NCBI GenBank assembly: GCA_009392915.1
Contig: CP045477.1
Location: 576,001 to 640,000, forward strand
Source of the DNA: Candidatus Forterrea multitransposorum CG_2015-17_Forterrea_25_41
GTDB taxonomy: Archaea > Iainarchaeota > Iainarchaeia > Iainarchaeales > CSSED10-239
Length of the DNA stretch: 64,000 bases
Reading direction: 5' to 3'
Shown: in pieces, positions 1 to 64,000 of the stretch
How positions within the stretch are numbered: the first letter of the stretch is position 1
Layout: every line of letters begins with the position of its first letter
Made by a program: the position numbers and the translations under genes
The notes under the pieces: model-generated
What the model was told of the DNA's origin: nothing
The model's database searches: none
The model's input: only the letters and a program-made list of their open reading frames with translations

Positions 1-245
1 AAAATATTAAAAGAATGGAATTCTGGTTTTACAACAATTTCTAATTTTTTATTATCTTTAACAATAGAAAGAGAAGTTTTTCTTTTATTATAATCATTGA
101 TTAAATCATCTATCTGAATATCAATTATTTTTTTATCAATATTTGGAAATGAAGAATAAATTTTTGAAATTAAAGTTGATTTTGGAGATAGAAACAAAAT
201 AGCTTCAATTGCTTGTTTTAAATAATCACTACTTGTTTGGTCCAT
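1..245 (-). CDS. scpB: Segregation and condensation protein B (ScpB-like). Only the N-terminal ~81 aa are present and the C-terminus runs off the window start
   Basis: Reverse-complement translation from the ATG at 245 gives MDQTSSDYLKQAIEAILFLSPKSTLISKIYSSF. This matches the ScpB N-terminal winged-helix signature (A-I-E-A-I-L-F), and scpA lies nearby at 3779-4444. Confidence 0.45.
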   Translation of the reverse strand, partial: MDQTSSDYLKQAIEAILFLSPKSTLISKIYSSFPNIDKKIIDIQIDDLINDYNKRKTSLSIVKDNKKLEIVVKPEFHSFNI

Positions 246-266
246 TATAAATCACATGTTAAAAAA

Positions 267-1043
267 TTATTCTCTTTTTGCAGTTAATGTTTCATTACGT
301 GCAGGCATTATGTAAACAAAATAATCTCCCTCTGAAACTTTATCTCCAGTAGATTTTTCAATCCAATAAACAGTAGAGTCATCTTCTGATTGACTTAAAA
401 AACTTATAGATCCGTGAACCACATCACCTGTTTGATATTCTCCAGCTCCATTAAGAATAGGTTGAGAGATTCCAGTATCATTTTCTAAAGTTAAAGTATA
501 AGTTTCTGGCTCAGAAGATTCTGCTTGAAAAATTGCAGTAACTGATTTATTTTGAGTCATTGTAACGTCACAATTTATAGCAGCAGTATCACAATTTCCA
601 GTCCATCCTTGAAAAGTATTTCCTTCAGATGCATTTGCATTTAAAGTAACTGAAGTTCCTGAAGAATAATTTTGAGAACAATCAGTTCCACAATTAATAC
701 CTACTGGATTTGAAGTTACAGTTCCATTTCCAGAAACATTAACAGTTAATGTATAATTTTCAGGATCTGGTTCATCTGGTTCATCTGGTTCATCTGGTTC
801 AGGATCTTCTCCTCCAGGATTAGGATTAACATTATCTATTTCTTCAACTTGAGAAGAATCATTTAAATCTTCAATAAACCCATCAACTGTTGAATCTATT
901 CCTTCATTAATTTTGTCAGATTGACTTACTTTCTCATTTGAAAAATTAATAAAGGTTGTTGCAAGAACAATTGTACCTAAGACTAAAACACCAACTATAA
1001 TTACCATTTCTAAAGAAACTTGAGCTTTTTTATTTTGAATCAT
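267..1043 (-). CDS. Pilin-like surface protein with a class III (type IV pilin-like) signal peptide, a divergent InlB B-repeat (Ig-like) domain and a PEPDEPDEPD linker
   Basis: The N-terminus MIQNKKAQVSLEMVIIVGVLVLGTIVLA is a pilin-type signal (K-A-Q-V-S-L-E, QxSxE/DUF361-like, followed by a hydrophobic helix). It contains a GxGxVTSNPxGINCGxxCSxxYxxGTSVTLxAxxxxGxxFxGW unit typical of archaeal InlB-type repeats. Confidence 0.6.
   Translation of the reverse strand: MIQNKKAQVSLEMVIIVGVLVLGTIVLATTFINFSNEKVSQSDKINEGIDSTVDGFIEDLNDSSQVEEIDNVNPNPGGEDPEPDEPDEPDEPDPENYTLTVNVSGNGTVTSNPVGINCGTDCSQNYSSGTSVTLNANASEGNTFQGWTGNCDTAAINCDVTMTQNKSVTAIFQAESSEPETYTLTLENDTGISQPILNGAGEYQTGDVVHGSISFLSQSEDDSTVYWIEKSTGDKVSEGDYFVYIMPARNETLTAKRE
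764..806. repeat. Perfect 9-bp tandem repeat (atctggttc, about 4.5 copies) encoding the (EPD)n linker inside the pilin-like gene
   Basis: Seen directly in the sequence: ggatctggttcatctggttcatctggttcatctggttcagg. Confidence 0.8.
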
Positions 1044-1072
1044 ATTTATTCTTATTTTATATTTTTATAATA

Positions 1073-3265
1073 TTATTCTAAGCCACCATCAGTAATAGTC
1101 CAATTATAATTATTAATTAATATATTTTTTGCATCAACTGCAGAACTATCATAATTAACTGCTGTTGCACCTAATGTAACATTACTTTTTAAATTAGTTA
1201 AATTTGACCATCTAATTAAAATATTAGAATAATTTACAGTAGATAATGCATAATCAAACATATGAGCCATATCAGTTACATTTGAAACATCCCATGCACT
1301 AATATCTTGATCAAAACAAATATCAGAAATACTAAAGAAACATTGAAACATTCTGTTCATATTTGTAACATTTGAAACATCCCACATACTTATATTTTGA
1401 TTAAATGAATAATTATTATAAAACATAGAAGACATATCAGTTACATTTGAAACATCCCAATTATTCAATGGTTGATTAAATCTAGTACATCTAAACATTG
1501 CAGCCATATTAGTTACATTTGAAACATCCCAATTATTTATAGAAGTATTAGTCCATGAAAATACACCATTATTTGGAGGACTACTTACACTACAATTTTG
1601 ATAACCACTAAAAGTTCCTGCTAAATTTGTAATTCCGTTTAAATCAGGAACATCAGTTGCAGTTACAACTAAATTTGTAGCTCCAGAGAAATAATATCCA
1701 CTATTTCCAAATTTTAAATTACCCCATTGACTAATTTCAGTTAATTTTAATTTATCTCCAGAATTATTAAACCTAAAACCTTCAATAAAACCTGTTATGA
1801 TTACATCATATATCCCAGAACTTGAATATGTGTGAGTTTTATCAGGATCACTATAACTTGTAACCTCTGATGTAGTTCCATCTCCCCAATAAACTTTAAA
1901 ATTATAATTATTACTATAAAGAGAAGCAGAATCTAAAGGTAATGTAATTTGATTTGCATTTGAAGAACCAGTACTAATTTTTGTAGTATCCCATTTAGAT
2001 ATAAATGCATCTGAAGTAGGTATAAAATTTGCAGTTAAATTCACATTACTTGAAGGCATTGTATAACTAAATGAAGGATCTGTACTTACTACAGTACCAT
2101 TTTGATCAATCCAATTTACATAAGAAAATTCAGCAATAGAAGAGACAGATATATTTGCAACATCTCCAGGATTATAATTTCCTGCACCATTTAAACTAAT
2201 ATTTACTGAATCTGGATTTTCAATTAAATTTAAATTATAAGCAACAGGCAAACTAAAAGTTGCAGTTACATTTTTAACTTCAGTCATAGAAACAGAACAA
2301 CTAATTTGAGGTCCAGAACAATCCCCAGACCATCCTTCAAAAACATATCCTGAAACTGGAGTTGCATTTAATTGAACAGATTGTTGATCAGGAAAAGTTG
2401 CAGAACAGTTTGTTTGAGATTCTAAACAATTAATTCCAGAAGGATAAGTTTCAACAGTTCCTCCAATTGTTTTAGTTAAATTTAAAGTATAACTGTTTGG
2501 AAGATTAAAAGTTGCAGTTACATTTCTTGCTTGAGTCATGGAAACTGTACAAGTAAGATTAGTTCCTGAACAAGCACCTGACCATCCACCAAAACTATGA
2601 CCAGTAACAGGATTTGCAGTTAAAGTAACTGAAGTGCCTGAAGAATAATTTTCAGAACAATTAGTTCCACAATTAATACCAGAAGGATTTGAAGTCACAG
2701 TTCCATTTCCCGCACCACTTAAAGATACATTTAAAGTATAAGTTGATGGAGCAGTTGATGAAAAATTTGCAGTTAAAGAAGTATTTGAATTTAAATTAAA
2801 AGTATATGGATTTGTGGAAAGTGAACCTGTTGGAGTTGTCCAATTATTAAAAGTATAACCTGAAAGAGCAGTTGCAGTTGCAGTAACTGAAGTTCCACAA
2901 CTAAAAGTTCCAGCTCCTGAAACAGTACCACCTGCTGGAGGGTTTGAAGATAAAGTTAAAACACAATTACTACCAACACCTGAAATTGGTTCATAATCTT
3001 CAGGATTTGTTAAATCTTTAATAAAACCATCAATTGTTGAATTTGTAGCAGCATCAATTTCTCCTGCTTGATCTACTTTTTCATTTGTAAATCCAATTAA
3101 AATAGTTGCTAAAATAACAGCACCTAAAATCAAAACACCAATAATAATTATCATCTCTAAAGAGACTTGAGCTTTTTTACTTTTATTCATATCTTTATCC
3201 ACTTTTTTTACTTTTTTAGATTTTATTATTTTTTTAGATTTAATTTTTTTAACTTCTTTTTTCAT
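1073..3265 (-). CDS. Large pilin-like surface protein with a class III signal peptide, three InlB-type B-repeat (Ig-like) domains and a C-terminal array of DUF285/BspA-type 26-residue repeats. The true start is probably the internal Met at about 3190
   Basis: An internal MNKSKKAQVSLEMIIIIGVLILGAVILA matches the N-termini of the two neighbouring genes. It has the repeated unit GTVTSNPSGINCGTNCSENYSSGTSVTLTANP...GWSGxCSG. C-terminal repeats of the form WDVSNVTxMxxMF(x)FNQ match the Mycoplasma-type DUF285 leucine-rich surface repeat. Confidence 0.6.
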   Translation of the reverse strand: MKKEVKKIKSKKIIKSKKVKKVDKDMNKSKKAQVSLEMIIIIGVLILGAVILATILIGFTNEKVDQAGEIDAATNSTIDGFIKDLTNPEDYEPISGVGSNCVLTLSSNPPAGGTVSGAGTFSCGTSVTATATALSGYTFNNWTTPTGSLSTNPYTFNLNSNTSLTANFSSTAPSTYTLNVSLSGAGNGTVTSNPSGINCGTNCSENYSSGTSVTLTANPVTGHSFGGWSGACSGTNLTCTVSMTQARNVTATFNLPNSYTLNLTKTIGGTVETYPSGINCLESQTNCSATFPDQQSVQLNATPVSGYVFEGWSGDCSGPQISCSVSMTEVKNVTATFSLPVAYNLNLIENPDSVNISLNGAGNYNPGDVANISVSSIAEFSYVNWIDQNGTVVSTDPSFSYTMPSSNVNLTANFIPTSDAFISKWDTTKISTGSSNANQITLPLDSASLYSNNYNFKVYWGDGTTSEVTSYSDPDKTHTYSSSGIYDVIITGFIEGFRFNNSGDKLKLTEISQWGNLKFGNSGYYFSGATNLVVTATDVPDLNGITNLAGTFSGYQNCSVSSPPNNGVFSWTNTSINNWDVSNVTNMAAMFRCTRFNQPLNNWDVSNVTDMSSMFYNNYSFNQNISMWDVSNVTNMNRMFQCFFSISDICFDQDISAWDVSNVTDMAHMFDYALSTVNYSNILIRWSNLTNLKSNVTLGATAVNYDSSAVDAKNILINNYNWTITDGGLE
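1270..1535. repeat. Nucleotide-level tandem array with four or more copies of an acatttgaaacatccca core spaced about 72-90 bp apart. It encodes the WDVSNVT...MF 26-residue repeats
   Basis: The core occurs at about 1277, 1367, 1443 and 1515. Confidence 0.7.
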
Positions 3266-3279
3266 AAATATCTTTTCTC

Positions 3280-3663
3280 TTAATTAAAATTTGCTGTAAT
3301 ACCAGTATTAAAATTTAAATCAAAATAGAATATTTCAGTTTTGCTCATAATAGCTCCAGAAGAATCTTTCCAGTTTAAGAAACTATGACCTGTAGCAGGA
3401 ACAGCTTCTACTCTTACTTGAGTTCCACAAGCAAAACTACCATCTCCTTTAACAGTGCCAGCATCTTGAGGATTTACTGAAATTACTAGATTACAAATAA
3501 AGTTATCAACAATTTCATCTGTTTGTTTATTAATTGCATTAGATTGATCTGCTTTTGAAGAAGACATATTAATAACAATTGTTGCAAGAATAATTGTCCC
3601 TAAAACTAAAACACCAACGATAATCATCATTTCTAAAGAAACTTGAGCTTTTTTATTTATCAT
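3280..3663 (-). CDS. Small pilin-like protein (class III signal peptide plus one Ig-like B-repeat)
   Basis: The N-terminus MINKKAQVSLEMMIIVGVLVLGTIILA matches the downstream paralogs. The C-terminus has a CGTxVxVxAxPxxGxxFxxW B-repeat unit. Confidence 0.6.
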   Translation of the reverse strand: MINKKAQVSLEMMIIVGVLVLGTIILATIVINMSSSKADQSNAINKQTDEIVDNFICNLVISVNPQDAGTVKGDGSFACGTQVRVEAVPATGHSFLNWKDSSGAIMSKTEIFYFDLNFNTGITANFN

Positions 3664-3778
3664 AAAATATAATCCTTTAATTATAAATATAATATAAATA
3701 TAAATACATAATATATATAAATGTATTTGTTATAGAAGAATAAGTAAATAGTTTTAAAGATAAATAATTTTAAAGATC

Positions 3779-4444
3779 TTAAATAACTTTTATAAAAATC
3801 TCAGAAAAGAAATCATCTTGCCAAACATTTATCTTCTGATCTTGATGAAGAAATAAAAGAGGAATAAATAAATTATTAACAATATCAAAATTATCAATAT
3901 TTTTTGAAAAAAGATTTTTAAAAGTTAAACAACCTTCCTTATCTGCTTCTTTTTTAATTGAAGAAAAAAGAGAATCAATTCTTAAGTTAATATCTTCAGT
4001 TGATTTTGGAACAAAAAATTCAACTTCTGCTTTTTCTTTAATCATTTTTTCAATGTTTTTTTTAGTTGGTTTATTCATTATAGTATCTATTGCTTCAATT
4101 AAATCATCTAAAGAAACTTGACTTTCTTTATTTCTAATTGGATTTTCTAAGTTTAAAGCATTAAGTAAAATATCATCTTCTTTAGGTATTATTAAATCAT
4201 CTTCAGGATCAATACTTGAAAGCTTTAAAGTATATGTTTTAATTTTAAGAAGAATACTTGCAGCTAGAAGTGCATTTGCAGGAATCATTAAATTTTCTTC
4301 TTTAAACTCTATTATTTTTTTTAAATAGAGATCTGTAAGAGAAATAATATCAATATTCCAAATATCAAAATCATTTGATTTTACAAGATCAAACAAAAGT
4401 AGTTTCCAGTTTGGTTGATCTATAATGTTTACTAATTCTTCCAT
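3779..4444 (-). CDS. scpA: Segregation and condensation protein A (ScpA kleisin)
   Basis: The N-terminus LLLFDLVKSNDFDIWNIDIISLTDLYLKKI matches the ScpA pattern (LDLLL.LI.K.KIDI.DI.I..IT.QYL). The middle ANALLAASILLKIKTY and the C-terminus IPLLFLHQDQKINVWQDDFFSEIFIKV match the ScpA winged-helix end. Confidence 0.6.
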   Translation of the reverse strand: MEELVNIIDQPNWKLLLFDLVKSNDFDIWNIDIISLTDLYLKKIIEFKEENLMIPANALLAASILLKIKTYTLKLSSIDPEDDLIIPKEDDILLNALNLENPIRNKESQVSLDDLIEAIDTIMNKPTKKNIEKMIKEKAEVEFFVPKSTEDINLRIDSLFSSIKKEADKEGCLTFKNLFSKNIDNFDIVNNLFIPLLFLHQDQKINVWQDDFFSEIFIKVI

Positions 4445-4496
4445 ATATAAAAGATATCTTCAAAAAAGAATAAAAAGAGAAAGGTTTTTTAGTTTT

Positions 4497-5180
4497 TTAA
4501 TCTTCTAAAACCTTTGCATTAAAATTGTTTGCTTCAATATCACATAATTTAATTTTTTTACTTTGGCCTTCAATATATAAAACAGTATCTTTTTCAAAGT
4601 AAATTGTTACAGAATCACAAACTAATCTAAACCTTACAGATTTAGATTTTAGTAATTCATCAAAAATTAAATCTATATTTTCTGAAAAAACTATAATATC
4701 TATTCCTTGTTTTTTACCTTTAATTTTTGTTGAAATTTCATTTAAATCAATAGTTCCAACAACATTAAACTTTAAAATAAACTCTTTAATATCAAATGAA
4801 GAAATTAATTTTTGAATATATTCTTTAGCTTTTATAGTGTCTGAAAAGATATATGTTCTATAAGCTCTATATTTTTCAAAAAACTTATCAGCTTCACCCA
4901 TTTCTTTATAAAAACTATCCATTTCTTCTTTAATATTTGAAACTGTTGAATTCATTTTCTTAAAAAGAGAAATTAATTCTCTCTTATTAATTTCAGATTC
5001 TATATCTTTTTCTAAATATTCATTCTTTTTAACAATATCATTAATTTCTTTATAGTCATTTATAAGACTATTTAAAATATCATGAAGTGGATTGTAAAGC
5101 TCTAAAACCTTATTTGTTCTATATAGATTTTTATTTAAAGACTCAAAAGACTTTTTAACTTTATTATTAATATCAACCAT
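4497..5180 (-). CDS. Hypothetical protein
   Basis: Long ORF with a consistent codon bias. No motif was recognised. Confidence 0.4.
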   Translation of the reverse strand: MVDINNKVKKSFESLNKNLYRTNKVLELYNPLHDILNSLINDYKEINDIVKKNEYLEKDIESEINKRELISLFKKMNSTVSNIKEEMDSFYKEMGEADKFFEKYRAYRTYIFSDTIKAKEYIQKLISSFDIKEFILKFNVVGTIDLNEISTKIKGKKQGIDIIVFSENIDLIFDELLKSKSVRFRLVCDSVTIYFEKDTVLYIEGQSKKIKLCDIEANNFNAKVLED

Positions 5181-5277
5181 TTTTTAAAACCCCTTTTTTA
5201 AATTTGAAAAAATTCCCCTATAATAATATGATAAATGGTAATATTTAATAAAGCTATCTTTTTATGTAGATAACAGA

Positions 5278-6198
5278 TTATTTTTCAGACTTTAAATCTA
5301 AAAACATATGATATGATGCAATTGCTCCTTGAGAAGTAGAAGTTACAATTTGCTTAAGTTCTGTATGGTTAGTACAATCTCCAGCTGCAAATACACCTTC
5401 AATATTAGTTCTTTGAGCTTTATCTACAATAATTTCACCATGATCATCAAGTTTTATACTTAATTTATCTAAAAGCTCTGTATTTGGAACATGACCTATC
5501 TCAATAAATATTCCATCTAATACCATTTCATTATCATCTTTTAATTTAATTTTTTCTAATTTTTCAGAACCAATTAATTCTTTTATTTCAGAATTATAAA
5601 CAACTTCTACATTTTCTTGTTTAAATAAAGAATCAAGCCACATAGGTTCTGCTCTTAATTGAGAGCCTCTATATATTAAATAAACTTTCTTTGCAATTTC
5701 AGAAAGTAATAAAGCAGCAGTTACAGCAGCATCAGAACCACCAATAACACCTACAATTTTATCTTTATAAAAAGCTCCATCACAGGTAGCACAATAATGA
5801 ACCCCTTTACCTAAATATTTTTCTTCATTTTCAATATTTAAAGTTCTTTTTTTCTTTCCTATTGCAAGTAAAACTTTTCTTGCTTTTACAGTTTCTTGAT
5901 CAGTATTTACTATGAAAAAATCATCTTGTTTTTTAATATCCATAACTTTTTCATATTTTATAGGAATTTCTAAATTATTAACTTGTTCTACCATTTTTGA
6001 AATTAAATCCATACCAGTTACTTCTAAAAAACCAGGATAATTCCAAATAGTGTGAGCAGTAGAAGTTACTCCTCCAAAAGAATCTGTAAACATTATAGTT
6101 GACATTTTATATCTTCCTGAATAAAGTGCACTTGAAAGTGCTGCAACACCACCACCAACAATAACTAAATCATAAATATTTGAATTATTTTCATTCAT
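5278..6198 (-). CDS. trxB: Thioredoxin reductase (FAD/NAD(P)-binding)
   Basis: It has the YDLVIVGGGVAALSSALY FAD-binding fold, the redox-active CATCDG motif and a second GGSDAA dinucleotide motif. Confidence 0.75.
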   Translation of the reverse strand: MNENNSNIYDLVIVGGGVAALSSALYSGRYKMSTIMFTDSFGGVTSTAHTIWNYPGFLEVTGMDLISKMVEQVNNLEIPIKYEKVMDIKKQDDFFIVNTDQETVKARKVLLAIGKKKRTLNIENEEKYLGKGVHYCATCDGAFYKDKIVGVIGGSDAAVTAALLLSEIAKKVYLIYRGSQLRAEPMWLDSLFKQENVEVVYNSEIKELIGSEKLEKIKLKDDNEMVLDGIFIEIGHVPNTELLDKLSIKLDDHGEIIVDKAQRTNIEGVFAAGDCTNHTELKQIVTSTSQGAIASYHMFLDLKSEK

Positions 6199-6285
6199 TT
6201 TTTAATCACATTTCTAATTTTTAAAGTATTTTTCACTTGTATATATTTACAAGTATATATATTTACTATCCAAAAAATATATAAA

Positions 6286-6747
6286 CTAAACCTTTTCAAA
6301 CCTATCCCAAGGAAAAATCAACCAATCAACATTAGTTTTTGAATAGAAATCAGGATAAGAAGTACAGTTTTTTTTATTTACATAAAGACTTGCAATTTTT
6401 ACATCTTTTGGTTTATATTTTTCTTTTAATAAAGAAGAAATAAACTGAATAGTTTTACCAGAATCAACAATTTCATCTACAATTAAAATAGTTTTATTTT
6501 TTAGAAATTCTTTTGCAGGAAAATTAATTAATTCGATCTTACCTCTTTTTTCTTTAGAGTAAGATTTTACAGCAATACTAAAAAGATTTTTATTATCAAG
6601 AAGTCTTGATAAGTGAATAGCTGGAAAAAGGCCACCTACAGAAACACCTAAAATAACATCTGGAATATAGTTTTGTTTTTTTAATTGCAGAAATATTTTT
6701 TTACAATCATTTTCAATTTGAGTATAAGTAAGTTTTATTTTTGTCAT
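6286..6747 (-). CDS. Purine (hypoxanthine/guanine-type) phosphoribosyltransferase
   Basis: It has the PRPP-binding motif ILIVDEIVDSGKT and a type I PRTase fold of about 150 aa. Confidence 0.6.
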   Translation of the reverse strand: MTKIKLTYTQIENDCKKIFLQLKKQNYIPDVILGVSVGGLFPAIHLSRLLDNKNLFSIAVKSYSKEKRGKIELINFPAKEFLKNKTILIVDEIVDSGKTIQFISSLLKEKYKPKDVKIASLYVNKKNCTSYPDFYSKTNVDWLIFPWDRFEKV

Positions 6748-6815
6748 ATAATATTAATAAAACGAATAAAATAAAAATAGTATCTTAAAAAAAATAAAAA
6801 AAAGAAAGAGAAAAA

Positions 6816-7721
6816 TTATTCTCCATCTATATTAAGATTTAATTTTGCTTTAAGTTCTCTATATCTGTTTCTTATAGTAACTTCAGTTACACCAGCAACA
6901 TTTGCAACTTCTTTTTGAGTTCTTCTCTCACCTGTCATTAAAGCAGCTATATATACTGCAGCTGCAGCAACACCAGTTGGACCTCTTCCAGAAATTAAAC
7001 CAGATGCAATTGCTTTTTTAACAATTTGTTTAGCTTTATTTTCAACTTCTGAAGATAAAGTTAAAACAGAAACAAATCTTGAGATATAGTAACTTGGATC
7101 TGTTAAAGGAACAGCAATATCAAGTTCTTTTACAATGAACCTATATGTTCTTCCAATTTCTTTTTTTGTTAAACCTGAAGCTTCAGCCATTTCATTTAAT
7201 GTTCTTGGAACATTATATGTTCTACAGACAGAATAAAGAACAGCAGCAACAACAGCTTCAATTAATCTTCCTCTTATAAGTCCTTTTTCAACAGTTTTTC
7301 TATAAAGTAAAGCTGCAGTTTCAACTAAAGGATTTGGAATATTTAAATATGATGAAATTCTTTTAAGTTCTGTTAAAGCAATTGATAAATTTCTTTGAAC
7401 AGAGTTTGAAATTGAAGATCTTTTATGCCATTTAATTAATCTATACATTTGAGCTCTTGATTTTGTAGAAAGTTTATTACCTCTTAAATCTCTACCTGAT
7501 CTTTCAATCATAGTTTCAAGACCTTTGTTTATTTTTGTATATTTCATTGGTGAACCAGTACTAACATTATCTTGTTTTTCAGCATTATCAAAACTTCTCC
7601 AATCTTTTCCAGTATCGATTTGATCTTCTGATAAAACAGTATGACATTTACTACAGATATATTCTCCAGTTTTTGAATCTCTGTAGACTTTTGTGTTTCC
7701 ACATTCTGGACATTTAACCAT
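6816..7721 (-). CDS. tfb: Transcription initiation factor IIB (TFB)
   Basis: An N-terminal zinc ribbon (CPECG...CSKCHTVL) is followed by two cyclin-like repeats, which is the archaeal TFB architecture. Confidence 0.85.
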   Translation of the reverse strand: MVKCPECGNTKVYRDSKTGEYICSKCHTVLSEDQIDTGKDWRSFDNAEKQDNVSTGSPMKYTKINKGLETMIERSGRDLRGNKLSTKSRAQMYRLIKWHKRSSISNSVQRNLSIALTELKRISSYLNIPNPLVETAALLYRKTVEKGLIRGRLIEAVVAAVLYSVCRTYNVPRTLNEMAEASGLTKKEIGRTYRFIVKELDIAVPLTDPSYYISRFVSVLTLSSEVENKAKQIVKKAIASGLISGRGPTGVAAAAVYIAALMTGERRTQKEVANVAGVTEVTIRNRYRELKAKLNLNIDGE

Positions 7722-7905
7722 TGTTTACACCTCTATATTTTTTAAAAATTATAAAATTAGTTTACCATTTAATCTTTCTTTGTAATTTTTGTAAAACCTT
7801 GTATTTTATATAAGTTTTTGAAAAATAAGCAAACCTATATAAATATAATAGTTTTTCTAGTATTTAAAGGTTTTTATTTTTAAGTTTTCAAGAGTTTTTT
7901 TAAAA

Positions 7906-9342
7906 TTAAATATCTTCTTTAAACTTATAATTTATAACACTTGAAGTAAAAGTAGGTCTGAAAAGTAACCTTATAGCATCTCTATTTGGATAATAAATAA
8001 CCCCATCATTATCTTTAATTGAAATTATCTTTACAGAAGATAAATTACCATCTCTAAAATCAACTTCAGATTTTGAAGTTGTTAAAAAATTAAGAGTACT
8101 ATTATCTTTAATTATTTGTTGGATACTACTTCCTAAATAAATATTATTAAAAACAAAACTTAATTCAGGGAAAACAACTAAAACATCATCTTTTAAATTT
8201 AAAGAAATATCTTCAACAATACCTTTTATAAAATAAGGAGCAATAGGATCTTTTGGATTAATATTTATTAATTTTACAGAACCAATGTTTTGATATCTTT
8301 GTTTAAATAATACAGAAACATTTGTTTTATTAAAAAAAGAACCATATTTTTTATCTAAAACTATTAATTTTGATAAAACTCTTAATTTTTCAAAATCATT
8401 GATTTCATTTGTAATTTTTATAGCTTTAACTTTTGTAATTAAATCTTTAATTGTTATAATATCTTTTGAAAAAACTTGATTAATTATTTTTAAAGAAACA
8501 TCTTTAAATGAAAAAATATTTACAAAAGCATCAAAAGGAATTTTTCCTAATGGCATTTTAATATCAGAATAATTTATTTTTTTAACAGGAAACCCAAAAG
8601 GATCCATATTAAGTTCAAATTTATCTAAAACTTCAGAATTCTGTTGAGGATAACCAAGACTTATAAAATTATTAACAGTATCAAAAACAATAACTGTTTT
8701 TGAAGAAAGCAAATAATTTTCACAAATAATTTTAGATATAAATAATCTATCATCAAGATTTGGACCATAAACAGAAACACTTTTTAAATTTGAAAGAGAA
8801 GTTGTAACAGTAATATCTTTCTTTTTACCTAAAATTAATTTATCTAAAGGAGTTGAAGATTTAAAATCTAAAGACAAAGGCATATTTGATAAAGATTTAA
8901 TAACTTCAGGATCTGAAAAGAAATAATCATTATCTCTTTTTTCTGCAAGTTTTAAAGAAATTAATTTTATATTATAAGATTTAACAACAGAAATTACAGA
9001 ACCTACCATCTTGTTTAGTTCAGTTATTTTTTTATCTACATGATAAGATAAAGTATTAATGTCTACATATTCTGTTTCTGTATGTAGTAATAAATATTTA
9101 AAATTATTTTTTGAACCTATGTCAATATGTTTTTGATAAACAATAGCTGGAAATGGAAGAGTATTTGCAAAAGTTTCTAAATCTCCTTTAACTACAAATA
9201 CCTTATATACTTGTATGAGTACATTAGTCTTATCTCTTAGTCTTAAAAAAGACACAAAAATATCATCCTTATACAAAATGTTTAATTCTTGATTTCCGTA
9301 TTTTCCTTCATATAAGGTATTCCATGTGTTTAAAGAAATCAT
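7906..9342 (-). CDS. Hypothetical protein (478 aa)
   Basis: Long ORF. No motif was recognised. Confidence 0.4.
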   Translation of the reverse strand: MISLNTWNTLYEGKYGNQELNILYKDDIFVSFLRLRDKTNVLIQVYKVFVVKGDLETFANTLPFPAIVYQKHIDIGSKNNFKYLLLHTETEYVDINTLSYHVDKKITELNKMVGSVISVVKSYNIKLISLKLAEKRDNDYFFSDPEVIKSLSNMPLSLDFKSSTPLDKLILGKKKDITVTTSLSNLKSVSVYGPNLDDRLFISKIICENYLLSSKTVIVFDTVNNFISLGYPQQNSEVLDKFELNMDPFGFPVKKINYSDIKMPLGKIPFDAFVNIFSFKDVSLKIINQVFSKDIITIKDLITKVKAIKITNEINDFEKLRVLSKLIVLDKKYGSFFNKTNVSVLFKQRYQNIGSVKLININPKDPIAPYFIKGIVEDISLNLKDDVLVVFPELSFVFNNIYLGSSIQQIIKDNSTLNFLTTSKSEVDFRDGNLSSVKIISIKDNDGVIYYPNRDAIRLLFRPTFTSSVINYKFKEDI

Positions 9343-9451
9343 AATTTACTCTCTTAAAAATATATATTATATTTATTATTTAAAACAAAACATTTTTAAT
9401 AACTTACATTTAAGATATTAACTATTGAAAATTTGGAAAAATTGAAAACTT

Positions 9452-10084
9452 ATGGTAGATAAAAAACTTATTCAAGATACTATTGTTGAATTACTAGATG
9501 CTAACATAGATAAAGACACTATTTATTCAACATTAAAAGATATTGGAGTTTCAGAAGATGAAATTGAAGAAAATTATAAAGAAATGATTGCTTCAAGAAA
9601 AGAAGGTGGGGAAAAAGACACCTCTCCTAAAGAAGAAACTGAAGAAGATGATTCTAAAGAAGAAGAAACTAAAGAAGATGAACCTGAAACTAATGAAGAG
9701 GATACTGATAAAAAAGAAGATGAAGAAATTGAAGATGACGACATCTTTGCAAATAATGATTCAGAAGATAAAGAAGAAGCTGTAAAAAAACAAACTACAA
9801 AAACAGACTTTCTAGAAGAAAATAAAAAAAGAGATGAAGAAAAACAAGAAAAAGAACTTAAAGAAACTTCTGAAACTGTTGACAAAGAAACTAAAAAAAG
9901 TATTTTTGATGATATTGAAAAGAAAAATACTGAAAAAAAAGAAGTGCCTTCTAAAATTAATTCAAGCCAACTTGCAGACATAGAAGAACAAGTTAGAGAA
10001 CTGAAAGCACAAATGAATGCCTTAACAAAAATAATGAAAGATATTTTAGAAGAAAATAGAAATATTTTAAATAAATTAAAATAA
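9452..10084 (+). CDS. Highly acidic E/D/K-rich low-complexity protein with a C-terminal coiled coil
   Basis: It has runs such as EETEEDDSKEEETKEDEPETNEEDTDKKEDEEIEDDD and a C-terminal heptad-like IEEQVRELKAQMNALTKIMKDILEENRNILNKL. Confidence 0.45.
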   Translation: MVDKKLIQDTIVELLDANIDKDTIYSTLKDIGVSEDEIEENYKEMIASRKEGGEKDTSPKEETEEDDSKEEETKEDEPETNEEDTDKKEDEEIEDDDIFANNDSEDKEEAVKKQTTKTDFLEENKKRDEEKQEKELKETSETVDKETKKSIFDDIEKKNTEKKEVPSKINSSQLADIEEQVRELKAQMNALTKIMKDILEENRNILNKLK

Positions 10085-10087
10085 AGT

Positions 10088-10474
10088 TTAATCTCTTAAA
10101 AGAAAACCATATTCTTTATTATTAATATGATCTAGAATATCTAATAAAACATTTTCTCTTTCTGCTGGAGCTAAATCTCCAAAAATATATCTAATCATAT
10201 CTTCTATTTGCTCAAGAGAAAAATCAGAAAAAACATATGCAAGTAAAGCCTTAAGATTAGATTTTGTAAAAAAAGATTTATTTTTCGATAAATATTCTTT
10301 AGAAGATTTTTTATTTCTTAAAATATTTTTAACGAATTCTTTTCCTTTATTAAAAAGAGAAGGCACATCTTTTCCTTTAATTTCTTTCTTAATAGAAGGA
10401 TTCTTAGGTTTAGTTAAATAATTTTTAATTTCTTTTTTAACTCTTTTTACAGAAGATTTAATTATTTTATGCAT
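10088..10474 (-). CDS. Hypothetical basic protein
   Basis: ORF with a K-rich N-terminus. Confidence 0.35.
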   Translation of the reverse strand: MHKIIKSSVKRVKKEIKNYLTKPKNPSIKKEIKGKDVPSLFNKGKEFVKNILRNKKSSKEYLSKNKSFFTKSNLKALLAYVFSDFSLEQIEDMIRYIFGDLAPAERENVLLDILDHINNKEYGFLLRD

Positions 10475-10495
10475 AATTGTTTAAACCTATTTTAA

Positions 10496-10804
10496 TTAAT
10501 TTCCAAAAAGTTTACTAAAATCAACATCTCCAACATCATCTTCTTTTTTACCACCAGAAAAGTAATTTGTAATAACTATAATTAGTAAAAGAACTACTGA
10601 AGAGATTAATAAAAAATTAATATCACTTGCAAGAAGGAAGAAAATTAAAAAATAACCTGCTAAAACTAAAAGATTCCACCAACTTTTATCAAATAAAAAG
10701 TAAATACCTAAAATAAAAGGAATAAATATTAAAAGATCATACTTAATGCATAAAATAACTATAACCAACAAAAAGATTCTTGATAATATAGCTTCCAAAT
10801 GCAC
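10496..10804 (-). CDS. Small integral membrane protein (hypothetical)
   Basis: Three predicted hydrophobic helices. Confidence 0.35.
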   Translation of the reverse strand: MHLEAILSRIFLLVIVILCIKYDLLIFIPFILGIYFLFDKSWWNLLVLAGYFLIFFLLASDINFLLISSVVLLLIIVITNYFSGGKKEDDVGDVDFSKLFGN

Positions 10805-10812
10805 ACGTCCTT

Positions 10813-11079
10813 TTAAATTCTAAAATCCTTTAATAATTTTTTAATATCTGGTTTGCTTACAGAAAATAAAAGTGCACCAATTACTGCAAACCAAACAAAA
10901 TCAGGATATTGTACAAATAATAAATATACAATAACAATTGTAATAATTACTGAAAAAGTATTGTTTGCAACTTTACTTTTTGTCCAGGAATATATTACCA
11001 TTGAAATAACAATTAAAAGCACAATCCAGACAACATGCTGGAACGCACTTAAATATATAATATTATTCATACCTCTCAA
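10813..11079 (-). CDS. Small integral membrane protein (hypothetical)
   Basis: Two hydrophobic helices. Confidence 0.35.
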   Translation of the reverse strand: MRGMNNIIYLSAFQHVVWIVLLIVISMVIYSWTKSKVANNTFSVIITIVIVYLLFVQYPDFVWFAVIGALLFSVSKPDIKKLLKDFRI

Positions 11080-11106
11080 TTAAATAAAGAAAGAAAAGAT
11101 TTAAAA

Positions 11107-11715
11107 CTATTTAGCTTTTCTTAATTTTGCTCTATTTGAAGGACCAGCTTTTTCAGTTCCTGTTCCTTTCTTCACAAGACCTCTATTTTTCTTACCTGCA
11201 CTTGTAAGTCCTCTTTGAGCTCTTGAAGAATGTTTTTCAGAAACTATCCAATTAAGATCCATATCATTAATTATTGATGGGTGATTTGGATCAACCATTA
11301 TAACTTCAAAATATTTCTTTTGACCATCTTCGCCAACATAATATGAATTTAAAACTTCTAAATTTTCAAAAGCCTTATCTGCTTTTTGTTCTGCCATTCT
11401 TTGAATAGAAACTCTTCTTGTAATTTTATTTATTCCCATTCTTTTTGGTCTTCTAGCGTTTTTAGGTCTTAAAATTAAACCTCCACCTTTTCTTACCTTA
11501 ACAAAAACAACAGAAACTCCTTGTTTTGCTTTATAACCAAGTTCTCTTGCTCTAGGTATATTTGATGGTTTATCAACTTTAACTATTGAACCTTCTAATT
11601 TTCTAAATTCAATTAATTTTTTTGTATAAATTTGTCTATAATCATAATTAGTATCTCTTTTTTTCTTATATTCATTTTGAATTGTTTTCTGAATATATTT
11701 ATTTGCACTTGTCAT
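11107..11715 (-). CDS. rpl15e: 50S ribosomal protein L15e
   Basis: It contains VRKGGG, RPKNARRPKRMG and a basic KRK-rich tail. Length and pattern fit L15e. Confidence 0.8.
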   Translation of the reverse strand: MTSANKYIQKTIQNEYKKKRDTNYDYRQIYTKKLIEFRKLEGSIVKVDKPSNIPRARELGYKAKQGVSVVFVKVRKGGGLILRPKNARRPKRMGINKITRRVSIQRMAEQKADKAFENLEVLNSYYVGEDGQKKYFEVIMVDPNHPSIINDMDLNWIVSEKHSSRAQRGLTSAGKKNRGLVKKGTGTEKAGPSNRAKLRKAK

Positions 11716-11871
11716 AAAAAAATCACACTCTTTTTAATTTGTTTTAAACTATTATTATTTTATATTTAAAATAATTATAAATAACTATGAAACGAAATGT
11801 TTATATATTAGATGGAAATTAAAGGCTAAATTAACCTTATTTTCATAAAAAATAACAAAATAAGAAGTATT

Positions 11872-12051
11872 ATGCTTAAAAAGAAAATAACAATAACAAA
11901 AAATGACTTTAATAAAACTTTAAGAGATATACTAATAGATCTTAATATAAATCCAGAAACAGTACTTGTAAAGATAGATGGAATATTTAAACCAATATCA
12001 ACTGTTATAAAAAAAGAAACTGAAATAGAAGTTTTAGTTGTAATAAAGTGA
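11872..12051 (+). CDS. Small beta-grasp (ThiS/MoaD-like) protein of 59 aa lacking a C-terminal Gly-Gly. It was not in the ORF track
   Basis: Translation MLKKKITITKNDFNKTLRDILIDLNINPETVLVKIDGIFKPISTVIKKETEIEVLVVIK resembles the ThiS pattern (L.....V.V.vNGe.v......l.dgD.ievl). It ends 8 nt upstream of ncsA. Confidence 0.35.
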   Translation: MLKKKITITKNDFNKTLRDILIDLNINPETVLVKIDGIFKPISTVIKKETEIEVLVVIK

Positions 12052-12058
12052 AAAAAAT

Positions 12059-12994
12059 ATGAATATTAAATGCGATAAATGTTCTAAAGATGCTTTAATA
12101 TATTTAGCATACGGAAAGCATAATTTCTGTAAAGATCACTTTAATGATTTTTTTGAAAGTAGGTTTAAAAAAACAATTAGACAATTTAAACTTTTTTCAC
12201 AAAAAGATTATTTAGGAGTTGCAACTTCTGGTGGAAAAGACTCAATGGTTTTACTTTATTTAATAAATAAAATATTTAGAGAAAAAAGAATTAATTTCTG
12301 TGCAATCTTTGTTGACGAAGGAACTGATAATTATTCAAATAAAACTTTCCAAGTTGTTAAAGATTTTTGTACTAAAGAAAATATTAAACTTGTAACCTCC
12401 TCTCATAAAAAAGAATTTGATATATCAACACAAGAGATTGGAGAAAAATATGATAAAAAAGAAGGAACTGTTTGCACTTATTGTGGAGTTTTAAGAAGAA
12501 AAACATTAAACAGACTTGCAAATAAAGAAAAAGTTTCAAAACTTCTAACAGGACATAATTTAGATGATGAATGTCAAACTATTTTAATGAATCTTTTAGA
12601 TAATGATACCTTAAGATTTTTTAGAACAGGTCCTGAAACAGGAATTATTGATATTGAAAATACAAGACCTAGAATTAAACCATTTTACTTAACTCCTGAA
12701 AAAGAAATTGCAGCATATGCTCTCTTTAATCAAATACCTTTTCATGATTGTAATTGTCCTTTCTTTAGAACAGCTAAAAGAAATCATTTTAGAAATTTTT
12801 TAAATGAAACAGAAATTATACATCCTGGATCTAAATTTTCATTAGTTAAAAGTTTTTTAAAAATAAAAGAACTTTCAAATCTTAAAAAAATAATTACTAA
12901 AAAAAATCTAAAAAAATGTAAAATTTGTAAAGAAGATACAAGTCAAGATATATGTAAGGCATGCGAGTTAATTTCAAAAATTAAAAAGATATAA
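12059..12994 (+). CDS. ncsA: tRNA 2-thiolation protein NcsA/Ncs6/Ctu1-like (PP-loop ATPase with zinc fingers)
   Basis: An N-terminal CDKCSK...C zinc finger is followed by the SGGKDS PP-loop. C-terminal CxxC pairs fit the Ncs6/TtcA family. Confidence 0.7.
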   Translation: MNIKCDKCSKDALIYLAYGKHNFCKDHFNDFFESRFKKTIRQFKLFSQKDYLGVATSGGKDSMVLLYLINKIFREKRINFCAIFVDEGTDNYSNKTFQVVKDFCTKENIKLVTSSHKKEFDISTQEIGEKYDKKEGTVCTYCGVLRRKTLNRLANKEKVSKLLTGHNLDDECQTILMNLLDNDTLRFFRTGPETGIIDIENTRPRIKPFYLTPEKEIAAYALFNQIPFHDCNCPFFRTAKRNHFRNFLNETEIIHPGSKFSLVKSFLKIKELSNLKKIITKKNLKKCKICKEDTSQDICKACELISKIKKI

Positions 12995-13025
12995 AAAGCT
13001 ATTTTACCTTATAATATAATTGTTT

Positions 13026-13098
13026 GGTCCTGTGGTCTAGTGGTTATGACGTCGCATTGACATTGCGGAGATCCCCAGTTCGATCCTGGGCAGGACCA
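13026..13098 (+). tRNA. tRNA-Val (anticodon GAC)
   Basis: A 73-nt cloverleaf with acceptor GGTCCTG/CAGGACC, T-loop TTCGATC and anticodon loop TTGACAT. No CCA is encoded. Confidence 0.85.
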
Positions 13099-13122
13099 CT
13101 TATAATTTTATAAAGAAAATTT

Positions 13123-14760
13123 ATGAATCCTATAAAAGATTTAAAAACTGCATCTGAAAAGATAAAACAAAATAGTGAAAAACTAAAAGATGACTTTATT
13201 AATTATAAATATATATTAAATCAGATTAAGCAGATTATAGATTTTCAAGACGCTTTAATTGACCCTTTAAAATCACAAAAGAAAATTTTAAAGAAAATAA
13301 TTAAAAGAAATAAAAATACTGAGTATGGTAAAAAATATTCTTTTTCTAAAATAAAAACTATTGAAGATTTTCAAAAACAAGTACCAATTATAAAATATAA
13401 TGATATTTCAGAAGATATTGAAGAGATAAAAAAAGGAAAACAAAATATTTTTACTAGAGACAAAGTAGTATACTTTGCATCAACCTCAGGAACTACAAGT
13501 AAGATTAAACTTATACCTGTTACGAAGCAAAGAATAAAAAATTATAATAAAGAATTTGCTTTATGGGCTGTATATGTTCTAAAAGATTATGTGAAAATTG
13601 CAAATGGAAAAACACTTTATTTTGCAGGACCTTATTTTGAAGGTAAAACAAAAGGTAAAATACCATATGGTAGTATCTCTGGATACCTTCCTTTTAAATC
13701 ACCTTGGTATGTTAAAAAGAAAATATCAAATCCAATAAATGTTTATAACGAAATGAATTTTAATAAAAAAATTAAAAAAATGGCAATCCATGCACTCCAA
13801 GAAAATATAACCCAAATTGCTTTCACAGCACCAATTGAAGCCATTCTTTTTTTAGATTATATAAAAGAAAATAAAACTAAATTAATAAAAATAATTAAAA
13901 AGAAAAATTCTAAAAGAGCAGAATATCTATCCAAAATTGATGATTTTAAAGCGATTAATATTTGGCCAAATATAGGACTTGTAAGTTGTTTTAGATCAAA
14001 GACAAATGAAATGTATATTGACACATTAATGAAAAAAATTGGTAAAAAAATTGAAATTAGAGATCCAGGTATAAATGCTTCTGAAGGTAGAATATCTATT
14101 GGTATATCAAAAGATGGTATTTCAGGAGTATTTCCATTAAATACAACTTTTTTTGAATTTATTGATTTTAATAAAGAAAAAAAAGAAATAATTACAGTAG
14201 ATAAATTAAAATTAAATAGAAAATATAAAGTAATAATTACAACTCAAGAAGGACTATATAGATATGATATGGGAGATGTTGTAAAAGTAACCAGTTTCTT
14301 TAAAAAGATTCCTGAAATTAAATTTTTTACAAGAGAAAATTATCTTAATATCGCAGGAGAACTTGCATATGAAGATGAAATTGTTAAAGCTTTAAAAAAA
14401 TCTTTCACAGAAGAAAATTTTAAAATTAAATACTACACTGTAATTCCATATCTTAAAGATCTTTCAAAAAAACCAAGATATGAAATATTACTTGATCTTG
14501 AAGAAAATAAAACTGAAAAAGAAATTATAAAACTAAAAGAAAAAATAGATTTAAATCTTAAAGAAACAATAAACGACTACAAACAAATGAGAGAAGAGTT
14601 TGGAAGAATGGATATGCCAGTTATATCTATTCTTGAAAAAAATAGTTATGATGAATTTAATAAAAAAAGAGTTGTAGGCTCTGGAAATCCAAAACCAATA
14701 AATATACATCCTGAGCAGAATTTTAGAGAAAATTTTAAAATAAAGAAAACATATGAATAA
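13123..14760 (+). CDS. GH3-like acyl-adenylate-forming (amido synthetase family) protein
   Basis: It has the STSGTTSKIKLIPVT adenylation motif near residue 120, the YRYDMGDVV motif, and a size of 545 aa. Confidence 0.45.
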   Translation: MNPIKDLKTASEKIKQNSEKLKDDFINYKYILNQIKQIIDFQDALIDPLKSQKKILKKIIKRNKNTEYGKKYSFSKIKTIEDFQKQVPIIKYNDISEDIEEIKKGKQNIFTRDKVVYFASTSGTTSKIKLIPVTKQRIKNYNKEFALWAVYVLKDYVKIANGKTLYFAGPYFEGKTKGKIPYGSISGYLPFKSPWYVKKKISNPINVYNEMNFNKKIKKMAIHALQENITQIAFTAPIEAILFLDYIKENKTKLIKIIKKKNSKRAEYLSKIDDFKAINIWPNIGLVSCFRSKTNEMYIDTLMKKIGKKIEIRDPGINASEGRISIGISKDGISGVFPLNTTFFEFIDFNKEKKEIITVDKLKLNRKYKVIITTQEGLYRYDMGDVVKVTSFFKKIPEIKFFTRENYLNIAGELAYEDEIVKALKKSFTEENFKIKYYTVIPYLKDLSKKPRYEILLDLEENKTEKEIIKLKEKIDLNLKETINDYKQMREEFGRMDMPVISILEKNSYDEFNKKRVVGSGNPKPINIHPEQNFRENFKIKKTYE

Positions 14761-15805
14761 ATATTTTTCAGAAAACTATTTTCAAGCAAGAGAAAAATTT
14801 AGAAAAAGTACAGCTAAACTTAAGAAAAGTAATTATCATATAATTGATGATTTAACTATTGATGTTGCTGAAAGCCATCCTAAAAAAAAAGAAAAACTAT
14901 TAATTATAATTTCAGGAACTCATGGAGTAGAAGGATATGTTGGAAGTGCTTTTCAATTATTTTTTATTGATAAATATCTATCTAAAATTAAAGATAAATA
15001 TGGGATATTATTAATTCATTCTCTAAATCCTTATGGTTTTAAAAATAATAGAAGATACAATGAAAATAATGTTGATCTAAATAGAAACAATAACAAAGAC
15101 TTTTCAAAAATTAATTATTTTTTTAATAAAAATAAATTATTTAAAGAAGAAAATATATTTAATATTAAAAGAGCATTTCTAAGTGATAATTTTGAAAGAA
15201 TCAGATATAATTTACTATTGTACAAATTAATTTTAAAGCATGGAATATCTAAAACAATACAATTAATTGGACATGGACAAAATAAATATCCTAAAGGGTT
15301 ATGTTATTCAGGAAAAAATAAAGAAAAATCAATCTTATTTTTAGATAAAAAAATAAAAGAAATAACTAAAGATTATAAAGAAACAATATTAATTGATGTT
15401 CATACTGGAGCTGCAAAAAAATATAATTTAGATATATTTACTGCAAATAAACTAAATGAAATTAAAATAGATGTTCCTTTTAAGTCAACAAACACTAAAA
15501 AAAAAGGAACTGATCATATTGGTGGAATTGAGAATAGTTTGTTTGAAAATTCAAAATCAAAAAAAAATATTCATTTCACTTTAGAGTTTGGAACAATAAA
15601 TAAATATTCAACAGTAATCTCTCTAAATTATCTTAGTTATTTATTGTTTAAAGAAAATCAAATAACAAACTTTGGACCTTTTGAAAAAATACCAAAAATT
15701 AGACAAAAAATGAAAAAAGCTTATTTTCCAGAAAATAAAAAATTTAAAGAAAATATGTTAAAAAAAACAAAAGACTTTTTAGAAAGAATTATAAATTATC
15801 AATAG
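14753..15805 (+). CDS. M14 carboxypeptidase-like / DUF2817 family zinc hydrolase
   Basis: It has ISGTHGVEGYVG, HSLNPYGF and NNVDLNRN, which are the zinc-ligand motifs of the succinylglutamate desuccinylase/aspartoacylase/M14 fold. Confidence 0.5.
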   Translation: MNKYFSENYFQAREKFRKSTAKLKKSNYHIIDDLTIDVAESHPKKKEKLLIIISGTHGVEGYVGSAFQLFFIDKYLSKIKDKYGILLIHSLNPYGFKNNRRYNENNVDLNRNNNKDFSKINYFFNKNKLFKEENIFNIKRAFLSDNFERIRYNLLLYKLILKHGISKTIQLIGHGQNKYPKGLCYSGKNKEKSILFLDKKIKEITKDYKETILIDVHTGAAKKYNLDIFTANKLNEIKIDVPFKSTNTKKKGTDHIGGIENSLFENSKSKKNIHFTLEFGTINKYSTVISLNYLSYLLFKENQITNFGPFEKIPKIRQKMKKAYFPENKKFKENMLKKTKDFLERIINYQ

Positions 15806-16169
15806 AGAGTTTAATCTCTAAAATATTATTTTTATAACTTGAAACTATACTTTCTTTAACAACTTTAAAACCTAACCAAACTTCTTTATAGAAAGAAAAA
15901 TCGTGACTTCTTATCATTAAAATATTTCTATCATCATCAACATCAAATCTTATTTTATTTAAATTATGAGGAGTATACATGGTAAGATAAATACTCTCTT
16001 TATCAAAAACAAAACTATCAATATCGTCGCACATTTCAAAATCATCTTTATCTCTATTAAACTGTATATTAAGATTAATAGGTTCAGATTTTTCTAGTTT
16101 GTTTTTACGAGCAAAATCTAAGATCATTTGTTTAATTGCTTTGTCAATTTCATCAAGATTTTTTGTCAT
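15789..16169 (-). CDS. Hypothetical protein (possible Hsp20/alpha-crystallin-like beta-sandwich)
   Basis: Only weak pattern similarity (IYLTMYTPHNL..IRFDVDDDRNILMIRS). It overlaps its neighbours at both ends. Confidence 0.25.
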   Translation of the reverse strand: MTKNLDEIDKAIKQMILDFARKNKLEKSEPINLNIQFNRDKDDFEMCDDIDSFVFDKESIYLTMYTPHNLNKIRFDVDDDRNILMIRSHDFSFYKEVWLGFKVVKESIVSSYKNNILEIKLSIDNL

Positions 16170-16839
16170 AAAACCACCCTATTTTGTTTTGATATAATTC
16201 ATTCATAACATTATTTATTGTTTCCCATTTATCTCTTGCAAAAGGAGGAATCTTTTTATTTTTTATAATATATTCTTTTAAATATTTAATAGTCTTTGGA
16301 TCAGAAGAATATCCTGAAATATCAAGACCTGTTAATTCAGAAATCATTTGATCTCTTACAACTTTTGCTAAAACAGAAGCACATGAAACAGAAATATGAT
16401 TTAAATCTGCTTTATGTTCTGAAACAATATTAAATTTATAATCATACTTAAGTATATTAAAATTAGATATCATTCTTTTTTTATACTTTTCTGCACTAGT
16501 ATCAGGACAATCTAATATTAATACATTTGGATTAATTTTTAAGTTTTTAATCATTTCAGCAGTTTTTATAGCTTCAATCTCATTTAAAGAATATCTATTC
16601 ATTAAAACATTTAATTCTTCTGCTGGAATTAAAACAATACTAAATTCTGTTGATTTTTCTTTAATAATATTAAAAAAATTAATTCTTTTTGATTTAGATA
16701 AAAGTTTAGAATCTTTAACACCAAGTTCTTTAAAAAAAATCTCTTGCTCAGGATTTAAAGTACAAGAAGCTAAGACTAATGGACCTAAAACACACCCTCT
16801 TCCAGCTTCATCAACCCCACAATTTAGTACTTTTTCCAT
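16153..16839 (-). CDS. rnhB: Ribonuclease HII
   Basis: The N-terminus GVDEAGRGCVLGPLVLA carries the catalytic DEAGRG motif. Confidence 0.8.
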   Translation of the reverse strand: MEKVLNCGVDEAGRGCVLGPLVLASCTLNPEQEIFFKELGVKDSKLLSKSKRINFFNIIKEKSTEFSIVLIPAEELNVLMNRYSLNEIEAIKTAEMIKNLKINPNVLILDCPDTSAEKYKKRMISNFNILKYDYKFNIVSEHKADLNHISVSCASVLAKVVRDQMISELTGLDISGYSSDPKTIKYLKEYIIKNKKIPPFARDKWETINNVMNELYQNKIGWFYDKKS

Positions 16840-16962
16840 GTAATAATCACTATATATACTATATATGGTATTGTTTAAAAAGCCTAAGGTAGAATTTAGT
16901 AAAAAATAACCATTTAAAAAGAGTTTTGTTTTCTAATATATATAGATATAATATTTAAATAT

Positions 16963-17247
16963 TTGAAAAAAGGTGACAATAATATGCAAGCAACAATTTT
17001 AAGTAACAGAAGAGGAGTTAGAACTCAATATAACAATCAATATATTTTAAAAGTTGATGACGAAAAATATAGTGATAAAAAAACAGTTTCTAGCCTTTTA
17101 GGTAAAAAAACAATTTATAAAACAGGTTCAGGAAAAACCATAACTGGAACTATTGTTTCAGCACATGGAAATAAAGGTGCTGTAAGAGTTATTTTTGAAA
17201 AAGGACTTCCTGGAACAGCAATCTCACAAAAAGTAGATGTTAAATAA
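16963..17247 (+). CDS. rpl35ae: 50S ribosomal protein L35Ae
   Basis: The pattern GTIVSAHGNKGAVRVIFEKGLPGTAISQKV matches the L35Ae fold. Confidence 0.75.
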   Translation: MKKGDNNMQATILSNRRGVRTQYNNQYILKVDDEKYSDKKTVSSLLGKKTIYKTGSGKTITGTIVSAHGNKGAVRVIFEKGLPGTAISQKVDVK

Positions 17248-17252
17248 ATTTG

Positions 17253-17708
17253 TTATTCAGAAGATTTTTCTTCTGAATCTTTTTCATTTTCTAATTTTTT
17301 ATCATTAATTAAGTTTTGGTTAATAGTTTTAAAAACATCAGCATAATTTTTATAACTTACATTTTGTTTAGGTATCTCTTTTGCTTTTTTTAAAGCTTTT
17401 TTAGATAAAGATTCTTTTTTAAAAACTACACTTGGGGACTCTATTGTTTCAACTAAAACTTCTTTTGGAGTTACAACTAAAGATTCTTCTTCTTTTACTG
17501 GAAGATTAAACTTTTCAATAACTTCTTTTTTTGTATATTTTGGAGCACTCTTAAGTTTAAATAAATAAATACCAGAAAATAAGATAATAAAAACTCCTAT
17601 AAATATTAAATAATTATTTTCTTGTACTAATAAATAATAACCAATATAAATTACACCTGAAAAAATAATTGAAAGGTATAAAGATTTAATTAATTTGTTC
17701 ATATACAT
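17253..17708 (-). CDS. Membrane protein (hypothetical)
   Basis: Two N-terminal hydrophobic helices followed by a K/E-rich tail. Confidence 0.35.
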   Translation of the reverse strand: MYMNKLIKSLYLSIIFSGVIYIGYYLLVQENNYLIFIGVFIILFSGIYLFKLKSAPKYTKKEVIEKFNLPVKEEESLVVTPKEVLVETIESPSVVFKKESLSKKALKKAKEIPKQNVSYKNYADVFKTINQNLINDKKLENEKDSEEKSSE

Positions 17709-17786
17709 TCACTTTTAAAAACACATTGTAACAATATTATATAGTATAAACAACTATAAATATATTTAGTTTAGTTAAGAGAAAAT

Positions 17787-18539
17787 ATGAAACAAGAAAT
17801 ATTACAAATTACTAAGAATAAAGTAAAAGAAAAATTAGAAAAATCTGATCAAAAGATAATAAACCTATCTTTAATTGTAGAAAAACTACAATTAAAAATA
17901 AATGAACTTACAGAACTTCTAAAAATTATCTCTGATCAAGAATATCCATCTATTGATCAAATTTTAGGTATTAAAGATTATTGTAAATTTTATCTTTTAG
18001 AAGATAAAAGTCAAATAAGTACACTTAATTTTAAAGAAGAAGAAGAGATTAAAAAAATATTAGATTATAATATTGGAATTACAATTGAAAAAGATGTTAA
18101 AGAAATTACAAATAAACTTTGTAAAAATATTTTAGAGTTAATTGACACTAAAGAAAAAATTGATCTTAAAATAGACACATTAATTAAAGAAAATTATATT
18201 AACCTTTATAATATTGCAACACCTAAAATTGCATGTAAAATGATTGAAATTGCAGGATCTTTTGAAAGATTATCAAGATATCCAGCATCAACTATACAAT
18301 TATTAGGTTCTGAAAAATCTTTTTTTAAAGCTTTAAAGTTCAATAAAAAAACACCAAAATATGGAATTTTATATAATCATCCTTTAATTATAAATTTAAC
18401 AAATAAAAAGAAAGCTAAAATAGCAAGAAGCCTTGCATCAAAAATTGCCTTAGGGTTAAAAGCTGATGTTGAAAAAAAAGATATTTCTAAAGATTTAATT
18501 AATAAAATTAAAACAAAAATTAGTGAAATTAATGAATAA
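17787..18539 (+). CDS. nop5: Nop5/Nop56-like C/D box snoRNP protein (short form, Nop domain)
   Basis: It has the Nop domain IAGSFERLSRYPASTIQLLGSEKSFFKALK...KYGILYNHPLI. Its 3' end overlaps the fibrillarin gene. Confidence 0.7.
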   Translation: MKQEILQITKNKVKEKLEKSDQKIINLSLIVEKLQLKINELTELLKIISDQEYPSIDQILGIKDYCKFYLLEDKSQISTLNFKEEEEIKKILDYNIGITIEKDVKEITNKLCKNILELIDTKEKIDLKIDTLIKENYINLYNIATPKIACKMIEIAGSFERLSRYPASTIQLLGSEKSFFKALKFNKKTPKYGILYNHPLIINLTNKKKAKIARSLASKIALGLKADVEKKDISKDLINKIKTKISEINE

Positions 18540-19131
18540 ACAAATAATTTTAAAAAATCAAAAAATATTTACAAAAAATAACTTAACTGAAAAAGTTAGA
18601 GAATGGGATCCAAATAGATCAAAAGTAGCTGCAGGGATTAAAAAAGGAATAATGCCAAATATTAAAGAAGATGACAAAGTACTTTATCTTGGAGCTGCAG
18701 AAGGTTACACAATATCTTATATATCAGATATTTTAACAAAAGGAAAAGTTTATGGTATAGATATTTCACCATACAGTATGCAAAAATTATTAATACTTGC
18801 AGAAAAAACAGAAAATATAATTCCTATATTAGGAGATTGTAACAAACCTTTTGAATATAATGAAATAATTAAAAAAAAATTTGATTATATAATACAAGAT
18901 ATTGCTCAAAAAAATCAAGCAGAAATATTAATTAAAAATTCAGATATTTTTTTAAAAGAAAAAGGTCTTGCTCTTTTAAGTTTAAAATTATCTGCAATTT
19001 CTCAAAAAAACCATAAAAAAACAATTGATGATCAAATAAACATACTAAGAAATAAATTTAGAATCATTAATCAAAAAAGATTAGATCCTTTTGAAAAGAA
19101 CCACATGCTAATTTTACTTGAAAAAAAATAA
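18523..19131 (+). CDS. flpA: Fibrillarin-like rRNA/tRNA 2'-O-methyltransferase
   Basis: It has the SAM-binding VLYLGAAEGYTISYISDIL..GKVYGIDISP motif and lies directly downstream of nop5. Confidence 0.75.
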   Translation: MKLMNKQIILKNQKIFTKNNLTEKVREWDPNRSKVAAGIKKGIMPNIKEDDKVLYLGAAEGYTISYISDILTKGKVYGIDISPYSMQKLLILAEKTENIIPILGDCNKPFEYNEIIKKKFDYIIQDIAQKNQAEILIKNSDIFLKEKGLALLSLKLSAISQKNHKKTIDDQINILRNKFRIINQKRLDPFEKNHMLILLEKK

Positions 19132-20073
19132 TTATAAAAGATTAAATAAGAATAATAAAAACAAAACATAAAATGAAATTAATAATATTCCTTCTTGTAT
19201 TGTAATCTTTTTATCAAGAATTATAAAATAAATTAATATTGTTCCTAAAAACATTAAACCTAAAGGAAAAATTAAACTAGAAATATCAAAAGCTACTTTT
19301 CCAAAAATTGAAGAAACACCTAATATTCCTAAAATATTAAAAATATTAGAACCAATTATATTACCAACTGCAAGATCATATTTTTTAAGCTTAACAGCTT
19401 TAATTGAAACTATCAATTCCGGAAGAGAAGTTCCAAAAGCAATTGCACTAATAGCAATAATTTCTGTACCAATATTAAGAATTGTTGATAGTTTTATTGT
19501 AGCATCAATTAAATATTTTGCACTAATATATATTGCAAGTAAACTAATTGAAAAAATTAAAATATTTACCAAAAAATCTTTCTTTCTAGGTCTTTTTTCA
19601 ACAATTGTTTGAGATAAATCTATTTCTTTAATAGTGTATATTAAATAAAATACAAAAACAAATAATAATAATAAAGTTTCATAAAAAGAAACAAAACCAT
19701 TAAATAAAATTAAAACTAATAAAAAAGAAGTTCCTATAAAAAAAGGAAGATCTTGCTTAATTACATTTTCATTAACTACAATTTTTTTTGCAATAATTGC
19801 TGTAATCCCTAAAATTAAAAATAGATTTGCAATATTTGAACCAATAACAGTAGATACAACTATTTCTGAAGAACCTTTTAAAATTGCAAAAATTGAAGAA
19901 ATTAATTCTGGAAGAGAAGTTCCAATACTTAAAATTATTACACCTATTATTATTGGTGGTAATTTTAAAAAAATACCAATATTTTCAGAAGATTTTATAA
20001 AATAGCTAGATGCCTTTATTAAAAAAAATAAAGAGGCTAAAAAAACTAAAATCCATAAAAATAATTCTAACAT
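19132..20073 (-). CDS. Ca2+/cation antiporter (CaCA/YrbG family)
   Basis: Two alpha-repeat motifs (GTSLPELISS and GTSLPELIVS) with about 10 TM helices. Confidence 0.75.
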   Translation of the reverse strand: MLELFLWILVFLASLFFLIKASSYFIKSSENIGIFLKLPPIIIGVIILSIGTSLPELISSIFAILKGSSEIVVSTVIGSNIANLFLILGITAIIAKKIVVNENVIKQDLPFFIGTSFLLVLILFNGFVSFYETLLLLFVFVFYLIYTIKEIDLSQTIVEKRPRKKDFLVNILIFSISLLAIYISAKYLIDATIKLSTILNIGTEIIAISAIAFGTSLPELIVSIKAVKLKKYDLAVGNIIGSNIFNILGILGVSSIFGKVAFDISSLIFPLGLMFLGTILIYFIILDKKITIQEGILLISFYVLFLLFLFNLL

Positions 20074-20108
20074 AATTAAGAAAAGAAAGAAAGTTTATTT
20101 AAAATAAA

Positions 20109-20786
20109 CTATTCTTTAATATAAACTTTTTTAATTATAACATCTTCAACAGGCCAATCTTGATAATAATCATACTTAGTTGTAGTTTCTAAATTTTCAA
20201 TTTTTAAAACTACATCCATACCTGAGACAACTTTACCAAATACTGCATAGCCTGGATTTTTTGAATCTTTATAATCTAAAAATAAATTATCAACAGTATT
20301 TATGAAAAATTGACTAGTTGCTGAATCAGGATCCATAGTTCTTGCCATTGAAACAGTCCCTTTAAGATTACTTAAACCAGTTATGTTTGTTTGTTCTAAA
20401 ACAATAGGATCAAAAGTATCTTTTTCAGAACCATCTTCATTAAAACCACCTGTTTGAACCATAAAATTTTTTATAACTCTATGGAAAACAACTCCATCAT
20501 AAAAATTAGATGACACATATTTTTTGAAATTTGCAACTGAAATAGGAGCATTCTTATCAAAAAGCTCAATTTCAATATTACCTTGTGTTGTTTCTATAAC
20601 TATCATGGTTGGATACCTCTCTTTTTTTGTAGCTTGATCTGTAGTTAAATTAAATATAAAATAAACTATTAAAATTAATAGAATTATTGATAAACCAAAT
20701 ATTATTATTTTTGTTTGCTTCATATTAATAATATGCTTAAAAAGATTTTTAAAATAATAAGAAATATTAAATGAAACTAATAACAT
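20109..20786 (-). CDS. Cyclophilin-type peptidyl-prolyl cis-trans isomerase, membrane-anchored
   Basis: It has FHRVIKNFMVQTGG and SMAR...SQFFI motifs with an N-terminal TM helix. Confidence 0.75.
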   Translation of the reverse strand: MLLVSFNISYYFKNLFKHIINMKQTKIIIFGLSIILLILIVYFIFNLTTDQATKKERYPTMIVIETTQGNIEIELFDKNAPISVANFKKYVSSNFYDGVVFHRVIKNFMVQTGGFNEDGSEKDTFDPIVLEQTNITGLSNLKGTVSMARTMDPDSATSQFFINTVDNLFLDYKDSKNPGYAVFGKVVSGMDVVLKIENLETTTKYDYYQDWPVEDVIIKKVYIKE

Positions 20787-20862
20787 ATGTTATTTAAAGT
20801 TTATGTTACATAATATATATACTTATTCTATTTAATTTAAAAAAAAATATTGGAGTGATTAA

Positions 20863-21426
20863 ATGATAAAAATAAATCAAGAAGCACCAAGCTTTAAAGA
20901 AGACGCATTTGTCAATAATGAAATAAAAAAAATTAGTCTAGAAGAATTTAAAGGGAAATGGGTTGTATTATTTTTCTATCCTGCAGACTTTACTTTTGTA
21001 TGCCCAACAGAACTTCAAGAACTTGCAAGACATTATGAAGAATTTAAAAAACTTGGAGCAGAAGTTATTTCTGTAAGCACAGATACTGCTTTTTCACATA
21101 AAGCATGGCATGATACTTCAGAAGCTATTAAACCAATTAAATTTCCTATGCTTGCAGATCCTGCAATGAGAGTTTGTAAGGCTTATGAAACATTAATTGA
21201 AGAAGAAGGTTTATCTTTAAGAGCAACTTTTGTAATAGATCCTGATGGAATAGTAAAAGCTTTTGAGTTCCATAATAACGATATTGGAAGATCAGTTCAT
21301 GAACTTTTAAGAAAAATAGAAGCTGCAAAATTTACAAGAGAACATAATGGTGAAGTGTGCCCTATGAACTGGCATCCTGGAGAAAAAACTTTAAAGCCAG
21401 GTTTAGATCTTGTTGGAAAGATTTAA
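20863..21426 (+). CDS. 2-Cys peroxiredoxin (AhpC/Tsa family)
   Basis: It has FTFVCPTE around the peroxidatic Cys and a resolving Cys near the C-terminus (EVCP). Confidence 0.8.
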   Translation: MIKINQEAPSFKEDAFVNNEIKKISLEEFKGKWVVLFFYPADFTFVCPTELQELARHYEEFKKLGAEVISVSTDTAFSHKAWHDTSEAIKPIKFPMLADPAMRVCKAYETLIEEEGLSLRATFVIDPDGIVKAFEFHNNDIGRSVHELLRKIEAAKFTREHNGEVCPMNWHPGEKTLKPGLDLVGKI

Positions 21427-21446
21427 ATCTTTCTTTTTCTTTTTAT

Positions 21447-21812
21447 TTAATAACTAAAAGGTAATTTTAAGATATTAAGTTTAATTAAAATTACAATTAA
21501 TAAAGTATATCCTATTGAAACTAAAATATTTATAATTAAATCTTTTTTTGTTAATTTATTTTCTTTTGAAACCATGTTTTTAATTCCAAAATGCATCATA
21601 AGCATACCTACAACATTTGAAACCCAATAAAAGAAAATCATACTTTCAAGAAAAATACCTTTTATTAAAAAAGATAATAAATAAGATAAACCATAAGCAA
21701 TAGGAATATTTACTAAAAAGTCATTCCAAAAAGACAAAGGTGAAAGAATATATCCAACTATAGTTAGAGCTCCACCTTTAAAATATTTTTTAAAATAGTT
21801 CTTAAAATTCAT
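21447..21812 (-). CDS. Small membrane protein (hypothetical)
   Basis: Four hydrophobic segments. Confidence 0.3.
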   Translation of the reverse strand: MNFKNYFKKYFKGGALTIVGYILSPLSFWNDFLVNIPIAYGLSYLLSFLIKGIFLESMIFFYWVSNVVGMLMMHFGIKNMVSKENKLTKKDLIINILVSIGYTLLIVILIKLNILKLPFSY

Positions 21813-21814
21813 AT

Positions 21815-23323
21815 CTAAAGATCCTTAAAATTAATCTTTTCAAAATAAAGATCAAATAATATTTTGGATAAATTAGAAACATTAACTCTCTTTTGATCAA
21901 AAGAATCTCTATCTCTAATAGTTACGGTATTATCTTCTTTTGTTTGATGATCAATTGTTATACAGTAATTACAACCAATTTCATCTAAACGAGCATATCT
22001 TTTACCAATAGAACCTTTTTCATCAAAAAAGACTTCAAAAACACCATAATTTTTGTCCAAGATATCTTTCAAAACATCTTGTCCAATCTCTAAAATACCA
22101 TCTTTTTTAACTAAAGGTAAAATTGCACAAAAATAAGGAGATATTTTTGGTTTTAAATGAAGAATATTTCTTAACTCTTCACCTTCTTTTTTAACTTCAA
22201 AAGAATTTTCTAAAAGAACATAGAAAAGTCTATCAAGACCTATTGAAGAAACTTCTAAAACATGAGGATTAATTACCTTACCTTCTTCTTTAACTGACAA
22301 ATCTTTTTTAGAACCTTCACTATGTGCTTTTAAATCATGATCTGTTCTATAGTTAAAAGAGAATAACTCTATCCAGCCTAAAGAAGAATTAACCTCTAAA
22401 TCAAAAGTTTGTTTTGAATAGAAGGCTCTATCATTATCAGGAACTTCTCTAAATCTTAAGTTTTCATGAGTTATACCAATATCATCTAAAAATTTTTGTT
22501 TTAAATATAAATAAAAAGTTAAAAGATTACCTAAAGAAATTTTATTTTCAGTAATTTCTTTTACAGTATAATCTTTTTCAACACCATCTTTTAAAAGTAA
22601 AAATCTTATTTTATAATCTTGAATATTTGATAAATCATAATCATTTATTTTATCAGGATCAAAGAACATTTCAGTCTCAAGTTGTTCAAATTCTCTACAT
22701 CTTATAAGACCTTGTCTTGGAGAAATTTCATTTCTGTAAACTTTTCCATGTTGTGAAAGAGTTATTGGAAGAGTATTTCTTGAAGATTTATATATTCTTG
22801 AAAAATCTAAAAATATAGATTGACAAGATTCTCCTCTCAAGTATCCTTTGTTACCATCCTGTACACCTACATTTATATAAGCCATAAGATTAAATCTTTT
22901 AATATTTATTAAATCACCACCATCTTCTGACTTAATACTATTATCTGTAATTAATTTTTGATATTCTTCAATTGAGAGACCTTCTGGTATTTCAAGGTTT
23001 AATTTTTCAGAAAGATATTTATCAAGTTTATAAGATTTTCCTGTTTTAGAGCATGTTGCAATTGGATCATCAAAGTTTTTAAGATGACCTGAAGCTTGAA
23101 AAACAGGTTCTGGTAAAATAATTGAACCAGAGATTTCTAAAAAGTTATTTCTATTTACAAATTCTTTTCTCCAGAAATCAATAATCTTTAATCTTATTTT
23201 GTTTCCTAAAGGACCATACTCATAAAAACCAGCAAAGTTTTTAGAATATATTTCAGCTGAAGGAAAATAAAATGATCTTGTAGATATCATTTCGTTAAAT
23301 CTATCTATTTTTAAATTATCCAT
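21815..23323 (-). CDS. glyS: Glycyl-tRNA synthetase (archaeal/eukaryotic class II, alpha2 type)
   Basis: The N-terminus FYFPSAEIY...GFYEYGPLG is the GlyRS signature. It has class II motifs and a C-terminal anticodon-binding domain. Confidence 0.75.
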   Translation of the reverse strand: MDNLKIDRFNEMISTRSFYFPSAEIYSKNFAGFYEYGPLGNKIRLKIIDFWRKEFVNRNNFLEISGSIILPEPVFQASGHLKNFDDPIATCSKTGKSYKLDKYLSEKLNLEIPEGLSIEEYQKLITDNSIKSEDGGDLINIKRFNLMAYINVGVQDGNKGYLRGESCQSIFLDFSRIYKSSRNTLPITLSQHGKVYRNEISPRQGLIRCREFEQLETEMFFDPDKINDYDLSNIQDYKIRFLLLKDGVEKDYTVKEITENKISLGNLLTFYLYLKQKFLDDIGITHENLRFREVPDNDRAFYSKQTFDLEVNSSLGWIELFSFNYRTDHDLKAHSEGSKKDLSVKEEGKVINPHVLEVSSIGLDRLFYVLLENSFEVKKEGEELRNILHLKPKISPYFCAILPLVKKDGILEIGQDVLKDILDKNYGVFEVFFDEKGSIGKRYARLDEIGCNYCITIDHQTKEDNTVTIRDRDSFDQKRVNVSNLSKILFDLYFEKINFKDL

Positions 23324-23407
23324 ATACTATCACAATAATATTTAGTAATGAAATGTTATAAATATATATTGGTTTAATAAATATTTATAAATATATAATA
23401 AAAATAA

Positions 23408-23489
23408 GCAGGGGTACCCAAGTGGTCAAAGGGGCATGGCTTAGGACCATGTGCTTAGTGCTTCGCAGGTTCGAATCCTGTCCCTTGCA
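23408..23489 (+). tRNA. tRNA-Leu (anticodon TAG), with a long variable arm
   Basis: Acceptor GCAGGGG/CCCTTGC, anticodon loop CTTAGGA, a variable arm of about 14 nt and T-loop TTCGAAT. Confidence 0.85.
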
Positions 23490-23503
23490 CTATTTTATAG
23501 AAG

Positions 23504-24541
23504 TTGAAAAATATGATGACTAATTTTGAAATACCAGAAGATAAATTTAATGTTAAATATTTAATTAACATAATAAAAGAAGATTTAAAAGAATATCAAT
23601 TTGAAACATTTAATTTAGGAATTAGTTATCCTTATTCTGTAACTGAAGAAGAAAAACTACTTTTAAAAAAAGAATTTCAATATGATTTAGTAGTAGGTAT
23701 TGAAAAAGAGCTTCTTAAAAAAAGAACAGAAGTCTCTTTTGGAGATATTGATATAATAATTGATTTTAATTATAAACAAATTGAATATAAAATAACCTCA
23801 CTTTATATTTATGGAATATATAATAAATATTCAAGAGAACTACCTCAAACAATTGATTTTTGTTATAAATGTAGAGGAAAAGGATGTTCTTTTTGTAATA
23901 ACACAGGTATATTGAGAAATATATCTATTCAAGAAATTATAGAAAAATACTTAAGAGAAAAATATAATTTTAAAGAACTTAAATTTCACGGAGCAGGAAG
24001 AGAAGATATTGATGTTTTAATGCTTGGAAATGGAAGAGAGTTTATAATTGAAATGACAGAACCTAAAGAGCGTAAAATTAATGAGAAAGAACTTTTAGAA
24101 ATTGAAAATAATATTAATAATAATGAAAAAGAAAAAATAAAGATATCTAATCTTAAGATTACAGAGAAAGAAAAAGTTGCAGAAATCAAAAATGAAAAAT
24201 ATTTTAAAAAATATAAAGTTACTGCAGAATGTGAAACTGAAATAAATCAAGAAGATTTAGATAAGATAACAATTAATAAAGAATTTAAAATAAAACAATT
24301 TACTCCAAAAAGAGTTGCAAAAAGAAGAGCACTTATAACTAGAGAAAGAAGTGTAGAAATATTAGAGGTTAAAAAAATTAACAATACTATTTTTGAAATA
24401 GAAATAAAAGCAGAAGCTGGTCTTTATGTTAAAGAATTTGTTTCTGGAGAAGGAGAGAAAACTAAACCTTCAATTTCAGAGATTATAAATATTAATTGTA
24501 AATGCATAAAGCTTGATGTTACTTGGATATATAGGGAGTGA
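23504..24541 (+). CDS. pus10: tRNA pseudouridine(54/55) synthase Pus10-like
   Basis: A CxxC...CxxC zinc module (CYKCRGKGCSFCNNTG) is followed by the catalytic FHGAGREDIDVLMLGNGREF motif. The motif was recalled from memory and not searched. Confidence 0.55.
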   Translation: MKNMMTNFEIPEDKFNVKYLINIIKEDLKEYQFETFNLGISYPYSVTEEEKLLLKKEFQYDLVVGIEKELLKKRTEVSFGDIDIIIDFNYKQIEYKITSLYIYGIYNKYSRELPQTIDFCYKCRGKGCSFCNNTGILRNISIQEIIEKYLREKYNFKELKFHGAGREDIDVLMLGNGREFIIEMTEPKERKINEKELLEIENNINNNEKEKIKISNLKITEKEKVAEIKNEKYFKKYKVTAECETEINQEDLDKITINKEFKIKQFTPKRVAKRRALITRERSVEILEVKKINNTIFEIEIKAEAGLYVKEFVSGEGEKTKPSISEIININCKCIKLDVTWIYRE

Positions 24542-24549
24542 TTTAAATT

Positions 24550-24858
24550 ATGAAAGAAATACAAGAAAAAATTAAAAAATTTTGTAAAGATAAAAATCTT
24601 GATAGTACACTTGAGATAAAAGTGCTTGATTTAGTTTCAGAAGTCGGAGAAGTATCTAAAGAGATTATAAAAGGAACAAACTATGGAAAAAAAGATTTTA
24701 AAATTACAGAAAACACAGAATCAGAGATTGGAGATGTTTTATTTTCCTTAATAACTATTGCAAACCAACTAGATGTTGATCTTGAAATTGCTTTAGAAAA
24801 AGTTTTAGAGAAATATCAAAAAAGATTTGAAATTAAAAAAGAAATTGGATCTTTTTAA
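24550..24858 (+). CDS. MazG-like nucleotide pyrophosphohydrolase
   Basis: It has the EVGEVSKE and EIGDVLFSLITIANQLDVDLE metal-binding EExxE/D motifs. Confidence 0.55.
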   Translation: MKEIQEKIKKFCKDKNLDSTLEIKVLDLVSEVGEVSKEIIKGTNYGKKDFKITENTESEIGDVLFSLITIANQLDVDLEIALEKVLEKYQKRFEIKKEIGSF

Positions 24859-24862
24859 AAAA

Positions 24863-25501
24863 TTATTTTAAAACAGTTCCTGTTTCAAGATACCATAGAT
24901 AAAAATCAAGCTCACCTTGAGAAAGCTTTACTTTTTTTGAAAGACATTCTAAAATATTTTCAATTTCTAAATATTTTTGTCTGTTTAAAGATTTTGGTTT
25001 TTCTTTTAAATAACCATTCTTAATTAATATATCAACTATATGAAAATCAATTATAGCATAATCGTTATACCCTATGTTTCTTAAAAAATGAGAAGATTCC
25101 TTATAAGAGATACCTTTTATATTTTCAACAAACCAATCTCTTAAAGAGTTTTTTTCATTAAAGGCTTTTAAAACTTTTTTTAAAGAATCTAAATGCTTTC
25201 TATTAGATACTATATATTCTGCTCTTAAGTTTGGATATCTATAACCTAACTCTTTAAGCTTTAAAGAAAGATCTTTTAAAGAAAGAAAAAGAAACCCATC
25301 ATTTATTTTTTTTTGAATCTCAATTGCTTTTTTAGCATTATAATTTGCAGTTAATACACAAAAAGAAAGTTCTTTAAAAATCTCTTTATTACTTTTATTT
25401 TTTATTTTTGAAAAAGATTGTATTTTTTTATCAATAACTTGTTTAACATCTTTTTTCTTAAGAGAATTAATCTGACGTACTAAAGAAGACATAAATAACA
25501 C
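24863..25501 (-). CDS. ogg: N-glycosylase/DNA lyase (archaeal Ogg2-type 8-oxoguanine glycosylase, HhH-GPD)
   Basis: It has SSHFLRNIGYNDYAIIDFHI in a helix-hairpin-helix region, with the catalytic Lys in KESSHFL. Confidence 0.5.
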   Translation of the reverse strand: MLFMSSLVRQINSLKKKDVKQVIDKKIQSFSKIKNKSNKEIFKELSFCVLTANYNAKKAIEIQKKINDGFLFLSLKDLSLKLKELGYRYPNLRAEYIVSNRKHLDSLKKVLKAFNEKNSLRDWFVENIKGISYKESSHFLRNIGYNDYAIIDFHIVDILIKNGYLKEKPKSLNRQKYLEIENILECLSKKVKLSQGELDFYLWYLETGTVLK

Positions 25502-25590
25502 TACCTTTAAATAATTTAAGTATATTAAAAGTATATACCAAAGGTTTTATAAAAAAGATATATTTATTAAATATTTATACTTATATATAA

Positions 25591-26436
25591 GTGAGAAATA
25601 TGAAGAACATTTTAGAATATATAGATCAATTATTAATAAAATCAAGAGAGATTTATAGATTAATGCCAACTCCACTCTATAAACTTGAAAAAAAAGAACT
25701 GATTGATAAATTAAATGAAATAAAAACAAGCCTTGAAAGCTTATCAAAAGAAATCTTAGAACTTAATAAATATACAGTAATACAATATTCTTCAGAAGTT
25801 AATTTTTCAAAAATGGATCTATTTTATCAAAACTTTTTAATGATTTCTAATAATATTAATTCTCAAATGTTTTTAGAGATTAATAAAAAAGAAATAAATC
25901 ATGATTTAATAAATATTAAAGAAGCAATTACAAGACCACAGATTTTTTATGATATAGAAGAACAATTAAAAAATGAAATCACATTATTTTTAAGTTTTTT
26001 AGAAGAAGTTAAAACAAAAGTAAAGTATAAATATGTAGATTTATCTAATCAAAAAAAATCTATTGAAGAACTATTAAGAATAATTCAAGATAAAGAAGAA
26101 GATAATAAACTACTTAGGAAAAAAGTACAAGATTATAAGTGGCTAGAATCAAAAGAAAGAGCAAAAGAATCATTAATAACAAATCTTGAAAATGAATTAA
26201 TTAAAAAAATAAAAATTAATGAAAAGAAAAGTGTCTTATTAAATGTACATTTACTTAAAGTTGAAAAAGAAATTACAGAAATGTATAAAGTAATTAAAAA
26301 GCTAACACTTGATATAGATGAAAGTGAAAAAGCAAATCTTGAAAAAGAAAAATTAGCATTAGAGCTTATAAAAGAACTTAAAGACGAACTTTTAAGTACA
26401 AGATATGCATTATCAAAAGTATATGAGGGTAAATAA
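25591..26436 (+). CDS. Coiled-coil protein (hypothetical)
   Basis: K/E-rich heptad-like sequence throughout. Confidence 0.35.
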   Translation: MRNMKNILEYIDQLLIKSREIYRLMPTPLYKLEKKELIDKLNEIKTSLESLSKEILELNKYTVIQYSSEVNFSKMDLFYQNFLMISNNINSQMFLEINKKEINHDLINIKEAITRPQIFYDIEEQLKNEITLFLSFLEEVKTKVKYKYVDLSNQKKSIEELLRIIQDKEEDNKLLRKKVQDYKWLESKERAKESLITNLENELIKKIKINEKKSVLLNVHLLKVEKEITEMYKVIKKLTLDIDESEKANLEKEKLALELIKELKDELLSTRYALSKVYEGK

Positions 26437-27918
26437 ATGGCTGAAAAGTTTGATCCATTTTCATCAGGAAGCACAAATTATTATAATCCAACTTCTGAAA
26501 AGAAAAAAAGTAATGGACTTGTAACATTTATACTTGTGATAATATTAATTGGACTTGGAATTTATTATGGTTCAAACTATTTATTTCTAAATAAAGTAGA
26601 TGTAACTTTTAATATTAAGAACACAGAAGGAGAAACTATTCCTGCAAACATACAAATTTCAAAAAGTCCTATGTTTACAGATACAGTTCTTAATTTACAA
26701 AATGGAACTACAGGAGAATTGAAGAAAGGTAGCTATTATTATCAGATACAAGCAACAGGATATAAGTTATATAAATCAAGTACAGAAAAAGAATTTAAAG
26801 AAACATTTAATGAAGACTTTGAACTTGAAAAAAATATTAGTCTAAAATTAGAAAAAATTACTTTTCCAGAAAAAGTTTTTAAAAACCAAATGGCAATTCT
26901 TTCAATTGAAGTTATAAATACTTCAGAAAAAGAAATATATACTCCATCAAATATCATTGTAGAAGGTGATATTGAAGAATGGAATTTTGAATATGTTGAT
27001 AATTATCAAGAAGTAATATCTGTTGAAGATATAGTTATTCCACCAAAACAAAGAATGAATATAAATTTAAGATATATTGTGGACGATACTGGAGATAAAG
27101 AAAATGATATTAAGGTAAGAATTAAATATAAATCAGATTCTAAAAAAACTAGTTTTGAAATCATAGAAATTCCAGAAATCACAATAAAAGCAGATATTGA
27201 AAAAACAATTGAAAGTGGAAGTAATAGTAATTTTACAATAAATATTGGAAATTCTAAGAATAGCAGTCCTATTTCAGACTTAAAAATAGCACTTGAAATT
27301 GAAAGTGAAGAAAATGAAACTGTAGAAGAATGGTTTAATTATGATAAAGGGAACATTGTAATCCCTGCTAAAAGAAATACAACTTTAAGTCTTTCAGTTT
27401 CAATACCTCAATATGCAAAAAGTGATACACTTAATGGAAATTTAATTTTTTCAAGTTCTGCATTTGATGAAAATAAAGTTATTCCAATAAAAATTACAAT
27501 TGAAGAACCAAGCATTGATTTTGATACAAAATTAAGTACAAGTGAAACAGAAATTAATTATGATGTAAATAATAACACTACTGATAAAAAATATATTACT
27601 TTAACTTTAGATAATAAAAGTTCAATTGATATAGAAATTGTAAACATATCTATTCTTAATTTAGATCCTGACAAAAAAGATTGTAATAACTACATATATA
27701 TTTCAGAAAACTCACTTCCAGATAAAAGAGTTATTAAAAACACAAAACCAGAAATACCAATTACAATATTTGCAAAAGATCCTTCATTAATTGGAGATCC
27801 AATAAATAACACCAGGATTTGTGGAATAAATGTAGAATACAAACATCCTTTTAGAATAGAAGAAACAATTAATATTTCTAAAAATATTATAATAAATATT
27901 GAAGAAAAAACATCATAA
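26437..27918 (+). CDS. N-terminally anchored extracellular protein (hypothetical)
   Basis: It has the TM helix LVTFILVIILIGLGIYYG followed by a beta-rich, polar sequence. Confidence 0.4.
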   Translation: MAEKFDPFSSGSTNYYNPTSEKKKSNGLVTFILVIILIGLGIYYGSNYLFLNKVDVTFNIKNTEGETIPANIQISKSPMFTDTVLNLQNGTTGELKKGSYYYQIQATGYKLYKSSTEKEFKETFNEDFELEKNISLKLEKITFPEKVFKNQMAILSIEVINTSEKEIYTPSNIIVEGDIEEWNFEYVDNYQEVISVEDIVIPPKQRMNINLRYIVDDTGDKENDIKVRIKYKSDSKKTSFEIIEIPEITIKADIEKTIESGSNSNFTINIGNSKNSSPISDLKIALEIESEENETVEEWFNYDKGNIVIPAKRNTTLSLSVSIPQYAKSDTLNGNLIFSSSAFDENKVIPIKITIEEPSIDFDTKLSTSETEINYDVNNNTTDKKYITLTLDNKSSIDIEIVNISILNLDPDKKDCNNYIYISENSLPDKRVIKNTKPEIPITIFAKDPSLIGDPINNTRICGINVEYKHPFRIEETINISKNIIINIEEKTS

Positions 27919-27938
27919 ATTAAAAGAGTTAATATAGT

Positions 27939-29771
27939 ATGGAACACATAGATTGGATTGTATCATTTGTAATTTTTATATTTGTAATACTTGCAATAAT
28001 TACAGCAATACCAAGATTTCTTCCAGACAATTTAAAACAAGAAGATATATATACTTCAAAAATAGTTTATTCTCAATTAACTGAAAATATTGATAAATAT
28101 ACAATATATTCAGATAATAATTATCAAGATATATTTTTTTTAGAAGACATTAACAAAGGAAGAGCAATTTCTAATTTTATAATTGATGAAAATATTCTAT
28201 TTTTAGATTATATTAAAAAATCAAATTTTTATTATTATGATGCAAATAGTTCTTTTGAAAAACCAAAAACTATTATTTTTAAAGAAAAAATAATTGATGA
28301 AAATAGTTTAGTTAATTTTCAATTAGATCAAGGACAAATAATTAGCTTTAATGGAGAAGCATATGCCTATCAAGAAACTACATTAAAAAGTATAGAAAAT
28401 TATTCTAATGTTTATTTTGAGTATGTTGTAGAACCACAAGACATGAATGTTTATTTTAATTATGCAGATGTTAATAATTACTCACTTTGTTCAATAGATC
28501 AAAATCAGCTTAAATTATATGATCAAAATAGCTCTGGAAGTTATTTAGTAGATTTTGTAGATGTTAATTTTGATGAAGATCAGTATTTTATAACATTAAA
28601 AGTAAATACAAACTATACTGGAGAAGTTAGTTGTGTTATTGAGGATTATATAGCTGAAAATAATACACAAAGTTCTATTAATAGTGGGCAAATAATTTTA
28701 AAAAATATTAATGAACAATTTATAGATAGCTTTGAAATATACAAGAATAATTATCTTGAAATTAACTCAAATACAATCAATACAAATTATTTTGATCTAG
28801 AAATTACTGGAAACCAAATTGATGCAAATATTTTTGAAAATAGAAATCTTCTTGGAAATATAAAATTAAGTTTTGAAAATAATTTAGATTATAGCTTAAT
28901 TGAAAACAATAATCCAGGAATAATAAAAGATAGTTTATCAAAACAAAAATTAGTTATTTTTCCAAACACAAATCAATTAATAACAGTTATTGAAAATGAA
29001 GATGTTAATTTTGAAGTATCACAAGGACTTGAAATTAATAATTATGATTATGAAATAGAATATTTAACAGATTATTATACTTGGATTAAAATGGATGTTC
29101 TTGCAAATTCTCAAAAAACAGTTTATTTAAATAAAATTCAAGGATATCAACCAGAGAATGATTTTTCAAAAGTTTATGATAGCCCAACTCATCCAAGCAC
29201 AACAGTTACAAACCAAGGAAGTGGATTATTTAAAATTGATATAGATAATACTGGAGGATTAGAACTTTCAGATTATGAAATTAGAATAGATAATAATATT
29301 TTAAGTCTATCATCTACAACTGAAAGTTTATTGATTACAGATTCTAATTTTACAAATGTTAATAAAATAACACTTAAAAACAAAACAGAAAATAAATATG
29401 TAATTATTGAATTTTTAGATAAAGATAGAAATCTTAAAGAATGTACAGTAAATATTATAGATGATGGTTTTAATATAAATTGTACAAGCAAAACATATTT
29501 AAAAATAAAAATTACAGACACAACAGAACAAGAAAAAAGTAAATATTTAAAGAGTTCTGAAAAAATAATTACTAAAGAAAAAATAGATGATGTTAATCTA
29601 GATGTAATTGATAACTATAATTACTTTATTAAACTATATAATAATAAAGAAAACGTAGAAATTGGAAACTATGGATATTCAGGAGATTTTAAAATTCTCG
29701 AAAAAATATCTAAATATTTAAATGAAAAAGGACAAGAAGAAATAGTTAAAGTTTTAATAAAACCTAACTAA
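27939..29771 (+). CDS. N-terminally anchored extracellular protein (hypothetical, 610 aa)
   Basis: It has the TM helix IVSFVIFIFVILAIITAI followed by an N/Y-rich extracellular sequence. Confidence 0.4.
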   Translation: MEHIDWIVSFVIFIFVILAIITAIPRFLPDNLKQEDIYTSKIVYSQLTENIDKYTIYSDNNYQDIFFLEDINKGRAISNFIIDENILFLDYIKKSNFYYYDANSSFEKPKTIIFKEKIIDENSLVNFQLDQGQIISFNGEAYAYQETTLKSIENYSNVYFEYVVEPQDMNVYFNYADVNNYSLCSIDQNQLKLYDQNSSGSYLVDFVDVNFDEDQYFITLKVNTNYTGEVSCVIEDYIAENNTQSSINSGQIILKNINEQFIDSFEIYKNNYLEINSNTINTNYFDLEITGNQIDANIFENRNLLGNIKLSFENNLDYSLIENNNPGIIKDSLSKQKLVIFPNTNQLITVIENEDVNFEVSQGLEINNYDYEIEYLTDYYTWIKMDVLANSQKTVYLNKIQGYQPENDFSKVYDSPTHPSTTVTNQGSGLFKIDIDNTGGLELSDYEIRIDNNILSLSSTTESLLITDSNFTNVNKITLKNKTENKYVIIEFLDKDRNLKECTVNIIDDGFNINCTSKTYLKIKITDTTEQEKSKYLKSSEKIITKEKIDDVNLDVIDNYNYFIKLYNNKENVEIGNYGYSGDFKILEKISKYLNEKGQEEIVKVLIKPN

Positions 29772-29932
29772 ATCATTAATTTAAATATTAAAACCACAAC
29801 TACAAAAGCAATAGATAAACCAACTACTAATTCTGGTGAAAGCTTATAACCACCTAAACTTTCATTAAACTTCATAATACCAATAGCACTACTTGGTCCT
29901 TGACTATTACTCTTCATTTGCTTTAATTTCAT
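29768..29932 (-). CDS. Preprotein translocase subunit Sec61-beta/SecG (54 aa). It was not in the ORF track
   Basis: Translation MKLKQMKSNSQGPSSAIGIMKFNESLGGYKLSPELVVGLSIAFVVVVLIFKLMI matches the archaeal Sec61-beta pattern. That pattern is a small protein with a conserved P..V....AF motif leading into a C-terminal TM helix. Confidence 0.4.
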   Translation of the reverse strand: MKLKQMKSNSQGPSSAIGIMKFNESLGGYKLSPELVVGLSIAFVVVVLIFKLMI

Positions 29933-30040
29933 AAATATTACACCTCTAATAATAAATATATATATAGAAAACTATTAAATAACTTACTCTTATATAATTT
30001 ATGTAAGAACAGTTAAAAAAAATTAAAAAAAGGATAATAA

Positions 30041-31018
30041 ATGATTAATAAAAAAATGATTTGGAAAACTGCAGTAGTTATAATAATGATAATTATTCTA
30101 CTATATCTTTTAGTATGGGCAGGAACAGTTAGATGTAAATCTATTCCTGGAATGTGTTCTATTTACTGGGGAACCCAAACATTAATTACTGGAAAACAAC
30201 AACCAAGCATATTAATTGTTTATAATCCATCAGATATAGAAGGTCTTGGAAATCCTTATCTTCTAGAGAAAACAATAAGAGATAATAAAATAATTGGAAT
30301 GAATGTAAGACTTGAAAATATAAATTATTTAAGTGAAGAAAAACTAAAAAATGAAGCAATGGTAATAGTTACAAAATCTAGAAAAATATCTACACCAAAG
30401 CTTGAAATGTTTATTAATTATGTATCAACTGGTGGTAGACTTATTTGGGTCGGAGATGCTGGAATAGAAAAAGAAACAAACTTAGATGTTCTTGCAACAA
30501 AAGGAGATATTGAAGGTTCATTTGATTCTAATATTGTAAGTGGCTGGGCAAGACTTGATTCTGAAAACTATATTTTAAGATTTGATAATTTCTTAGGAGT
30601 TAATTATCTTAATAATTATTGCCAAGTAAAAGATTGTCAAGATAAAATATATAAAGTTGCTAATGGTATTGAACTTAATTATAAAAAACCAATTGCTAAT
30701 AATGGAGTACTTATACCAAGTTCAGAACATCGTATGGTCTATGGACTTAGAAGTTATCTTGAAGTAAAAGATGATTTTGCAATTGTACAAACACTAAAAC
30801 CAATGACAACTCCTTTAAAATTAGATTTTGGATCAACACTTTTTGATTCAGAGAAAGTATCTTATGGAAATGAAGAAGGAGTATTCCCTTTAATAATATT
30901 AAGTAATTCAAATAAAGTTGCATACTATGCAATGCCTCCAGAATATTTAATTGAAGATGATGATAAAGAGAAATATTATTCAATAATTGAAAATATGATA
31001 TATGGTATGGTTAAATGA
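30041..31018 (+). CDS. N-terminally anchored protein of the pilus locus (hypothetical)
   Basis: It has the TM helix AVVIIMIIILLYLLVWAG and is the first gene of a same-strand cluster ending in a pilus ATPase. Confidence 0.35.
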   Translation: MINKKMIWKTAVVIIMIIILLYLLVWAGTVRCKSIPGMCSIYWGTQTLITGKQQPSILIVYNPSDIEGLGNPYLLEKTIRDNKIIGMNVRLENINYLSEEKLKNEAMVIVTKSRKISTPKLEMFINYVSTGGRLIWVGDAGIEKETNLDVLATKGDIEGSFDSNIVSGWARLDSENYILRFDNFLGVNYLNNYCQVKDCQDKIYKVANGIELNYKKPIANNGVLIPSSEHRMVYGLRSYLEVKDDFAIVQTLKPMTTPLKLDFGSTLFDSEKVSYGNEEGVFPLIILSNSNKVAYYAMPPEYLIEDDDKEKYYSIIENMIYGMVK

Positions 31019-31024
31019 TAATTT

Positions 31025-31396
31025 ATGATTAAATCTGTAGAAGCTGTTATTGCTGTAATGATTCTTTTTTTATTCATAATAACATTATTTTCAAGCTATA
31101 CAAAAACAGAAACTAGAGAAAACTTAATGATTGAAAAAAGTTCAGAAATATTTTTAATCAATGCACAAAATAAAGAATTTAGAGATTATATACAAGAAAA
31201 TAAAGGTCAAATAATATATAATGAATTATATGGTTATATAGATAGTAATTATTCAATAAAAATATGTGATTTTTTAGAAGAAAATGAAAACTGTGCTGAT
31301 TTTGGAGATACAGTTCCTGATAAAAAAAGTTTAAGCTCTTTTAATTATTATTTTTATGATATTAATAAAACTTTAAATATAATAGTGTGGTCTTAA
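31025..31396 (+). CDS. Pilin-like protein (class III signal peptide)
   Basis: The N-terminus MIKSVEAVIAVMILFLFIITLFS is a short polar head plus hydrophobic helix typical of archaeal pilins. Confidence 0.4.
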   Translation: MIKSVEAVIAVMILFLFIITLFSSYTKTETRENLMIEKSSEIFLINAQNKEFRDYIQENKGQIIYNELYGYIDSNYSIKICDFLEENENCADFGDTVPDKKSLSSFNYYFYDINKTLNIIVWS

Positions 31397-31399
31397 AAA

Positions 31400-31858
31400 A
31401 TGAAAGAAAAAGGATTTACATACATAATAATTGTTGTTTTTATTATGATATTTGTAACTATGCTTTTTTTAATCTCAAAAAACATAAACTATTCAAATAA
31501 AATAAAACATTTAGTATCAAACTATAAAACTGAAATCAACTATCTTTCAGAAAATAACTTAATAGATGTAAATAGTTTAGATGAGTTTAATATAAATTTT
31601 AAAGAATTTATAAAATCAAATAACTATAATAGTAAAGCTTGTGGAATATATTTTGATGGTAATAAATACATTCTAAGTAATTATCTTGATGCAAATTATA
31701 CTCTGATACAAGAAAATCAAACTATTGAAATATTAGCAGAAAGTGTTTCAGAAGATATCATATTTGGAAATTGTGAAATGGATATTTCTTTAGAAAATTC
31801 ACTTTCTTTTTATATAGAAATTTATAATGATTCTGAGAAAAGTATATATAAACAATAA
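31400..31858 (+). CDS. Pilin-like protein (class III signal peptide, KG/F cleavage site)
   Basis: The N-terminus MKEKGFTYIIIVVFIMIFVTMLF fits a prepilin peptidase site after KG. Confidence 0.45.
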   Translation: MKEKGFTYIIIVVFIMIFVTMLFLISKNINYSNKIKHLVSNYKTEINYLSENNLIDVNSLDEFNINFKEFIKSNNYNSKACGIYFDGNKYILSNYLDANYTLIQENQTIEILAESVSEDIIFGNCEMDISLENSLSFYIEIYNDSEKSIYKQ

Positions 31859-31925
31859 AAAAAGATAGCTTTATAAAGTAAACGAACTAATAATTTATAA
31901 TATATTATATTAATAAATTTAGAAG

Positions 31926-32276
31926 GTGTTAATGATTATGAACGAAATTAAAGAAAATATTAGCCAAATAGCATTAAAAAGTAATGAAATTGTAGCAAAA
32001 TTAGAAATATTAAGAGCTCTTGAAGAACATAAAGAAAGTATTTCTGAAGAAATTACAAAAACTAAAGAAAAGTTAGAAAAAGAAGAAATTACAAAATTTA
32101 CTTATGCTACAATGCAAGAAGTTAATCAAAAAAATTTAGATGATAACACAAATAGAAGAAAAATAATCTGGAATGAAATTGCAGAAACTATTAATAATAT
32201 TAGTGATAATTTAAATGGTCTTAAAGAATTATACAATCAAAAAACAGAAAACAACGACGCTCCAGAAGTTAAATAA
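31926..32276 (+). CDS. Hypothetical coiled-coil protein
   Basis: ORF in the pilus cluster. Confidence 0.3.
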   Translation: MLMIMNEIKENISQIALKSNEIVAKLEILRALEEHKESISEEITKTKEKLEKEEITKFTYATMQEVNQKNLDDNTNRRKIIWNEIAETINNISDNLNGLKELYNQKTENNDAPEVK

Positions 32277-32303
32277 ATCTTTATTAGGGAATATTGATGA
32301 AAT

Positions 32304-34331
32304 ATGGTTTTTCCTTCTTTAAAAGTTACAAAAGAACTTACAGATAAGATAAGTAAACTTGAAGAAATAGAAAATACTAGAAGTGAAGATGAAGAAAAAA
32401 TCATAAATCAATTTTTTAAAAAAGAAATATCTCAAAAACAATTAATTTCTCTATTAAGAGAGAAAAAAATACAATCTATTTCTAAAAAAACAGATATTAA
32501 GGCAGTACATGCACTTGTAGATTATAATAAAACTTTAGCAAAGTTATCAGAAAATCTACAACTACAAAAAATACCTATTTATAGTATTGAAAATAGATCT
32601 ACGTTTAAAAGAATTTTAAAAAACTTATTTACAAAGAAAACTAAAAAAATAAAACCAAAGAAAGTAGAAGTTAAAAAAGATATTGATACAAAAAAAGAAA
32701 CTGAAATTAAAAAAGACACAAAAATTGAAACCAAAAAAGAAAAGAAAGATACAAATATCTTTGATAGAATATTTAAGAAAAGAGAAGCATTAGTTACAAA
32801 AGTTGAAGAAAAACATGAAATCAAACCAACTTTTGAACCTCCAAAAGAACTTTTACCTGAAAACTATCAAGTCTTAATACATGGTTTTGCATATGCCTTT
32901 ATTAGAGAATCAGAAAATGAAAGAATATATGTTGTTGCAGAACCAGAACTTACAGAAGAAGAAGAAAGAATTTTAAAAGAAACTAGAGAATCACTTATTA
33001 ATAAAATATCACTTGCAGATCTTACTGATGAGTCTCAAATGTATACTTTAGTTGAAAAAATATTTACAAGAAATAAAATAAAACTTGAAAAAGAACAAAA
33101 AGATAAAATTGTTTATTATATTATAAGACAAGTAAGTGGACTTGATAAAATAGAACCACTTATGCATGATCCATTAATTGAAGATATTGAGTGTGATGGT
33201 ATAGGGATACCAATCTTCATTGTTCATAGAAAATATGGACACATTGTAACAAATATTGTTCTAGATACAGAAAATGAACTACAACAATTTATTATAAAAA
33301 TGGCACACCTTTGTAAAAGTTATGTTTCATATGCATCTCCACTTTTAGATGCAATTTTACCAGATGGATCTCGTGTAAATGCAACATTAACTTCAAATGT
33401 TTCAACAAGAGGACCAACTTTTACAATCAGAAAGTTCCCTCAAAAACCATTAACAACAATTGATTTAATTAACTCTGAAACAATCACTCCAGAAATTGTA
33501 TCATATCTTTGGACATTACTTGAATTTAAAAAGAACATGATATTAATTGGACCAACAGCTGGTGGAAAAACAACACTTCTAAATGTAATTTCTTCATTTA
33601 TACCAGAAGCACAAAGAGTAGTATCAATTGAAGATACAAGAGAAATTAATCTTTTACTTAACAACTGGATTCCACAGATTACAAGAAGTGGTTTTGGACC
33701 TCCTGATCAAAATGGAAAAAGATATGGTGAAGTTAACATGAATGATCTTTTAAAAGAATCATTCAGACAAAGACCAGATTACTTAATTATCGGTGAAGTA
33801 AGAGGAGAAGAAATGGCTTTAATGTTCCAGGGTATGGCATCTGGACACTGTTCTCTATCAACAGTACACTCTAAAAGTGTAGAAGCATTAATTACAAGAA
33901 TTACAACTCCTCCAATCTCTTTAGATCCTTCACTTATAACAAGTCTTGATATTGTAATTGTAACAGGATTTACTGGTGTTGGAGAAGAAGGAAAGAGAGA
34001 AATTAAAGAAATTGATGAAATTAAAGGTTATAATAGTAAAGATAAGAAAGTAGAATATAATCCAATATATAAATCAATAGATAAATTTAAAGAAAAAAGT
34101 GCAACTTCACAAAGTGATCTTTTCCATAAAGAAACAGCTTTAGTATACAATAGTGATGTTTTAAAAGAAATATGTACAGAACATAATATTTCTAAAAAGA
34201 AAATGACAGATATAATAATGGCAAGAACTAAATTTATTGAAGCACTTACTAAAAACCCACCAAAAGATTACGTAGAATTTAATAAACTACTTAAAAATTA
34301 TAAAAGAAAAGAAGATTTTACTGAAAATTAA
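32304..34331 (+). CDS. Type IV pilus/archaellum-family assembly ATPase (PilB/FlaI/TadA-like secretion NTPase)
   Basis: It has Walker A LIGPTAGGKTTLLN, an Asp box and Walker B ...RPDYLIIGEVRG, and the His box ...GHCSLSTVHS. An N-terminal K-rich extension is present. Confidence 0.75.
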   Translation: MVFPSLKVTKELTDKISKLEEIENTRSEDEEKIINQFFKKEISQKQLISLLREKKIQSISKKTDIKAVHALVDYNKTLAKLSENLQLQKIPIYSIENRSTFKRILKNLFTKKTKKIKPKKVEVKKDIDTKKETEIKKDTKIETKKEKKDTNIFDRIFKKREALVTKVEEKHEIKPTFEPPKELLPENYQVLIHGFAYAFIRESENERIYVVAEPELTEEEERILKETRESLINKISLADLTDESQMYTLVEKIFTRNKIKLEKEQKDKIVYYIIRQVSGLDKIEPLMHDPLIEDIECDGIGIPIFIVHRKYGHIVTNIVLDTENELQQFIIKMAHLCKSYVSYASPLLDAILPDGSRVNATLTSNVSTRGPTFTIRKFPQKPLTTIDLINSETITPEIVSYLWTLLEFKKNMILIGPTAGGKTTLLNVISSFIPEAQRVVSIEDTREINLLLNNWIPQITRSGFGPPDQNGKRYGEVNMNDLLKESFRQRPDYLIIGEVRGEEMALMFQGMASGHCSLSTVHSKSVEALITRITTPPISLDPSLITSLDIVIVTGFTGVGEEGKREIKEIDEIKGYNSKDKKVEYNPIYKSIDKFKEKSATSQSDLFHKETALVYNSDVLKEICTEHNISKKKMTDIIMARTKFIEALTKNPPKDYVEFNKLLKNYKRKEDFTEN

Positions 34332-35704
34332 AAAGGATCATCATAAGATAAAAGGCCGTCTTTTTGGGTTTTTTTAGTATAATTTTGTTTTTGTGGTTTT
34401 TTTTTCTTTTTTATAATTATTAAAAATATAATTAAAATTATTATTATTACAGAAATTACAATATAATAAAAAACACTATTTTGTTCAACTTCTTCTTCAA
34501 TAAAACCAGAATCAATAATTGCTTTAGATTTAGACTTTAAAATTGAAATTTTATCAATAGCTTGTGAATATTGAGCTTTTGAAACTAAATCATTATATTC
34601 ATTATATGTTCTAAAAAGAGCATCAACTTCTGATTGTTCCTTCCAATAAGGTTTGTATTCATCGTTTAAAATTGTAGTGATAGCATGCTCTAAATTGTTA
34701 TAATTTGTAAAAGAAGCATCATAACTAGTCATCAAGTCCTTTAATTTAACAGACTCCATCCTAAGTTTCAAGTTATCAATAAATATACTTACCTTTTCAT
34801 CACCTTTTAAATCTAAATATAGTTTAGAATAGAAAGAACTTGTTGAAGAAAGGCTTTCATAAACATAATTAATATTTGAATTAAGGCTTGAAGGAGGAGA
34901 AACTAAGTTTACAAGCCCAGAAATTTCATTTGCTGGAATATTATCTTCAGCTACAATTTTTGTAACCAATTGTTCTGATTCTTGAATATATTCTAAAGAA
35001 GCTTGAGATAATTTATCATAACCTTTAAAAGAAGAATCAAAAGATTTTAAAAGACTAGATGTATCTTTACAATCTGGAGAAGATAAAAATGAATTTTGAG
35101 AATTTAGAAGTGAAGTTAAACTTTCTTTTAGATCTTCAAGATAAACTATTAGATTATTTATATGATTAATTGTTATTGTTATTTGAGAATTAAGTTCAAC
35201 AGAATAATTCTTTTCTAAAAGACCATTTAATTGTGCTTTCTTTGAATTAAGAGAAGTAATTATTGAATTAATTCTGTCAATTAATTGAGAAGATAAATAA
35301 TTATTAGGATTTGAATTTTTTAAAGATTTTAAAAGATATTCAGTTTTGATTAAATTAACATTAAAAGAATCAGTTTCACTTAAATAAACTTGAGAAAGCT
35401 CATTTGAGATTGGAACAAATAAAACAGATTCTCCTAAAGAATTTACAATAGGTATTACAAAATATTCTTCATCTTCACAACTTATCTTTGGTTGTGTAAA
35501 AGTATCAATCATATCATTTTCAGAAAGATACTCTTTTGAAATATCTTGAGCTCCAAATAAAGATAAAGCAAAAAGGTTTGAAGAAAATAAAACAATCACT
35601 AAAAATATTAATAAAATCTTTTTCATAAACATCAATTTTTTTAAACTATTATTATTCATCTCTAATAGCTCCATTATTAAAAACTTTATAGAAAATAAAA
35701 ACAT
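34328..35704 (-). CDS. Bitopic membrane/coiled-coil protein (hypothetical)
   Basis: It has an N-terminal signal/TM, a long Ser/Leu-rich coiled region and a C-terminal TM followed by a KKKKK tail. Confidence 0.35.
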   Translation of the reverse strand: MFLFSIKFLIMELLEMNNNSLKKLMFMKKILLIFLVIVLFSSNLFALSLFGAQDISKEYLSENDMIDTFTQPKISCEDEEYFVIPIVNSLGESVLFVPISNELSQVYLSETDSFNVNLIKTEYLLKSLKNSNPNNYLSSQLIDRINSIITSLNSKKAQLNGLLEKNYSVELNSQITITINHINNLIVYLEDLKESLTSLLNSQNSFLSSPDCKDTSSLLKSFDSSFKGYDKLSQASLEYIQESEQLVTKIVAEDNIPANEISGLVNLVSPPSSLNSNINYVYESLSSTSSFYSKLYLDLKGDEKVSIFIDNLKLRMESVKLKDLMTSYDASFTNYNNLEHAITTILNDEYKPYWKEQSEVDALFRTYNEYNDLVSKAQYSQAIDKISILKSKSKAIIDSGFIEEEVEQNSVFYYIVISVIIIILIIFLIIIKKKKKPQKQNYTKKTQKDGLLSYDDPF

Positions 35705-36629
35705 ATAAAAGACCTATAAGAGAAAAGGCAATTGAAAAATATATCTGCGCCATTGAAGCAATTAAAATACCAATGAAAAGAGCAAAGAATTTATTTACAA
35801 CAACCATTAAAGGAATACTTGAAATTGAATCTAAAACTTGATTTTTAATATCATTAGTATTTAAATTTGCATAAAGTCTATCAAAATCTTCAGTACTTGT
35901 TTTAGCACTACTGTTTTCTTTAATATTTTCTATAAAGTCAATATAGTTATAGACTACAGGATCTTTTAATTTTTGTAACTCTTTATATTCTTCTGAATCT
36001 ATTATAAAATTTACAACTGAAGAAGTACTTGCTTTACTTATACTGTAAGAAGTACCAAGCCAATTACCAATATCATCACCTACAAAAACTTCAACCATAC
36101 CCATTTGCATTTTTTGAGAATAACTTGCTTGATTTGGTAAGATTACAAGAAAGATTACTAAAAATAAAGTTAAAGATAAAAGAATACTTATCTTTGAATT
36201 TGCATAGTTTGAAAGAGAGTTAAGATGATCTCTTTCTTTAAATTTATTATATGTTAGAATAGATAAAAGTAAATGAGAAGCTAAATAAAATAAAACAAAT
36301 AACCAAAAATTTGCAGAAAATTTAAATATTAAAAAAGAAATTATAAAACCTAAAGTTATTCCTAAAAAAACTTCTAAAAGATCTAAATTTTTTTCTTTTC
36401 TAACAGATAAAGCAATACAGATTGCAGAAGTTATTGGAAATAATAAAAGTAAAAATAAAAAATCTAATGTTAAAAAAGTATTAACAATATCAGATAAATT
36501 AAAAACAATTAAAGAAGTTAGAGAAATACCTGATGCTTTATAAAAAAACATCCACATTATTATTGAAAAAGCAATTAAAAATATTTTTAAAATACCTTTT
36601 TTTTCAAAAACTTCAGTATAACTCATCAA
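35652..36629 (-). CDS. Polytopic membrane protein (possible TadC/FlaJ-like pilus platform component)
   Basis: It has at least six hydrophobic helices and sits beside the pilus ATPase. No motif was confirmed. Confidence 0.3.
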   Translation of the reverse strand: MMSYTEVFEKKGILKIFLIAFSIIMWMFFYKASGISLTSLIVFNLSDIVNTFLTLDFLFLLLLFPITSAICIALSVRKEKNLDLLEVFLGITLGFIISFLIFKFSANFWLFVLFYLASHLLLSILTYNKFKERDHLNSLSNYANSKISILLSLTLFLVIFLVILPNQASYSQKMQMGMVEVFVGDDIGNWLGTSYSISKASTSSVVNFIIDSEEYKELQKLKDPVVYNYIDFIENIKENSSAKTSTEDFDRLYANLNTNDIKNQVLDSISSIPLMVVVNKFFALFIGILIASMAQIYFSIAFSLIGLLYVFIFYKVFNNGAIRDE

Positions 36630-37536
36630 TGTTCACCAAATCTAAAAGACCTTCTTTTTCATCAACAATAAAAGTTGTTTCTGCTTGAGAGACATAACTA
36701 TCTTTCCTATCAACTAAAACAGGAAAGCTTGCAATAATTTCATTTTTTAAAAGCTCTCTTAAAGCATATCTTCTTTGAAATGTAGAAAGATTTTTACCAA
36801 CCCAATATTCTGAAAAAGGAGTTCCATTATATTTATGGATCTCTTCAAGAATTAATTTAGCGTCTTTATTTCTAATACCTCTATCTTCTATGTGTTGAAA
36901 AATTAAAATTTTATCAGCTTCAGAAACAAAACCATCTCCAGTAGATGCAAAAGGTTCAATTGCAAATGGAAGATTAATTTCTGTTATTGGAATATTAATA
37001 TCATTTGAAGTGTTTGGTATTGATGGTGATGCATGAGGTTCATATCTTTCAATTGCATGTCCTGTAAGATTTATAATTGTTTTAAAACCTCTTGAAGTTA
37101 TTTCTTTATCAATTATTTTTCCAAGATCAGAGATTTTTGTAGTTTTATAATTATTTATTAAATGCTCTTTTGCTTTTTTAAGAGCAAAAAAAGAAGCATC
37201 TCTTAAAGATTCATGTTTTTTATTAAAAATTATTGTTTGTGCAGAATCTGCAATATATCCTTCAATTGAAACACCAACATCAACTTTTAAAACATCATCT
37301 TCTTTTAAGATTACTGGAGATTCTAAATCATAGGTGTTATGTGCAGCTTCATTATTAACAGACAGGTTTACTGGCCAAGCAGGAACAGCACCATTATCTA
37401 AAATAAACTTATCAATTTCAACACCTATTCTTGAAAGGTCAGAGCCAACTTTAATTAAGTTCTTTGCAAATTTTTGAGTTTTAAAGTTTAACTCTCCAGC
37501 TTTTTTTAAAAGTTTAAGATTTATATCTTGAGTCAT
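36613..37536 (-). CDS. map: Methionine aminopeptidase, type 2 (archaeal)
   Basis: It has the pita-bread fold metal ligands (D...DVGVSIEGYIADSAQT...H...E) and a size of 307 aa. Confidence 0.7.
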   Translation of the reverse strand: MTQDINLKLLKKAGELNFKTQKFAKNLIKVGSDLSRIGVEIDKFILDNGAVPAWPVNLSVNNEAAHNTYDLESPVILKEDDVLKVDVGVSIEGYIADSAQTIIFNKKHESLRDASFFALKKAKEHLINNYKTTKISDLGKIIDKEITSRGFKTIINLTGHAIERYEPHASPSIPNTSNDINIPITEINLPFAIEPFASTGDGFVSEADKILIFQHIEDRGIRNKDAKLILEEIHKYNGTPFSEYWVGKNLSTFQRRYALRELLKNEIIASFPVLVDRKDSYVSQAETTFIVDEKEGLLDLVNIDELY

Positions 37537-37542
37537 GTAAAA

Positions 37543-38052
37543 TCATTTTTTATTTTTTTTAGAAATATTTTTCTTTGAACTATTAAAAGAAAGTATAAAT
37601 AAAAATAACATCGCAATTATAATTCCTGAAAATAAAGGAAGATCACTTACAGGAACTTTATTTGAAGATTTAATTACTGTAAAATATTTACTAAAAAGAT
37701 TATTTGAAGGATTATCATCTGTATCAGTTAAAAAAATTCTTAGCATATATGGTTGGTTTGAATAATTAATATCAGCACCTGTAACTGTTATTAAATTATC
37801 ACCATCATTTAAAGAACCATTATCAGTATAGAAAGGAGCTCCTCCTGTTGGTCTGTAAATGTTTAAATCATAATCTGCAAATCCTGGAGAATTTGAAGAA
37901 ACTACAACTGTAATATTAAAATCTGAATTAGCTCTTACAGTGTTTGGAATTACAACATCAGTTATTCCAAAATCATCATAAGCAGAAATATTGAAAGAAA
38001 TAAAAATAATCATTAAAAAAGATATTATACTAAAAATAATTTTGTTTTTCAA
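37543..38052 (-). CDS. Secreted protein with a C-terminal TM anchor and basic tail (hypothetical)
   Basis: It has an N-terminal signal IIFSIISFLMIIFISFNISA. The C-terminus is LPLFSGIIIAMLFLFILSF followed by KK-rich residues. Confidence 0.35.
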   Translation of the reverse strand: MKNKIIFSIISFLMIIFISFNISAYDDFGITDVVIPNTVRANSDFNITVVVSSNSPGFADYDLNIYRPTGGAPFYTDNGSLNDGDNLITVTGADINYSNQPYMLRIFLTDTDDNPSNNLFSKYFTVIKSSNKVPVSDLPLFSGIIIAMLFLFILSFNSSKKNISKKNKK

Positions 38053-38171
38053 AATCTATCACCTTACACCTAAATATATTTATATAAAACTAATAAATAT
38101 ATTAACTGGTAAGTAATAAAAAGCTTTTTGTTTTAATAAAAAAAAGAAAAATAGAGATGATCTAATACTTT

Positions 38172-38639
38172 TTAAAGTCTAGAATCAAAATCTCCGTGGT
38201 TAACCATTTTTGTAACTTCAGAAGCAGGAAGATTATCAATAGTAACACCCATTGCTCTACAGGAACCTAAAATTTCTTTAACAGCAGATTTTTTAGATTT
38301 TGAAACTAATTGAGAATATTTAGCATTCATGATTTTTAAAACTTGTTCAAATGTTAAATTTCCAGCAACTTCTTCATTAACTTTTGAAGCACCTTTCTTA
38401 ATATTTAATTCTTTTTTAATTAATGCTCCTGTTTGAGGAGAACCTAATTCAATTGTAAATTTCTTTTTAGAATCAATATGTATCTTAACAGGAATTTCCA
38501 TACCATTAAGATGTTTTGTATCTTCATTTATTTTATTTACAATTTCCATTGTATTTACTCCTAAAGGACCTAAAGCAGGACCAATTGGAGGACCAGCATT
38601 TGCTTTTCCAGCTTCTACTAAAACTTTTATTGTAGGCAT
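38172..38639 (-). CDS. rpl11: 50S ribosomal protein L11
   Basis: The N-terminus MPTIKVLVEAGKANAGPPIGPALGPLGVN is the L11 signature. Confidence 0.85.
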   Translation of the reverse strand: MPTIKVLVEAGKANAGPPIGPALGPLGVNTMEIVNKINEDTKHLNGMEIPVKIHIDSKKKFTIELGSPQTGALIKKELNIKKGASKVNEEVAGNLTFEQVLKIMNAKYSQLVSKSKKSAVKEILGSCRAMGVTIDNLPASEVTKMVNHGDFDSRL

Positions 38640-38663
38640 ATTTTAATCACTCTTTTTATATTT

Positions 38664-39101
38664 TTAATTTAATAATTTTATGTTTTCTGCTTTAATTGTT
38701 ATTGGAATCTTAACACTTGCATCGAAAAGTTCAATGATAACTTCTTCTTTTGCTAAATTAATTCTAACAACTTTTGCTCTAGAACCTTTAAAAGGGCCTA
38801 GGATAATTTCAACAGTTTGTCCAGGTTTTATAGAAGTCATTAATGGTCTTGATTCTAAAACTCCTGCAATTTCTGAAATATTAATGTTTCCTTCAACAAT
38901 TTTTCCACCTTTAATATGAGGAACATTATGAACTAAAATTTCAACTGTTTTTTTAGAATCAGCTTCAACTAAAAGATACCCTTTTAAATCAGCCATTTCA
39001 ACTACAGAATAAACTTCAAGTTCATCTTGTCTTGCTTTATTTGCTAAAAGATCCATTATTACTTTTTCTTGACCAACTGTTGTTCTTATTGTAAAAATCA
39101 T
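38664..39101 (-). CDS. spt5: Transcription elongation factor Spt5 (NusG family)
   Basis: An NGN domain is followed by the KOW motif GQTVEIILGPFKGSRAKVV. It sits in the conserved secE-spt5-rpl11 position. Confidence 0.8.
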   Translation of the reverse strand: MIFTIRTTVGQEKVIMDLLANKARQDELEVYSVVEMADLKGYLLVEADSKKTVEILVHNVPHIKGGKIVEGNINISEIAGVLESRPLMTSIKPGQTVEIILGPFKGSRAKVVRINLAKEEVIIELFDASVKIPITIKAENIKLLN

Positions 39102-39126
39102 ATTTTTTCACACACTTATAAGTTTT

Positions 39127-39303
39127 TTAAAAAAAGCTTGCAATAAGCTTTACAAAATAACCAATAACTCCTATAACTACTATTCCTATGGCAATAATCT
39201 TTGCCATAAAACCAAACTCTTTAGTAGTTGGTTTTTGAGAAATGTTTAATATTCTTCTTGAAGATGCAAAGAAATTATTTAATTTATTCATCATTTTTGA
39301 CAT
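39127..39303 (-). CDS. secE: Protein translocase subunit SecE/Sec61-gamma (58 aa). It was not in the ORF track
   Basis: Translation MSKMMNKLNNFFASSRRILNISQKPTTKEFGFMAKIIAIGIVVIGVIGYFVKLIASFF shows a single C-terminal TM. It sits in the canonical position between ftsZ and spt5/nusG. Confidence 0.5.
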   Translation of the reverse strand: MSKMMNKLNNFFASSRRILNISQKPTTKEFGFMAKIIAIGIVVIGVIGYFVKLIASFF

Positions 39304-39327
39304 ATTTTAATCAACTCTTATATTTTT

Positions 39328-40398
39328 TTAAACACTATCAATATCAAGATCCATACCTTTTAGATCATCTGAATTATATCCTTCTTCAAGATAAGGAATA
39401 TGAGCACCTGCAATTACAACCATAACTTTTACTTTTTTATTTGCAAGGTTATCATCAATCATAGCACCCCAAATAATATGAGCATCTTCATTTATTTTAG
39501 AAGCTACAGTATCAACAATAAGCTCAGATTCTTTAATTGTTAAATCAGAACCACCAATTACATTTACTAAAGCTTTCTTTGAGCTTGTAATATCAATATC
39601 AAGTAAAGGAGAAGTTAATGCATTTTCAACAGCTTCCATTGCTCTTGAATCATTACCTTTTTCAATATTTGATTCTCCAACACCAATCATTGCCATTCCA
39701 CCTTTTGAAAGAATCGTTCTAAGATCTGCAAAATCAAGATTAATTATTCCTGATTTTGTAATAAGCTCAACTATACCTTTTACACTTTCAGTTAAGATTT
39801 TATCAACTTCTTGGAAAGCAACATTTAATGGAAGATCTGGAGCAATTTCTAAAATTTTATCGTTTGGAATTATTATTAAAGTATCAACTTCTTTTTTTAA
39901 TTTATCAAGGCCTGCAAGAGCGTTTTCAATTCTTTTTTTACCCTCTACAGCAAATGGTAAAGTTGCAACTCCAATTGTTAAAGAACCTTGTTCTTTTGCA
40001 AGTCTTGCAACAACAGGTGCAGCACCAGTTCCTGTTCCACCACCAAGACCACAAGTTACAAATACTAAATCTTTTCCTTTAATTAAATCTATAAGTTCAT
40101 CTTTTGATTCCTCTGCAGCAGAAGCACCAACATCTGGATTTGATCCAGCACCTAAACCTTTTGTTGTTTTTTTACCAATTAATATTTTTTTATCAGCATT
40201 AACTCTTATTAAAGCTTGAGCATCTGTGTTTAAAGCAATTGTAAAAGCTCCTTCAACACCAATATTTGTTAATCTTTCAATAGTGTTGTTACCGCTACCA
40301 CCAGCACCAATAACACATATTTTTGGTAAAGATGCATTTAAAAATTCTTCAAGTTCTGCATTGGTTTGTTGATTGTTATCCAAGATAATCCACCTCAT
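39328..40398 (-). CDS. ftsZ: Cell division GTPase FtsZ
   Basis: It has the tubulin signature GGGTGTGAAPVVA and the T7 loop. Confidence 0.85.
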   Translation of the reverse strand: MRWIILDNNQQTNAELEEFLNASLPKICVIGAGGSGNNTIERLTNIGVEGAFTIALNTDAQALIRVNADKKILIGKKTTKGLGAGSNPDVGASAAEESKDELIDLIKGKDLVFVTCGLGGGTGTGAAPVVARLAKEQGSLTIGVATLPFAVEGKKRIENALAGLDKLKKEVDTLIIIPNDKILEIAPDLPLNVAFQEVDKILTESVKGIVELITKSGIINLDFADLRTILSKGGMAMIGVGESNIEKGNDSRAMEAVENALTSPLLDIDITSSKKALVNVIGGSDLTIKESELIVDTVASKINEDAHIIWGAMIDDNLANKKVKVMVVIAGAHIPYLEEGYNSDDLKGMDLDIDSV

Positions 40399-40504
40399 AA
40401 ATAAATAAATATATTATTATATAATAAGTATAATATTATATATTATAGTGAGGAAACCTTTAAATATAATATGGTTAACCTATTTTTATGAAAGGTGAAT
40501 AAAA

Positions 40505-41407
40505 ATGATATATGAAAACGTAAAAAATGTTGCAAAAGGAATAAAAGAGATAAAAATTCAAGGTGCAAGTAATATTGAGCTTGAAGCAATAAAGGCTATT
40601 AAAGAATATATTTATGAAACTAAAAAGCTTGGAGAAGAATTAATTGAAGAAACAAAAGAAAACATTAATCATTTAGTTGTTCAAAGACCAAATGAACCAA
40701 AGCTTAGAAACTCATTAAACTATATTTTTCAAGAAGTTAAAAAACATCCACATAATACTGAGGAAATTGAAAAAGAAATTGAAAAATATCAAGAAAAAAC
40801 AGAAATTGGAAATGAAAAAGTTTCTGAAATGGCATCTCAAATGATTACAGATGGATCTAAAATTTTAACACATTGCCATTCAACTTTAGTTGAAAATGCT
40901 TTTAAAAAAGCATATGACAAAGGAATTGATTTTCAAGTATTCTGTACAGAAACAAGACCTAGATACCAAGGAAGAATAACTGCTAAAAATCTATCAGATT
41001 ATGGAATTAAGACAACAATGGTGACTGATGCTTCAGTTACACATTATCTTAAAGGAATAGATTATTTTTTCACAGGTGCAGATGTTATTTTTTCTGATGG
41101 AACAATAATGAATAAACTTGGAACTCATGCAATTAGTATTGCAGCAAAAGAATTTAAGACAGAACATATAGTTCTTACAACTACACATTGTGTTGAAGCA
41201 AACGATCTTTTATCCTTTGTTCAAGAAATTGAAGAAAGATCTGAAGATGAAGTTTGGGAAAAAGAAAATAGACCAGTTAATTTAAAGATTAAAAATCCTG
41301 CTTTTGATATTGTTCCAAATGATCTTATTGGAAAATTTATAACAGAAGAAGGAGTATTTTCTCCAGAAACACTTTCATTCTGGGTTAATCAATTCCAAAG
41401 AAAATAA
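40505..41407 (+). CDS. eIF-2B alpha/beta/delta-family protein (translation initiation factor 2B subunit or ribose-1,5-bisphosphate isomerase)
   Basis: It has ILTHCHSTLVENAF...VFCTETRP..QG...GADVIFSDGTIMNKLGTH, which are e2b2-family motifs. Confidence 0.6.
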   Translation: MIYENVKNVAKGIKEIKIQGASNIELEAIKAIKEYIYETKKLGEELIEETKENINHLVVQRPNEPKLRNSLNYIFQEVKKHPHNTEEIEKEIEKYQEKTEIGNEKVSEMASQMITDGSKILTHCHSTLVENAFKKAYDKGIDFQVFCTETRPRYQGRITAKNLSDYGIKTTMVTDASVTHYLKGIDYFFTGADVIFSDGTIMNKLGTHAISIAAKEFKTEHIVLTTTHCVEANDLLSFVQEIEERSEDEVWEKENRPVNLKIKNPAFDIVPNDLIGKFITEEGVFSPETLSFWVNQFQRK

Positions 41408-41450
41408 TTGTTTTATTTATAAAAAGAATTTTTCTTTTTATTTTTTTAAT

Positions 41451-43877
41451 TTAGAAAAAATCATTTAAACCTTTCTGTTTTTTACCAGTTACAAGCTCAT
41501 CTTTTGAAATATTAAAAACTTCAAAAATAGAAACTACAGAAGGTAATAACTGATTTTCAAGATAATAATTAGTATCATAATCATAATCATTTTCTTCTTT
41601 GTAAAGTCTTGCTTTATCAGAAATATTTTTAGAAGGATAATTTGTAATTATGTATTCAACTAAAGCATTTTCTGAAATCTTCTCTCCATTATTTTTAGCA
41701 TAAGATAATGCAGACATTGCAGGATTTAAAGTTTTATAATTTTTAAGACTTTTATGAACAAAAGATTGTAAAACTAATTTTTCAATAGGTATTTTTTTAT
41801 CTTCAAGAGCTTTAATAATATTTCTTACATACTCTAAAGCTTTTTTAACATCTTTATCAATTAAAAGAATATTAAATAATTCTTTTTGAGTTTCTTTTAC
41901 AAGCAAACACCAATCTCTTCTTACAAACTCAAAACCTTTAATCTTTAGAGAACCATCTTTTGAAAGAAGAGCATATTTTTTCTTAGCTCCCTTAGTTTTA
42001 TCTCTTGAAAGAACAAATAATCCAGAAGTAAAAAGACCCTCAGTTTCAAGAGACATTGACTCTGGAAGAGATTTATTTATTTTTTCAAGATCAGAATATA
42101 GTTTTTTTTCATCATTGTATTTTATAAAACAAGAATCTGTATCAGAATATATAACAGTATAACCTAAATTTTCAAAATCACTTATAGTTTCTTGAATCTT
42201 TGTCCTTACTAAATGATACATTATTTCAAGACAAGGCCTACAATACCATCTTGCACCTGCAAAACCCATGTAACCATAAGTAGATGCAAGTAATATTTTT
42301 AGAGCATATTGTTTTGCAAAAAGAGATCTGTATTCTTGAGTATCTTTTTTATAATCTTTCATTTTATTTTTAATTGAAATTCTTAGAGATAAAAAACTTT
42401 CTAAAAGTTCAGGAACAAAACCTTTTTTGTCTTTTGAAATTTTATAACCTAAAACTTCAGAATAATCTTTTGATTCAATATTAATTGTTTCAGGACTTAT
42501 GTTATATGCCATAATTAAAGAAATATGATAACTTCTAAAATCAACAACAGCAATATTTTCATGAAGTCCAACTAAAGGATCTTTTACAAAAGCACCAGTA
42601 AAACTAAACTCATATCTATTTGAAACAACTTCTGGGGTAGGTTTATTTTCAAGAAGAATATCTTTTTTAAAATAATTATAAATAAATAATTTTTCAATCA
42701 TCTGTCCTGCAGAAGTTCTTAAAGTATCATAAATTGGAGACGCTATTAATTTTGAAATTTCATTAATTATTGAAAGATAATTTATAGAAAGATAATATGT
42801 TGCAAAAACATCATCTATATTATATTCTATAATTTTTGCATAATCTTGAGAAGAATAAAGATCAATAAAATCTTTTACTTTTAAAATGATTTTTTTATTA
42901 CCAGTTATTTTTTCATAAACAGAATTAAGATCTAATTTAGAATAATTAAAGACTTGAAGATAGTTTAAAAGTCTCATTAAAATATAAGTGTCAATGTGTA
43001 TAATGCTATCTATAGATACTGAAGTATTTCCTCTTTTATGAAAAGTTAATTTTTTATTAAACTTTATATCTTGAGATTTAATTACTTTATATCTTTTATA
43101 AATATAATCAAAATCAAAACGATCTCCATTATAAGTGAATATTAAATCAGGATCTTTTTCTTCTATTCTTTTAAAAAAAGAATCAATCATTAAAGATTCA
43201 TCTGTAAAGAAATTAACTATTGTATTTTTTTCTTTAAAAGACTTATAAAAATCATCTTCATTAAAAGAAATATCTTTAAAGAAGAAAATCTCCTTATTAT
43301 AATTTTCATCCATCATACAGATGGAAATTATTGGAGAAGTTTTTGGTTTTGGAAAAGAAAGATCCTTTAAAGGTAAAACTTCAATATCAAAAGTTAAATG
43401 TTTTAAAGACTCTGGCAGAACATCTTCTAAAACTTCAAAAGAAAGTATTTTTGAACCTGTATAACTAAATTTAATTTTTTTAAAATTATTTAAAGAATGA
43501 TCAATAAAAAACCTTTGAATAAAAGGAATATCATACTCTCTTAAAGAATAAGAAGAAGATAGATTAATTTCTTTATCAAGTAAATGTGCTCTTGAAGAAA
43601 TTAATGATTCAATATCTTTAAAGATTATTTTATAAGAAAAAGAAGCGCCTTTTTTATCAGTTTTAATAATTTCTAAAATATTTTTTAAAGACTTAGAAAG
43701 TAAAATAAGATCTTTTTCTAAAAGAAGTTTATCTGAAACTAAATAGAAATATGGAGAAAAATCATAACTATAGTTTTTCTTAACACCATCATTTCCTTTT
43801 ACACTTAAAAAAAGAGAACCATCATAAAAGGCATTTATAAAAATACCTTCTGATTTTAAAATTGTATTAGACATCAT
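41451..43877 (-). CDS. polB: DNA polymerase, family B
   Basis: It has the exonuclease motif FDIEV, polymerase motif A DFRSYHIS-type, motif C YSDTDS, and KxY. Confidence 0.85.
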   Translation of the reverse strand: MMSNTILKSEGIFINAFYDGSLFLSVKGNDGVKKNYSYDFSPYFYLVSDKLLLEKDLILLSKSLKNILEIIKTDKKGASFSYKIIFKDIESLISSRAHLLDKEINLSSSYSLREYDIPFIQRFFIDHSLNNFKKIKFSYTGSKILSFEVLEDVLPESLKHLTFDIEVLPLKDLSFPKPKTSPIISICMMDENYNKEIFFFKDISFNEDDFYKSFKEKNTIVNFFTDESLMIDSFFKRIEEKDPDLIFTYNGDRFDFDYIYKRYKVIKSQDIKFNKKLTFHKRGNTSVSIDSIIHIDTYILMRLLNYLQVFNYSKLDLNSVYEKITGNKKIILKVKDFIDLYSSQDYAKIIEYNIDDVFATYYLSINYLSIINEISKLIASPIYDTLRTSAGQMIEKLFIYNYFKKDILLENKPTPEVVSNRYEFSFTGAFVKDPLVGLHENIAVVDFRSYHISLIMAYNISPETINIESKDYSEVLGYKISKDKKGFVPELLESFLSLRISIKNKMKDYKKDTQEYRSLFAKQYALKILLASTYGYMGFAGARWYCRPCLEIMYHLVRTKIQETISDFENLGYTVIYSDTDSCFIKYNDEKKLYSDLEKINKSLPESMSLETEGLFTSGLFVLSRDKTKGAKKKYALLSKDGSLKIKGFEFVRRDWCLLVKETQKELFNILLIDKDVKKALEYVRNIIKALEDKKIPIEKLVLQSFVHKSLKNYKTLNPAMSALSYAKNNGEKISENALVEYIITNYPSKNISDKARLYKEENDYDYDTNYYLENQLLPSVVSIFEVFNISKDELVTGKKQKGLNDFF

Positions 43878-43907
43878 AAAAAATCTTATAAAAAATAAAA
43901 TATTATT

Positions 43908-44558
43908 TTAAAGAATACTTGAAAAGAAATACATAATAACAAATAAAATAATTGTCATAACAATATTTCCTAAAACTTCAAAATTAAACATTTTTTTTAC
44001 AAAATGATAAAACATTAAAATATAATAAACTAATAAAGCTATTGAAAAAATAAATAATAAAATTAATCCAACAACAGCTCCTCCACCTAAATTAGGAAGC
44101 ATACCTGAATTATAGATGTAATCTGGATTTTGAATTGCCATTGACATAAAAGGAATTACTTTTGGCATAAAAATTAAAACAATTGCAAAAACAACTAATA
44201 TTGCAATAATAGAAACTATTCTAAAAGCCGCAAGAGAAGAAAGTATGTTTTTTAGTTCTCCACCTTTTAGATTATTCTTACCTTTTACAAAATAAAGTAT
44301 TAAATAAATAATTATTCCTAAAATAAACCAACTAAAAACAAAAGTTATAATTAATCTAATTGTAAAATAGGATAATACATTTGGTGACTTTAACAAAAAT
44401 AAAACTAAAGTTTCAATAAAAATTGAAATGAAAATTACAATCGCAGCAGTAGAAACATCTACTTTTTCATAAAAATGATTAATTAGTTTTTTTGGATTAA
44501 AACTAACAATTTCTTTTTCATCTTCAATTAAGTTTTTCTTTTTAAGTCTAGCAACCAT
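43908..44558 (-). CDS. Polytopic membrane protein (hypothetical)
   Basis: Five to six hydrophobic helices. Confidence 0.35.
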   Translation of the reverse strand: MVARLKKKNLIEDEKEIVSFNPKKLINHFYEKVDVSTAAIVIFISIFIETLVLFLLKSPNVLSYFTIRLIITFVFSWFILGIIIYLILYFVKGKNNLKGGELKNILSSLAAFRIVSIIAILVVFAIVLIFMPKVIPFMSMAIQNPDYIYNSGMLPNLGGGAVVGLILLFIFSIALLVYYILMFYHFVKKMFNFEVLGNIVMTIILFVIMYFFSSIL

Positions 44559-44703
44559 ATAGTATCACAATATTATTATATATAAATATATTTATATATT
44601 TATCTTTTATTTATAATATTTCAAAAAACAAACAAATAAGTATTTTAAAGACAACTATAACATTATATTATTAAATAATTCAATAAATGGAGGTTTTTTA
44701 AAT

Positions 44704-44988
44704 ATGACAAGAAATAAAGAACAAGATTTGTTAAATGAAGCTATTTATGATAAAGGAGTAACTTCTCTTGATGATGTTAAAAAAGAAAAACCTCAAAAAG
44801 TTAAAAAAAAAGCTTTAGGTTATGATGAAGGTATTTTAGACACAGTTTTTAAAAAGAAAAAAGTTGTTAAAAACCAAGCTTCTGCTCGAAAAGAAAAGAA
44901 AGAAACCTCTCTTGGAAAAAAATCTATTAATCCTTTTAATATTTTTAAGAAAAAGAAAAAAGGAGTAGCCTTTTTTAATAAACTTTAA
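44704..44988 (+). CDS. Small lysine-rich protein (hypothetical)
   Basis: ORF with a K-rich composition. Confidence 0.3.
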   Translation: MTRNKEQDLLNEAIYDKGVTSLDDVKKEKPQKVKKKALGYDEGILDTVFKKKKVVKNQASARKEKKETSLGKKSINPFNIFKKKKKGVAFFNKL

Positions 44989-45002
44989 ATTTTGAGAAAT
45001 AA

Positions 45003-45698
45003 ATGGATTTTGAAAGAAAAAAAGATGTTGAAATCTTAGAAGAGATTGTCCACAACTTAAATAATATTTCTACAAATCAAAACTTTATTATTAAAGAAAT
45101 TAATGAACATAAGTTTAAGGATGGGTTTATTATAAAAAGCAATCTTAGAAGAAAACTTATAACTCTAAATTACGAGGGCGAAAGAATAGCGCTTCTTGGA
45201 TTTACAATTAAAAACAGAAACATAGAAATCCAAAGTATACAAGGAATAAAAGGAACTACTTTTAAACACCCTTCAAATTGGCATCAATATCTTTTAACTC
45301 CTTTTATAGCATCTTGCCTTAAAGCATATCAAACTCCTCAGAGAGTTACTAAATACATTTCATTTCCAGATATTTCGTCTGGAGTTTTAGAAGGAAGAAT
45401 AAAAGAACTGAAAGGGCTTTTAGAAAAAATTAATGAGACAAATAAATCAGAGCCGAATTTTTTTGATAAAAAGAGAATTAGTTATTATACAGATAAACTA
45501 AAAACATTAAATCAAAGACTCATTATTACAAAAAAGATTAGAGACGATTATTTTACAAAAGAGGGTTTTATAAACCTTAATAAGCGCAGAGTCTCTTTAA
45601 TAGTTAATAAATATCAAGAACAAATTAATAGGTTAAAAAATAAGAAACCGCTTACAAGAATTAAAAGACTTAGAAAAAATACCATTAAAAAAAGATAA
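45003..45698 (+). CDS. Hypothetical basic protein
   Basis: ORF only. No motif was recognised. Confidence 0.35.
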   Translation: MDFERKKDVEILEEIVHNLNNISTNQNFIIKEINEHKFKDGFIIKSNLRRKLITLNYEGERIALLGFTIKNRNIEIQSIQGIKGTTFKHPSNWHQYLLTPFIASCLKAYQTPQRVTKYISFPDISSGVLEGRIKELKGLLEKINETNKSEPNFFDKKRISYYTDKLKTLNQRLIITKKIRDDYFTKEGFINLNKRRVSLIVNKYQEQINRLKNKKPLTRIKRLRKNTIKKR

Positions 45699-45815
45699 AA
45701 TTACACTTTTTTTAAAAAGAAACCTAATTTTTATGGTTAGAAAATATATTTAAATAGATAGTTATATATATTATATATAATATACTTAATTATTAATTAA
45801 AAATGGTGAAAAAAA

Positions 45816-46220
45816 ATGAGTGATTTTCAAATAAAGTTTGCCCAAGCAGGACAACTAAAAGAAAGACAATTTATTGTAATTGAAGAAACAATCTGTAGAA
45901 TTGATACTATAGATAAATCAAAACCTGGAAAACACGGAGCTGCAAAAATTAGAATGACAGCAACAGGTGTTTTTAATGATAAGAAAATGAATCTTTTAAA
46001 ACCAGCAGATGCTGATGTTGAAGTTCCAGTAATTGATAAAGGAAACGCACAAGTAATTTCTGATTCTGGAGATAAATACCAAATAATGGATGTAACAGAT
46101 TACCAAACATATGATGTTGATAAAGCTGAATTTAAGGATCTTAAAGCTGGAGATAATCTAGAATATATGAAAGCTGGACCTTTTATTAAAATTGTTAGAA
46201 AGAAAGCAGACACAGAATAA
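45816..46220 (+). CDS. eif5a: Translation initiation factor 5A (aIF-5A)
   Basis: It has the hypusine loop SKPGKHGAAKIRMT (Lys in the GKHG context) and an OB fold of about 134 aa. Confidence 0.85.
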   Translation: MSDFQIKFAQAGQLKERQFIVIEETICRIDTIDKSKPGKHGAAKIRMTATGVFNDKKMNLLKPADADVEVPVIDKGNAQVISDSGDKYQIMDVTDYQTYDVDKAEFKDLKAGDNLEYMKAGPFIKIVRKKADTE

Positions 46221-46277
46221 TTAAATTCTGTGCTTTTTTTATTTTTAAAAGAAAAAAACCTTTACTAAAAAAAAGGT

Positions 46278-47813
46278 TTATTCTTTAATTTCTATTTTTT
46301 CAAAAAGATGACCTTGTTTTTTTATGGTTTTTCCTTCCATAGTGTTAGTGAAAGCTAACCTCTTATGTCCAAGATTACTCTCATCCAAACCTAGTTGTGA
46401 AAAAATTTCTGTCCATTTTCTTGTAAGAATAGGAGATAACTCTAAAGCAAGTATCCTTATAGACTCTAAAAGAACATACATTACTTGATCAAACTTTTCA
46501 AGATCTTCTTTTAAAAGATCCCAAGGTTTGTTGTCTTGAACATATTTATTTAAAGCATATGACATTTGTAAAATTTCATTAATTGCTTTAGATAATTCAT
46601 ATTCTTTATAATGATTATGAATTATTTGTATCTTTGATTCAATCTCTTCTGCAAAAGAATCTTTAAAGAAATTAAATCCATTTTCTTTATTTCTTTTTTC
46701 AGCTAAAGTAACAACTCTTGATAAAAGATTACCAATACTTGAAACAAGATCACTATTTACTCTTTCAACAAAGCTTTTCTTTGAAAATTGACCCTCATCT
46801 CCAAAAGGCATTTCTTTTACTATATAATATCTATAAATATCTGAACCAAACTTTTCAATATACTCTTCAGGATAAACTACATTTCCAAAAGATTTAGACA
46901 TTTTCTTTCCTTCAGACATCCACCAGCCATGAGCAAATTCTTGTTTTGGAAGAGAAACATCTATTGATTTTAAAAAGATAGGCCAATAGATTGCATGAAA
47001 CCTAGAAATATCTCTACCCATTAATTGAAAGTCAGGAGGCCAATATTGTTTAAATTTTTCAGAATCACTTCCACCTAAAGCAGAATAATAATTAAACAAA
47101 GCATCAAGCCAAACATATATGGTATGTTCTTTATCAAAAGGAAGTTCTATACCCCAAGGCACTTTTTCTTTGTGTCTTGAAATACATAAGTCTTCAAGAC
47201 CGTTTTTAATAAAAGAAACAAATTCATTTTTATTTGATTCTGGAGAAAGAAACTTAGGATTATCTTCAATATATTTTAAAAGCCAGTCTTGATATTTTGA
47301 AAGTTTAAAAAAATATGCATCTTCGTGTTCTATTGTAACTTCATGACCAATAGGGCATTTATTTTCAGAAACATCTTTATCTGTAAAAAAAGATTCACAT
47401 CCTTTACAATAATATCCTTTATAGCTACCTTTATAGATATCTCCTTTTTCAAACATTTTTTGTGCAATTTCTTGCACTGTTTTTTTATGTTCTTTATCAG
47501 TTGTTCTGATAAAATAATCATAAGAGATATCTAAATCTTTCCATACTTTTTTTGTATAGTCAACTAAAGAATCAAGAAACTCTTTTGTATCTTTTTTTTC
47601 ATCTTCTGCAGCTTGTTGTACTTTTAAACCATGCTCATCAGTTCCTGTTAAATAAAAAACATCAGAACCTAAAAGACGATAGTATCTTGCAAAGATATCT
47701 GCAACCACAGTTGTGTAAGAGTGACCTAAATGGAACTTACCACTTACATAATAGATTGGTGTTGTTATATAATATTTTTTTGGAAAATCTAAATTATTCA
47801 TAATTTTAATCAC
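46278..47813 (-). CDS. metG: Methionyl-tRNA synthetase (short form without C-terminal dimerisation domain)
   Basis: It has the HIGH variant HLGHSYT, a CxxC...CxxH zinc knuckle (CKGC...CPIGH), and KMSKS (KKMSKSFGN). Confidence 0.85.
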   Translation of the reverse strand: MIKIMNNLDFPKKYYITTPIYYVSGKFHLGHSYTTVVADIFARYYRLLGSDVFYLTGTDEHGLKVQQAAEDEKKDTKEFLDSLVDYTKKVWKDLDISYDYFIRTTDKEHKKTVQEIAQKMFEKGDIYKGSYKGYYCKGCESFFTDKDVSENKCPIGHEVTIEHEDAYFFKLSKYQDWLLKYIEDNPKFLSPESNKNEFVSFIKNGLEDLCISRHKEKVPWGIELPFDKEHTIYVWLDALFNYYSALGGSDSEKFKQYWPPDFQLMGRDISRFHAIYWPIFLKSIDVSLPKQEFAHGWWMSEGKKMSKSFGNVVYPEEYIEKFGSDIYRYYIVKEMPFGDEGQFSKKSFVERVNSDLVSSIGNLLSRVVTLAEKRNKENGFNFFKDSFAEEIESKIQIIHNHYKEYELSKAINEILQMSYALNKYVQDNKPWDLLKEDLEKFDQVMYVLLESIRILALELSPILTRKWTEIFSQLGLDESNLGHKRLAFTNTMEGKTIKKQGHLFEKIEIKE

Positions 47814-48054
47814 ATCCTTTATTTTTTATAAAGGCAAAATATTTAATGTAAAAAGATAATATAAAATATTTGCCAAAGACTTTAAAAAACCTGCTTTACT
47901 TAAGAGCAGGTATCACATGGCCATAATAAAAATAGTTAGAGCTAGAGAAGAAATATTTAAAGAGCTTTTCTCTTTTAGATATATGTTTTTACCTCTAAGC
48001 ATATATATTTTATAGAAAAAAACATATTTAAAGAGATGTTAAAAAGTTTTATAA

Positions 48055-48738
48055 TTAAACATACCCTTCAATGTATGCTGTTTTTGTTTTTATAAAAAGC
48101 TTTTTGGATAATTCAGGAAAAATTAAACCTTTTTTTAATTTACACACAAATTCAAAAAGTCCAATAGCAGGATAAGGAAGCAAATTATAATGAATATTTT
48201 CAAAAATAAATCCATTTAGAAAAACAGATAGCTCAGAAAGGTAATATTCAGATAATTTTTCTAACTCATTTAAAGTAAAAGATTTATCTGAAAAAAGATT
48301 TTTAATATAATTTAAAACATAATTTCTAAAAAGAATATTAGTATTAAATTCATCAAAAATTAAACACCTGTTTTTTTTATAATCAAAAGAATTAATTACA
48401 TCTTTCCAACGAACAATAATAATTTTTTTTTGAATATCTTGCAGATATTTTGCAATGATTTTTTCACACAATCTTTTTACTTGAGATCCTTTCTTAAAAG
48501 CAGTTTTTTTAGCAGAATCTTTTGAAAGATTAAAAAATATTTCATCATTAATAGCTTGGATTTCATCTGCAATTAAAATAGCTACTTTTTCGTTTGTATT
48601 TTCTAAAGCCCAATCTAAATATCTTTTAATATGTTCTTCAGAAAAATAATTATTTCTTACACTTATTCCAATATAAATATTAAATTTTTTATTTTTAACT
48701 TCAGTTTCATTTGTTAAAAAATAATTTTTAATAATCAT
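48055..48738 (-). CDS. Putative tRNA-dependent cyclodipeptide synthase (CDPS family)
   Basis: IYIGISVRNNYFS matches the AlbC-type GIS(x2)N(x)YFS pocket with the catalytic Ser. A downstream Y-x-x-x-E (YYLSE) and a later Tyr (HYNLLPY) match the CDPS catalytic Y/E/Y. The protein is 227 aa. The AlbC comparison was made from memory. Confidence 0.45.
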   Translation of the reverse strand: MIIKNYFLTNETEVKNKKFNIYIGISVRNNYFSEEHIKRYLDWALENTNEKVAILIADEIQAINDEIFFNLSKDSAKKTAFKKGSQVKRLCEKIIAKYLQDIQKKIIIVRWKDVINSFDYKKNRCLIFDEFNTNILFRNYVLNYIKNLFSDKSFTLNELEKLSEYYLSELSVFLNGFIFENIHYNLLPYPAIGLFEFVCKLKKGLIFPELSKKLFIKTKTAYIEGYV

Positions 48739-48747
48739 TATATATAC

Positions 48748-50397
48748 CTAAGAAAAATCAATCTCAAAACCACAAACAGGCATAGTATAGTTGTGCTTTT
48801 CTAAAACTTCTGGAGAAAATTCACCTATATGTCCAACTTCGTCATCATTAATTATAACTGCAGCACTTCTTCCTTTAATATAAAAAGGATAATCTTTTTC
48901 TTTAAGTCTTAAAGTTTTACCTAAAACATTTGTTAAAGATAAAAGATATGAAGAGATTTCAGTAAAACTAATCTTAGAGTTTGCAATAACTGCTGCTAAG
49001 TGAAGTTTATTTTCAGATAAAGTATCAAGCTCTTTATTTTCTAAAACAACATAATCACAAGCAAATAATTTTTGTGGAAAAGACTTATGTTGATTATTTG
49101 TTAAAGCTTTAAATAATTTAGGAATAATCCAATTACCAACAATATTAATTGAACTTTCAGCACTAAAACCTAAAGGAATATATTTTTCTCCCTTTATATT
49201 AAAATTTTCAAAAGAATCTTTTTTTGAAGAAAGAATAAAAGGTAATATTTCAATAAAACCCATACCCACCATAGAAGTTATTATTTGTTCTTGGAAAATA
49301 GACTCCTTTAATCTTTCTCCATTAAAGTGAACATCTGAGTATGTAGGAGTAATATTGTTTATAGCAAACCCTCTTAAAACATCATCTACAACATCATTTT
49401 CATGAAGGATGTCTGTTCTAAAGATAGGAATGGTGACTTCTATTAAGTCATCTGATTGTTTATTACAAATAAACATCATTTTCTCTAAATTAGCTATAGC
49501 TTCTTTTAAAGTTAACTTAATTCCTAATAATTGATTTATATATTTTAAAGAAACAACCATTTTTCTTAAAGATACATCTGGAGAAATAATTTTTTTATCA
49601 AAATATTCAATTTCTAAAGAATAAACTTCTCCTCCAAAATCTGCAAAAATAGAAGTTAAAATATTCATTGTATTTTTAAGTTTAGTTAAGTTTTGACCAG
49701 TACATTCTAAAAAAACTTCTTTTGTGCTTTCTAAGACTCTACCTGTTTCTTGAGAGTTAATGATTGGAGGCATTGAAAGTATTTTTTCATTAGAATCTTT
49801 AAAGAAAAGATATTTTTGTTTATCTTTAACTAAATAAGAATATTCTTGACCAGTCGGATGATTTTTAATAATATCAAAACCAGTCATTTCTTTTGTTTCT
49901 CCTAAAGGTATAAATTTAATATTTTCTGGAAAATCTGCCATAAAAGTTATTGGAAAAGTTATTTTATCTAAAGGATAAACACCAATAGCAACAGATTTTC
50001 TTTTTCTACCATAAGTTAAGTGTAATTTTTCTTGAACATTTATTATTTCTTTTATTTTTTCAGAATCTAAATTTAAATTTTTAACAATTGCACACATGGT
50101 ATGATTACCATAATTAGTTGCAGATCTATCAACAATTACTTTTTGTTTAGAATCTTTTAAACTAAAAGGAGTGTATTTTTTTAAAGATAAATAACTTTCT
50201 AAAGCTCTTTTAAAACCTACAAAAGAAAGAAGATCTATTCTTTCAGCAGTAACTTCTATTTTTAAAAGATCTGTTTCTTTATCATAAGAATCTATCTCTA
50301 AACCAAAATCAAAAAGAATTTCTTCTAATTTTTCTAAAGATAAATCTTTTCCAATTTCTTTTTTTAATCTATTAAATTCAAAATCTATTACTGCCAT
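48748..50397 (-). CDS. pheT: Phenylalanyl-tRNA synthetase beta subunit (archaeal type)
   Basis: Its length of 549 aa and domain order fit archaeal PheT, and it lies adjacent to pheS. The C-terminus has a B3/B4 core and a class II-like fold. Confidence 0.7.
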   Translation of the reverse strand: MAVIDFEFNRLKKEIGKDLSLEKLEEILFDFGLEIDSYDKETDLLKIEVTAERIDLLSFVGFKRALESYLSLKKYTPFSLKDSKQKVIVDRSATNYGNHTMCAIVKNLNLDSEKIKEIINVQEKLHLTYGRKRKSVAIGVYPLDKITFPITFMADFPENIKFIPLGETKEMTGFDIIKNHPTGQEYSYLVKDKQKYLFFKDSNEKILSMPPIINSQETGRVLESTKEVFLECTGQNLTKLKNTMNILTSIFADFGGEVYSLEIEYFDKKIISPDVSLRKMVVSLKYINQLLGIKLTLKEAIANLEKMMFICNKQSDDLIEVTIPIFRTDILHENDVVDDVLRGFAINNITPTYSDVHFNGERLKESIFQEQIITSMVGMGFIEILPFILSSKKDSFENFNIKGEKYIPLGFSAESSINIVGNWIIPKLFKALTNNQHKSFPQKLFACDYVVLENKELDTLSENKLHLAAVIANSKISFTEISSYLLSLTNVLGKTLRLKEKDYPFYIKGRSAAVIINDDEVGHIGEFSPEVLEKHNYTMPVCGFEIDFS

Positions 50398-50403
50398 GTT
50401 AAT

Positions 50404-51897
50404 TCACTCAAATTTTCTTTTAGGGATGATATAGTTTCTTAAGAAATCAATATCACAATCATCACCAAATACTTCCTTAATATTTCCTTTTTCTAAAAGA
50501 AGCATACCTATTCTTTCAATACCAATTCCCCAAGCAATTACATTATTTTTAATACCATAAGGCTCTAAAGTTTCTTGTCTGAAAATACCAGAATTCATAA
50601 TTTCTTTATAACTTTTTGATTTTTCAAAATATGCAAAAACTTCAACACTTGGTTCTGTGTAAGGATTATAAGTTGGTTTAATTTTTATTTTTGTAATACC
50701 AAGTTTTGCTAAGAATTCTTTAATAAAACCAATTAAATCTGAAAGACCAATATTCTTTCCAATAACAAAACCTTCTGCTTGATAGAATTCAGCTAAATGT
50801 GTTGCATCTAAAGATTCATTTCTAAAAACTTTACCTATACAAAAATATTTTGAATTTTTCTTTTCTTCTTTAGATAAATTGTAAAAAGTTCTAAAAGTTA
50901 CAGAAGTTGTGTGTGTTCTTAAAATTAAATCTTTTGCCATATCTTCATTCCAAACATATTGATGACCAGTAGAACCTGTTTCACCACCATTTTCATGAAC
51001 ATCTTTTATTTTTTCTAAAAAAGATTTATCTTTTACAAGACTACCTTTTAAAGGTAGATAAAAAGTATCTTGAAGCTCTCTCATAGGATGATCTTGAGAA
51101 ATAAACATTGAATCCATTGGCCAAAAAGAAACATCCACATAAGGACCTGACATTTCTTTAAAACCCATTTCTAAATAAAGATCTCTAATATATCCCATTA
51201 TAAGTCTCATAGGATGTATTCTTCCAATTTCTGCAGGTTTTGGTAGTTTAGAGACTTGGTATTCTTTAAATTTAAGATCTTTATAATCTCTTGATTTTAA
51301 AATTTCAGAAGTTAGATTAATTATTGTATCTTTATCTACTGCATAATCTTTTTCTTTTAAGAAAGAATATTCTTTCTCTAAAGTTATTTTTTTAAAAATA
51401 AATTTTCTTTGTAGAAAATCATTTATTTTTTCTTGAGAAGTCTCTTTTCCAGAAACAATTAAATTAAGATCATTTTTTTTAGAATCTATTTTTTCTTTAT
51501 AGTCTTTTGTTGGAACTATTTTTCCTTGTTCAATGGATATTAGATTAGTTCTTTTTGAAACTCCAAAAGCTAAAGAAACTTCTTCTTTTTCAAGGTTTGG
51601 AATATCAAGAGATTTTAAAGAAGATACTAAAACTTCTTTACCCTTTATAAAATCACAAAATATTTCTTCAATAAAACCATTTTTTAGAGAAAGAGAACCT
51701 ATTTCTGTTAAACTATAAGTTATAATTTCATCTACTTTTTCAGAAATTACTTCTTCAGATTTTAAAAACTCTAAAGCTCTTCTTAAAGAATCAACTTCTA
51801 TATCTAAAGCTGAATTAATTTCTTCAAAGCTTAAAGTTTTTTTTTCTTTTAAAAGATCATATAAAGAATAATCAATCTCATTTATTTTTATAACCAT
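50404..51897 (-). CDS. pheS: Phenylalanyl-tRNA synthetase alpha subunit
   Basis: It has class II motifs 2 and 3 (FRNESLDATHLAEFYQAEG and GIGIERIGML) with N-terminal winged-helix domains. Confidence 0.8.
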   Translation of the reverse strand: MVIKINEIDYSLYDLLKEKKTLSFEEINSALDIEVDSLRRALEFLKSEEVISEKVDEIITYSLTEIGSLSLKNGFIEEIFCDFIKGKEVLVSSLKSLDIPNLEKEEVSLAFGVSKRTNLISIEQGKIVPTKDYKEKIDSKKNDLNLIVSGKETSQEKINDFLQRKFIFKKITLEKEYSFLKEKDYAVDKDTIINLTSEILKSRDYKDLKFKEYQVSKLPKPAEIGRIHPMRLIMGYIRDLYLEMGFKEMSGPYVDVSFWPMDSMFISQDHPMRELQDTFYLPLKGSLVKDKSFLEKIKDVHENGGETGSTGHQYVWNEDMAKDLILRTHTTSVTFRTFYNLSKEEKKNSKYFCIGKVFRNESLDATHLAEFYQAEGFVIGKNIGLSDLIGFIKEFLAKLGITKIKIKPTYNPYTEPSVEVFAYFEKSKSYKEIMNSGIFRQETLEPYGIKNNVIAWGIGIERIGMLLLEKGNIKEVFGDDCDIDFLRNYIIPKRKFE

Positions 51898-51933
51898 AGA
51901 AATAACCTAAATTTATTTTATAATAGAATAAAA

Positions 51934-52725
51934 TTAATCTTCAAACAATTCTGAATCTATTAAATATTCTTTCTTTTGTTTTTTAGGTTTTATTACAGAA
52001 TTTTTAATAACAAAATTTTTAATAGATTTTTCAAGAGTATCTCTAAAGATTAAAATAATAGATAATAAAATAATAAATATAATTATTAAATAATAAAAAA
52101 TATTTGAATCACTTGACCCAACAAGTACAAAACTTGGTTTTGGAGGTTTTTTTTCATAAATTAAAACTTTTATTTGGTTTGTTGAAAAACTATTCCAGTA
52201 AAGAGTATTATCAACAATCTCTGCTTTAGGGTTTGTATCTCTAAAAACTAAAGGATCGTAGACTTTTATAGATAATTTTGAATTAGAAGGAATTACATAA
52301 AGATTATTAACAATTAAACTTCTAAATAAATTTTCATTAAACTTCCAAAGAATATCATCTTCTGTTTCATAGAAATTTTCTAATATTAAATCAGATATTT
52401 CATAATTAATATTTATTTGATCTTTTGTTTCATCAAAAATAATAGAAACATTTGAAAAATCATTTAAATAAATATTAGGTTTTAATCTTGGATCAATTTC
52501 TTCAAATTTATCAAGATCTATATTTGCAGCAATTATTTGGTTTTTAAAATTAACTTTATCATTATAGATATAAGGGTTATAAGATACATCCCAAACTTCT
52601 TTAATAATTGCCTTATCTGGACTTTTAATATCAATAGTTATATTAAAATTAGTAATTTCTGCAGAATAAACAGTAGAGGCAAATAAAAAAATTAAGAAAA
52701 ATATTAATAATTGTTTATATTTCAT
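51934..52725 (-). CDS. Secreted/anchored protein (hypothetical)
   Basis: It has an N-terminal signal peptide and one C-terminal TM. Confidence 0.35.
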   Translation of the reverse strand: MKYKQLLIFFLIFLFASTVYSAEITNFNITIDIKSPDKAIIKEVWDVSYNPYIYNDKVNFKNQIIAANIDLDKFEEIDPRLKPNIYLNDFSNVSIIFDETKDQININYEISDLILENFYETEDDILWKFNENLFRSLIVNNLYVIPSNSKLSIKVYDPLVFRDTNPKAEIVDNTLYWNSFSTNQIKVLIYEKKPPKPSFVLVGSSDSNIFYYLIIIFIILLSIILIFRDTLEKSIKNFVIKNSVIKPKKQKKEYLIDSELFED

Positions 52726-52859
52726 TTTAATAATCTACTCTTTATTTTTTAAATTGGTTTAATGTTTATTTACTAATATTAAACTAATCTATATAATATA
52801 TTGTAGAAATAAGTTTATATACCTTTTTAATATTGTAAATAAAAGTAAAAGAGTAATAT

Positions 52860-53891
52860 TTAAAAGATCCTATCAAAACCATTTATTTCAAAAACATAAA
52901 TTAATAAATTATAAGAATTAGCATAATTTGCATACCCTAAAAAAGAAAAAAGAGAAGAATTAAAATTAATTAAAGAAATTTTTTTAGAATTTAATAAAAG
53001 ATTATTAAGTTTTTGTCTTTTTATAAATCTCTTAACATTTGATTTTCTTAGTTTTACTTTAGTTGGGTAAATTTTATAACCTAAAAAATCAACCCCTTTA
53101 TCTACTAAATTAATATAAGTTTTGTTTTTAGGAATTGTAAGTAACAAATTATTTTTTAAAAATAATTTAATTTTTCTTCTGAAAATACTTAACTCTTGTT
53201 TAGAATTTGAAAATATTAAAAAATCATCAACATACCTATAATAGTGTTTGATTTTTAAAGTATGCTTAATATATTGATCAAGCTCATTTAAATAGATATT
53301 TGCAAAAAGTTGAGAAGTTAAATTACCAATAGGAATTCCTTTTTTATTATTTAAAAACGAAAAAGAATAACTATCTATTATTTTATATATTATAACCAAT
53401 AATTGCTTGTCTTTAATTCTTTTTTTTATAATATATTTTAAAACCTCTTTTTCAATAGAAGGAAAATATTTTTTAACGTCTTGTTTTAAGTAATATTTAG
53501 GAGATTTTTTAGATTGAACTAATTTTTTTATTTCTAAAAAACCTTTAAAAGTACCTTTTCCTTTTCTACATGCAAAAGAATTATTTATAAAAGTTTTATC
53601 AAAGATAGGCTCAATAATATTTATAATTGCATGTTGAACAACGACATCTCTAAAACAAGGAGCACTAATAATTCTTTCTTTAGGTTCATATACCTTAAAA
53701 TTTCTATATGGAGAAAAATTAAAATTACCAGAAATTAATTCTTCTTGTATTAAAAATAATTCTTTTTCAAGATTTTGAGTAAATTTTAAAATATATTTCT
53801 TATTAGGATTTGATTTTCTGGCACGTTTATATGCATTATAAATGTTTTTAAAAGAAGTAAATTCTTCCCAAAGATTATTATATGATTTCAT
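52860..53891 (-). CDS. DGR reverse transcriptase
   Basis: It has the RT motifs IISAPCFRDVVVQHA (motif 1/2), ...YFPSI... (motif 3), PIGNLTSQLFANIYL (motif 4 in the DGR-specific [I/L]GxxxSQ form rather than QGxxxSP), and YYRYVDDFLIFS (motif 5 YxDD). It is 343 aa with no maturase or endonuclease domain. Confidence 0.85.
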   Translation of the reverse strand: MKSYNNLWEEFTSFKNIYNAYKRARKSNPNKKYILKFTQNLEKELFLIQEELISGNFNFSPYRNFKVYEPKERIISAPCFRDVVVQHAIINIIEPIFDKTFINNSFACRKGKGTFKGFLEIKKLVQSKKSPKYYLKQDVKKYFPSIEKEVLKYIIKKRIKDKQLLVIIYKIIDSYSFSFLNNKKGIPIGNLTSQLFANIYLNELDQYIKHTLKIKHYYRYVDDFLIFSNSKQELSIFRRKIKLFLKNNLLLTIPKNKTYINLVDKGVDFLGYKIYPTKVKLRKSNVKRFIKRQKLNNLLLNSKKISLINFNSSLFSFLGYANYANSYNLLIYVFEINGFDRIF

Positions 53892-54148
53892 TTTTTATAG
53901 AACCTATTAAAAATTAAAAGTTATTACAGATTTCTTTAATCTAATAAAATTAAAATACTAAATGTAATAACTTATTTTTATATTCGATTTTTAAAACATA
54001 AAAACAAAAATGTTTTTATGGCATACCTTATATGCAATCAGGAAACATTTTACAGATGTAGTTTTTAGAATATACACTTTGCATATTTTAAAAAATAAAA
54101 ATAAATATACAAACTCTGATAAAACCTTATTTCTTTAAAAATAAGGAG

Positions 54149-54269
54149 AAACTACTGAACACAGCGCAGGCCGATGTTGTTGTTCCGGTTCCCAGGAGTA
54201 TTGTTCAAGTTCAAGTTCAAGACCCCTGCATTAGTTCCATTGTTCCAGTTACCACCGCGCAGGAAAGAA
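54149..54269 (-). repeat. DGR template repeat (TR), 121 bp and non-coding
   Basis: It is a near copy of 55343-55463 but carries AAC/AAT codons in the minus orientation where the genic copy has mixed bases. It lies between the avd stop and the RT start. It is GC-rich against the AT-rich background. Confidence 0.85.
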
Positions 54270-54345
54270 ACGACTCCTTTTTCTGTAAAAGCCCTATTCT
54301 TTTTATAACTAAAAAGAACAAAATAAATAATTATTAGAAAAGTTT

Positions 54346-54675
54346 TTATAAATTATGCTTTAAAAGCCCCCCAATTAATTTACCTAAATCATTTAGTTTT
54401 TTAGAAATAACTTCATATTTTTTAAAAGAAATAATTTTTAGATCAAAAGAGAGCCTCACATATATTTTTAAAAGTTCTAAATCAGTATCAATTTGATTTA
54501 AAGTATTAATTTTATGTTTTGAAAAAAGAATAGTATTAGATAATAAAGAAATAGTAGTTTTTTTCAAATCTTCTCCTAAAATATATTTGTCAGATTTAGG
54601 AAATTTTTTAATTTCAGGATAAATATAAAGTAAAAAGTTATATGTTTCTTTATATAACTTTAAATCAAATAACAT
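54346..54675 (-). CDS. avd: DGR accessory variability determinant (Avd-like four-helix-bundle protein)
   Basis: LYKETYNFLLYIYPEIKKFPKSDKYILGEDLKKTTISLLSNTILFSK matches the Avd/four-helix-bundle family (the Bordetella phage Avd has ...YLYPIAQSIPRKHG...). It is 109 aa and sits between the target and the TR. Confidence 0.7.
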   Translation of the reverse strand: MLFDLKLYKETYNFLLYIYPEIKKFPKSDKYILGEDLKKTTISLLSNTILFSKHKINTLNQIDTDLELLKIYVRLSFDLKIISFKKYEVISKKLNDLGKLIGGLLKHNL

Positions 54676-54685
54676 ATTATAAACA

Positions 54686-55093
54686 CTATTTTTTATTTTC
54701 TTCTATTTTTTTTATAAGTCCATTAAAATATTTAATTTTTTCTTCAAATTGATTATAAAAAAAAAGAATTTTATCTTTAGATAAATCTTTATTAATTTCA
54801 CTTAATATAAGTAAATTTGATTGAGTTGTAGAAACACAATCTCTTGAATAAGAATAAAGTAATGATTTTTCATTAGAATGATATTTATTATATCCTTTTG
54901 ATAAAAAAGAAAGAATATTTATTAAATTTGAAATAGTTTCTTGAAAAATAAAATTATCATTTATAGATGATTTATTTTCTTCTAAAAATTTATAAGTATT
55001 AATAACTAAAGGAAAGAGTTCTTTGTAAACCCCAAAATTTAAAATTCCTCTTTCTATATTTACTAAACTCATAACAACCATATTTTTGTCCAA
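54686..55093 (-). CDS. Hypothetical protein (second small accessory ORF within the DGR cassette)
   Basis: 135-aa ORF co-oriented between the target gene and avd. No motif was recognised. Confidence 0.35.
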   Translation of the reverse strand: MDKNMVVMSLVNIERGILNFGVYKELFPLVINTYKFLEENKSSINDNFIFQETISNLINILSFLSKGYNKYHSNEKSLLYSYSRDCVSTTQSNLLILSEINKDLSKDKILFFYNQFEEKIKYFNGLIKKIEENKK

Positions 55094-55342
55094 TATATAT
55101 TGTGATTTATTAAAACCACTTTAATTGAGTAGCAAATTTTTTTGTAAAAAACAAAAAAATTTGCAAAAGCAAAAAACATTTGCTTTCTCTTTTGCCAATT
55201 TATTTTTTTCTTTTTTCACTTTTATTTTTTATTTTTTTGCACAAACTCAATCTTGAAGCATTGTTTTTCGCGACGTTACCCGTCTTACCGTCTTGCCGTC
55301 TCACCCGTCAAAATACAATATTCTCGAAATACATTTTTTCAA

Positions 55343-55463
55343 AAACTACTGAACACAGCGCAGGCCGACGACGCTGCCCCGGCCCCCAGGAGTAAAGTTC
55401 AAGCGCAAGCCCAAGACCCCCGCATTAGTTCCACTGCCCCAGCCACCACCGCGCAGGAAAGAA
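55343..55463 (-). repeat. DGR variable repeat (VR), covering the last 40 codons and stop of the target gene plus 3 nt
   Basis: It is a 121-bp, indel-free copy of the TR. It carries 20 substitutions, all at positions where the TR has A on the minus strand. Confidence 0.85.
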
Positions 55464-56707
55464 TATACAGTAGTAGAAGTATCTCCAAAATCACTATAAG
55501 TGTAAATTCTACCAACACCATTATCTGCTGCATTATAATTATTACTTGTAAGTAAAAATAAATCTTTATACTCTAAAGTGGTATTACCTAAATTATCAGA
55601 AGAAATGTATTGGGCTTCTCCACCACCTTTTGAATAATCAAAATAATCAAAACCAGTAGTAAAGTTACTATCATCAGCATTGTTAAAACCATCAGGTTGG
55701 TCTTTTCTTTGGATAGTGTCACTTGTCCATTGCCAAACATTACCAGCTAAGTCCCAAATTACTTCACCGTTTGTTAAAGTTAAGGTTCTTTTTGTAGTGC
55801 CAGAAAGTTCATCAAAACCTTCCATAGCACCAGAAGAAGAAGAATTACCACGTGGAAGATAACCTTCTCCAACAACTCCAGTTGACCAGTTTGAAGGTAC
55901 TTGTTCAATGTTTCTTGCAATGGTCATCCATTCGTCATTTGTTATTAAATGTCCACCTACTGCAGCACAAGCTGCAATAGCTTCGGTTTGGGAAATTCTT
56001 GCTATTGGAGAACCTTCTGGAGTTGATACTAAAGTGCCTGGAGTAGGACATAATTCATAACTATAAGTATTATAGGTTAAAGAACCAGTATTACAATCTG
56101 GATAATCAGCTACAAGGTTTCCTTTACCATCTCCATTTGCATCCATTTTCATTTCATATTTTGAAACACAAAAACCACCACGCTCATTCATGGTTCCATA
56201 TAAATGGTTTCCTGGAACTGGAACATAGCCTTCTGGACAAGAAAGAGGAGTTTTTACGGTTTGAAAAAGATCAGGTTTAGTTATCATTTGAGAATTGTCT
56301 AAATATAAAACTAAATCTAAAGAGTCACCTAAAATACCATGATCAAGAGTAGCAGATTGATTGGAAAGAATAGTGACAGGAGGTTCTAAAGGATTAATGT
56401 TTGAATTGCCTAATAAACTATAACCGGTAATGGTAATAGAAGTATAAGGAGAACCATAAGGGGGTTTATACTCTAGAAGAGAACGACCATTGATAGAAGA
56501 TTTAATATTTAAATAAAAGCCAGTTTCTGATTCTGTATAAACTTCAATACTTGAAGCTTTAGAAAAAGAATCATTGGTAAAGCCTTTACCCCAAGAAAGA
56601 ATAATACCAATAATAGCAACAGAGACAACTATTAAAAGAATGGTGGCTATCAAAGGAGAAATACCTTTTTGAAATCTAAAACGCTGAAAAATATATTTGA
56701 AAAACAT
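55346..56707 (-). CDS. DGR target protein: a pilin-like N-terminus (class III signal peptide) plus an FGE-sulfatase/C-type-lectin-fold domain with the variable region at its C-terminus
   Basis: The N-terminus FQKGISPLIATILLIVVSVAI matches the archaeal pilin/archaellin G-x-SP-[LV]-IAT-[VI]-LLI motif. The C-terminal half (GGFCVSKYEMK ... LRGGGWGSGTNAGVLGLRLNFTPGGRGSVVGLRCVQ) matches the FGE-sulfatase fold ending in R-C-V. The last 40 codons overlap the VR. Confidence 0.8.
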   Translation of the reverse strand: MFFKYIFQRFRFQKGISPLIATILLIVVSVAIIGIILSWGKGFTNDSFSKASSIEVYTESETGFYLNIKSSINGRSLLEYKPPYGSPYTSITITGYSLLGNSNINPLEPPVTILSNQSATLDHGILGDSLDLVLYLDNSQMITKPDLFQTVKTPLSCPEGYVPVPGNHLYGTMNERGGFCVSKYEMKMDANGDGKGNLVADYPDCNTGSLTYNTYSYELCPTPGTLVSTPEGSPIARISQTEAIAACAAVGGHLITNDEWMTIARNIEQVPSNWSTGVVGEGYLPRGNSSSSGAMEGFDELSGTTKRTLTLTNGEVIWDLAGNVWQWTSDTIQRKDQPDGFNNADDSNFTTGFDYFDYSKGGGEAQYISSDNLGNTTLEYKDLFLLTSNNYNAADNGVGRIYTYSDFGDTSTTVYSFLRGGGWGSGTNAGVLGLRLNFTPGGRGSVVGLRCVQ

Positions 56708-56847
56708 AAGGGATCAAAATTAAAGTTAATTAAAATATAATATTATAAAAGAAGAATATATTTATAAACATAATGATTAAAGAGAAAAAAGGAAAAAAGT
56801 TAAAAAAACAATACTCTTTAAATAAAAATTGGTTTATATAATTATAT

Positions 56848-57543
56848 ATGAGTATAAGTATTAAATATCTTGGACACTCATCATTTCTGTTAACTATCGA
56901 TAAAAAGAATATTTTAACAGACCCTTTTTTTAAAAATGATTCGTTAGGAAAAATGGAAAGATTAGTCCCTTGTCATCATAAAGTTGAAGATCTTCCAAAG
57001 ATTGACTCTATTTTAATAAGTCACGAACACACAGATTCTTTCGATAAAGATTCAGTAAACTATTTATCTAAAAAATATAATCCAAAGATTATATCTCATT
57101 ACAGTATCTTGAAAGATATTGAAGGTCTTGAACATAATAAAGTTTCAATTGAAGAATATCAATCAAAAGATATCAATAACATAAATATTCAAGCTCTTCC
57201 TGCACATCACCCTGGTGCGTTTTATCCTTTAAGTTTTTTAATTAAAAACAAAAAAGGAAAAACTGTTTATTTTGCAGGAGACACTTATATGACAAAAGAC
57301 CATGACACTATAAAACCTGACATTGCACTTTTACCAATTGGTGGAAAAAGAACAATGGATCTTGGAACTGCAATTAGGGTTATGAAAAAAATGAGACCTA
57401 AGTTTGTAATTCCAATGCATTATGATACTTTTGAAGATATTAAAAGAAATCCTCAAGAATTAATCTATAGGTTTGGAAAAAACTATACAGATGTTAATAC
57501 AGTTATTTTAAATCCAGGTAAAACTTTTAAATTTAAAAATTAA
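56848..57543 (+). CDS. Metallo-beta-lactamase-fold hydrolase
   Basis: It has LISHEHTDSFD (the HxHxDH-type zinc motif), later His/Asp ligands, and a size of 231 aa. Confidence 0.55.
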   Translation: MSISIKYLGHSSFLLTIDKKNILTDPFFKNDSLGKMERLVPCHHKVEDLPKIDSILISHEHTDSFDKDSVNYLSKKYNPKIISHYSILKDIEGLEHNKVSIEEYQSKDINNINIQALPAHHPGAFYPLSFLIKNKKGKTVYFAGDTYMTKDHDTIKPDIALLPIGGKRTMDLGTAIRVMKKMRPKFVIPMHYDTFEDIKRNPQELIYRFGKNYTDVNTVILNPGKTFKFKN

Positions 57544-58451
57544 TAATCTTTAATTTCTAAAGAAAAAAGATCTTCTGGAAGAGAAATATTCTTTTTATTT
57601 TTTAAATTAGCTTCTAAATCTTTATATCTTGAAGACACATGAACTAAATATAGTTCTTTTGCTTTTATTTTTTTTGAAAAACTAACAACTTCTGAAAAAG
57701 AAGAATGTTTCTTAAGTTTAGCTTTTTCTTTTTCTTCATCTAAGAAAGTACACTCATGCACTAAAACATCTGGAGATTCAATAAATTTAGGATGTTTTTT
57801 TAAAACAGCAGTATCTGTAAAATATAATATTTTTTTACCTTGTTTTTTGAAAGATAAATCCATTACTTGACTTGGTTTTATAACTTTACCATCTACCTTA
57901 ATTGATTTTCCTTCTTGAAGTTTTGAAAATAAAGGTCCTTCTGGTATTTTAAGTTTAATTGCTTTTTGTTTATTAAACTTACCAATTTTATTATTTACTT
58001 TAAAACAATAACCATAAGATGGAACTGTATGATCAAGCTTTACAGAAGTAATTACTCCATTATCAATCTTTATTTTTTGATTACTTTTAATTTGTAAAAT
58101 ATTTATTTTAAAAGAAAGATTTATTCCACCAGCTTTTAAAAAATTTTCAAGAAAATTTTTATAACCAAAAGGAACATAGATGTTAAGTTCATCTTCTCTT
58201 TTTAAAAGAGACATGCTTGATAATAAACCTAAAATACCATAATAATGATCTCCATGAAAATGTGTTATAAAAATACTTTTTATTTTTTGAATACTTTGAG
58301 AAGTTTTTAAAATTTGTTGTTGAACATTTTCACTTGCATCAAAAAGATAATTACTTCCTCTATAATTAATTAATAAAGAAGTTAAGTTTCTAGATTTTGT
58401 TGGAGTAGATGCACTTGTTCCTAAAAAATAAATATTAATATTATCAGCCAT
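57540..58451 (-). CDS. rnz: Ribonuclease Z (tRNA 3' endonuclease)
   Basis: The N-terminus IYFLGTSASTPTKSRNLTSLLINY and the FITHFHGDHYYGILGLL MBL motif are characteristic of RNase Z. Confidence 0.75.
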   Translation of the reverse strand: MADNINIYFLGTSASTPTKSRNLTSLLINYRGSNYLFDASENVQQQILKTSQSIQKIKSIFITHFHGDHYYGILGLLSSMSLLKREDELNIYVPFGYKNFLENFLKAGGINLSFKINILQIKSNQKIKIDNGVITSVKLDHTVPSYGYCFKVNNKIGKFNKQKAIKLKIPEGPLFSKLQEGKSIKVDGKVIKPSQVMDLSFKKQGKKILYFTDTAVLKKHPKFIESPDVLVHECTFLDEEKEKAKLKKHSSFSEVVSFSKKIKAKELYLVHVSSRYKDLEANLKNKKNISLPEDLFSLEIKDY

Positions 58452-58558
58452 ATAAAATATATAAAAACAAATGTATTTTAAGGATATTGATACATCTATT
58501 ATATATCATATAATATTTATATTCTAATTTTGATAAAAATAAAGAAAATTGAGAAAAT

Positions 58559-60430
58559 ATGAAAAAAGAAATTAAGATAAAAGAACTTGTATACAAAGAT
58601 ACAAGTGAAATAATAATTCCAAAAAAAACAATTGATCAAGTAATTGGTCAAGACAAATCTATAAATCTTATTAAAAAAGCAGCTTACCAAAAAAGACATA
58701 TGCTTTTGATAGGTGAACCTGGAACAGGTAAATCTATGATTGCAGCTGCTCTTGCAGAGATTCTACCTTCTTATCAATTAAAAGATATTTTATCATATCC
58801 AAATAAAGAAGATTCACATAATCCAATAATTAGAGTTGTAAATGCTGGAGAAGGTAAAAAAATTGTAGAAAATGCAAAACTACAAGCTATGAAAAATAAT
58901 AGTTCTCAAAGACTATTAAGTTTTATACTTCCAATGGCATGGCTTATTCTTTCAGTTGCTTTATGGCAATTTAAAGTTATTTCAGACACAGTTTTTGCAG
59001 CAATGCTTATTCTTTCAGGATTTATAATGATTGCAACTGCTTTAAGTTTACAAATGATGCAAAAAACAAAAGGTTTAGTTCCTAAAATATTAATAGACAA
59101 CTCTAAAAGAAAAGAAGCGCCTTTTGTGGATGCTACTGGTGCAAGAGCAGGTGCTTTACTTGGAGATGTTTTACATGATCCTCTACAATCAGGTGGTCTT
59201 GGAACTCCACCTCACTACAGAATTATTCCTGGGATGATACACAAAGCAAATGAAGGAGTTTTATTTTTAGATGAAATAGCATCTCTTTCTCCAAAATCAC
59301 AACAAGAACTTTTAACTATATTACAAGAAAAAAAATACAGTATCACTGGACAATCAGAACTTTCAAGTGGAGCTATGGTAAGAACAACACCTGCACCTTG
59401 TAATTTTATATTAGTTGCAGCTGGAAATTATCAAGATCTTGAAAAAGTTCATCCTGCTATAAGATCTAGAATTAGAGGTTCTGGTTATGAATGTCAAATG
59501 AATGTTGATATTCCAGATAATGCAGAAAACAGAAATAGAATGGCACAATTTGTTGCACAAGAAGTAATTAAAGATAAAAAAATTCCACACTTTACAAAAA
59601 ATGCTGTAGAAGAAATTATTTTTGAAGCTAGAAAAAAAGCAAATAGAAAAAATCATTTAAGTTTAAAATTAAGAGAACTTGGTGGACTTGTAAGATCTGC
59701 AGGTGACATTGCAAAAGAAAAAGGACTTAGTCTTGTAACTGAAAAAGAAGTAATGGAAGCTAAAAAACTATCTTCAACCTTAGAACAACAAATGGTTGAA
59801 AAAATGATGGAAGTTAAAAAAGAATATGACATTTATAAAACAACTGGTAAAAAAGTTGGAAGAGTAAATGGACTTGCTGTTATGGGAATGACAGAAGCAG
59901 GAATAATGCTTCCTATTGAATGTGAAGTTACATTTGCACAATCTCAAAATCAAGGAAAAGTTATAGCTACAGGAAAATTAGGAGAAATTGCAAAAGAATC
60001 TGTTGAAAATGTTTCTGCAATTTTTAAAAAATTAACTGGAAAAGATATCTCAAACTATGACATACATGTTCAATTTTTACAAACACATGGAGTTGAAGGA
60101 GACTCAGCATCAATTTCTATTGCATCAGCTGTAATTTCTGTTCTTGAAAATATACCAATTAAACAAACAATAGCAATGACAGGATCATTATCTATTAGAG
60201 GAGAAGTTTTACCTGTTGGTGGAGTTACAGGAAAGATTAATGCTGCAATTAACTCAAAGATTAAAAAAGTATTAATTCCATATACCAATAAAGAAGATGT
60301 TGTACTTTCAAAAGAAGCTCTTAAAAAAATAGAAATAATTCCTGTTAAAACAATAAAAGAAGTTATAGAGCATGCTTTTGAAGATGGTGCTAAAAAAGAA
60401 AAACTATTAAAGAGATTAAAATCTCTTTAA
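58559..60430 (+). CDS. lonB: Archaeal membrane-bound Lon protease (LonB)
   Basis: An AAA+ Walker [12 protein letters not shown] is interrupted by two TM helices ([17 protein letters not shown]...[13 protein letters not shown]). It has Walker B LFLDEI and a C-terminal Lon proteolytic domain with a Ser-Lys dyad (GDSASISIA...). Confidence 0.8.
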
Positions 60431-60441
60431 AATTCTTTTTT

Positions 60442-61158
60442 TTAAATTAACATACTTGATAAATAGAAATTAATTTTAACCTTATTCTCTAAATAATACT
60501 CTAGATAAAGAGGAGAATCTTCTGATAACTTAATTAAAACATCAGTCTCATTATCTATTGATTTTGTAATATTTTTTAAATATGATAAAGAAAATTTAAC
60601 CATAATGTTTTTCTTAGACTTAATTTTAACTTTAGAAATTATAGTCTCGATTCTTCCTTTATCTCCTTGAGATTCAATAATAAATTTATTATTTTTTATT
60701 TTAAAAGTAACAGTTGTACCTATAAGACTTATATCTTTAAAAATTTCTTTTAAAAGATAAGCTTTTAGAGAAATTTCTGCATCATATTCAATAACAGGGA
60801 TAGAAATCTCATTATCAGAAATATCTATATAACTAATATTAAACTTTCTTTCAATTTGTCCTAAAAGATTAATCTCTAAAGAATTATCTTTTAATTCAAG
60901 TTTTAATTTATCAGAATCAAAAGATCTTGAAATAATATTATATAATTCATGAATATTTATTCCAACTAAACTAGGCTCAACTAGATAATTTTCAAAATAA
61001 GATTTATCAAAATAAAAGTCAAGTAAAAGAATCTGTGTTTTATCAACAGCTTTGATATATATTCCATCTTGTTTAAACCTTACATTAGTTTCTTGTATTA
61101 AGCTTGAGATTGACTCTAAAGCATCTTTAAAAAGTTTAGTATTTTTTGCAGTTATCAT
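60442..61158 (-). CDS. pcn: DNA polymerase sliding clamp PCNA
   Basis: Its length of 238 aa and two-domain pattern fit PCNA. The N-terminal FKDALESISSLIQETNVRF is PCNA-like, and it lies adjacent to RFC. Confidence 0.65.
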   Translation of the reverse strand: MITAKNTKLFKDALESISSLIQETNVRFKQDGIYIKAVDKTQILLLDFYFDKSYFENYLVEPSLVGINIHELYNIISRSFDSDKLKLELKDNSLEINLLGQIERKFNISYIDISDNEISIPVIEYDAEISLKAYLLKEIFKDISLIGTTVTFKIKNNKFIIESQGDKGRIETIISKVKIKSKKNIMVKFSLSYLKNITKSIDNETDVLIKLSEDSPLYLEYYLENKVKINFYLSSMLI

Positions 61159-61271
61159 ATCTAATCACACAATATAATATATATGCCCTAAGATTTATAA
61201 ACTATAATCATTTGAGTTAATAATTAATAAGAGTAATAACGTTTTTAATTACTTCCTAAATATATTATATT

Positions 61272-62513
61272 ATGACAAATTTTCTTGAAAAATACAGACC
61301 ATCAAATCTTAGTGAAATGATTGGCCAGAAAAAACAGATTGAAACCTTAAAAGAAAGTTTAAGTAAAAATCCAAGTACACCAATCTTTATTTATGGAGAA
61401 AGTGGTATTGGAAAAACCTTGGCAGTAAAACTACTTGCAGAAGAACTTAACTTGTCTATTTATCATACAGATGCTTCTGATATGAGAGGAAAAGAAGCAA
61501 TTACAAGTCTTGCTCAAGTAGCATATTCAGCATCAAACATATTTGGTCAAAAAAGATTGATTCTTTTAGATGAAATTGATGCTATGGAAGATAAAAGAGG
61601 AAGAGAAGATGCTGGAGGATTTGCAGAAATTACAAAGATAATTGATAAAACAAAACAACCTATTATTTTTATTGCAAACGATCCTTATGAAAATAAAAAA
61701 TTAAGGCCTATCTTTAATAAATGTGTACAGATAAGGTTTGATCTTCCAAATAAACTATCAATACTTAAGTTTGCAAAAGAAATTTGTGATAAGGAAGAAA
61801 AAGATTATGATTTAATGTCTCTTAAAACACTTGTTGAAAATACAAAAAATGATATTAGAGCTTTACTTTTAGATCTTGAGACTTTATGTAATTTTGATAA
61901 AATAACATTAGAAGACATTGAATCTCTTGGAGATAGAAAAAGAGATGAAGATGTTTTTAAAGTTCTTGGAAAAATATTTTATCCAAGAGGTTTTCTTGAA
62001 ACTAAAAATGCAATAAATGATTTAAGTATAGATTGGGAACTTTTATTTGCATGGCTTGAAGAGAATATACCTAGAAAATATAAAAATCCAATAAATCTTG
62101 AGAGAGGTATGGAAGCTTTAAGTAGAGCAGATGTTTTTAAAGGAAGGATAAAAGCTACAAATTGGATTCTTTTAAAATATATTTTAGATTATTTAACAGT
62201 TGGAGTTGCTTATGCAAAAACAGAAAAAGAAGCAGGAGGCTTTTCACCTTTTGTTTTTCCAACACTTTTAAAAAAATTAAGTTCTAATAAAAAAGAAAAA
62301 ATAATTTTTGATAATATTGTATTAAAAATGCAAGAGAAAATACATGCATCAAAAAGAATAATTAAAAGAGACTACATACCTTTTCTTTTAATTATTGCAC
62401 AAACAAATAAATTTACAAAAGATATTGTTAATTATTTTGGATTTGAGCATGAAGAAATTAAACAACTTGGAGCTAAAATATCTTTAAAAGAATATGAAAA
62501 AATAATTGAATAA
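61272..62513 (+). CDS. rfcL: Replication factor C large subunit
   Basis: The N-terminus LEKYRPSNLSEMIGQ, Walker A GESGIGKT and Walker B LILLDEID fit RFC. Its length of 413 aa fits the large subunit. Confidence 0.6.
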   Translation: MTNFLEKYRPSNLSEMIGQKKQIETLKESLSKNPSTPIFIYGESGIGKTLAVKLLAEELNLSIYHTDASDMRGKEAITSLAQVAYSASNIFGQKRLILLDEIDAMEDKRGREDAGGFAEITKIIDKTKQPIIFIANDPYENKKLRPIFNKCVQIRFDLPNKLSILKFAKEICDKEEKDYDLMSLKTLVENTKNDIRALLLDLETLCNFDKITLEDIESLGDRKRDEDVFKVLGKIFYPRGFLETKNAINDLSIDWELLFAWLEENIPRKYKNPINLERGMEALSRADVFKGRIKATNWILLKYILDYLTVGVAYAKTEKEAGGFSPFVFPTLLKKLSSNKKEKIIFDNIVLKMQEKIHASKRIIKRDYIPFLLIIAQTNKFTKDIVNYFGFEHEEIKQLGAKISLKEYEKIIE

Positions 62514-62531
62514 AATTTAAAATGATTTAAT

Positions 62532-64000
62532 ATGGCAACAGAATATACAAGAATAGCAGTAATTGATAAAAATAAATGTCAACCAAAAGCATGTAACTAT
62601 CTATGCCACAGAGTTTGTCCTCCTGTTAAAATGGGAGAAGATGCAATCGAAGTTACAAATAGAGAAAACTGGACACCACCAGTAATTAATGAATCATTAT
62701 GTACTGGTTGTGGTATTTGTCCTCACAAATGTCCTTTCAATGCAATTACAATTATAAACACAGGAATTAAGTTTGGAGATCCAATACACCAATATGGTCA
62801 AAATAGTTTTAGAGTATATTCTCTTCCATCTGCTGAAAAAGGTTTTATTACTGGGCTTATTGGAATTAATGGTTCTGGAAAAACAACAAGTATAAACATC
62901 CTTTCAGGAAATTTAGTTCCTAACTTAGGAGCCTATGATGAAAAAGAAGACATAGATAAAGTAATTGAGTATTATAGAGGAAAAAACATCCAAAAGAATT
63001 TTATAGAAATTAAAGAAAAAAAATTATCTTTTGCATATAAAATACAGAAAGTTGAAGAAATTCCAAAAGTCTTTAAAAAAAGCATTAAAGAATTACTTGA
63101 AAATATTTCAAAAGATAAAGAATATTATGAAAAAATTATAAAAGAACTTGAAATTGAAAAACTTCTTTTAAAAACACCAACAGAGGTATCAGGTGGAGAA
63201 TTACAAAGAATAGCAATTGCTGCATGTCTTTTAAAAGATGCTCAAATTTATTTTTTTGATGAGTACACTACATTTTTAGATATTAAACAAAGATTTAAAA
63301 TTGCAAAAATATTAAGAGAGAAAATAAATGAAAATAATTCAATTATGTTAATTGAACATGATCTTGCAATCCTAGATTACATTAGTGATTTTGTACAAAT
63401 AATGTTTGGTAGGAAAAATGCATATGGACAATCTTCTAATAAAAAAACAACAAAAAAAGGAATTAATGAATTTTTAGAAGGTTTCTTAAAAGAAGAAAAC
63501 ATAAGAATTAGAAATTATAAAATAGAATTTAGCTCTGCAAAATATGCAACTGAAAAAAGAATAGAAACCACTCTTGCAAAATATCCTTCTTTTAAAAAAA
63601 CATTAGGAGAATTTAACCTAGAAGTTGAAGAAGGAGAAATTAAGAAAGGAGAAATAATTGGTGTTTTAGGACAAAATGCTATTGGAAAAACAACCTTTAT
63701 AAAAATTCTTGCAGGAGAAATCAAAGCAGATGATAAAGATCTAGATATTAAACTTAAAGTGTCTTATAAACCACAATATATCGATCTTAATGAAGATATT
63801 ACTGTTCAAGAATTATTTTTAAAAAAAGAAATAAATCAAGATATTTTTAATTCAGAGATTAGAAGACAACTTGATATTGATAGTATAATTGATCAAGAAA
63901 TAAATCAACTTTCTGGAGGAGAACTTCAAAAGGTTGCAATTGCATATACTCTTTCAAGAAATGCAGACATCTATCTTATTGATGAACCATCAGCATTTTT
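62532..64000 (+). CDS. abce1: ABCE1 / RNase L inhibitor (ribosome recycling ABC ATPase). It is 3'-truncated by the window end and was not in the ORF track
   Basis: Translation MATEYTRIAVIDKNKCQPKACNYLCHRVCPPVKMGEDAIEV...CTGCGICPHKCPFNAI shows two 4Fe-4S clusters, followed by ABC domains (GLIGINGSGKTT and LSGGELQR). The frame stays open to 64000. Confidence 0.8.
   Translation, partial: MATEYTRIAVIDKNKCQPKACNYLCHRVCPPVKMGEDAIEVTNRENWTPPVINESLCTGCGICPHKCPFNAITIINTGIKFGDPIHQYGQNSFRVYSLPSAEKGFITGLIGINGSGKTTSINILSGNLVPNLGAYDEKEDIDKVIEYYRGKNIQKNFIEIKEKKLSFAYKIQKVEEIPKVFKKSIKELLENISKDKEYYEKIIKELEIEKLLLKTPTEVSGGELQRIAIAACLLKDAQIYFFDEYTTFLDIKQRFKIAKILREKINENNSIMLIEHDLAILDYISDFVQIMFGRKNAYGQSSNKKTTKKGINEFLEGFLKEENIRIRNYKIEFSSAKYATEKRIETTLAKYPSFKKTLGEFNLEVEEGEIKKGEIIGVLGQNAIGKTTFIKILAGEIKADDKDLDIKLKVSYKPQYIDLNEDITVQELFLKKEINQDIFNSEIRRQLDIDSIIDQEINQLSGGELQKVAIAYTLSRNADIYLIDEPSAF

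Follow-up and report, generated by a model that had tools for sequence, protein, structure and literature searches.

Pilin-like genes with strain-variable adhesin-type heads occupy a clade-wide slot between scpA and scpB in a DPANN archaeon

Why should three genes for pilin-like surface proteins lie between scpA and scpB, two genes that are usually neighbors, in a DPANN archaeon, an ultrasmall organism with a tiny genome? All five open reading frames of the locus were found at the places given by the sequence-only reading, on the minus strand of the window, that is, the whole 64-kb stretch of DNA that was analyzed. In the order of the minus strand they are scpA (3779-4444), p127 (3280-3663), p730 (1073-3265), p258 (267-1043) and the 5' end of scpB (1-245), confirming that three same-strand genes, hereafter the cargo, separate the pair. 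The 221-aa product of scpA matches PF02616 with 41.0 bits against a cut-off of 24.6, and has 81 homologues, which their sources annotate as segregation and condensation protein A. The scpB gene starts 21 nt past the stop codon of p258 and runs beyond the window edge; its first 81 codons match PF04079 with 29.8 bits against a cut-off of 27.4, and on the parent contig a whole 154-aa ScpB is encoded, followed by lon. With both Pfam gathering cut-offs exceeded and a lon-trm5 synteny common to relatives (the order scpB-lon-trm5 is kept in L001, L006, and L008), the original scpA and scpB assignments hold. The same neighbors occur on 23 further contigs and the order is repeated in an independent MAG, so the scpA-cargo-scpB arrangement is not an assembly artefact.

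The three cargo proteins begin alike. KKAQVSLEM followed by about 22 hydrophobic residues is present in all of them and absent elsewhere in the 64 kb in any frame. The predicted signals, with a slash at the cut, are MINKKA/QVSLE in p127, MIQNKKA/QVSLE in p258, and, counted from Met26, MNKSKKA/QVSLE in p730. Each has a short basic leader, a small last residue, Q at +1 and E at +5, with Ala before the predicted cut where many relatives have Gly. The window signals fit the published definition of substrates of the prepilin peptidase EppA, which calls for a DUF361 domain and a signal peptide of 5-13 aa with Q+1 and E+5 (PMC3875500). The Class_IIIsignal model PF04021 scores 19.6, 15.9, and 17.6 bits for the three proteins, all under its 23.7-bit cut-off, and 24.6 bits for the relative L019. 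The N-termini are of the class-III QxSxE type as first proposed, but they are not nearly identical, as had also been claimed: over the first 32 codons identity is 69-81% for amino acids and 74-85% for bases, and the 62-aa N-terminal module (N-module) is 50-61% identical in amino acids among the three. The Pfam search bore out the proposed ectodomains, with the InlB-B-repeat family PF18998 (Flg_new_2) in all three proteins at 49-148 bits and PF03382 (DUF285) in the 730-aa protein. Sequon density is 39-44 per 1000 aa in the cargo versus 0-13 in the flanks, and the cargo domains contain paired cysteines.

Beyond this common start the proteins differ in size and architecture. p127 consists of a 6-aa signal, the N-terminal helix and one linker-less Flg_new_2 beta-sandwich (PF18998, 49 bits), and its gene is 99% identical in strain L170. 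Its AF2 model (mean pLDDT 81.9) places a helix at residues 2-53 and a sandwich at 56-126, with pLDDT of about 56-71 in the helix, whose hydrophobic run can be read from the sequence itself, and a block-mean pLDDT of 95-98 from residue 61. This modeled helix-plus-sandwich is the compact form of ordinary archaeal pilins, and p127 is a candidate filament-forming or minor pilin. p730 carries the signal and N-module, four Flg_new_2 domains (about aa 99-415; PF18998, 148 bits over 4 stretches), a PKD-like segment and a DUF285/PARCEL repeat head (about aa 500-700). This BspA-like head exceeds the cut-offs of both PF03382 (175.3 bits against 25) and the NCBIfam model TIGR02167 for the PARCEL repeat (52.4 bits against 30); its fold model is poor (pLDDT 40). 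The protein has 44 N-glycosylation sequons per 1000 aa and 14 cysteines. Its true start is probably Met26 (MNKSKKAQ, window position 3190), leaving a 7-residue signal peptide like those of both neighbors; this Met is kept in relatives, one of whose genes was called from it. p258 has a 7-aa signal, the N-module, an acidic (EPD)n linker and two Flg_new_2-type beta-sandwiches (PF18998, 50.5 bits), and its gene contains a 9-nt tandem repeat at 765-800.

Synteny comparison showed how the slot arose. As the sequence-only reading had assumed, scpA and scpB are normally adjacent, namely in 70 of 85 informative DPANN loci, and the cargo therefore interrupts an ancestral pair. The 15 split loci all fall within the window's own group. 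Because 13 of them form a single ScpA clade (minimum ScpA identity 61%; the NJ tree included 12 loci) with a QVSxE pilin gene directly after scpA, the insertion is old and clade-wide, neither recent nor private to the window genome; the remaining two, L023 and L096, belong to relatives outside that clade and have a gap without a pilin. Cargo size in the clade ranges from one 81-aa pilin to three genes with products as long as 932 aa, and the three-gene layout recurs in L090, L010, and L170, whose ScpA is 88-100% identical. Conservation across the lineage had been named as grounds for seeing no insertion at all. The slot is indeed conserved within the clade, but the sister clades keep scpA and scpB contiguous, so that objection is only half borne out. 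The slot is lineage-specific and was created once, by a pilin gene arriving between ancestrally adjacent scpA and scpB, and was later diversified by tandem duplication, domain accretion and head replacement between close strains. The duplications themselves are old, contrary to the earlier proposal of recent duplication at the site, because the N-terminal DNA is only 74-85% identical and the three-gene layout is common to relatives.

Some features of the block could instead suggest a recently acquired mobile island, or a horizontally transferred cassette, that landed between scpA and scpB by chance. Total GC is 0.29-0.35 in the block versus 0.20-0.25 in the flanks, DUF285 and Flg_new_2 are typical of bacterial surface proteins, and in some relatives the slot holds unrelated genes, such as one for an antitoxin-like UPF0175/DUF6290 protein. 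However, cargo and flanks have the same GC3 (0.07-0.11 and 0.07-0.10, respectively), so the higher total GC of the block reflects amino-acid composition, and the flank-like GC3 supports a native origin. No integrase, adjacent tRNA (the nearest are 13.0 and 23.4 kb away) or flanking direct repeats turned up at the locus, the search for repeats returning only AT-rich chance matches. The N-module is a lineage-typical family, and throughout the sampled members of the ScpA clade scpA is followed by a pilin gene. We consider such a recently acquired island or cassette extremely unlikely.

The position next to scpA and scpB might also be functional, with the pilin-like genes co-expressed with or regulating the kleisin and ScpB genes, or with the small N-module protein acting together with SMC-ScpAB at the membrane. 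A QVSxE pilin touches scpA in two sister clades, on opposite sides, the order being pilin-scpA-scpB in the sister-clade loci L017, L018, L020, L024, and L095 but scpA-pilin-scpB in the clade of the window, and just the 21 nt noted above part p258 from scpB. Yet several sister-clade members (L022, L025-L027, L098, and L100) have no pilin near scpA, and the cargo is highly variable with extracellular features. A T6 run after the p258 stop codon, together with the larger, AT-rich spacers that precede scpB in relatives, would permit separate transcription. We know of no biology connecting pilins with condensin, and this kind of linkage seems very unlikely. The 115-nt spacer between scpA and the first pilin gene contains a TATA/BRE-like box, ACAAATACATTTATATATA, on the minus strand at 3712-3730, 58 nt before the ATG of the first pilin gene, and AAAGGA at 3673-3678, 9 nt ahead of that ATG. 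With a similar box (ACAxATAxATTTATAxA-like) preceding the leading pilin gene of L001, L090, L012, L019, L092, L014, and L011, this element is a candidate dedicated promoter of the pilin genes. The operon of the sequence-only reading is a putative one, as is any co-transcription with scpB. It is a long shot that the repeated QVSxE pilin-scpA linkage is functional and no accident, scpB (and lon) in the clade of the window being read through from strongly promoted pilin genes in a way that couples adhesin and SMC-ScpAB synthesis; if so, adhesin and chromosome segregation would answer one signal, such as, in an episymbiont, contact with the host or its own cell cycle.

The striking recent change at the locus is not duplication but the replacement of C-terminal heads between close strains. 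From about residue 225-263 to the stop codon (1073-2595, minus strand), the p730 gene is unalignable to the allele of L170, a strain whose flanks on either side are 97-100% identical. Colinearity in blastn breaks at position 11968 of L001 and picks up again at 13385, and the sliding-identity profile shows the same break. In L170 (P0089), the 3' two-thirds of the gene are replaced by an unrelated Fib_succ_major head; L171 (P0120) has an unrelated C-terminal region, Lcl_C/DUF1566-like by eye, and carries a tandem duplicate with a differing head; and the L090 allele has Flg_new_2 domains and no other head. The p258 ectodomain compared with L170 gives a dN of 0.195 and a dN/dS of 0.89, against 0.00-0.03 and 0.00-0.17 in the housekeeping flanks. 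The comparison thus shows fast ectodomain evolution at the locus, along with head replacement between close strains. The constant 5' pilin module and first stalk domains could act as a homologous anchor for head exchange, for which gene replacement or homologous recombination is the presumed route. The scpA-scpB locus yielded neither a recombinase nor inverted repeats nor silent cassettes. Overall it resembles a rapidly evolving attachment locus, of a general kind already known.

To place the proteins, we examined the family of the N-module and the filament machinery of the window. An exhaustive HMM search with the N-module returned 118 cluster representatives of 43-1779 aa, in which the match begins within about 50 residues of the N-terminus except in one 177-aa protein and the 1779-aa outlier. 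Many members are module-only proteins of 70-90 aa, and 81-aa relatives are named 'UPF0333 family' by JGI. Among 77 long members, 11 match PF04021 at E<=1e-4, and 23 Pfam families are represented, with adhesin-type domains including Flg_new_2, CHB_HEX_C_1, Fn3_assoc, GLUG, Lcl_C, Big_7, DUF285, RCC1, and Fib_succ_major. A FlaI/PilB-family ATPase is encoded at 32304-34331 (PF00437, 110 bits; FlaI model NF058587, 323 bits, below its 550-bit equivalog cut-off) among clustered genes whose products have one N-terminal transmembrane segment apiece. Neither an A24/EppA-like peptidase nor a recognizable T2SSF-type platform protein was found within the 64-kb window; a 325-aa protein at 35652-36629 has 7 predicted TM segments and no family match.

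These results are best explained, at a probability of roughly 0.6, if all three cargo genes code for type-IV-pilin-like proteins of an archaeal kind, modular pilins in the Epd/EppA (DUF361/UPF0333) class that have swappable adhesin heads. Each protein would be made with a 6-7-residue basic signal peptide, an EppA-like prepilin peptidase would cut at KKA/QVSLE, and a helix of about 50 residues would hold the protein in the membrane and allow a type-IV-filament machine to build it into a pilus or display it at the tip. The C-terminal parts would then serve as adhesin, with a string of InlB-B-repeat-like beta-sandwiches as the stalk and, in p730, the DUF285/PARCEL array as the head; in an ultrasmall DPANN archaeon the target would most plausibly be a host cell or another surface. 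Telling against this reading are the PF04021 scores under the cut-off, the modest pLDDT of the N-terminal helix, and the failure to find an A24/EppA-like peptidase or a recognizable platform protein in the 64-kb window. At about 700 aa, moreover, a protein is too large to make up the bulk of a filament and could at most be incorporated at the tip or sparsely.

This size limit bears on another account, in which the class-III signal would serve only for export and anchoring and the proteins would be unpolymerized membrane or S-layer-spanning surface adhesins or binding proteins, much like the sugar-binding proteins with a pilin signal in the Sulfolobus bindosome. p730 and relatives that reach 1779 aa are too big for a filament body, no assembly genes adjoin the scpA-scpB locus, and a search for structural matches of the window proteins to solved pilins returned none. 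Class-III signals are also known on non-pilus proteins; the broad substrate range of PibD is cited in PMC4858521. Against this account, many family members are module-only and match the M. maripaludis major pilin MMP1685 in size, p127 is compact like ordinary archaeal pilins, the window also encodes a type-IV-filament ATPase cluster, and similarly built bacterial modular pilins enter pili (PMC8179133). We regard anchored adhesins as possible but rather unlikely, and retain modular pilins as the preferred reading.

How do these proteins compare with known systems? Epd pili, 'system 1' of the archaeal TFF, are reported from methanogens, Thermococcales and some DPANN, and the Epd pilins of M. maripaludis (EpdA-E/MMP1685; DUF361/PF04021, UPF0333) are processed by EppA. 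The window family resembles them in the short basic leader ending in G or A, Q+1, E+5 and the hydrophobic helix, and in its size classes (about 70-90-aa module-only proteins, 130-160-aa pilins and larger ones). Unlike in Epd pilins, the window module carries long stalks of InlB B-repeats and a DUF285 head, its genes lie inside the scpA-scpB pair and outside any assembly cluster, the three proteins score under the PF04021 cut-off, and no EppA was found in the window. BspA-like/DUF285 (PARCEL) and InlB B-repeat proteins of Mycoplasma, Listeria and Bacteroidota have Sec or lipoprotein signals or cell-wall anchors, whereas here these domains hang on an archaeal pilin module. In the PilV adhesin of the R64 thin pilus (shufflon; IncI1 plasmid) and in phage tail-fibre tips, interchangeable C-terminal parts set partner specificity. 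Like PilV, the cargo joins a constant N-terminal part to exchangeable C-terminal parts; unlike it, the variation lies between strains and not inside one genome.

Bacterial modular type IV pilins, such as Streptococcus sanguinis PilB and PilC and ETEC CofB, occur in many architectures, including in ultrasmall CPR bacteria, and tip display has been proposed for them (Raynaud et al. 2021, PMC8179133). That survey covered bacteria only, through the N-methylation motif IPR012902 (PMC8179133). p730 is modular in that the N-module, PF18998 and PF03382 (the latter two over their cut-offs) occur in one polypeptide, although the original definition rests on the bacterial motif IPR012902, which is absent from the window proteins. 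In both groups a small pilin module bears a grafted functional (adhesion) module through a linker. In contrast to the bacterial proteins, the signal here is of the archaeal Q+1 type, the stalk is multi-domain, and the heads vary between near-identical strains at one fixed chromosomal slot.

The locus reveals no new kind of machinery. It is a clean case of an ancestrally coupled gene pair that was split and then kept split clade-wide, and it extends the modular pilin idea, hitherto surveyed in bacteria only, to the archaeal Q+1 (Epd/EppA) class. A constant anchor and stalk with an outer domain that differs among strains is the pattern expected of a determinant of host range or phage evasion. 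DPANN archaea rely on attachment to other cells, and the locus supplies concrete candidates for the molecules by which they choose and hold their hosts. Its conserved scpA and scpB flanks offer a handle, by PCR or read recruitment, for cataloguing head types in metagenomes, and the adhesin head types so catalogued could be correlated with co-occurring hosts.

The minus-strand gene run at positions 1–9342 (genome GC 24%) carries three genes for pilin-like proteins, p127, p730 and p258 (named by length in amino acids), between scpA and scpB. Read 5' to 3', the order is TFB, phosphoribosyltransferase, a thioredoxin-reductase-like gene, a gene for a 227-aa protein, scpA (3779–4444), p127 (3280–3663), p730 (1073–3265), p258 (267–1043) and a scpB fragment that extends from 245 past the window edge; lon comes after scpB on the parent contig. 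Both flanking assignments held, with Pfam scores of 41.0 bits for ScpA (gathering score 24.6) and 29.8 bits for ScpB (27.4). The sequence-only reading of three class-III-signal genes at this site was borne out by the open reading frames, motif and domains. Each protein carries KKAQVSLEM, which is confined to these three within the 64 kb, followed by a hydrophobic stretch, and each contains divergent InlB B-repeat (Flg_new_2) domains; p730 additionally carries a DUF285 array of 175 bits, named PARCEL repeats in NCBIfam. The true start of p730 is most likely Met26, at position 3190, which gives a 7-residue signal resembling those of its neighbors. The conserved 227-aa protein (4497–5180, minus strand) directly upstream of scpA and a conserved 478-aa protein (7906–9342, minus strand) upstream of TFB had no significant match in Pfam or NCBIfam.

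To trace the history of this arrangement, we retrieved 169 loci surrounding homologues of ScpA and searched them for ScpB using an iterated profile. This profile detected no scpB within reach in 52 distant loci, most of them Nanoarchaeota- or Woesearchaeota-like by title, and these were not counted as non-adjacent. Among the 85 informative loci with both genes located, scpA and scpB are adjacent (gap of at most 30 nt) or overlapping in 70, and the 15 split loci all come from the family-level group that includes the window. In a neighbor-joining tree of ScpA, the scpA-pilin-scpB loci group into a single clade of 12, whose ScpA shares 61% identity or more with that of the window, and a QVSxE pilin gene lies directly 3' of scpA in every sampled member. 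The 227-aa protein adjoins scpA upstream in all members of the window clade but not in the sister clades, where ScpA is 52–58% identical and scpA-scpB is contiguous. The clade-wide pilin gene after scpA, together with the contiguity in the sister clades, indicates that the split took place once, long ago in this clade, and is not a recent insertion in this genome. Two further split loci (L023 and L096) fall outside this clade and have no pilin gene in the gap. In one sister clade (L017, L018, L020, L024 and L095), a QVSIE pilin gene is found directly upstream of scpA, so that pilin-scpA linkage is seen again, here on the opposite flank of scpA; such a gene is absent in the other sister clades. 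The split possibly arose by a local swap of a neighboring pilin gene with scpA. The QVSIE-type pilin genes of the sister-clade loci (the same five and L008) encode 140–432 aa and end 8–30 nt upstream of scpA.

The duplications within the locus are also old. The N-termini, taken as near-identical in the first reading, are merely similar, with 69–81% amino-acid and 74–85% nucleotide identity over 32 codons. Repeat comparison within the locus gave 75–77% DNA identity for the N-module (the shared N-terminal pilin segment of about 62 aa) and 74–78% for the shared B-type domains, and with identities of this order (74–85% overall) a recent duplication was rejected. A mobile island was considered and rejected: neither flanking repeats nor an adjacent tRNA were found at the pilin block, and third-position GC is native (0.07–0.11 in the cargo genes vs 0.07–0.10 in the flanks), so the higher total GC of the cargo reflects amino-acid composition. 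Separately, scpA itself encodes at 4107–4145 a conserved KESQVSLDDL that resembles the pilin KKAQVSLEM in both peptide and DNA (79% identity to the p258 copy over 39 nt), and it was recovered as the fourth copy in the repeat family of the pilin N-termini. This likeness is probably a coincidence; a microhomology near the rearranged site is possible.

Seven relatives share the TATA/BRE-like box found at 3712–3730 ahead of the first pilin gene, so the pilin genes probably have their own promoter. The scpB start lies 21 nt past the p258 stop with a T6 run between them; scpB could be expressed either by read-through from the pilin genes or from an internal promoter. A scan for sigma-70 promoters and hairpin terminators gave chance-level counts and was disregarded, as these models are bacterial and the organism is archaeal.

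The content of the scpA-scpB gap varies widely across the clade. It holds one 81-aa pilin in L016, one pilin of 264 or 266 aa in L019 and L092, a single 899-aa protein in L014, proteins of 259 (non-pilin), 177 and 581 aa in L013, of 594, 932 and 157 aa in L012, and of 138, 774 and more than 101 aa in L090. In L015 and L099, an 81-aa pilin is accompanied by three unrelated small genes, one of them antitoxin-like. The non-pilin genes in the gap of this 81-aa-pilin subclade (L015:2829-4350, L099:10674-12659, L016:3616-3807) encode 199, 175 and 115 aa, the last with a weak UPF0175/DUF6290 antitoxin likeness just under the cut-off, and a strongly basic ORF of roughly 42 aa (MGKISSRLKRKLQVRAK...) lies in the spacer between scpA and the pilin gene. 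In GCA_964526055.1 (L002:11402-11617 region), a run of N falls inside the second pilin gene, giving an ORF of 1028 aa with X residues, and the same gene encodes 932 aa in the sister assembly L012; assembly of such repeat-rich adhesin genes is evidently difficult.

Substrates of EppA, the Methanococcus pilin peptidase, have a 5–13-residue signal, Gln at +1, Glu at +5 and a DUF361 domain (PMC3875500), and the leaders of p127, p730 and p258 fit this definition. These signal-peptide criteria support placing the three proteins in the Epd pilin class; the placement draws no support from the Pfam cut-off, structural matches or any peptidase recognized in the window. PF04021 (Class_IIIsignal/DUF361) scores 15.9–19.6 in the three proteins, below the threshold of 23.7, which one relative exceeds at 24.6; the 81-aa relatives are labelled 'UPF0333 family' by JGI. 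An exhaustive profile search of 1.84 billion proteins with the 62–80-residue N-module recovered only 118 cluster representatives, with the match almost always at the N-terminus and [GAS]QxSxE in 109 of 119 proteins examined. A word-indexed search with the N-module alignment returned four proteins of 80–82 aa, and with p127 only itself and one 59% relative. Family members range from 43 to 1779 aa, with 34 shorter than 100 aa, in the size range of the 74-aa major pilin of M. maripaludis (PMC3875500), and 57 of at least 200 aa. The C-terminal domains of the long members include Flg_new_2, CHB_HEX_C_1, Fn3_assoc, GLUG, Lcl_C, Big_7, DUF285, RCC1 and Fib_succ_major. These long proteins follow the 'modular pilin' architecture known from bacteria (PMC8179133), built on an archaeal Q+1 pilin module. 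An extracellular location of p127, p730 and p258 is supported by paired cysteines and by the density of N-glycosylation sequons, which is 39–44 per 1000 aa in the cargo proteins vs 0–13 in cytoplasmic neighbors. A single-sequence AF2 model of the p730 head, its C-terminal outer domain (aa 416–730), reached a pLDDT of 40 and was set aside.

A FlaI/PilB-family ATPase (32304–34331; PF00437 110 bits, NF058587 323 bits) is encoded 28 kb from the pilin locus, in a candidate type-IV-filament assembly cluster (25591–36629) of this ATPase and single-TM ORFs. It is preceded on the same strand by five ORFs (493, 610, 325, 123 and 152 aa) with one N-terminal TM segment each, the last of which begins MKEKGFTYIIIVVF, and followed on the opposite strand by a 325-aa protein with seven predicted TM segments and no family match. 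The multi-TM proteins encoded in the window, inspected by eye and with Pfam/NCBIfam, yielded no prepilin peptidase, and no platform protein was recognized within the 64 kb. The main rival explanation is that p127, p730 and p258 are anchored in the membrane or S-layer and never enter a filament. In the filament reading that we prefer, prepilin-like precursors would be cut at the A|Q junction, and the hydrophobic helix would allow display by the type-IV-filament ATPase system. In this scheme, p127 would act as a small pilin of the ordinary kind. The modular pilins p258 and p730 would be present sparsely or at the tip, with stalks that hold out a binding head.

Comparison with close strains revealed where the locus changes. 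An independent MAG (L170, GCA_015657875.1) has the order scpA-127-764-252-scpB-lon, and its DNA is 97–100% identical to the window in scpA, p127, the first 225–260 codons of p730, scpB and lon. Between a point near 2475–2595 and the p730 stop (1073), no alignment was possible, and the L170 allele has a Fib_succ_major-containing C-terminus in place of the third and fourth sandwich and the DUF285 head. A third strain fragment (L171:2-4704) contains two tandem p730-like genes with near-identical first ~330 residues and different heads: one copy has an unrelated C-terminal region, Lcl_C/DUF1566-like by eye, and the second gene, called from MNKSKKAQVSLEM, a longer DUF285 array (>808 aa) truncated where the contig ends. 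In the L090 orthologue of p730, there are six Flg_new_2 domains and DUF285 is absent. Head replacement between close strains is thus shown at the sequence level. The p258 ectodomain shows a dN of 0.195 and dN/dS of 0.89 between the window and L170, vs 0.00–0.03 and 0.00–0.17 for flanking housekeeping genes. Its acidic (EPD)n linker, encoded by a perfect 9-nt tandem repeat ATCTGGTTC of about four units at 765–800, is 6 residues shorter in the L170 orthologue.

The window also contains a complete diversity-generating retroelement on the minus strand (52860–56707). It comprises a reverse transcriptase (52860–53891; RVT_1 83.9 bits), a template repeat (~54149–54269), bAvd (54346–54675; 76.9 bits) and a variable repeat (~55343–55463) at the 3' end of a 453-aa target gene (55346–56707) with an FGE-sulfatase (C-type-lectin-fold) domain; each of the 20 core mismatches between the repeats is at an adenine of the template. 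The N-terminus of the target is of the archaeal pilin type (FQKGISPLIATILLIVV; Pilin_N 15.7 bits, under the cut-off), and this genome therefore uses a separate mechanism to diversify another class-III-signal surface protein.

R64 PilV is an adhesin with a constant N-terminus and exchangeable C-termini. By function, the present locus resembles such adhesins; no shufflon features were found at it. The families nearest to it are the methanococcal Epd/EppA-type pilins, which share the signal-peptide criteria and whose archaeal TFF 'system 1' has been reported in DPANN too, and the bacterial modular pilins, from which the window proteins differ in carrying the archaeal Q+1 module. What this DPANN archaeon carries is a hypervariable, well-defined modular-pilin locus whose evolutionary history is clear, and not a new type of system. 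The constant 5' part may provide homology for swapping 3' head segments among co-occurring strains, and head exchange would alter binding specificity or allow evasion of phages and antagonists. Type IV pili are reported to drive episymbiosis in ultrasmall Saccharibacteria, and by this analogy it is plausible that the pilin locus serves host attachment.

Follow-up and report, generated by a model that had tools for sequence, protein, structure and literature searches.

tRNA-dependent cyclodipeptide synthases (CDPSs) are structurally related to class Ic aminoacyl-tRNA synthetases (aaRSs). CDPSs take pre-charged tRNAs, whereas class Ic synthetases activate amino acids. Tailoring neighbours are typical of CDPS gene clusters, but they do not define the family. 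The family prototype is AlbC from Streptomyces noursei, which makes cyclo(Phe-Leu) in the albonoursin pathway. It belongs to the NYH subfamily, with Tyr-His at positions 202-203, and it is clustered with a cyclodipeptide oxidase. ParcuCDPS (CDPS 90, PDB 7QB8/7QAT series) is a cyclo(His-Pro)/cyclo(His-Glu) synthase from the CPR bacterium Parcubacteria bacterium RAAC4_OD1_1. It belongs to the XYP subfamily, and its G84 kinks helix alpha3/alpha4 (PMC7613923). S26, Y167, E171, and Y191 of ParcuCDPS are conserved active-site residues, equivalent to S37, Y178, E182, and Y202 of AlbC, while D58 is hydrogen-bonded to S26 and is essential, as D58A and D58N both abolish activity (PMC7613923). According to reviews, the characterised CDPSs are almost all bacterial, and the single archaeal CDPS listed in a 2022 review is that of Haloterrigena hispanica.

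Gene organisation

We analysed a stretch of 64,000 nucleotides (the window) from a small-genome archaeon, whose longest contigs are 0.66-0.84 Mb with a GC content of 24% and which carries aIF5A, PolB, PCNA, and archaeal-type PheRS. The genes around the candidate CDPS are as follows.

50404..51897, minus strand: pheS, PheRS alpha subunit, 497 aa (Pfam tRNA-synt_2d)
48748..50397, minus strand: pheT, PheRS beta subunit, 549 aa (Pfam PhetRS_B1/B3_4/B5/tRNA_synthFbeta)
48055..48738, minus strand: cyclodipeptide synthase gene, XYP subfamily, ParcuCDPS-like clade (ORF, 227 aa)
46278..47813, minus strand: metG, methionyl-tRNA synthetase (Pfam tRNA-synt_1g/Anticodon)

Homologs of the window PheS at 58-97% identity carry the name phenylalanine--tRNA ligase subunit alpha. 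All four genes are on the minus strand and are ordered pheS, pheT, CDPS, metG along transcription. The CDPS gene starts 9 nt past the pheT stop codon (TAG), and 241 nt separate its end from metG, further downstream. A preliminary description of this DNA had placed the gene upstream of both PheRS subunits, which is wrong, since it lies downstream of pheS and pheT in the direction of transcription; the MetRS gene that it noted nearby is indeed the adjacent metG.

Family assignment

The gene almost certainly encodes a tRNA-dependent CDPS of known type. Its product matched the Pfam family CDPS (PF16715) with 42.2 bits (E 1e-10; gathering score 27) and the NCBIfam family TIGR04539 'tRNA-dependent cyclodipeptide synthase' with 62.2 bits (E 4.9e-17; cut-off 45). 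Since these matches are above the cut-offs, the motif resemblance of the protein is not due to chance. In a sequence search of the PDB the best matches were seven ParcuCDPS entries (E 8.5e-27, residues 11-215), followed by other CDPSs. An AlphaFold2 model from 15 homologs reached a pLDDT of 93.8 and a pTM of 0.90, and the top 50 PDB matches of this model in Foldseek were all CDPSs, with ParcuCDPS first (TM 0.78-0.85). Thus the putative CDPS of the preliminary description is supported, both by the PF16715 profile and by the structure-model comparison that it had proposed. The exact protein is present in NCBI as 'tRNA-dependent cyclodipeptide synthase [archaeon]' (NCP71869.1 and others), so the CDPS name is already public through automatic annotation and the family membership is known.

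The preliminary description had also considered an aaRS-like paralog. Against a truncated class I aaRS paralog, neither Pfam nor NCBIfam profile searches returned any aaRS family for the protein, even at E up to 10, and the modelled 227-aa protein, a single-domain Rossmann fold, fits CDPS structures more closely than those of class Ic aaRSs. The class Ic enzymes TyrRS and TrpRS have HIGH and KMSKS ATP-binding motifs and an anticodon-binding domain, whereas the window protein has neither feature and is 8-13% identical to them; the 227-aa sequence was inspected for HIGH and KMSKS and contains neither, as the preliminary description had said. The profile results and the ranking of the structural matches, with CDPSs first, rule out this identity for practical purposes.

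The overall reading, to which we give a probability of roughly 0.72, is that of a stand-alone CDPS of the XYP subfamily and the ParcuCDPS clade, which works by the standard mechanism and was gained by a single-gene insertion after pheT. The protein is about 15% identical to AlbC and has Tyr-Pro where AlbC has Tyr-His, and unlike the AlbC gene, its gene has no tailoring neighbour. ParcuCDPS is bacterial, whereas the host here is an archaeon.

Catalytic residues and proposed mechanism

Residues were matched by a HMMER alignment of the window protein to ParcuCDPS, with the AlbC numbering taken from PMC7613923. The motifs reported in the preliminary description, a GIS..N.YFS-type motif, YYLSE, and a later Tyr in a 227-aa ORF, could all be located: they correspond to IYIGISVRNNYFS (residues 21-33), YYLSE (165-169), and P-Y-P (188-190). 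The elements assigned from the ParcuCDPS alignment are listed below.

48640..48678, minus strand: residues 21-33, IYIGISVRNNYFS, with catalytic Ser26 (acyl acceptor), N29 (X40 in AlbC numbering), and P1 residues Y22 and G24
48565..48576, minus strand: residues 55-58, L-I-A-D, with P1 residues L55 and A57, and Asp58 of the Ser/Asp dyad
48220..48246, minus strand: residues 165-173, YYLSELSVF, with catalytic Y165 and E169, and P1 residues V172 and F173
48169..48180, minus strand: residues 187-190, L-P-Y-P, with P1 residue L187, cyclisation Tyr189, and Pro190

ParcuCDPS residues S26, Y167, E171, Y191, D58, P192, and G84 align with S26, Y165, E169, Y189, D58, P190, and G84 of the window protein, and all are identical. 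Y189-P190, in place of Tyr-His at AlbC 202-203, is the XYP signature. N29 aligns with N29 of ParcuCDPS at position 40 (AlbC numbering), which is variable in the XYP subfamily. In an alignment of 15 homologs at 36-57% identity, S26, Y165, E169, Y189, and P190 were invariant and D58 was at least 90% conserved. Among 127 full-length clade sequences, each catalytic residue was at least 93% conserved (Ser26 in 122, Asp58 in 120, and Tyr189 in 122), and Gly84 was kept in 104. Residues 70-99 contain nine K/R and two D/E by sequence count only, and the pI is 9.1; this basic charge would fit the tRNA-binding helix of CDPSs.

In four of the 127 aligned clade members the catalytic Ser26 is replaced by Cys. 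Since the S26C mutant of ParcuCDPS stays active (PMC7613923), natural thioester-forming CDPSs may exist.

The mechanism proposed for the window protein is that of the CDPS family, and it is backed by the fact that all residues taking part in it are conserved. A first aminoacyl-tRNA would place its aminoacyl group in pocket P1, and the group would then be passed to Ser26, polarised by Asp58. A second aminoacyl-tRNA would deliver its residue from pocket P2, giving a dipeptidyl-enzyme. Y165 and E169 would position the intermediates, and Tyr189 would assist the cyclisation that releases a 2,5-diketopiperazine. Within 10 kb on each side we found no tailoring enzyme (cyclodipeptide oxidase, P450, methyltransferase, prenyltransferase, and the like); this region contains only aaRS genes, aIF5A, PolB, a diversity-generating retroelement (DGR), metallo-beta-lactamase (MBL)-fold proteins, and unannotated genes. 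Since no tailoring genes are nearby, the product is probably unmodified. Most likely, the enzyme makes a hydrophobic cyclodipeptide that is left unmodified, and it would do so by the standard ping-pong mechanism.

A CDPS fold might also have been kept by a protein that no longer makes cyclodipeptides. Such a protein would either have no activity or have taken on another role, in tRNA binding or in the transfer of aminoacyl groups to a different acceptor. The lack of a biosynthetic cluster context and of any tailoring gene would be in line with such a change, a secondary metabolite made from charged tRNAs seems costly for a reduced genome, and published tests in E. coli found no activity for several CDPSs (rows marked '-' in a published Table 1). 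However, the acyl-enzyme and cyclisation residues, including Tyr189, are all kept and are invariant across the 36-57% identical homologs, the protein is full-length with a high-confidence predicted structure, and identical copies are found in many assemblies, on contigs of up to 839,632 bp. We therefore regard a loss of cyclodipeptide synthesis as very unlikely and prefer an active CDPS.

Substrate pockets

The 8-residue P1 and 7-residue P2 motifs were taken from Table 2 of Gondry et al. 2018 (PMC5816076). Positions anchored on ParcuCDPS returned its published motifs exactly (GAYAWELY and FEWKYTR), which validated the pocket mapping. P1 of the window protein consists of Y22, G24, L55, A57, W111, V172, F173, and L187 (YGLAWVFL). 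The residues that select His in ParcuCDPS, Y55, E174, and Y189, are thus replaced by the aliphatic L55, V172, and L187. In an engineering study of ParcuCDPS, positions 55, 174, and 189 controlled substrate choice, and double mutants with aliphatic residues at Y55/E174/Y189 lost His and made cyclo(Leu-Pro) or cyclo(Phe-Pro) (PMC7613923).

Among 32 characterised motifs the best P1 match was FGLAWSLL, with 5 of 8 positions identical and conservative F/Y and L/F differences; we assigned this motif by row order and product to CDPS 91 of Methylovulum miyakonense, a cFF/cFY synthase. Of these five identical positions, three are invariant in the clade, and motifs of the Pro and Leu/Ile types match at 4 of 8 positions. 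CDPS 91 has S and L at the positions equivalent to 172-173, where the window protein has the bulkier V and F, and the P2 motifs of the two do not match. FGLAWSLL is also far nearer to the FGLAWTLL of other DPANN and gammaproteobacterial homologs (P0015 and the L028 group) than to the window motif. From the aliphatic L55/V172/L187 and the Phe-accepting enzyme as best P1 match, we tentatively predict a hydrophobic first substrate of the Leu or Phe class; unlike in ParcuCDPS, His is not expected.

P2 of the window protein (Y144, N147, L148, D151, A191 and the following positions) matched no characterised motif. Its YNLD... is unrelated to the FEWK... of ParcuCDPS, and the window protein has a short deletion past Y-P. 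The last P2 positions fall on an indel, where HMMER and MAFFT alignments differ, and prediction of the second substrate from P2 was therefore dropped.

Over the 127 clade sequences the pocket residues vary widely, and in the P1 triad Y-E-Y is rare and aliphatic residues are dominant. The window P1 naturally carries aliphatic residues like those introduced into ParcuCDPS by engineering.

Origin of the position beside PheRS

The aaRS neighbourhood had been pointed out in the preliminary description. A conserved link between CDPS and aaRS genes was tested by tblastn of the window PheS, PheT, and MetRS against all 34 homolog loci. They were found near the CDPS gene on the window's own contig and at none of the 33 other loci, with one weak class-I match about 5 kb from the CDPS at one of them (L014). 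The neighbour of each 54-57% identical relative is a periplasmic-binding-protein, methyltransferase, GH113, or radical SAM gene, and more distant relatives are in unrelated bacterial or archaeal contexts. The conserved link was thus rejected.

Three relatives of the host, with PheS identities of 81%, 77%, and 63%, keep an MBL-fold gene, a 263-aa gene, pheS, pheT, metG, and aIF5A with nothing between pheT and metG, where the gaps are 141, 251, and 98 nt. The 63% relative is named 'Candidatus ainarchaeum sp.', probably the DPANN genus Iainarchaeum, and on this basis the host is tentatively placed near Iainarchaeota. The adjacency of pheT and metG is kept in all five CDPS-less loci compared (L035-L039). 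Therefore metG is the ancestral downstream neighbour of pheT, and pheS is an ancestral neighbour as well, probably the first gene of a transcription unit in which the CDPS gene is now the last. In blastn against the closest CDPS-less relative (L035), homology extended to the pheT stop codon (query position 152; 82%) and resumed at query position 868, which is window position 48033 (79%). This defines the following segment, which stands for 22 nt in that relative.

48034..48747, minus strand: lineage-specific inserted segment of about 714 nt, with a 9-nt leader, the CDPS ORF, and about 21 nt of 3' flank (blastn against L035)

A CDPS remnant was searched for in L035-L038 by tblastn at E <= 10, and the best match had an E of 0.15; a pseudogene remnant was thus rejected. 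The CDPS gene is absent from L039, too. Since the relatives keep pheS-pheT-metG without a CDPS, and about 714 nt stand for 22 nt, the gene appears to be a clean and recent single-gene gain in the window's lineage, just past the pheT stop in a conserved pheS-pheT-metG array. Loss of the gene in three relatives would be less parsimonious. As the gain was into an older array, the position beside PheRS would be a consequence of the landing site.

No repeats or mobile-element features were seen when the insertion junctions were read by eye. The GC3 of the CDPS gene (8.8%) is like that of pheS (8.6%) and pheT (9.6%), and a foreign composition was thus rejected; either the gene came from a donor just as rich in AT, or it has been in place long enough for its composition to adjust. 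The locus of the closest CDPS relative (L010) has 18-23% GC, and the named matches of a neighbouring gene there reach only 38-41%, to 'Ca. ainarchaeum' and Patescibacteria.

For metG, the mechanical ORF call starts at GTG 47813 (511 aa) and the public call at ATG 47801 (507 aa). Since the ribosome-binding-like motif GGATGTGA lies 8 nt upstream of ATG 47801 and is kept in L035 and L037, ATG 47801 is more likely to be the start.

Expression and relation to PheRS

An AGGT that resembles a ribosome-binding motif overlaps the TAG stop of pheT, 9 nt ahead of the CDPS ATG (junction TTAGGTATATATA-ATG). Past the CDPS gene, the inserted segment is followed by a conserved spacer.

47814..48033, minus strand: conserved spacer from the insertion to metG, with a hairpin at 47910..47890 (CCTGCT, 9-nt loop, AGCAGG) and T6 at 47889..47884 (79% identity to the L035 spacer)

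This spacer of about 220 nt is conserved about as well as the flanking genes. Its hairpin and T-run are kept in L035, and it also contains an inverted repeat, GGCAAATATTTT...AATATTTTGCC; the spacer of L037 is much shorter (98 nt) and unrelated. The hairpin was read by eye, as the automated terminator scan missed it because of the 9-nt loop. The spacer is probably the pheST terminator and the metG promoter. A small RNA in it is possible; an Rfam search of the spacer found no family, and a sub-threshold miRNA match on both strands was taken as a chance match to the palindrome. The promoter scan found fewer sites than in shuffles, with a sigma-70 model that is not applicable to archaea. The 9-nt gap, the AGGT overlapping the pheT stop, and the hairpin with T6 located downstream of the CDPS gene suggest read-through from pheST, and from this spacing the CDPS gene is probably co-transcribed with pheST.

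Such co-expression could mean that the CDPS is functionally coupled to PheRS, that is, kept for its supply of Phe-tRNA(Phe) and making cyclo(Phe-X). The start codon 9 nt past the pheT stop, the overlapping AGGT motif, and the first terminator-like hairpin with a T-run lying beyond the CDPS gene would all be expected from coupling. Moreover, the best characterised P1 match is a cFF/cFY synthase, and aliphatic substitutions at the equivalent ParcuCDPS positions admit Phe (PMC7613923). However, 32% of the same-strand gaps in the window, which is 90% coding, are 9 nt or shorter; since gaps this short are usual in the genome, the tight pheT-CDPS spacing is not evidence of functional coupling. The P1 match is only 5/8 with three clade-invariant positions, and motifs of the Leu/Ile and Pro types come almost as near. 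Furthermore, the 33 other clade loci, including those of the 54-57% relatives, have no aaRS adjacency, and the adjacency in the window arose when a single insertion entered a pheST-metG array that already existed, so the idea of a meaningful aaRS neighbourhood is not borne out. CDPSs as a family draw on the general aminoacyl-tRNA pool, and to our knowledge they are not known to need a dedicated synthetase. Coupling to PheRS is therefore unlikely, and a CDPS that lies beside pheT through its landing site is preferred.

Other elements near the locus

A complete DGR is located at 52860..56707 on the minus strand, with the following parts.

52860..53891, minus strand: reverse transcriptase (RVT_1)
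54149..54269, minus strand: template repeat (TR)
54346..54675, minus strand: bAvd-like accessory gene
54686..55093, minus strand: ORF
55346..56707, minus strand: target gene with FGE-sulfatase fold; variable repeat (VR) at 55343..55463

TR and VR are 83% identical over 121 nt, and 20/20 mismatches are on template adenines. The syntenic relatives L035, L037, and L039 all lack the cassette. The DGR is therefore another insertion specific to this lineage, and three genes lie between it and the CDPS gene, namely the 263-aa gene, pheS, and pheT. A 303-aa MBL-fold protein is encoded at 57540..58451 (L001:288-1199) on the minus strand and matches Pfam Anti-Pycsar_Apyc1 (PF23023) and Lactamase_B_2. 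Since its gene is at the same position in all relatives, it is more likely a housekeeping MBL nuclease (e.g., RNase Z) than an anti-defence gene.

Distribution of the clade and implications

An exhaustive profile search returned 1171 cluster representatives at E <= 1e-3, of which 148 were at E <= 1e-30. Among GTDB species genomes, the CPR relatives are from Saccharibacteria, Paceibacterota, Gracilibacteria, Parcubacteria, and Moranbacteria, and the DPANN relatives are from three Woesearchaeota, one Nanoarchaeota, and one Pacearchaeota. There are also a few sequences from Gammaproteobacteria and one from Victivallales. In a crude neighbour-joining tree (no support values), the window protein and four metagenomic sequences at 54-57% identity formed their own sub-clade, and CPR and DPANN sequences were interleaved. 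Text searches of the literature found no paper describing a DPANN CDPS.

Nine ParcuCDPS-like clade members (P0020, P0021, P0100, P0108, P0112, P0116, P0118, P0120, and P0162) are 374-754 aa long, with the CDPS domain fused to extra N- or C-terminal regions. These regions could be fused tailoring or carrier domains. Two of the close relatives have candidate modifying genes nearby: P0002 (57%; L012:1511-2197) is directly downstream of a radical SAM gene (L012:102-1301), and on L010 (L010:106-834), P0004 (55%) is two genes from a SAM-dependent methyltransferase gene. It is possible that these two are tailoring enzymes absent from the window locus.

One could speculate that the cyclodipeptide is a diffusible signal or antagonist in a symbiont-type archaeon. 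In a more specific proposal, a DPANN host captured a CPR/DPANN-type CDPS at the 3' end of its PheRS operon, and the enzyme would draw off Phe-tRNA(Phe), or some other tRNA charged with a hydrophobic residue, to make a diffusible cyclodipeptide through which the archaeon interacts with a host or with competitors. We consider this proposal distinctly unlikely as a whole; if the captured CDPS makes such a cyclodipeptide, it would be the first functional archaeal CDPS outside haloarchaea and would have a specificity new to the ParcuCDPS clade.

The finding leaves the knowledge of how CDPSs work unchanged. It shows that the ParcuCDPS-like clade is common to CPR bacteria and DPANN archaea. The hosts are ultra-small and probably symbiotic, and they are unable to make many of their building blocks, yet an enzyme that would use up charged tRNAs for a small cyclic peptide is kept. 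Since the pocket residues vary widely across the clade, it might offer biocatalysis new CDPS specificities.

Follow-up and report, generated by a model that had tools for sequence, protein, structure and literature searches.

The locus is very probably a complete, intact chromosomal diversity-generating retroelement (DGR) of a DPANN archaeon belonging to the Candidatus Iainarchaeum lineage. We refer to the whole 64,000-nt stretch of DNA analyzed as the window. The first-pass annotation had proposed a minus-strand order of target gene with variable repeat (VR), open reading frame, avd, template repeat (TR), and reverse transcriptase (RT) gene, and we found every one of these parts where the annotation had placed it (Table 1).

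Table 1. Coordinates of the DGR genes, repeats, and associated elements in the window
Feature	Position	Strand	Description
RT gene	52860-53891	-	343 aa; contains GIPIGNLTSQLFAN (IGNLTSQ) and YVDDF
Spacer motif AAAAACUACAUCUG	54053-54066	-	AAACUAC complementary to TR 3' end GUAGUUU
Stem-loop	54125-54146	-	9 bp, 4-nt loop; begins 3 nt past TR
TR	54149-54269	-	Noncoding, 121 nt, 31 adenines
avd	54346-54675	-	109 aa, pI 9.5; canonical DGR accessory variability determinant
ORF135	54686-55093	-	135 aa, TTG start, pI 8.5
Inverted repeat GCAAATTTTTTTG / CAAAAAAATTTGC	55132-55164	-	Perfect, 13 bp, 7-nt loop; between target and ORF135
GC-rich element	55280-55309	-	Four GACGG units, 8- to 9-nt period; 37 nt downstream of target stop codon
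VR	55343-55463	-	121 nt; last 38 codons of target plus stop codon
Invariant GC-rich VR 3' segment TCGGCCTGCGCTGTGTTCAGTAGTTT	55343-55368	-	TR and VR identical
VR mutable zone	55369-55444	-	Repeat positions 20-95
Target (variable protein) gene	55346-56707	-	453 aa

Host and genomic setting

The host lineage has a genome of ~0.66 to 0.84 Mb with ~24% GC, and its nearest named genomes are those of Candidatus Iainarchaeum, in agreement with the archaeal host claimed earlier and placing it within DPANN. The host is a tiny archaeon from a groundwater setting. Archaeal housekeeping genes (PheRS, LonB, PCNA, RFC, ABCE1, PolB, and aIF5A) neighbor the cassette, and a type IV filament ATPase is also encoded in the window. 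The lineage additionally has a paralogous cassette (cassette 2), a remote target, and recombination-collapsed copies.

Many DGRs are borne by phages, as in BPP-1, and the RT has phage matches; cassette 2 adjoins a DDE transposase, and copies of the cassette occupy different genomic places in related genomes. These observations would fit a cassette that is part of a prophage, virus, or other mobile element, which we nonetheless regard as very improbable. Housekeeping genes lie on both flanks, every strain examined has the cassette at this position, and the GC content of its genes is similar to that of the host. The neighborhood showed no genes for an integrase, capsid, or terminase, no tRNA flanks the cassette, and the RT operational taxonomic unit is classed as cellular in the published catalogue. 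As several strains keep the cassette in syntenic order between housekeeping genes, the initial description of a resident system, and not a phage remnant, holds.

Reverse transcriptase and repeats

The RT matches Bordetella phage BPP-1 Brt (to which PDB 8ub7_A is 100% identical) over its full length with 195 bits (E = 1.9e-56), compared with 80 bits for the best group II RT and 74 bits for the best retron RT. It keeps the equivalents of bRT R74 and I181 and carries the [I/V/L]GxxxSQ signature of DGR RTs (PMC7826257). As had been proposed, this is a DGR-clade RT, grouping with the prototype Brt and not with group II or retron enzymes.

TR and VR are 83% identical over 121 nt and constitute the sole long direct repeat in the region; with its adenines masked, the TR pattern has only two copies in the window, TR and VR themselves, where chance predicts none. 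Of the 121 positions, 20 are mismatched on the coding strand, and each of these coincides with an adenine of the TR (20 of its 31; hypergeometric P = 2.4e-15). No minus-strand ORF of at least 50 aa runs across the TR. Seventeen TR codons are mutable, 13 of them AAC or AAT; a stop codon is impossible in the mutable zone, and the theoretical repertoire is ~8e15 peptides. Both adenines in the invariant 3' segment never vary. By analogy with the BPP-1 IMH (PMC5758913), this segment has the location expected of an IMH-like 3' limit to information transfer and may act as one, and comparison of VR with TR in the window reveals no IMH/IMH* sequence difference.

Some annotations point elsewhere: the best named NCBIfam match of the RT is group_II_RT_mat, and members of its cluster are labeled 'retron-type reverse transcriptase' by JGI. 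A group II intron, retron, or defense-type RT beside a coincidental duplication has next to no probability, however, and is refuted by several lines of evidence. The group_II_RT_mat score (155 bits) is far below the 300-bit cut-off of that model, and IGNLTSQ stands in place of QGxxxSP. Searches of Rfam gave no intron RNA or retron noncoding RNA match, a curated Avd is encoded next to the RT, and the adenine bias of the mismatches argues against chance duplication.

Target protein

The DGR target is modular, with an archaeal type IV pilin-like class III signal and helix at its N terminus (MFFKYIFQRFRFQKG|ISPLIATILLIVV), a β-sandwich domain at approximately residues 66 to 148, and a C-terminal CLec/FGE-like domain that contains the VR. 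The C terminus matches PF03781 (FGE-sulfatase) above its cut-off (E = 3.6e-9), as had been suggested, and the AF2 model (pLDDT, 87.8) resembles the DGR variable proteins TaqVP (Foldseek, 6.8e-9) and Mtd (2.8e-5), as well as FGE and the archaeal type IV pilus subunit 8fk7 (1.3e-4). Matches of the target to the Pilin_N, UpsA, and arch_flag_Nterm models are all subthreshold; among 66 members of the target family, 50 match FGE-sulfatase and 15 match Pilin_N. The target is probably a pilin-like protein displayed on the surface or on a pilus, and could plausibly be used in attachment to host cells or particles.

Avd and ORF135

The predicted Avd-like gene is substantiated by scores above both curated thresholds, with 90.8 bits against NCBIfam NF033474 (DivGenRetAVD; cut-off, 80) and 76.9 bits against Pfam PF22296 (bAvd; cut-off, 40). 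Of the 80 nearest genome loci, 47 have an avd gene adjoining the RT.

ORF135 is a second, divergent four-helix-bundle protein of the Avd superfamily (PF05635 type), encoded by a lineage-specific accessory gene. No Pfam model matches the window protein itself, and an hhalign comparison with the DGR-Avd set was negative. Five of the 16 members of its close-homolog alignment (A3) match PF05635, and of 46 remote relatives recovered with the family profile, 30 match PF05635 and five match bAvd; the profile also matches PDB 2gsc (E = 4.6e-12). Its AF2 model (pLDDT, 85.6) has four helices, and the top Foldseek matches are 2rld, 2gsc, 4dwl (Avd), and 8ub7_E. ORF135 is conserved in L019 (33% identity), in L020, and in cassette 2.

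Noncoding elements near TR and VR

The stem-loop that follows the TR is kept in structure but not in sequence in L016, L018, and L019 (four lineages in all); an invariant AGAGTTT (54111-54117) comes next. An Avd-binding stem-loop has been reported in 207 of 278 DGRs (10.1101/2023.10.23.563531), and the position of the corresponding element in BPP-1 suggests that the window stem-loop is likely an Avd-binding element. The spacer motif is a candidate partner of the TR 3' end in a template:primer (cis-priming) duplex. All five lineages have its ACUACA motif, L018 with one compensatory change, and the energy of the AAACUAC/GUAGUUU duplex is no better than that of shuffled controls.

Downstream of the cis, remote, and cassette 2 VRs, the GACGG repeats are kept while their flanks diverge, and we consider them a candidate target-site or protein-binding element. 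A DNA hairpin in this region is not significant (z = 0.05), and no BPP-1-like hairpin or cruciform is detectable downstream of the VR. The 13-bp inverted repeat, a candidate terminator or operator, is conserved across cassette 1, cassette 2, and the remote target.

Variation among strains

Variation was assessed by comparing related assemblies, whose consensus sequences would conceal minority variants. The TR is nearly invariant (0 to 3 nt differences across strains), and the VR is represented by six distinct alleles, with each strain-level lineage having its own; 27 of the 30 variable VR positions correspond to TR adenines. VR alleles are unrelated between strains with ~96.5% identity over 12 kb. 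Two non-adenine TR polymorphisms, C7T and T73G, are mirrored in their cognate VRs, and TR-to-VR information flow is therefore shown. The DGR has worked in the lineage, with VR turnover restricted to TR-adenine sites.

An intact-looking DGR that diversified its target in the past but is now silent or very rarely active, with the present VR allele fixed, is unlikely, although several observations are in keeping with it. Within the population of the window itself, the target is on at least 35 contigs with only two alleles, one VR nucleotide apart, a pattern unlike that expected from independent homing events; the two share 19 of 20 substitutions and therefore do not come from separate homing events. 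The same RT sequence is present in 92 collection blocks, the window differs from L005 by 1 nt in 10,655 bp, and DGR decay is evident in the lineage, with collapsed copies in L016 and L017 and an in-frame stop in the L017 RT. Set against this, all four ORFs remain intact, as does the TR, and they are conserved despite ~3.5% background divergence; VR alleles differ between all strain-level lineages; and the one nucleotide that separates near-identical populations is exactly at a VR site corresponding to a TR adenine. The assemblies, moreover, give consensus sequences only.

Proposed mechanism

For the intact DGR that we favor, a transcript of the avd 3' end, TR, and spacer would fold and bind RT and Avd, perhaps with ORF135 as an extra subunit of the ribonucleoprotein. 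The RT would copy the TR into cDNA, misincorporating specifically opposite adenines, with priming perhaps through the candidate spacer duplex. The cDNA would then take the place of its homolog, the VR, at the target gene's 3' end, recoding up to 17 codons, mostly AAC or AAT, without creating a stop codon, and the TR would stay intact. [quoted passage not shown]

Comparison with known systems

The window DGR is a classic representative of an already known type of system. Knowledge of DGRs in DPANN archaea goes back to 2015 to 2017; they have been described as prevalent among these lineages (PMC6349945), and the very RT gene of the window is listed in the catalogue of Roux et al. 2021. The novelty of the locus was overstated in the first-pass annotation. 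The window DGR shares the order of target/VR, avd, TR, and RT with the prototype BPP-1 DGR (mtd-avd-TR-brt), together with an RT alignable over its full length (with a common IGxLTSQLFAN motif and the R74/I181 equivalents), a bAvd-family Avd, a CLec-fold target with a C-terminal VR, an AAC-rich TR, and a stem-loop directly 3' of the TR, at the place of the BPP-1 Avd-binding stem-loop. Unlike the phage BPP-1 element, it is chromosomal and archaeal, has the additional Avd-superfamily gene between target and avd, and has a pilin-like target instead of a tail-fiber protein; it also has neither IMH/IMH* mismatches nor a stable post-VR hairpin, with the four GACGG units instead.

Earlier reports describe DPANN DGRs in Nanoarchaeota DUSEL4, Pacearchaeota, and Woesearchaeota (Paul et al. 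2015, PMC4372165; Paul et al. 2017 via PMC6349945). As here, these are cellular systems of ultra-small, presumably host-dependent archaea from the subsurface or groundwater, with several cassettes and fragmentary copies per lineage. The window host differs in belonging to Iainarchaeota/Diapherotrites (within DPANN), for which we found no explicit description of DGRs in the literature examined. [quoted passage not shown] Its target has a recognizable FGE/CLec domain and a pilin-like N terminus, whereas nanoarchaeal targets are orphans and archaeal clade-5 targets typically have no recognizable transmembrane or other domains.

ORF135 is similar in size and fold to the pentameric four-helix bundles of PF05635/Avd (2gsc, 2rld, and 4dwl), but is less basic than the canonical Avd alongside which it is present; two avd genes occur in only one of 372 DGRs (Wu et al.). 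Structurally, the target model comes closest to Thermus aquaticus TaqVP (PDB 5vf4), in which the CLec fold likewise accommodates the VR; sequence identity is 16 to 18%, and the window target adds the pilin-type N-terminal helix and the β-sandwich. The type V pili of Bacteroides have DGR-diversified adhesins (bioRxiv 10.1101/2024.11.15.621889). Those pili are bacterial, whereas the window signal is archaeal type IV pilin-like and pilus incorporation is putative; the shared concept is that of a DGR rewriting the part of a pilus-associated protein at the surface that binds the ligand.

Organization of the cassette and its repeats

The element is a canonical diversity-generating retroelement (DGR). 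An ORF map of 50-60 kb returned four minus-strand ORFs laid out as the first-pass annotation had described, and no ORF covers the TR, which had likewise been claimed to be non-coding. The TR and VR form the sole long direct repeat of the region (121 nt, 83% identity), and the A-masked TR pattern, in which adenines are left free, has just two copies in the window, the TR and VR themselves. On the coding strand all 20 TR/VR mismatches fall at TR adenines, with 20 of the 31 TR adenines changed, to G, C, or T (P = 2.4e-15 for 20 mismatches all landing on 31 A positions of 121). This exceeds the DGR criterion of Paul et al. 2015, which asks for 10 or more adenine mismatches and allows no more than 2 at non-adenines per 100 bp (PMC4372165). 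The VR spans target codons 416-453 plus the stop codon, and 13 of the 17 mutable codons in the TR are AAC or AAT; mutation cannot create a stop codon in the mutable zone, which covers repeat positions 20-95 and 29 TR-adenine positions, and the theoretical repertoire is ~8e15 peptides. The first observation of a DGR here is confirmed, and support was obtained for its interpretation.

Coordinates of the cassette, of other features in the window, and of related loci
Feature	Coordinates	Strand	Remarks
Target ORF	55346-56707	-	453 aa
Target 5' end	56654-56707	-	Alternative gene call
VR	55343-55463	-
GACGG x4 element	55280-55309	-	8-9 nt period; downstream of VR, in target-ORF135 gap
Perfect 13-bp palindrome	55132-55164	-	Between target and ORF135
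ORF135	54686-55093	-	135 aa, TTG start
Avd ORF	54346-54675	-	109 aa
TR	54149-54269	-
Stem-loop	54125-54146	-	9 bp; begins 3 nt past TR
Spacer AAACUAC	within 54053-54066	-
RT ORF	52860-53891	-	343 aa, has GIPIGNLTSQLFAN and YVDDF
Cyclodipeptide synthase homolog	48055-48738	-
T2SSE-family ATPase	32304-34331	+
GH3-family protein	13123-14760	+
DUF285/InlB B-repeat protein	1073-3265	-	730 aa
Cassette 2 (example)	L097:1600-8005
Remote target	L002:5001-6620
Collapsed copy	L016:4310-6965
Collapsed copies	L017:4369-7011 and 10720-12990
Tandem pilin-like genes	L099:2515-7288

The reverse transcriptase and the canonical Avd

In Pfam the RT carries the generic RVT_1 domain only, and in NCBIfam it matches no DGR-specific RT model, the best model being a group II one at 155 bits, far under its 300-bit cut-off. 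Compared with all PDB sequences, the RT gives a full-length alignment to 8ub7_A (194.8 bits, E 1.9e-56), a chain with 100% identity to brt of Bordetella phage BPP-1, while group II RTs reach no more than 80 bits and retron-type RTs no more than 74. IGSLTSQLFAN of the BPP-1 Brt is aligned to IGNLTSQLFAN of the window RT, and counterparts of R74 and I181, the pair of Brt residues with a demonstrated role in promoting adenine mutagenesis, are conserved. DGR RTs have the signature [I/V/L]GxxxSQ, whereas group II RTs have QGxxxSP (PMC7826257). With IGNLTSQ present and 195 versus at most 80 bits, the RT belongs to the DGR clade and not to the group II or retron RTs, in keeping with its original assignment.

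The product of the gene first described as Avd-like scores above the curated cut-offs of both NF033474 'diversity-generating retroelement protein Avd' (90.8 bits, cut-off 80) and PF22296 bAvd (76.9 bits, cut-off 40). Its pI of 9.5 equals the mean reported for Avds, which are found in ~74% of DGRs (PMC5758913); among the 80 nearest genome loci, 47 have an Avd.

ORF135 as a second Avd-type gene

ORF135 on its own has no family match in Pfam, and its close homologs number only 15 in 5.8 billion proteins. A profile search of 1.84 billion representatives raised the number of relatives to 59. PF05635 is matched by 5 of 16 close homologs and by 30 of 46 remote relatives (best 1.5e-39), with 5 of the 46 matching bAvd, and the family profile aligns to the PF05635 structure 2gsc with an E-value of 4.6e-12. 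The AlphaFold (AF2) model of ORF135 (pLDDT 85.6) is a bundle of four long helices, the fold of this superfamily (about 110-130 aa), for which the top Foldseek matches are 2rld, 2gsc, the BPP-1 Avd 4dwl, and 8ub7_E, the Avd chain of the bRT-Avd RNP; TM-scores reach 0.84, but the E-values are weak (8e-3 or weaker). We considered whether ORF135 could be a close paralog of Avd, and rejected this because profile-profile alignment (hhalign) with 41 DGR Avds is negative (1.5% probability), as is a PDB profile search with the close homologs only. The link to PF05635 came only from the deeper family profile and the structure, and we conclude that ORF135 is probably a divergent Avd-superfamily protein, additional to the canonical Avd.

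A counterpart of ORF135 lies at the matching position in the related locus L019 (33% identity, E 1.6e-19), where the RT is merely 52% identical to that of the window, and another, at 79% identity, in a second cassette described below; it is absent from the remaining loci among the 80 nearest. Two avd genes in one DGR were found in 1 case of 372 by Wu et al. (PMC5758913), and two avd-type genes per DGR are thus rare but not unprecedented.

RNA and DNA elements

The RNA running from the avd 3' end through the TR and spacer folds better than its shuffles (z = -3.8), and a stem-loop follows the TR. In the BPP-1 DGR all five Avd protomers are bound by the stem-loop after the TR, and a stem-loop occurs there in 207 of 278 DGRs with an Avd (10.1101/2023.10.23.563531); in the window this position is likewise occupied. 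Three related loci (L016, L019, and L018) have stem-loops of different sequence at the equivalent position, followed by an invariant AGAGTTT. Within the spacer, AAACUAC is complementary to the TR 3' end GUAGUUU and could form a candidate cis-priming duplex. The ACUACA motif is present in all five lineages, with one compensatory change in L018, and the energy of the duplex is no better than that of shuffled controls.

The 3' segment of the VR (26 nt) is GC-rich, invariant, and identical in TR and VR, and there is no difference of the IMH versus IMH* kind between the two 3' segments in the window. A BPP-1-like hairpin or cruciform downstream of the VR was considered and dropped, the DNA fold being no better than shuffles (z = 0.05). 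Two other elements in the gap between target and ORF135, a fourfold GACGG repeat and a palindrome, stand out as GC-rich islands in DNA of ~20% GC, and both are conserved in cassette 1 (the cassette of the window), in the remote target, and in the 78%-identical cassette 2, while their flanks diverge. A scan for sigma-70 promoters and terminators found no excess, the sigma-70 model being uninformative for an archaeon.

The target protein and its predicted surface location

The target C-terminus, for which a search for a formylglycine-generating-enzyme or C-type-lectin (CLec) fold had been suggested, matches PF03781 (E 3.6e-9). In an AlphaFold (AF2) model built on 66 homologs (pLDDT 87.8), residues 18-49 form a long N-terminal helix, residues ~66-148 form a beta-sandwich, and the C-terminal domain is alpha/beta; the best PDB matches of the model by Foldseek are the Thermus aquaticus DGR variable protein TaqVP (6.8e-9), Bordetella Mtd (2.8e-5), and formylglycine-generating enzymes. 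By the PF03781 and TaqVP/Mtd matches, the VR, at the 3' end of the target ORF, lies within a variation-tolerant CLec fold.

The N-terminus of the same model matches the archaeal type IV pilus subunit 8fk7 (1.3e-4, Foldseek). For a class III signal we looked for a [K/R]-G/A cleavage motif at the N-terminus with a hydrophobic alpha-helix after it, and for a Pilin_N or arch_flag_Nterm match. The target begins MFFKYIFQRFRFQKG|ISPLIATILLIVVSVAIIG, with the motif FQKG|ISPLIATILLIVVSVAIIG, a pattern resembling a class III (prepilin-type) signal. Scores for the target itself are all below cut-off (Pilin_N, 15.7 bits against 25.2; TIGR02537, 15.4 against 20; UpsA, 23.5 against 130); Pilin_N is matched by 15 of the 66 target-family members, and several homologs carry the JGI label 'flagellin-like'. 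We note that the JGI gene call on the source contig begins 18 codons further in, giving a protein of 435 aa that lacks two parts of the putative signal, its positively charged leader and its KG|IS motif; the longer model is the version in NCBI and most assemblies.

Of the machinery that would assemble such a pilin (ATPase, platform protein, and prepilin peptidase), the component identified is a T2SSE-family ATPase (type II/IV secretion; PilB/FlaI-like), encoded ~21 kb from the DGR target, and a DUF285/InlB B-repeat protein elsewhere in the window has a pilin-like signal (KKAQVSLEMIIIIGVLILG), so that the window encodes further type IV filament-related surface components. On the source contig, at ~540 kb, three tandem pilin-like genes (locus L099; 494, 445, and 617 aa) share their N-terminal 40-50 residues with the target at 62-71% identity. 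The product of the middle gene (P0069) has an overall identity of 47% to the target, and was ruled out as a target of the window TR because a VR-like match to the TR is absent. Archaeal clade-5 targets are typically without recognisable TM or other domains, and the question of a membrane or surface location for archaeal DGR targets was left open (Roux et al. 2021). The pilin-type N-terminus and the type IV filament ATPase in the window offer a testable answer on surface location for this lineage.

Residency in an archaeal chromosome

The RT protein is encoded on the JGI contig 3300007985 Ga0100381_1000002 (663,621 bp), and 92 blocks of the collection searched contain the identical RT sequence. 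Around the cassette lie housekeeping genes of archaeal type (PheRS alpha and beta, LonB, PCNA, RFC, ABCE1, PolB, and aIF5A). GC content stays at ~24%, the RT and accessory genes being as AT-rich as the rest. Among named genomes the closest are MAGs of 'Candidatus Iainarchaeum', which are DPANN (Iainarchaeota/Diapherotrites), with RT identities of 82% and 76% together with a 100% identical fragment. Related loci were gathered by exact-protein look-up of cluster members, and in strains ~96.5% identical to the window the cassette occupies the identical site, with an MBL-fold hydrolase on one side and, by PheRS, a 263-aa membrane protein on the other. The shared site and the housekeeping flanks support a resident chromosomal element, as the first-pass annotation had proposed from the neighbouring genes.

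Two other genes in the window deserve mention. A homolog of cyclodipeptide synthases (PF16715, E 1e-10, above cut-off) has the PheRS beta subunit as one neighbour and a class I aminoacyl-tRNA synthetase as the other; it is unusual for a reduced DPANN genome and is missing at this position in two related loci (L010 and L013). There is also a GH3-family protein of the acyl-acid amido synthetase type, with all three GH3 domains above cut-off.

VR turnover in the lineage

The target falls in a 90%-identity cluster of seven sequences, which differ mostly in the last 30 residues. DNA comparison across strains gives 0-3 nt differences in the TR, and the related assemblies hold six distinct VR alleles with 30 variable positions, 27 of which are TR adenines. 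Two of the three non-adenine positions (C7T and T73G) are local TR SNPs mirrored in the cognate VR, a signature of TR-to-VR information transfer; a further TR SNP at position 113, within the last 9 nt, is not mirrored, which is compatible with a 3' boundary of transfer. Adenine-restricted VR variation with a conserved TR among related genomes is evidence, at the level of sequence comparison, that mutagenic homing has operated in this lineage.

The population of the window itself has two target alleles, one nucleotide apart, over at least 35 contigs. Between the window and the related locus L005 there is 1 mismatch in 10,655 bp, at VR position 92 (window 55372), which is a TR-adenine site, and the window differs there from L005 and L009 by Val versus Leu at residue 446. 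Although the position of this change could be taken as a sign of ongoing homing, we reject that reading because the other 19 substitutions are common to the window and L005 alleles, which indicates a point change and no separate homing event. The difference is better explained as a point mutation at a hypervariable site, possibly selected.

Other DGR copies in the lineage

A second complete, paralogous cassette (cassette 2) is present in L096-L098 (JGI 3300025016/32/33), in the order DDE transposase, 457-aa target, 128-aa Avd-like ORF, 109-aa Avd, TR, 338-aa RT, and AAA_14/DUF4143. Its parts are 77-80% identical to their counterparts in the window, and it has its own TR (10 differences from the window TR) and its own VR, with 12 of 13 mismatches at adenines. 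Cassette 2 is probably in the same genome, outside the window, because the NCBI locus-tag prefix GW776 is common to cassette 2 and the window ORF135 homolog.

In a related strain (JGI 3300042275 Ga0451658_000012), a remote target gene ~225 kb from the RT of that contig (L010) encodes a protein of 458 aa, 94% identical to the window target, with no Avd or RT adjoining. Its VR differs from the TR of that strain by 15 mismatches, 14 of them at adenines, and ~240 nt of sequence downstream of the VR, including the GACGG element, are also shared, a combination that suggests trans-targeting.

Two loci from Candidatus Iainarchaeum MAGs, L016 and L017, have a target and an RT, and are without an Avd, ORF135, or a second repeat. 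In both, the TR-downstream spacer directly follows the target stop codon, which indicates deletion by VR x TR recombination, and they look like DGRs collapsed by homologous recombination between the two repeats. In L017 the RT is interrupted by an in-frame stop at codon 72, and the unit is duplicated, with the copies 6,351 bp apart.

Significance and comparison with known systems

In the literature searched we found no description of an extra PF05635-type accessory gene in such a DGR, of an archaeal DGR target with a pilin-type N-terminus, or of the GACGG element. A reading that joins the three can be put forward, although we consider it unlikely to hold as a whole: bAvd and the lineage-specific PF05635-type ORF135 would join the RT in a mixed RNP or an alternative one, the part diversified would be the adhesive C-terminal module of an archaeal type IV pilin-like protein, and the GACGG repeat downstream of every VR would be a new target-site marker. 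If true, a DPANN episymbiont would attach to its host by a pilus or surface adhesin that can be reprogrammed, and the GACGG repeat would replace the IMH*/hairpin logic of BPP-1 and permit trans-targeting of remote paralogs.

As an archaeal DGR the locus is intact and very clean, it lies on a tiny DPANN genome that is near-complete, and public data hold natural comparators, namely strains with other VR alleles, cassette 2, the remote target, and the copies collapsed by VR x TR recombination. Together these make it a convenient model for the upkeep, duplication, and loss of DGRs in host-dependent archaea, and for identifying the surface structure that is diversified.

Archaeal DGRs were first reported in 2015, in a virus and in Nanoarchaeota (PMC4372165), a 2019 review describes DGRs as prevalent in DPANN lineages (PMC6349945), and the earlier archaeal DGR literature had remarked on genomes with several cassettes and with fragmentary ones. 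The supplementary tables of Roux et al. 2021 (PMC8144416) list an RT gene on the source contig, 'Meta_3300007985_Ga0100381_1000002107', whose gene number 107 fits the RT position near 89 kb. This entry represents a 27-member RT-OTU that is classed as cellular, Aquatic:Groundwater, and of target class Cell_TM:PC_00001, with the consensus taxonomy 'Bacteria' (NA 23, Bacteria 3, Archaea:DPANN 1) (PMC8144416). The RT-OTU is apparently mis-assigned to Bacteria in the catalogue, since the flanking genes and the nearest MAGs (Iainarchaeum) are archaeal. The locus is thus already catalogued, without individual description, and DPANN DGRs that diversify CLec proteins are established. Being a canonical DGR, the element stands close to systems already known, and the finding bears out existing knowledge without changing it.

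Follow-up and report, generated by a model that had tools for sequence, protein, structure and literature searches.

Do two similar 121-nt sequences on an archaeal chromosome mark a functional diversity-generating retroelement (DGR), and how would such an element tell its donor repeat from its recipient repeat when both share the same end? The question was addressed in a 64,000-nt stretch of DNA (the window, whose positions are used throughout). No natural system other than DGRs is known that can freely rewrite a selected segment of a protein. DGRs occur unusually often in DPANN archaea and in CPR bacteria, organisms that depend on attachment to other cells for their way of life, and the host here, which carries the DGR on its chromosome, is a small, AT-rich archaeon, probably of DPANN type. 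The locus is a real DGR of known type. It is complete, with signs of recent activity, and we consider it very likely to be functional. A few lineage-specific extras are added to the known system, namely the gene that we call avd2, four GACGG units 3' of the variable repeat combined with identical repeat ends, and a putative prepilin-type N-terminus of the target, and for these a function can be proposed. The locus offers a clean, complete archaeal example of a DGR, in which changes within the population can be traced to single sites.

A repeat search of the window showed that 54149-54269 and 55343-55463 formed a single ungapped direct repeat of 121 nt with 83% identity. The original prediction had described an indel-free alignment with 20 mismatches, all at template adenines, and the base-by-base tabulation bore this out: each of the 20 mismatches fell on a plus-strand T, that is, a coding-strand A, of the 54149 copy, and neither an indel nor a mismatch at another base was present. 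With 31 A in the 121 positions of that copy, the hypergeometric probability of this outcome was 2.4e-15. The repeat search, the base tabulation and a codon tally assigned 54149..54269 as the template repeat (TR) and 55343..55463 as the variable repeat (VR), both on the minus strand, as are all features described below. The VR segment that differed from the TR spanned 55369-55444, and 29 of the 31 TR adenines were within the mutable span. The substitutions from TR to VR were A>G (16), A>T (3) and A>C (1); this A>G bias belonged to the VR of the window, and all three substitutions were seen in other strains. The earlier translations of both repeats were exact. In the target frame, the TR contained nine AAC codons as predicted and three AAT codons instead of two, and 12 codons rather than about 13 differed from the VR (11 amino acid changes and one silent GCA>GCG). 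An adenine-tolerant scan of both strands, 40-mers included, found no third TR-like copy or remote VR in the 64-kb window. The pair is therefore the only near-repeat of its kind in the window and not in the genome, which contains a second, paralogous complete DGR cassette outside the window. The gene P0152, considered as a remote target in the same genome, was rejected because it was the target of that second cassette.

Every component expected from mutagenic retrohoming, the reading proposed originally, was present, intact, on the same strand and in canonical order. On the minus strand, the target gene with the VR at its 3' end was followed by a small extra gene, avd, the TR, a spacer and the reverse transcriptase (RT) gene. 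The 343-aa RT (52860..53891) was encoded 257 nt 3' of the TR and matched Pfam RVT_1 (1.7e-23), and its IGNLTSQ and YVDD motifs, which correspond to the [LIV]GxxxSQ and YxDD patterns, were invariant in the RT family alignment. The best solved relative was the 328-aa RT 8ub7 (E 2.4e-56), which we take to be bRT, the RT of the Bordetella phage DGR; group II intron RTs followed at 1.6e-21. More than 5,900 RT relatives were found at E<=1e-20, with labels including Aenigmarchaeota, Woesearchaeota, Nanoarchaeia, 'Ca. ainarchaeum' and Patescibacteria, and the NCBI label 'Candidatus ainarchaeum' probably stands for 'Candidatus Iainarchaeum' (Iainarchaeota, Nanobdellati). In an RT-profile scan of genome contigs, all relatives among the matches listed were at most 48% identical, and among the 80 loci listed by the RT profile, 72 carried an avd gene and 53 an A-biased TR/VR pair. 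The avd gene (accessory variability determinant; 54346..54675) encoded a 109-aa protein with a pI of 9.5, which matched Pfam bAvd (2.1e-21) and NCBIfam NF033474 DivGenRetAVD (90.8 bits, cut-off 80). The same arrangement of TR/VR, Avd and RT recurred in relatives whose RTs were 55-82% identical.

The RNA around the TR was analyzed with single-sequence folding and RNAalifold. The TR-RT spacer (53892..54148) folded with z = -3.0, and an RNAalifold consensus of seven sequences contained 48 pairs, 22 of which had compensatory changes. The spacer segment AAACUAC (54058-54064) paired with GUAGUUU at the 3' end of the TR (54149-54155) in a 7-bp duplex that was invariant. Adjoining it, the spacer segment UCUGUAAAA (54048-54056) paired with UUUUACAGA (54282..54290), a strand that precedes the TR by about 12 nt and is the counterpart of the “cPRT Stop”; this duplex was conserved in position, with compensatory changes in four variants. 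Further spacer hairpins were located at 54125-54146, 54021-54035, 53997-54020 and 53920-53971. Rfam at gathering thresholds gave only two tRNAs and no known RNA family in the spacer. The template:primer and “stop” duplexes have the same layout as in the BPP-1 DGR RNA (bioRxiv 10.1101/2023.10.23.563531); the solved RNA architecture of the Bordetella phage DGR can be recognised in an archaeal element distant from it.

By homology with the BPP-1 DGR, cis-primed reverse transcription and retrohoming would proceed as follows. A transcript running from the 3' flank of avd through the TR into the spacer would fold so that AAACUAC:GUAGUUU serves as the template:primer duplex, and the neighbouring spacer segment, paired just 5' of the TR, would act as the stop. 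The RT together with Avd would copy the TR into cDNA, misincorporating opposite the 29 template adenines, and the cDNA would then replace the VR. The outcome could be up to about 8e15 C-terminal sequences on the ligand-binding surface of a C-type-lectin fold.

The target gene (55346..56707) encodes a 453-aa variable protein, of which the VR forms the final 38 codons. It begins with a putative prepilin-type N-terminus, continues with a beta-sandwich domain and closes with a C-terminal domain of C-type-lectin/FGE fold, at the end of which the VR is located. The protein matched Pfam FGE-sulfatase (3.6e-09), and in the AF2 model (pLDDT 85.8) the C-terminal domain adopted the C-type-lectin/FGE fold that is known from DGR variable proteins. 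The top Foldseek PDB matches were the DGR variable proteins TaqVP of Thermus aquaticus (5vf4; 2e-08) and Mtd (1yu4), followed by FGE. Although these were the best structural matches, sequence identity to the TaqVP/FGE-type proteins was about 18%, and the N-terminal helix and the Ig/FN3-like beta domain were additions of the archaeal protein. A putative archaeal class III (prepilin-like) signal followed by a hydrophobic helix, QKGISPLIATILLIVVSVAIIGIILSWG, was located at 56588..56671 on the basis of weak profile matches, the family alignment and the model. Its matches to curated models were all below the cut-offs: UpsA pilin N-terminus (5e-05), arch_flag_Nterm, TIGR02537 (15.4 against a cut-off of 20) and Pilin_N PF07790, which matched 20 of the 34 family members with a best E of 2.9e-4 and the window protein at 0.028. 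The motif QKGISPLIATILLIVV was conserved family-wide in the target alignment, residues 18-49 were modelled as a long helix, and several homologues were labelled “flagellin-like” by JGI. Since the target carries this putative prepilin-type N-terminus, the most likely place for the variable domain is the cell surface, where it would be presented by a pilus subunit or by a protein anchored through its N-terminal helix, and a role as a variable adhesin is probable. A DGR target of this kind, a prepilin-type surface protein whose variable tip has a lectin fold, would provide a functional lead. A T2SSE-family assembly ATPase and small pilin-like ORFs were encoded at 31-34 kb of the window. Paralogous target genes also existed in these genomes.

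Natural variants, compared as consensus assemblies, confirmed diversification at the predicted adenine sites. One assembly (L008) had a single difference from the window in 13,362 nt, located at 55372, a TR-adenine site in the VR (GTC vs CTC). The VR of L009 differed from the TR at 15 positions, all at A, and 19 of the 93 differences between L009 and the window were within the 121-nt VR. In the sister strain L012, all 11 differences of the cis VR were at A, as were 14 of the 15 differences in the VR of its remote second target (L004). Between strains, the TR was identical or different at one site, whereas the VRs differed at 11-20 adenine sites.

These data bear on whether the DGR, structurally intact, is now inactive, with VR differences that are old and inherited. 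Consensus assemblies are all that the comparison covers, the dominant VR allele was the same in many samples (the two alleles at 55372 were listed in 52 and 32 assembly-collection blocks, respectively), and a 1-nt deletion split avd in one assembly (L003). Against this, all ORFs of the locus were intact with the catalytic YVDD present, and the sole base that separated two assemblies over 13.4 kb fell on a VR TR-adenine site, for which only about 0.2% of the compared positions qualified. Moreover, a TR-specific C>T of the sister strain, at a non-A site, was carried by both of its VRs, and the contigs of several relatives terminated at or inside the VR. An element that has fallen silent is thus improbable.

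Two similar copies 1.2 kb apart could also result from duplication of the 3' part of a gene, followed by ordinary mutational divergence or gene conversion and with no relation to the RT, the more so as the genomes contain paralogs of the target. Such a pseudogene piece would not be expected to carry all its differences at the A of one copy (20/20). The 54149 copy was intergenic, non-coding and covered by no ORF in the ORF list, the identity dropped off directly beyond both repeat borders in the window alignment, and the tblastn homology of the TR region to the target gene in orthologous cassettes was limited to the 44 aa of the repeat. The TR is not a decayed gene copy because the identity collapses immediately outside the repeat. 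With the recurrence of the arrangement with Avd and RT in relatives, descent from a gene fragment is the least credible of the explanations considered, its probability being close to nil. An adenine-specific process without an RT, such as an adenine deaminase acting on VR DNA or its transcript, would account for the 16 A>G changes, which are a deamination signature. However, A>T and A>C occurred here as well, and all three substitutions were common in the VRs of other strains. An unmutated template copy adjoined RT and Avd, and no deaminase gene was found among the flanking genes scanned; this process is therefore highly improbable, and a functional DGR remains the preferred explanation.

The element resembles the experimental prototype, the BPP-1 DGR (mtd-avd-TR-brt), in the gene order target-avd-TR-RT, in the adenine-specific TR>VR differences concentrated in AAC codons, in the placement of the VR, which terminates a protein with a C-type-lectin fold, in the basic Avd, in the GC-rich 3' end common to TR and VR, and in the pairing of the TR 3' end with the spacer over 7 bp, directly followed by the duplex between the spacer and the region upstream of the TR. 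In contrast to that phage element with its tail fibre target, it is located on a cellular archaeal chromosome, diversifies a pilin-like cell protein, and contains an extra Avd-like gene. It shares the small-genome uncultivated archaeal host and the CLec-type target with the DGRs of DPANN archaea and CPR bacteria (Paul et al. 2015, PMC4372165; Paul et al. 2017; surveyed by Wu et al. 2018, PMC5758913, and Roux et al. 2021, PMC8144416). As a rule, no transmembrane or other conserved domain can be recognised in archaeal (clade 5) targets (Roux et al. 2021, PMC8144416), whereas the target family here has a conserved N-terminus of putative prepilin type. A bacterial G-type pilin domain is among the rare VR-bearing domains (PMC11661182). 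In the bacterial type V pilus targets, as is proposed here, a DGR varies the binding part of a pilus-associated protein; the present protein is archaeal, from another domain of life, and type IV-like, and its incorporation into a pilus is a prediction.

The remaining question was how the recipient is distinguished from the donor. The shared GC-rich, IMH-like 3' end noted in the original prediction was confirmed in the alignment, and it extended further, through the stop codon and TTT (GGCCTGCGCTGTGTTCAGTAGTTT; 55343..55368 in the VR). It was identical in TR and VR, so that the IMH/IMH* difference was absent, whereas the two are slightly different in the Bordetella phage DGR. Because the IMH-like ends are the same, the distinction between donor and recipient is left unexplained by the classical model. 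Identical IMH ends do occur in DGRs and require downstream discrimination (Wu et al. 2018, PMC5758913). An IMH/IMH* difference does not define every DGR. The DNA 3' of the window VR folded no better than shuffled sequences (z = -1.5), and no GC-rich hairpin was found there, although some close relatives had one (L131/L141, with a GAAA loop, L115 and L097); across DGRs, such an inverted repeat accompanies the VR in only 34% of cases (Wu et al. 2018, PMC5758913). In the DGRs of Nanoarchaeota, IMH and IMH* still differ and the target gene contains a GRA-loop hairpin (Paul et al. 2015, PMC4372165); neither feature was observed here.

Instead of the GC hairpin/cruciform that follows the VR in the BPP-1 DGR, an array of GACGG units began 37 nt past the stop codon (33 nt past the repeat end). 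This VR-flank element (55269..55309) consisted of four tandem 8-9-nt units, GACGGGTGA GACGGCAA GACGGTAA GACGGGTAA, and then CGTCGCG. Between VR and array was an AT-rich block, AAAAAATGTATTTCGAGAATATTGTATTTT (55310..55339), conserved in loci with RTs 55-82% identical. The array was unique in the window, with 0 occurrences expected by chance. Among 13 distinct clade loci, it was found 3' of every VR and of no TR, including remote targets without avd2/avd/RT downstream, which makes it a candidate marker of the recipient site. A role as the promoter of the avd2 operon is unlikely because such remote targets (L004, L141 and L135) retained the array. The idea that the array docks onto the DGR RNA through base pairing was rejected, since the complementary CCGTC was absent from the transcript from avd2 to RT, which argues against recognition of the array by base pairing. 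Complementarity of VR-flank repeats to the conserved TR-flank motif CCAGA in distant DGRs was also unsupported (5/16 vs 1-4/16 in controls).

The array and the small extra gene between target and avd (54686..55072; 128 aa) co-occurred perfectly in the loci examined. This gene, avd2, was kept at the same position in all clade cassettes and absent from 80 more distant DGR loci, and its family was tiny (51 clusters among 1.84e9 representatives). Position conservation, the AF2 model and Foldseek assigned its product to a divergent branch of the Avd superfamily: it was modelled as a four-helix protein (pLDDT 81.9) whose top Foldseek matches were 2gsc/2rld of the S23/23S-IVS family and Avd 4dwl (TM 0.77). 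The predicted four-helix bundle is the same as that of the Avd and 23S rRNA intervening-sequence (S23) pentamers (4dwl, 2gsc and 2rld; TM 0.72-0.81), and by this analogy Avd2 plausibly forms a multimeric ring like Avd. A recent duplication of Avd was rejected, since no similarity to the cognate Avd was detected by BLASTP or by profile comparison (hhalign probability 0.3%); the link consisted of the fold and weak matches to PF05635, found in 3 of 11 family members.

Judged from sequence only, the array and Avd2 might act together. The recipient would be marked by 4-5 tandem GACGG units read by Avd2, replacing the IMH/IMH* difference and the cruciform with a separate, protein-based target-recognition module that would also permit the recruitment of remote targets. 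We regard this proposal as rather doubtful, and it offers a testable answer to how TR and VR could be told apart despite identical ends. A weaker and broader version is that short tandem repeats of 7-9-nt period, placed directly 3' of the VR, may be a general, overlooked feature of DGR target sites. Avd2 was less basic than Avd, with a pI of 8.5 against 9.5.

The repeat search found one 121-nt repeat family in the window, in which the template repeat (TR, 54149-54269) and the variable repeat (VR, 55343-55463) aligned without gaps at 83% identity, just as the original prediction had described. Base-by-base tabulation of the 20 mismatches confirmed its central claim that all of them fell at template adenines: in 20/20 cases the 54149 copy had T on the plus strand, i.e. 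A on the minus (coding) strand. Indels and non-adenine mismatches, which had been named as signs against this claim, were looked for, and neither was seen in the alignment. The substitutions from TR to VR were 16 A>G, three A>T and one A>C, and with adenine at 31 of the 121 positions of the 54149 copy, the chance of all 20 mismatches lying on A was 2.4e-15. The quoted translations were exact. The TR contained the nine predicted AAC codons and three AAT codons rather than two; adenine-linked codon variation was also found, with 12 differing codons in place of about 13, the amino acid being altered in 11. Identity dropped sharply right beyond both repeat borders. The segment was the only near-repeat within the window, where no third copy was found even with the A positions wild-carded, but not genome-wide, as a second cassette (L164) carried another.

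The order of elements on the minus strand was target, 128-aa ORF, avd, TR, spacer and RT. The target gene (55346-56707), whose last 38 codons formed the VR, was followed by the 128-aa ORF (54686-55072, called Avd2 here), the accessory variability determinant gene avd (54346-54675), the intergenic TR, a TR-RT spacer of 257 nt and the reverse transcriptase gene (RT, 52860-53891). The RT matched RVT_1 with an E value of 1.7e-23 and contained IPIGNLTSQ and YVDD, which were invariant across aligned relatives down to 48% identity. The closest solved structure was the 328-aa RT of 8ub7 (E 2.4e-56), which we take to be the Bordetella phage bRT, and the best group II intron RT reached 1.6e-21. Avd scored 90.8 bits on the NCBIfam model NF033474 "diversity-generating retroelement protein Avd" (cut-off 80), and had a pI of 9.5, a basic value of the order typical for Avd (Wu et al. 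2018, PMC5758913). The defining features of diversity-generating retroelements (DGRs) open to in silico testing were present. Two classical features, the IMH/IMH* difference and the VR-flank hairpin, were absent, and these are not universal among DGRs (Wu et al. 2018, PMC5758913). The locus is a DGR and works as one. DPANN archaea have had DGRs on record since 2015-2017, and this locus adds a further case; its second Avd-like gene, its GACGG array replacing the classical recipient cues and its prepilin-type target are lineage-specific features that are modestly novel and testable, with the functions that we infer for them. Directly 3' of the RT, a 263-aa ORF (51934-52725, minus strand) had no Pfam or NCBIfam match; it was present in the sister strain and not beside the RT in more distant cassettes, so that, by gene position, it probably does not belong to the DGR.

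Strain comparisons, combined, gave strong indirect evidence of DGR activity from consensus assemblies. The window showed no difference from contig JAACSP010000001.1 of GCA_009993835.1 over the 13.4-kb stretch compared. The same population had been assembled many times, and counting collection blocks per protein gave 92 for the RT, 52 for the exact target protein of the window and 32 for a second target allele. The locus with this second allele (L008) differed from the window at one position in 13,362 nt, and this position (window 55372) was a TR-adenine site in the VR, with GTC (Val) in the window and CTC (Leu) in L008. In a strain with 95.6% identity (L009-L011), the VR differed from the TR at 15 sites, 15/15 at A, and 19 of the 93 differences from the window were inside the 121-nt VR. 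The orthologous VR of the sister strain (96.5% identity) differed from its own TR at 11 sites, 11/11 at A. This strain had an extra remote target copy (L004, gene 6001-7377, contig Ga0451658_000012), separated from the cassette by about 220 kb of one contig and without RT or Avd nearby, in whose VR 14 of 15 differences were at A; at the nucleotide level, the L004 target was 93% identical to the window target versus 87% to the cis target of its own strain. The TR of the sister strain carried a C>T change at a non-A position, and the same T was found in both its VRs, as expected from repeated copying of the TR. In related populations, the contigs of L096, L097, L098 and L100 stopped at or in the VR or just outside avd2, and the L099 contig began inside the target gene; contig ends at the VR would be consistent with assembly being interrupted by heterogeneity in the population. 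In L003 (JGI 3300008085), an assembly of the same population, a 1-nt deletion in the avd region (8033-8361) cut avd into ORFs of 58 and 37 aa, through an error of assembly or else as a naturally occurring avd-null variant.

For seven cassettes with RTs 55-100% identical, the sequences between the TR 3' end and the start of the RT were aligned, and RNAalifold gave 48 pairs, 22 of which showed at least one compensatory double change. The outermost helix was an invariant 7-bp duplex of GUAGUUU at the TR 3' end (stop codon included) with AAACUAC in the spacer, approximately 85 nt downstream. After a gap of 1 nt, the spacer sequence UCUGUAAAA paired with UUUUACAGA, located approximately 12 nt 5' of the TR, and relatives paired the same two positions via other sequences (CUUACA:UGUAAG, GGUUUUGUGUAU:GUAUAUAAAACC and GUAUACAG:CUGUAUAC). 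[quoted passage not shown] The shared layout suggests that reverse transcription would be cis-primed, starting beside GUAGUUU and ending just 5' of the TR. Such a start and end of cDNA synthesis would fit the two adenines of CAGUAG, which were unaltered in every VR of the clade (this cassette and its close relatives), and the 121-nt length of the TR/VR homology.

In the window, the TR and VR 3' ends were identical, as predicted, so that no IMH/IMH* difference was found, and there was no GC hairpin 3' of the VR. A 41-nt GC-rich tract, GACGGGTGA GACGGCAA GACGGTAA GACGGGTAA CGTCGCG, was located 37 nt past the stop codon in this genome of 24% G+C. On its strand, GACGG was confined to this tract across the whole window, and the complementary 5-mer was absent throughout the avd2-RT transcript. 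Arrays in the clade contained 4-5 units, one relative having ATCGG/ACGG units instead, and in 13 distinct clade loci the array and its preceding AT-rich block were 3' of every VR and of no TR. When metagenomes were scanned for the array, there were 63 matches; those in low-GC contigs were all (7/7) immediately 3' of VR-like ends, and the remaining 56 were unrelated GC-rich microsatellites. The array could be read as a promoter of the downstream avd2/avd/RT operon, and this was made unlikely by the remote targets L004, L141 and L135, which retained the VR and the array without RT, Avd or Avd2 nearby; the array therefore belongs to the target site. L131 and L141 had a canonical GAAA-loop hairpin right after the stop codon in addition to the array. 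High-GC metagenome contigs (59-72% GC; L107, L114, L116, L118, L121, L125, L126, L128-L130, L133, L140, L144, L148, L155, L156 and L159) contained a recurrent GACGGG(N)TAGACGGCTAGACGGATAGACGG followed by CTAGCGGG or ATAGGGG, often right after tRNA-like sequences and unrelated to the VR array.

Among the matches listed, the GACGG array was found in 0/80 of the more distant DGR loci (L015-L094, RT identity <=48%). In 53 of the 80 listed loci, those with a clear A-biased TR/VR pair, short tandem repeats of 7-9-nt period, e.g. (A/T)(A/T)TCTG x3-5 and CCCTTT, were present within 60 nt past the VR, usually ahead of a GC hairpin. For these 53 loci, the mean periodicity over 60 nt was 0.507 3' of the VR, 0.367 3' of the TR and 0.390 in random windows, and the 7-9-nt periodicity of the VR flank exceeded that of the TR flank (p = 1.7e-7, Wilcoxon). 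We found no mention of this periodicity in Guo et al. (2011) or in Wu et al. 2018 (PMC5758913). Its raised level in distant loci suggests that the GACGG array, with its putative function, may represent one lineage's version of a more widespread VR-flank feature.

Avd2 occupied the same place between target and avd in every clade cassette, and had no assignment of its own in Pfam or NCBIfam and no profile similarity to the cognate Avd. It was predicted as a four-helix bundle (pLDDT 81.9), with the best PDB matches to 2gsc and 2rld of the pentameric S23/23S-rRNA-IVS family and to Avd 4dwl (TM 0.77), at the weak Foldseek E-values usual for helical bundles. PF05635 was matched by three of 11 family members (best E 3.5e-06). 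A profile search run exhaustively over 1.84 billion cluster representatives gave only 51 clusters for the family, and the 80 listed distant DGR loci had 72 HMM matches for Avd and 0 for Avd2. Two avd genes were present in only 1/372 DGRs (Wu et al. 2018, PMC5758913). Avd2 and the GACGG array co-occurred perfectly, a phylogenetically confounded relation, and our hypothesis is that Avd2 reads the array.

The target matched Pfam FGE-sulfatase, and its AlphaFold model (34 homologues, pLDDT 85.8) had a long helix at the N-terminus, then a beta-sandwich domain, and a C-terminal domain that was closest in the PDB to two DGR variable proteins, TaqVP (5vf4, 2e-08) and Mtd, with formylglycine-generating enzymes next. 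The target conformed to architecture B1 of Wu et al. (PMC5758913). Its N-terminus, QKGISPLIATILLIVVSVAIIG, with the family-wide form [KR]K[AS][IV]SPLIATILL, resembles archaeal class III (prepilin) signals in sequence. Pilin_N (PF07790) was matched by 20 of 34 family members below the curated cut-offs and was precomputed for one homologue, and several homologues were named "flagellin-like" by JGI. Archaeal DGR targets typically have no transmembrane or other conserved domain (Roux et al. 2021, PMC8144416), and the prepilin-type N-terminus is therefore a useful lead. Elsewhere in the window, a region at 30041-34331 (plus strand) contained a T2SSE-family (type IV pilus/archaellum-type) assembly ATPase (32304-34331, plus strand) and, ahead of it, small ORFs whose hydrophobic N-termini were pilin-like, e.g. 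MKEKGFTYIIIVVF at 31400-31858; this region might supply the machinery that assembles prepilin-type proteins, including the DGR target.

The genes around the DGR encode archaeal-type PheRS alpha and beta, LonB, PCNA, RFC and family B DNA polymerase, and show that it is located on a cellular chromosome of an archaeon. The RT 90% cluster included a member labelled "Candidatus ainarchaeum sp.", which is probably Iainarchaeum (Iainarchaeota, DPANN group). The second cassette (L164/L165), complete and of the same type, was located outside the window in the same genome beside a DDE transposase, and comprised a 457-aa target, avd2, avd, TR and a 338-aa RT. Its TR had a few non-A differences from the window TR, and each VR matched its own TR at those sites. 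A cyclodipeptide synthase (CDPS) homologue (Pfam CDPS, 1e-10) was encoded at 48055-48738 (minus strand), directly downstream of PheRS beta and alpha, an adjacency that is suggestive because CDPS enzymes use aminoacyl-tRNAs. A full-length GH3-family (acyl-acid amido synthetase-type) protein was encoded at 13123-14760 (plus strand), and a 730-aa DUF285/InlB B-repeat (Flg_new) protein, probably surface-exposed, at 1073-3265 (minus strand).
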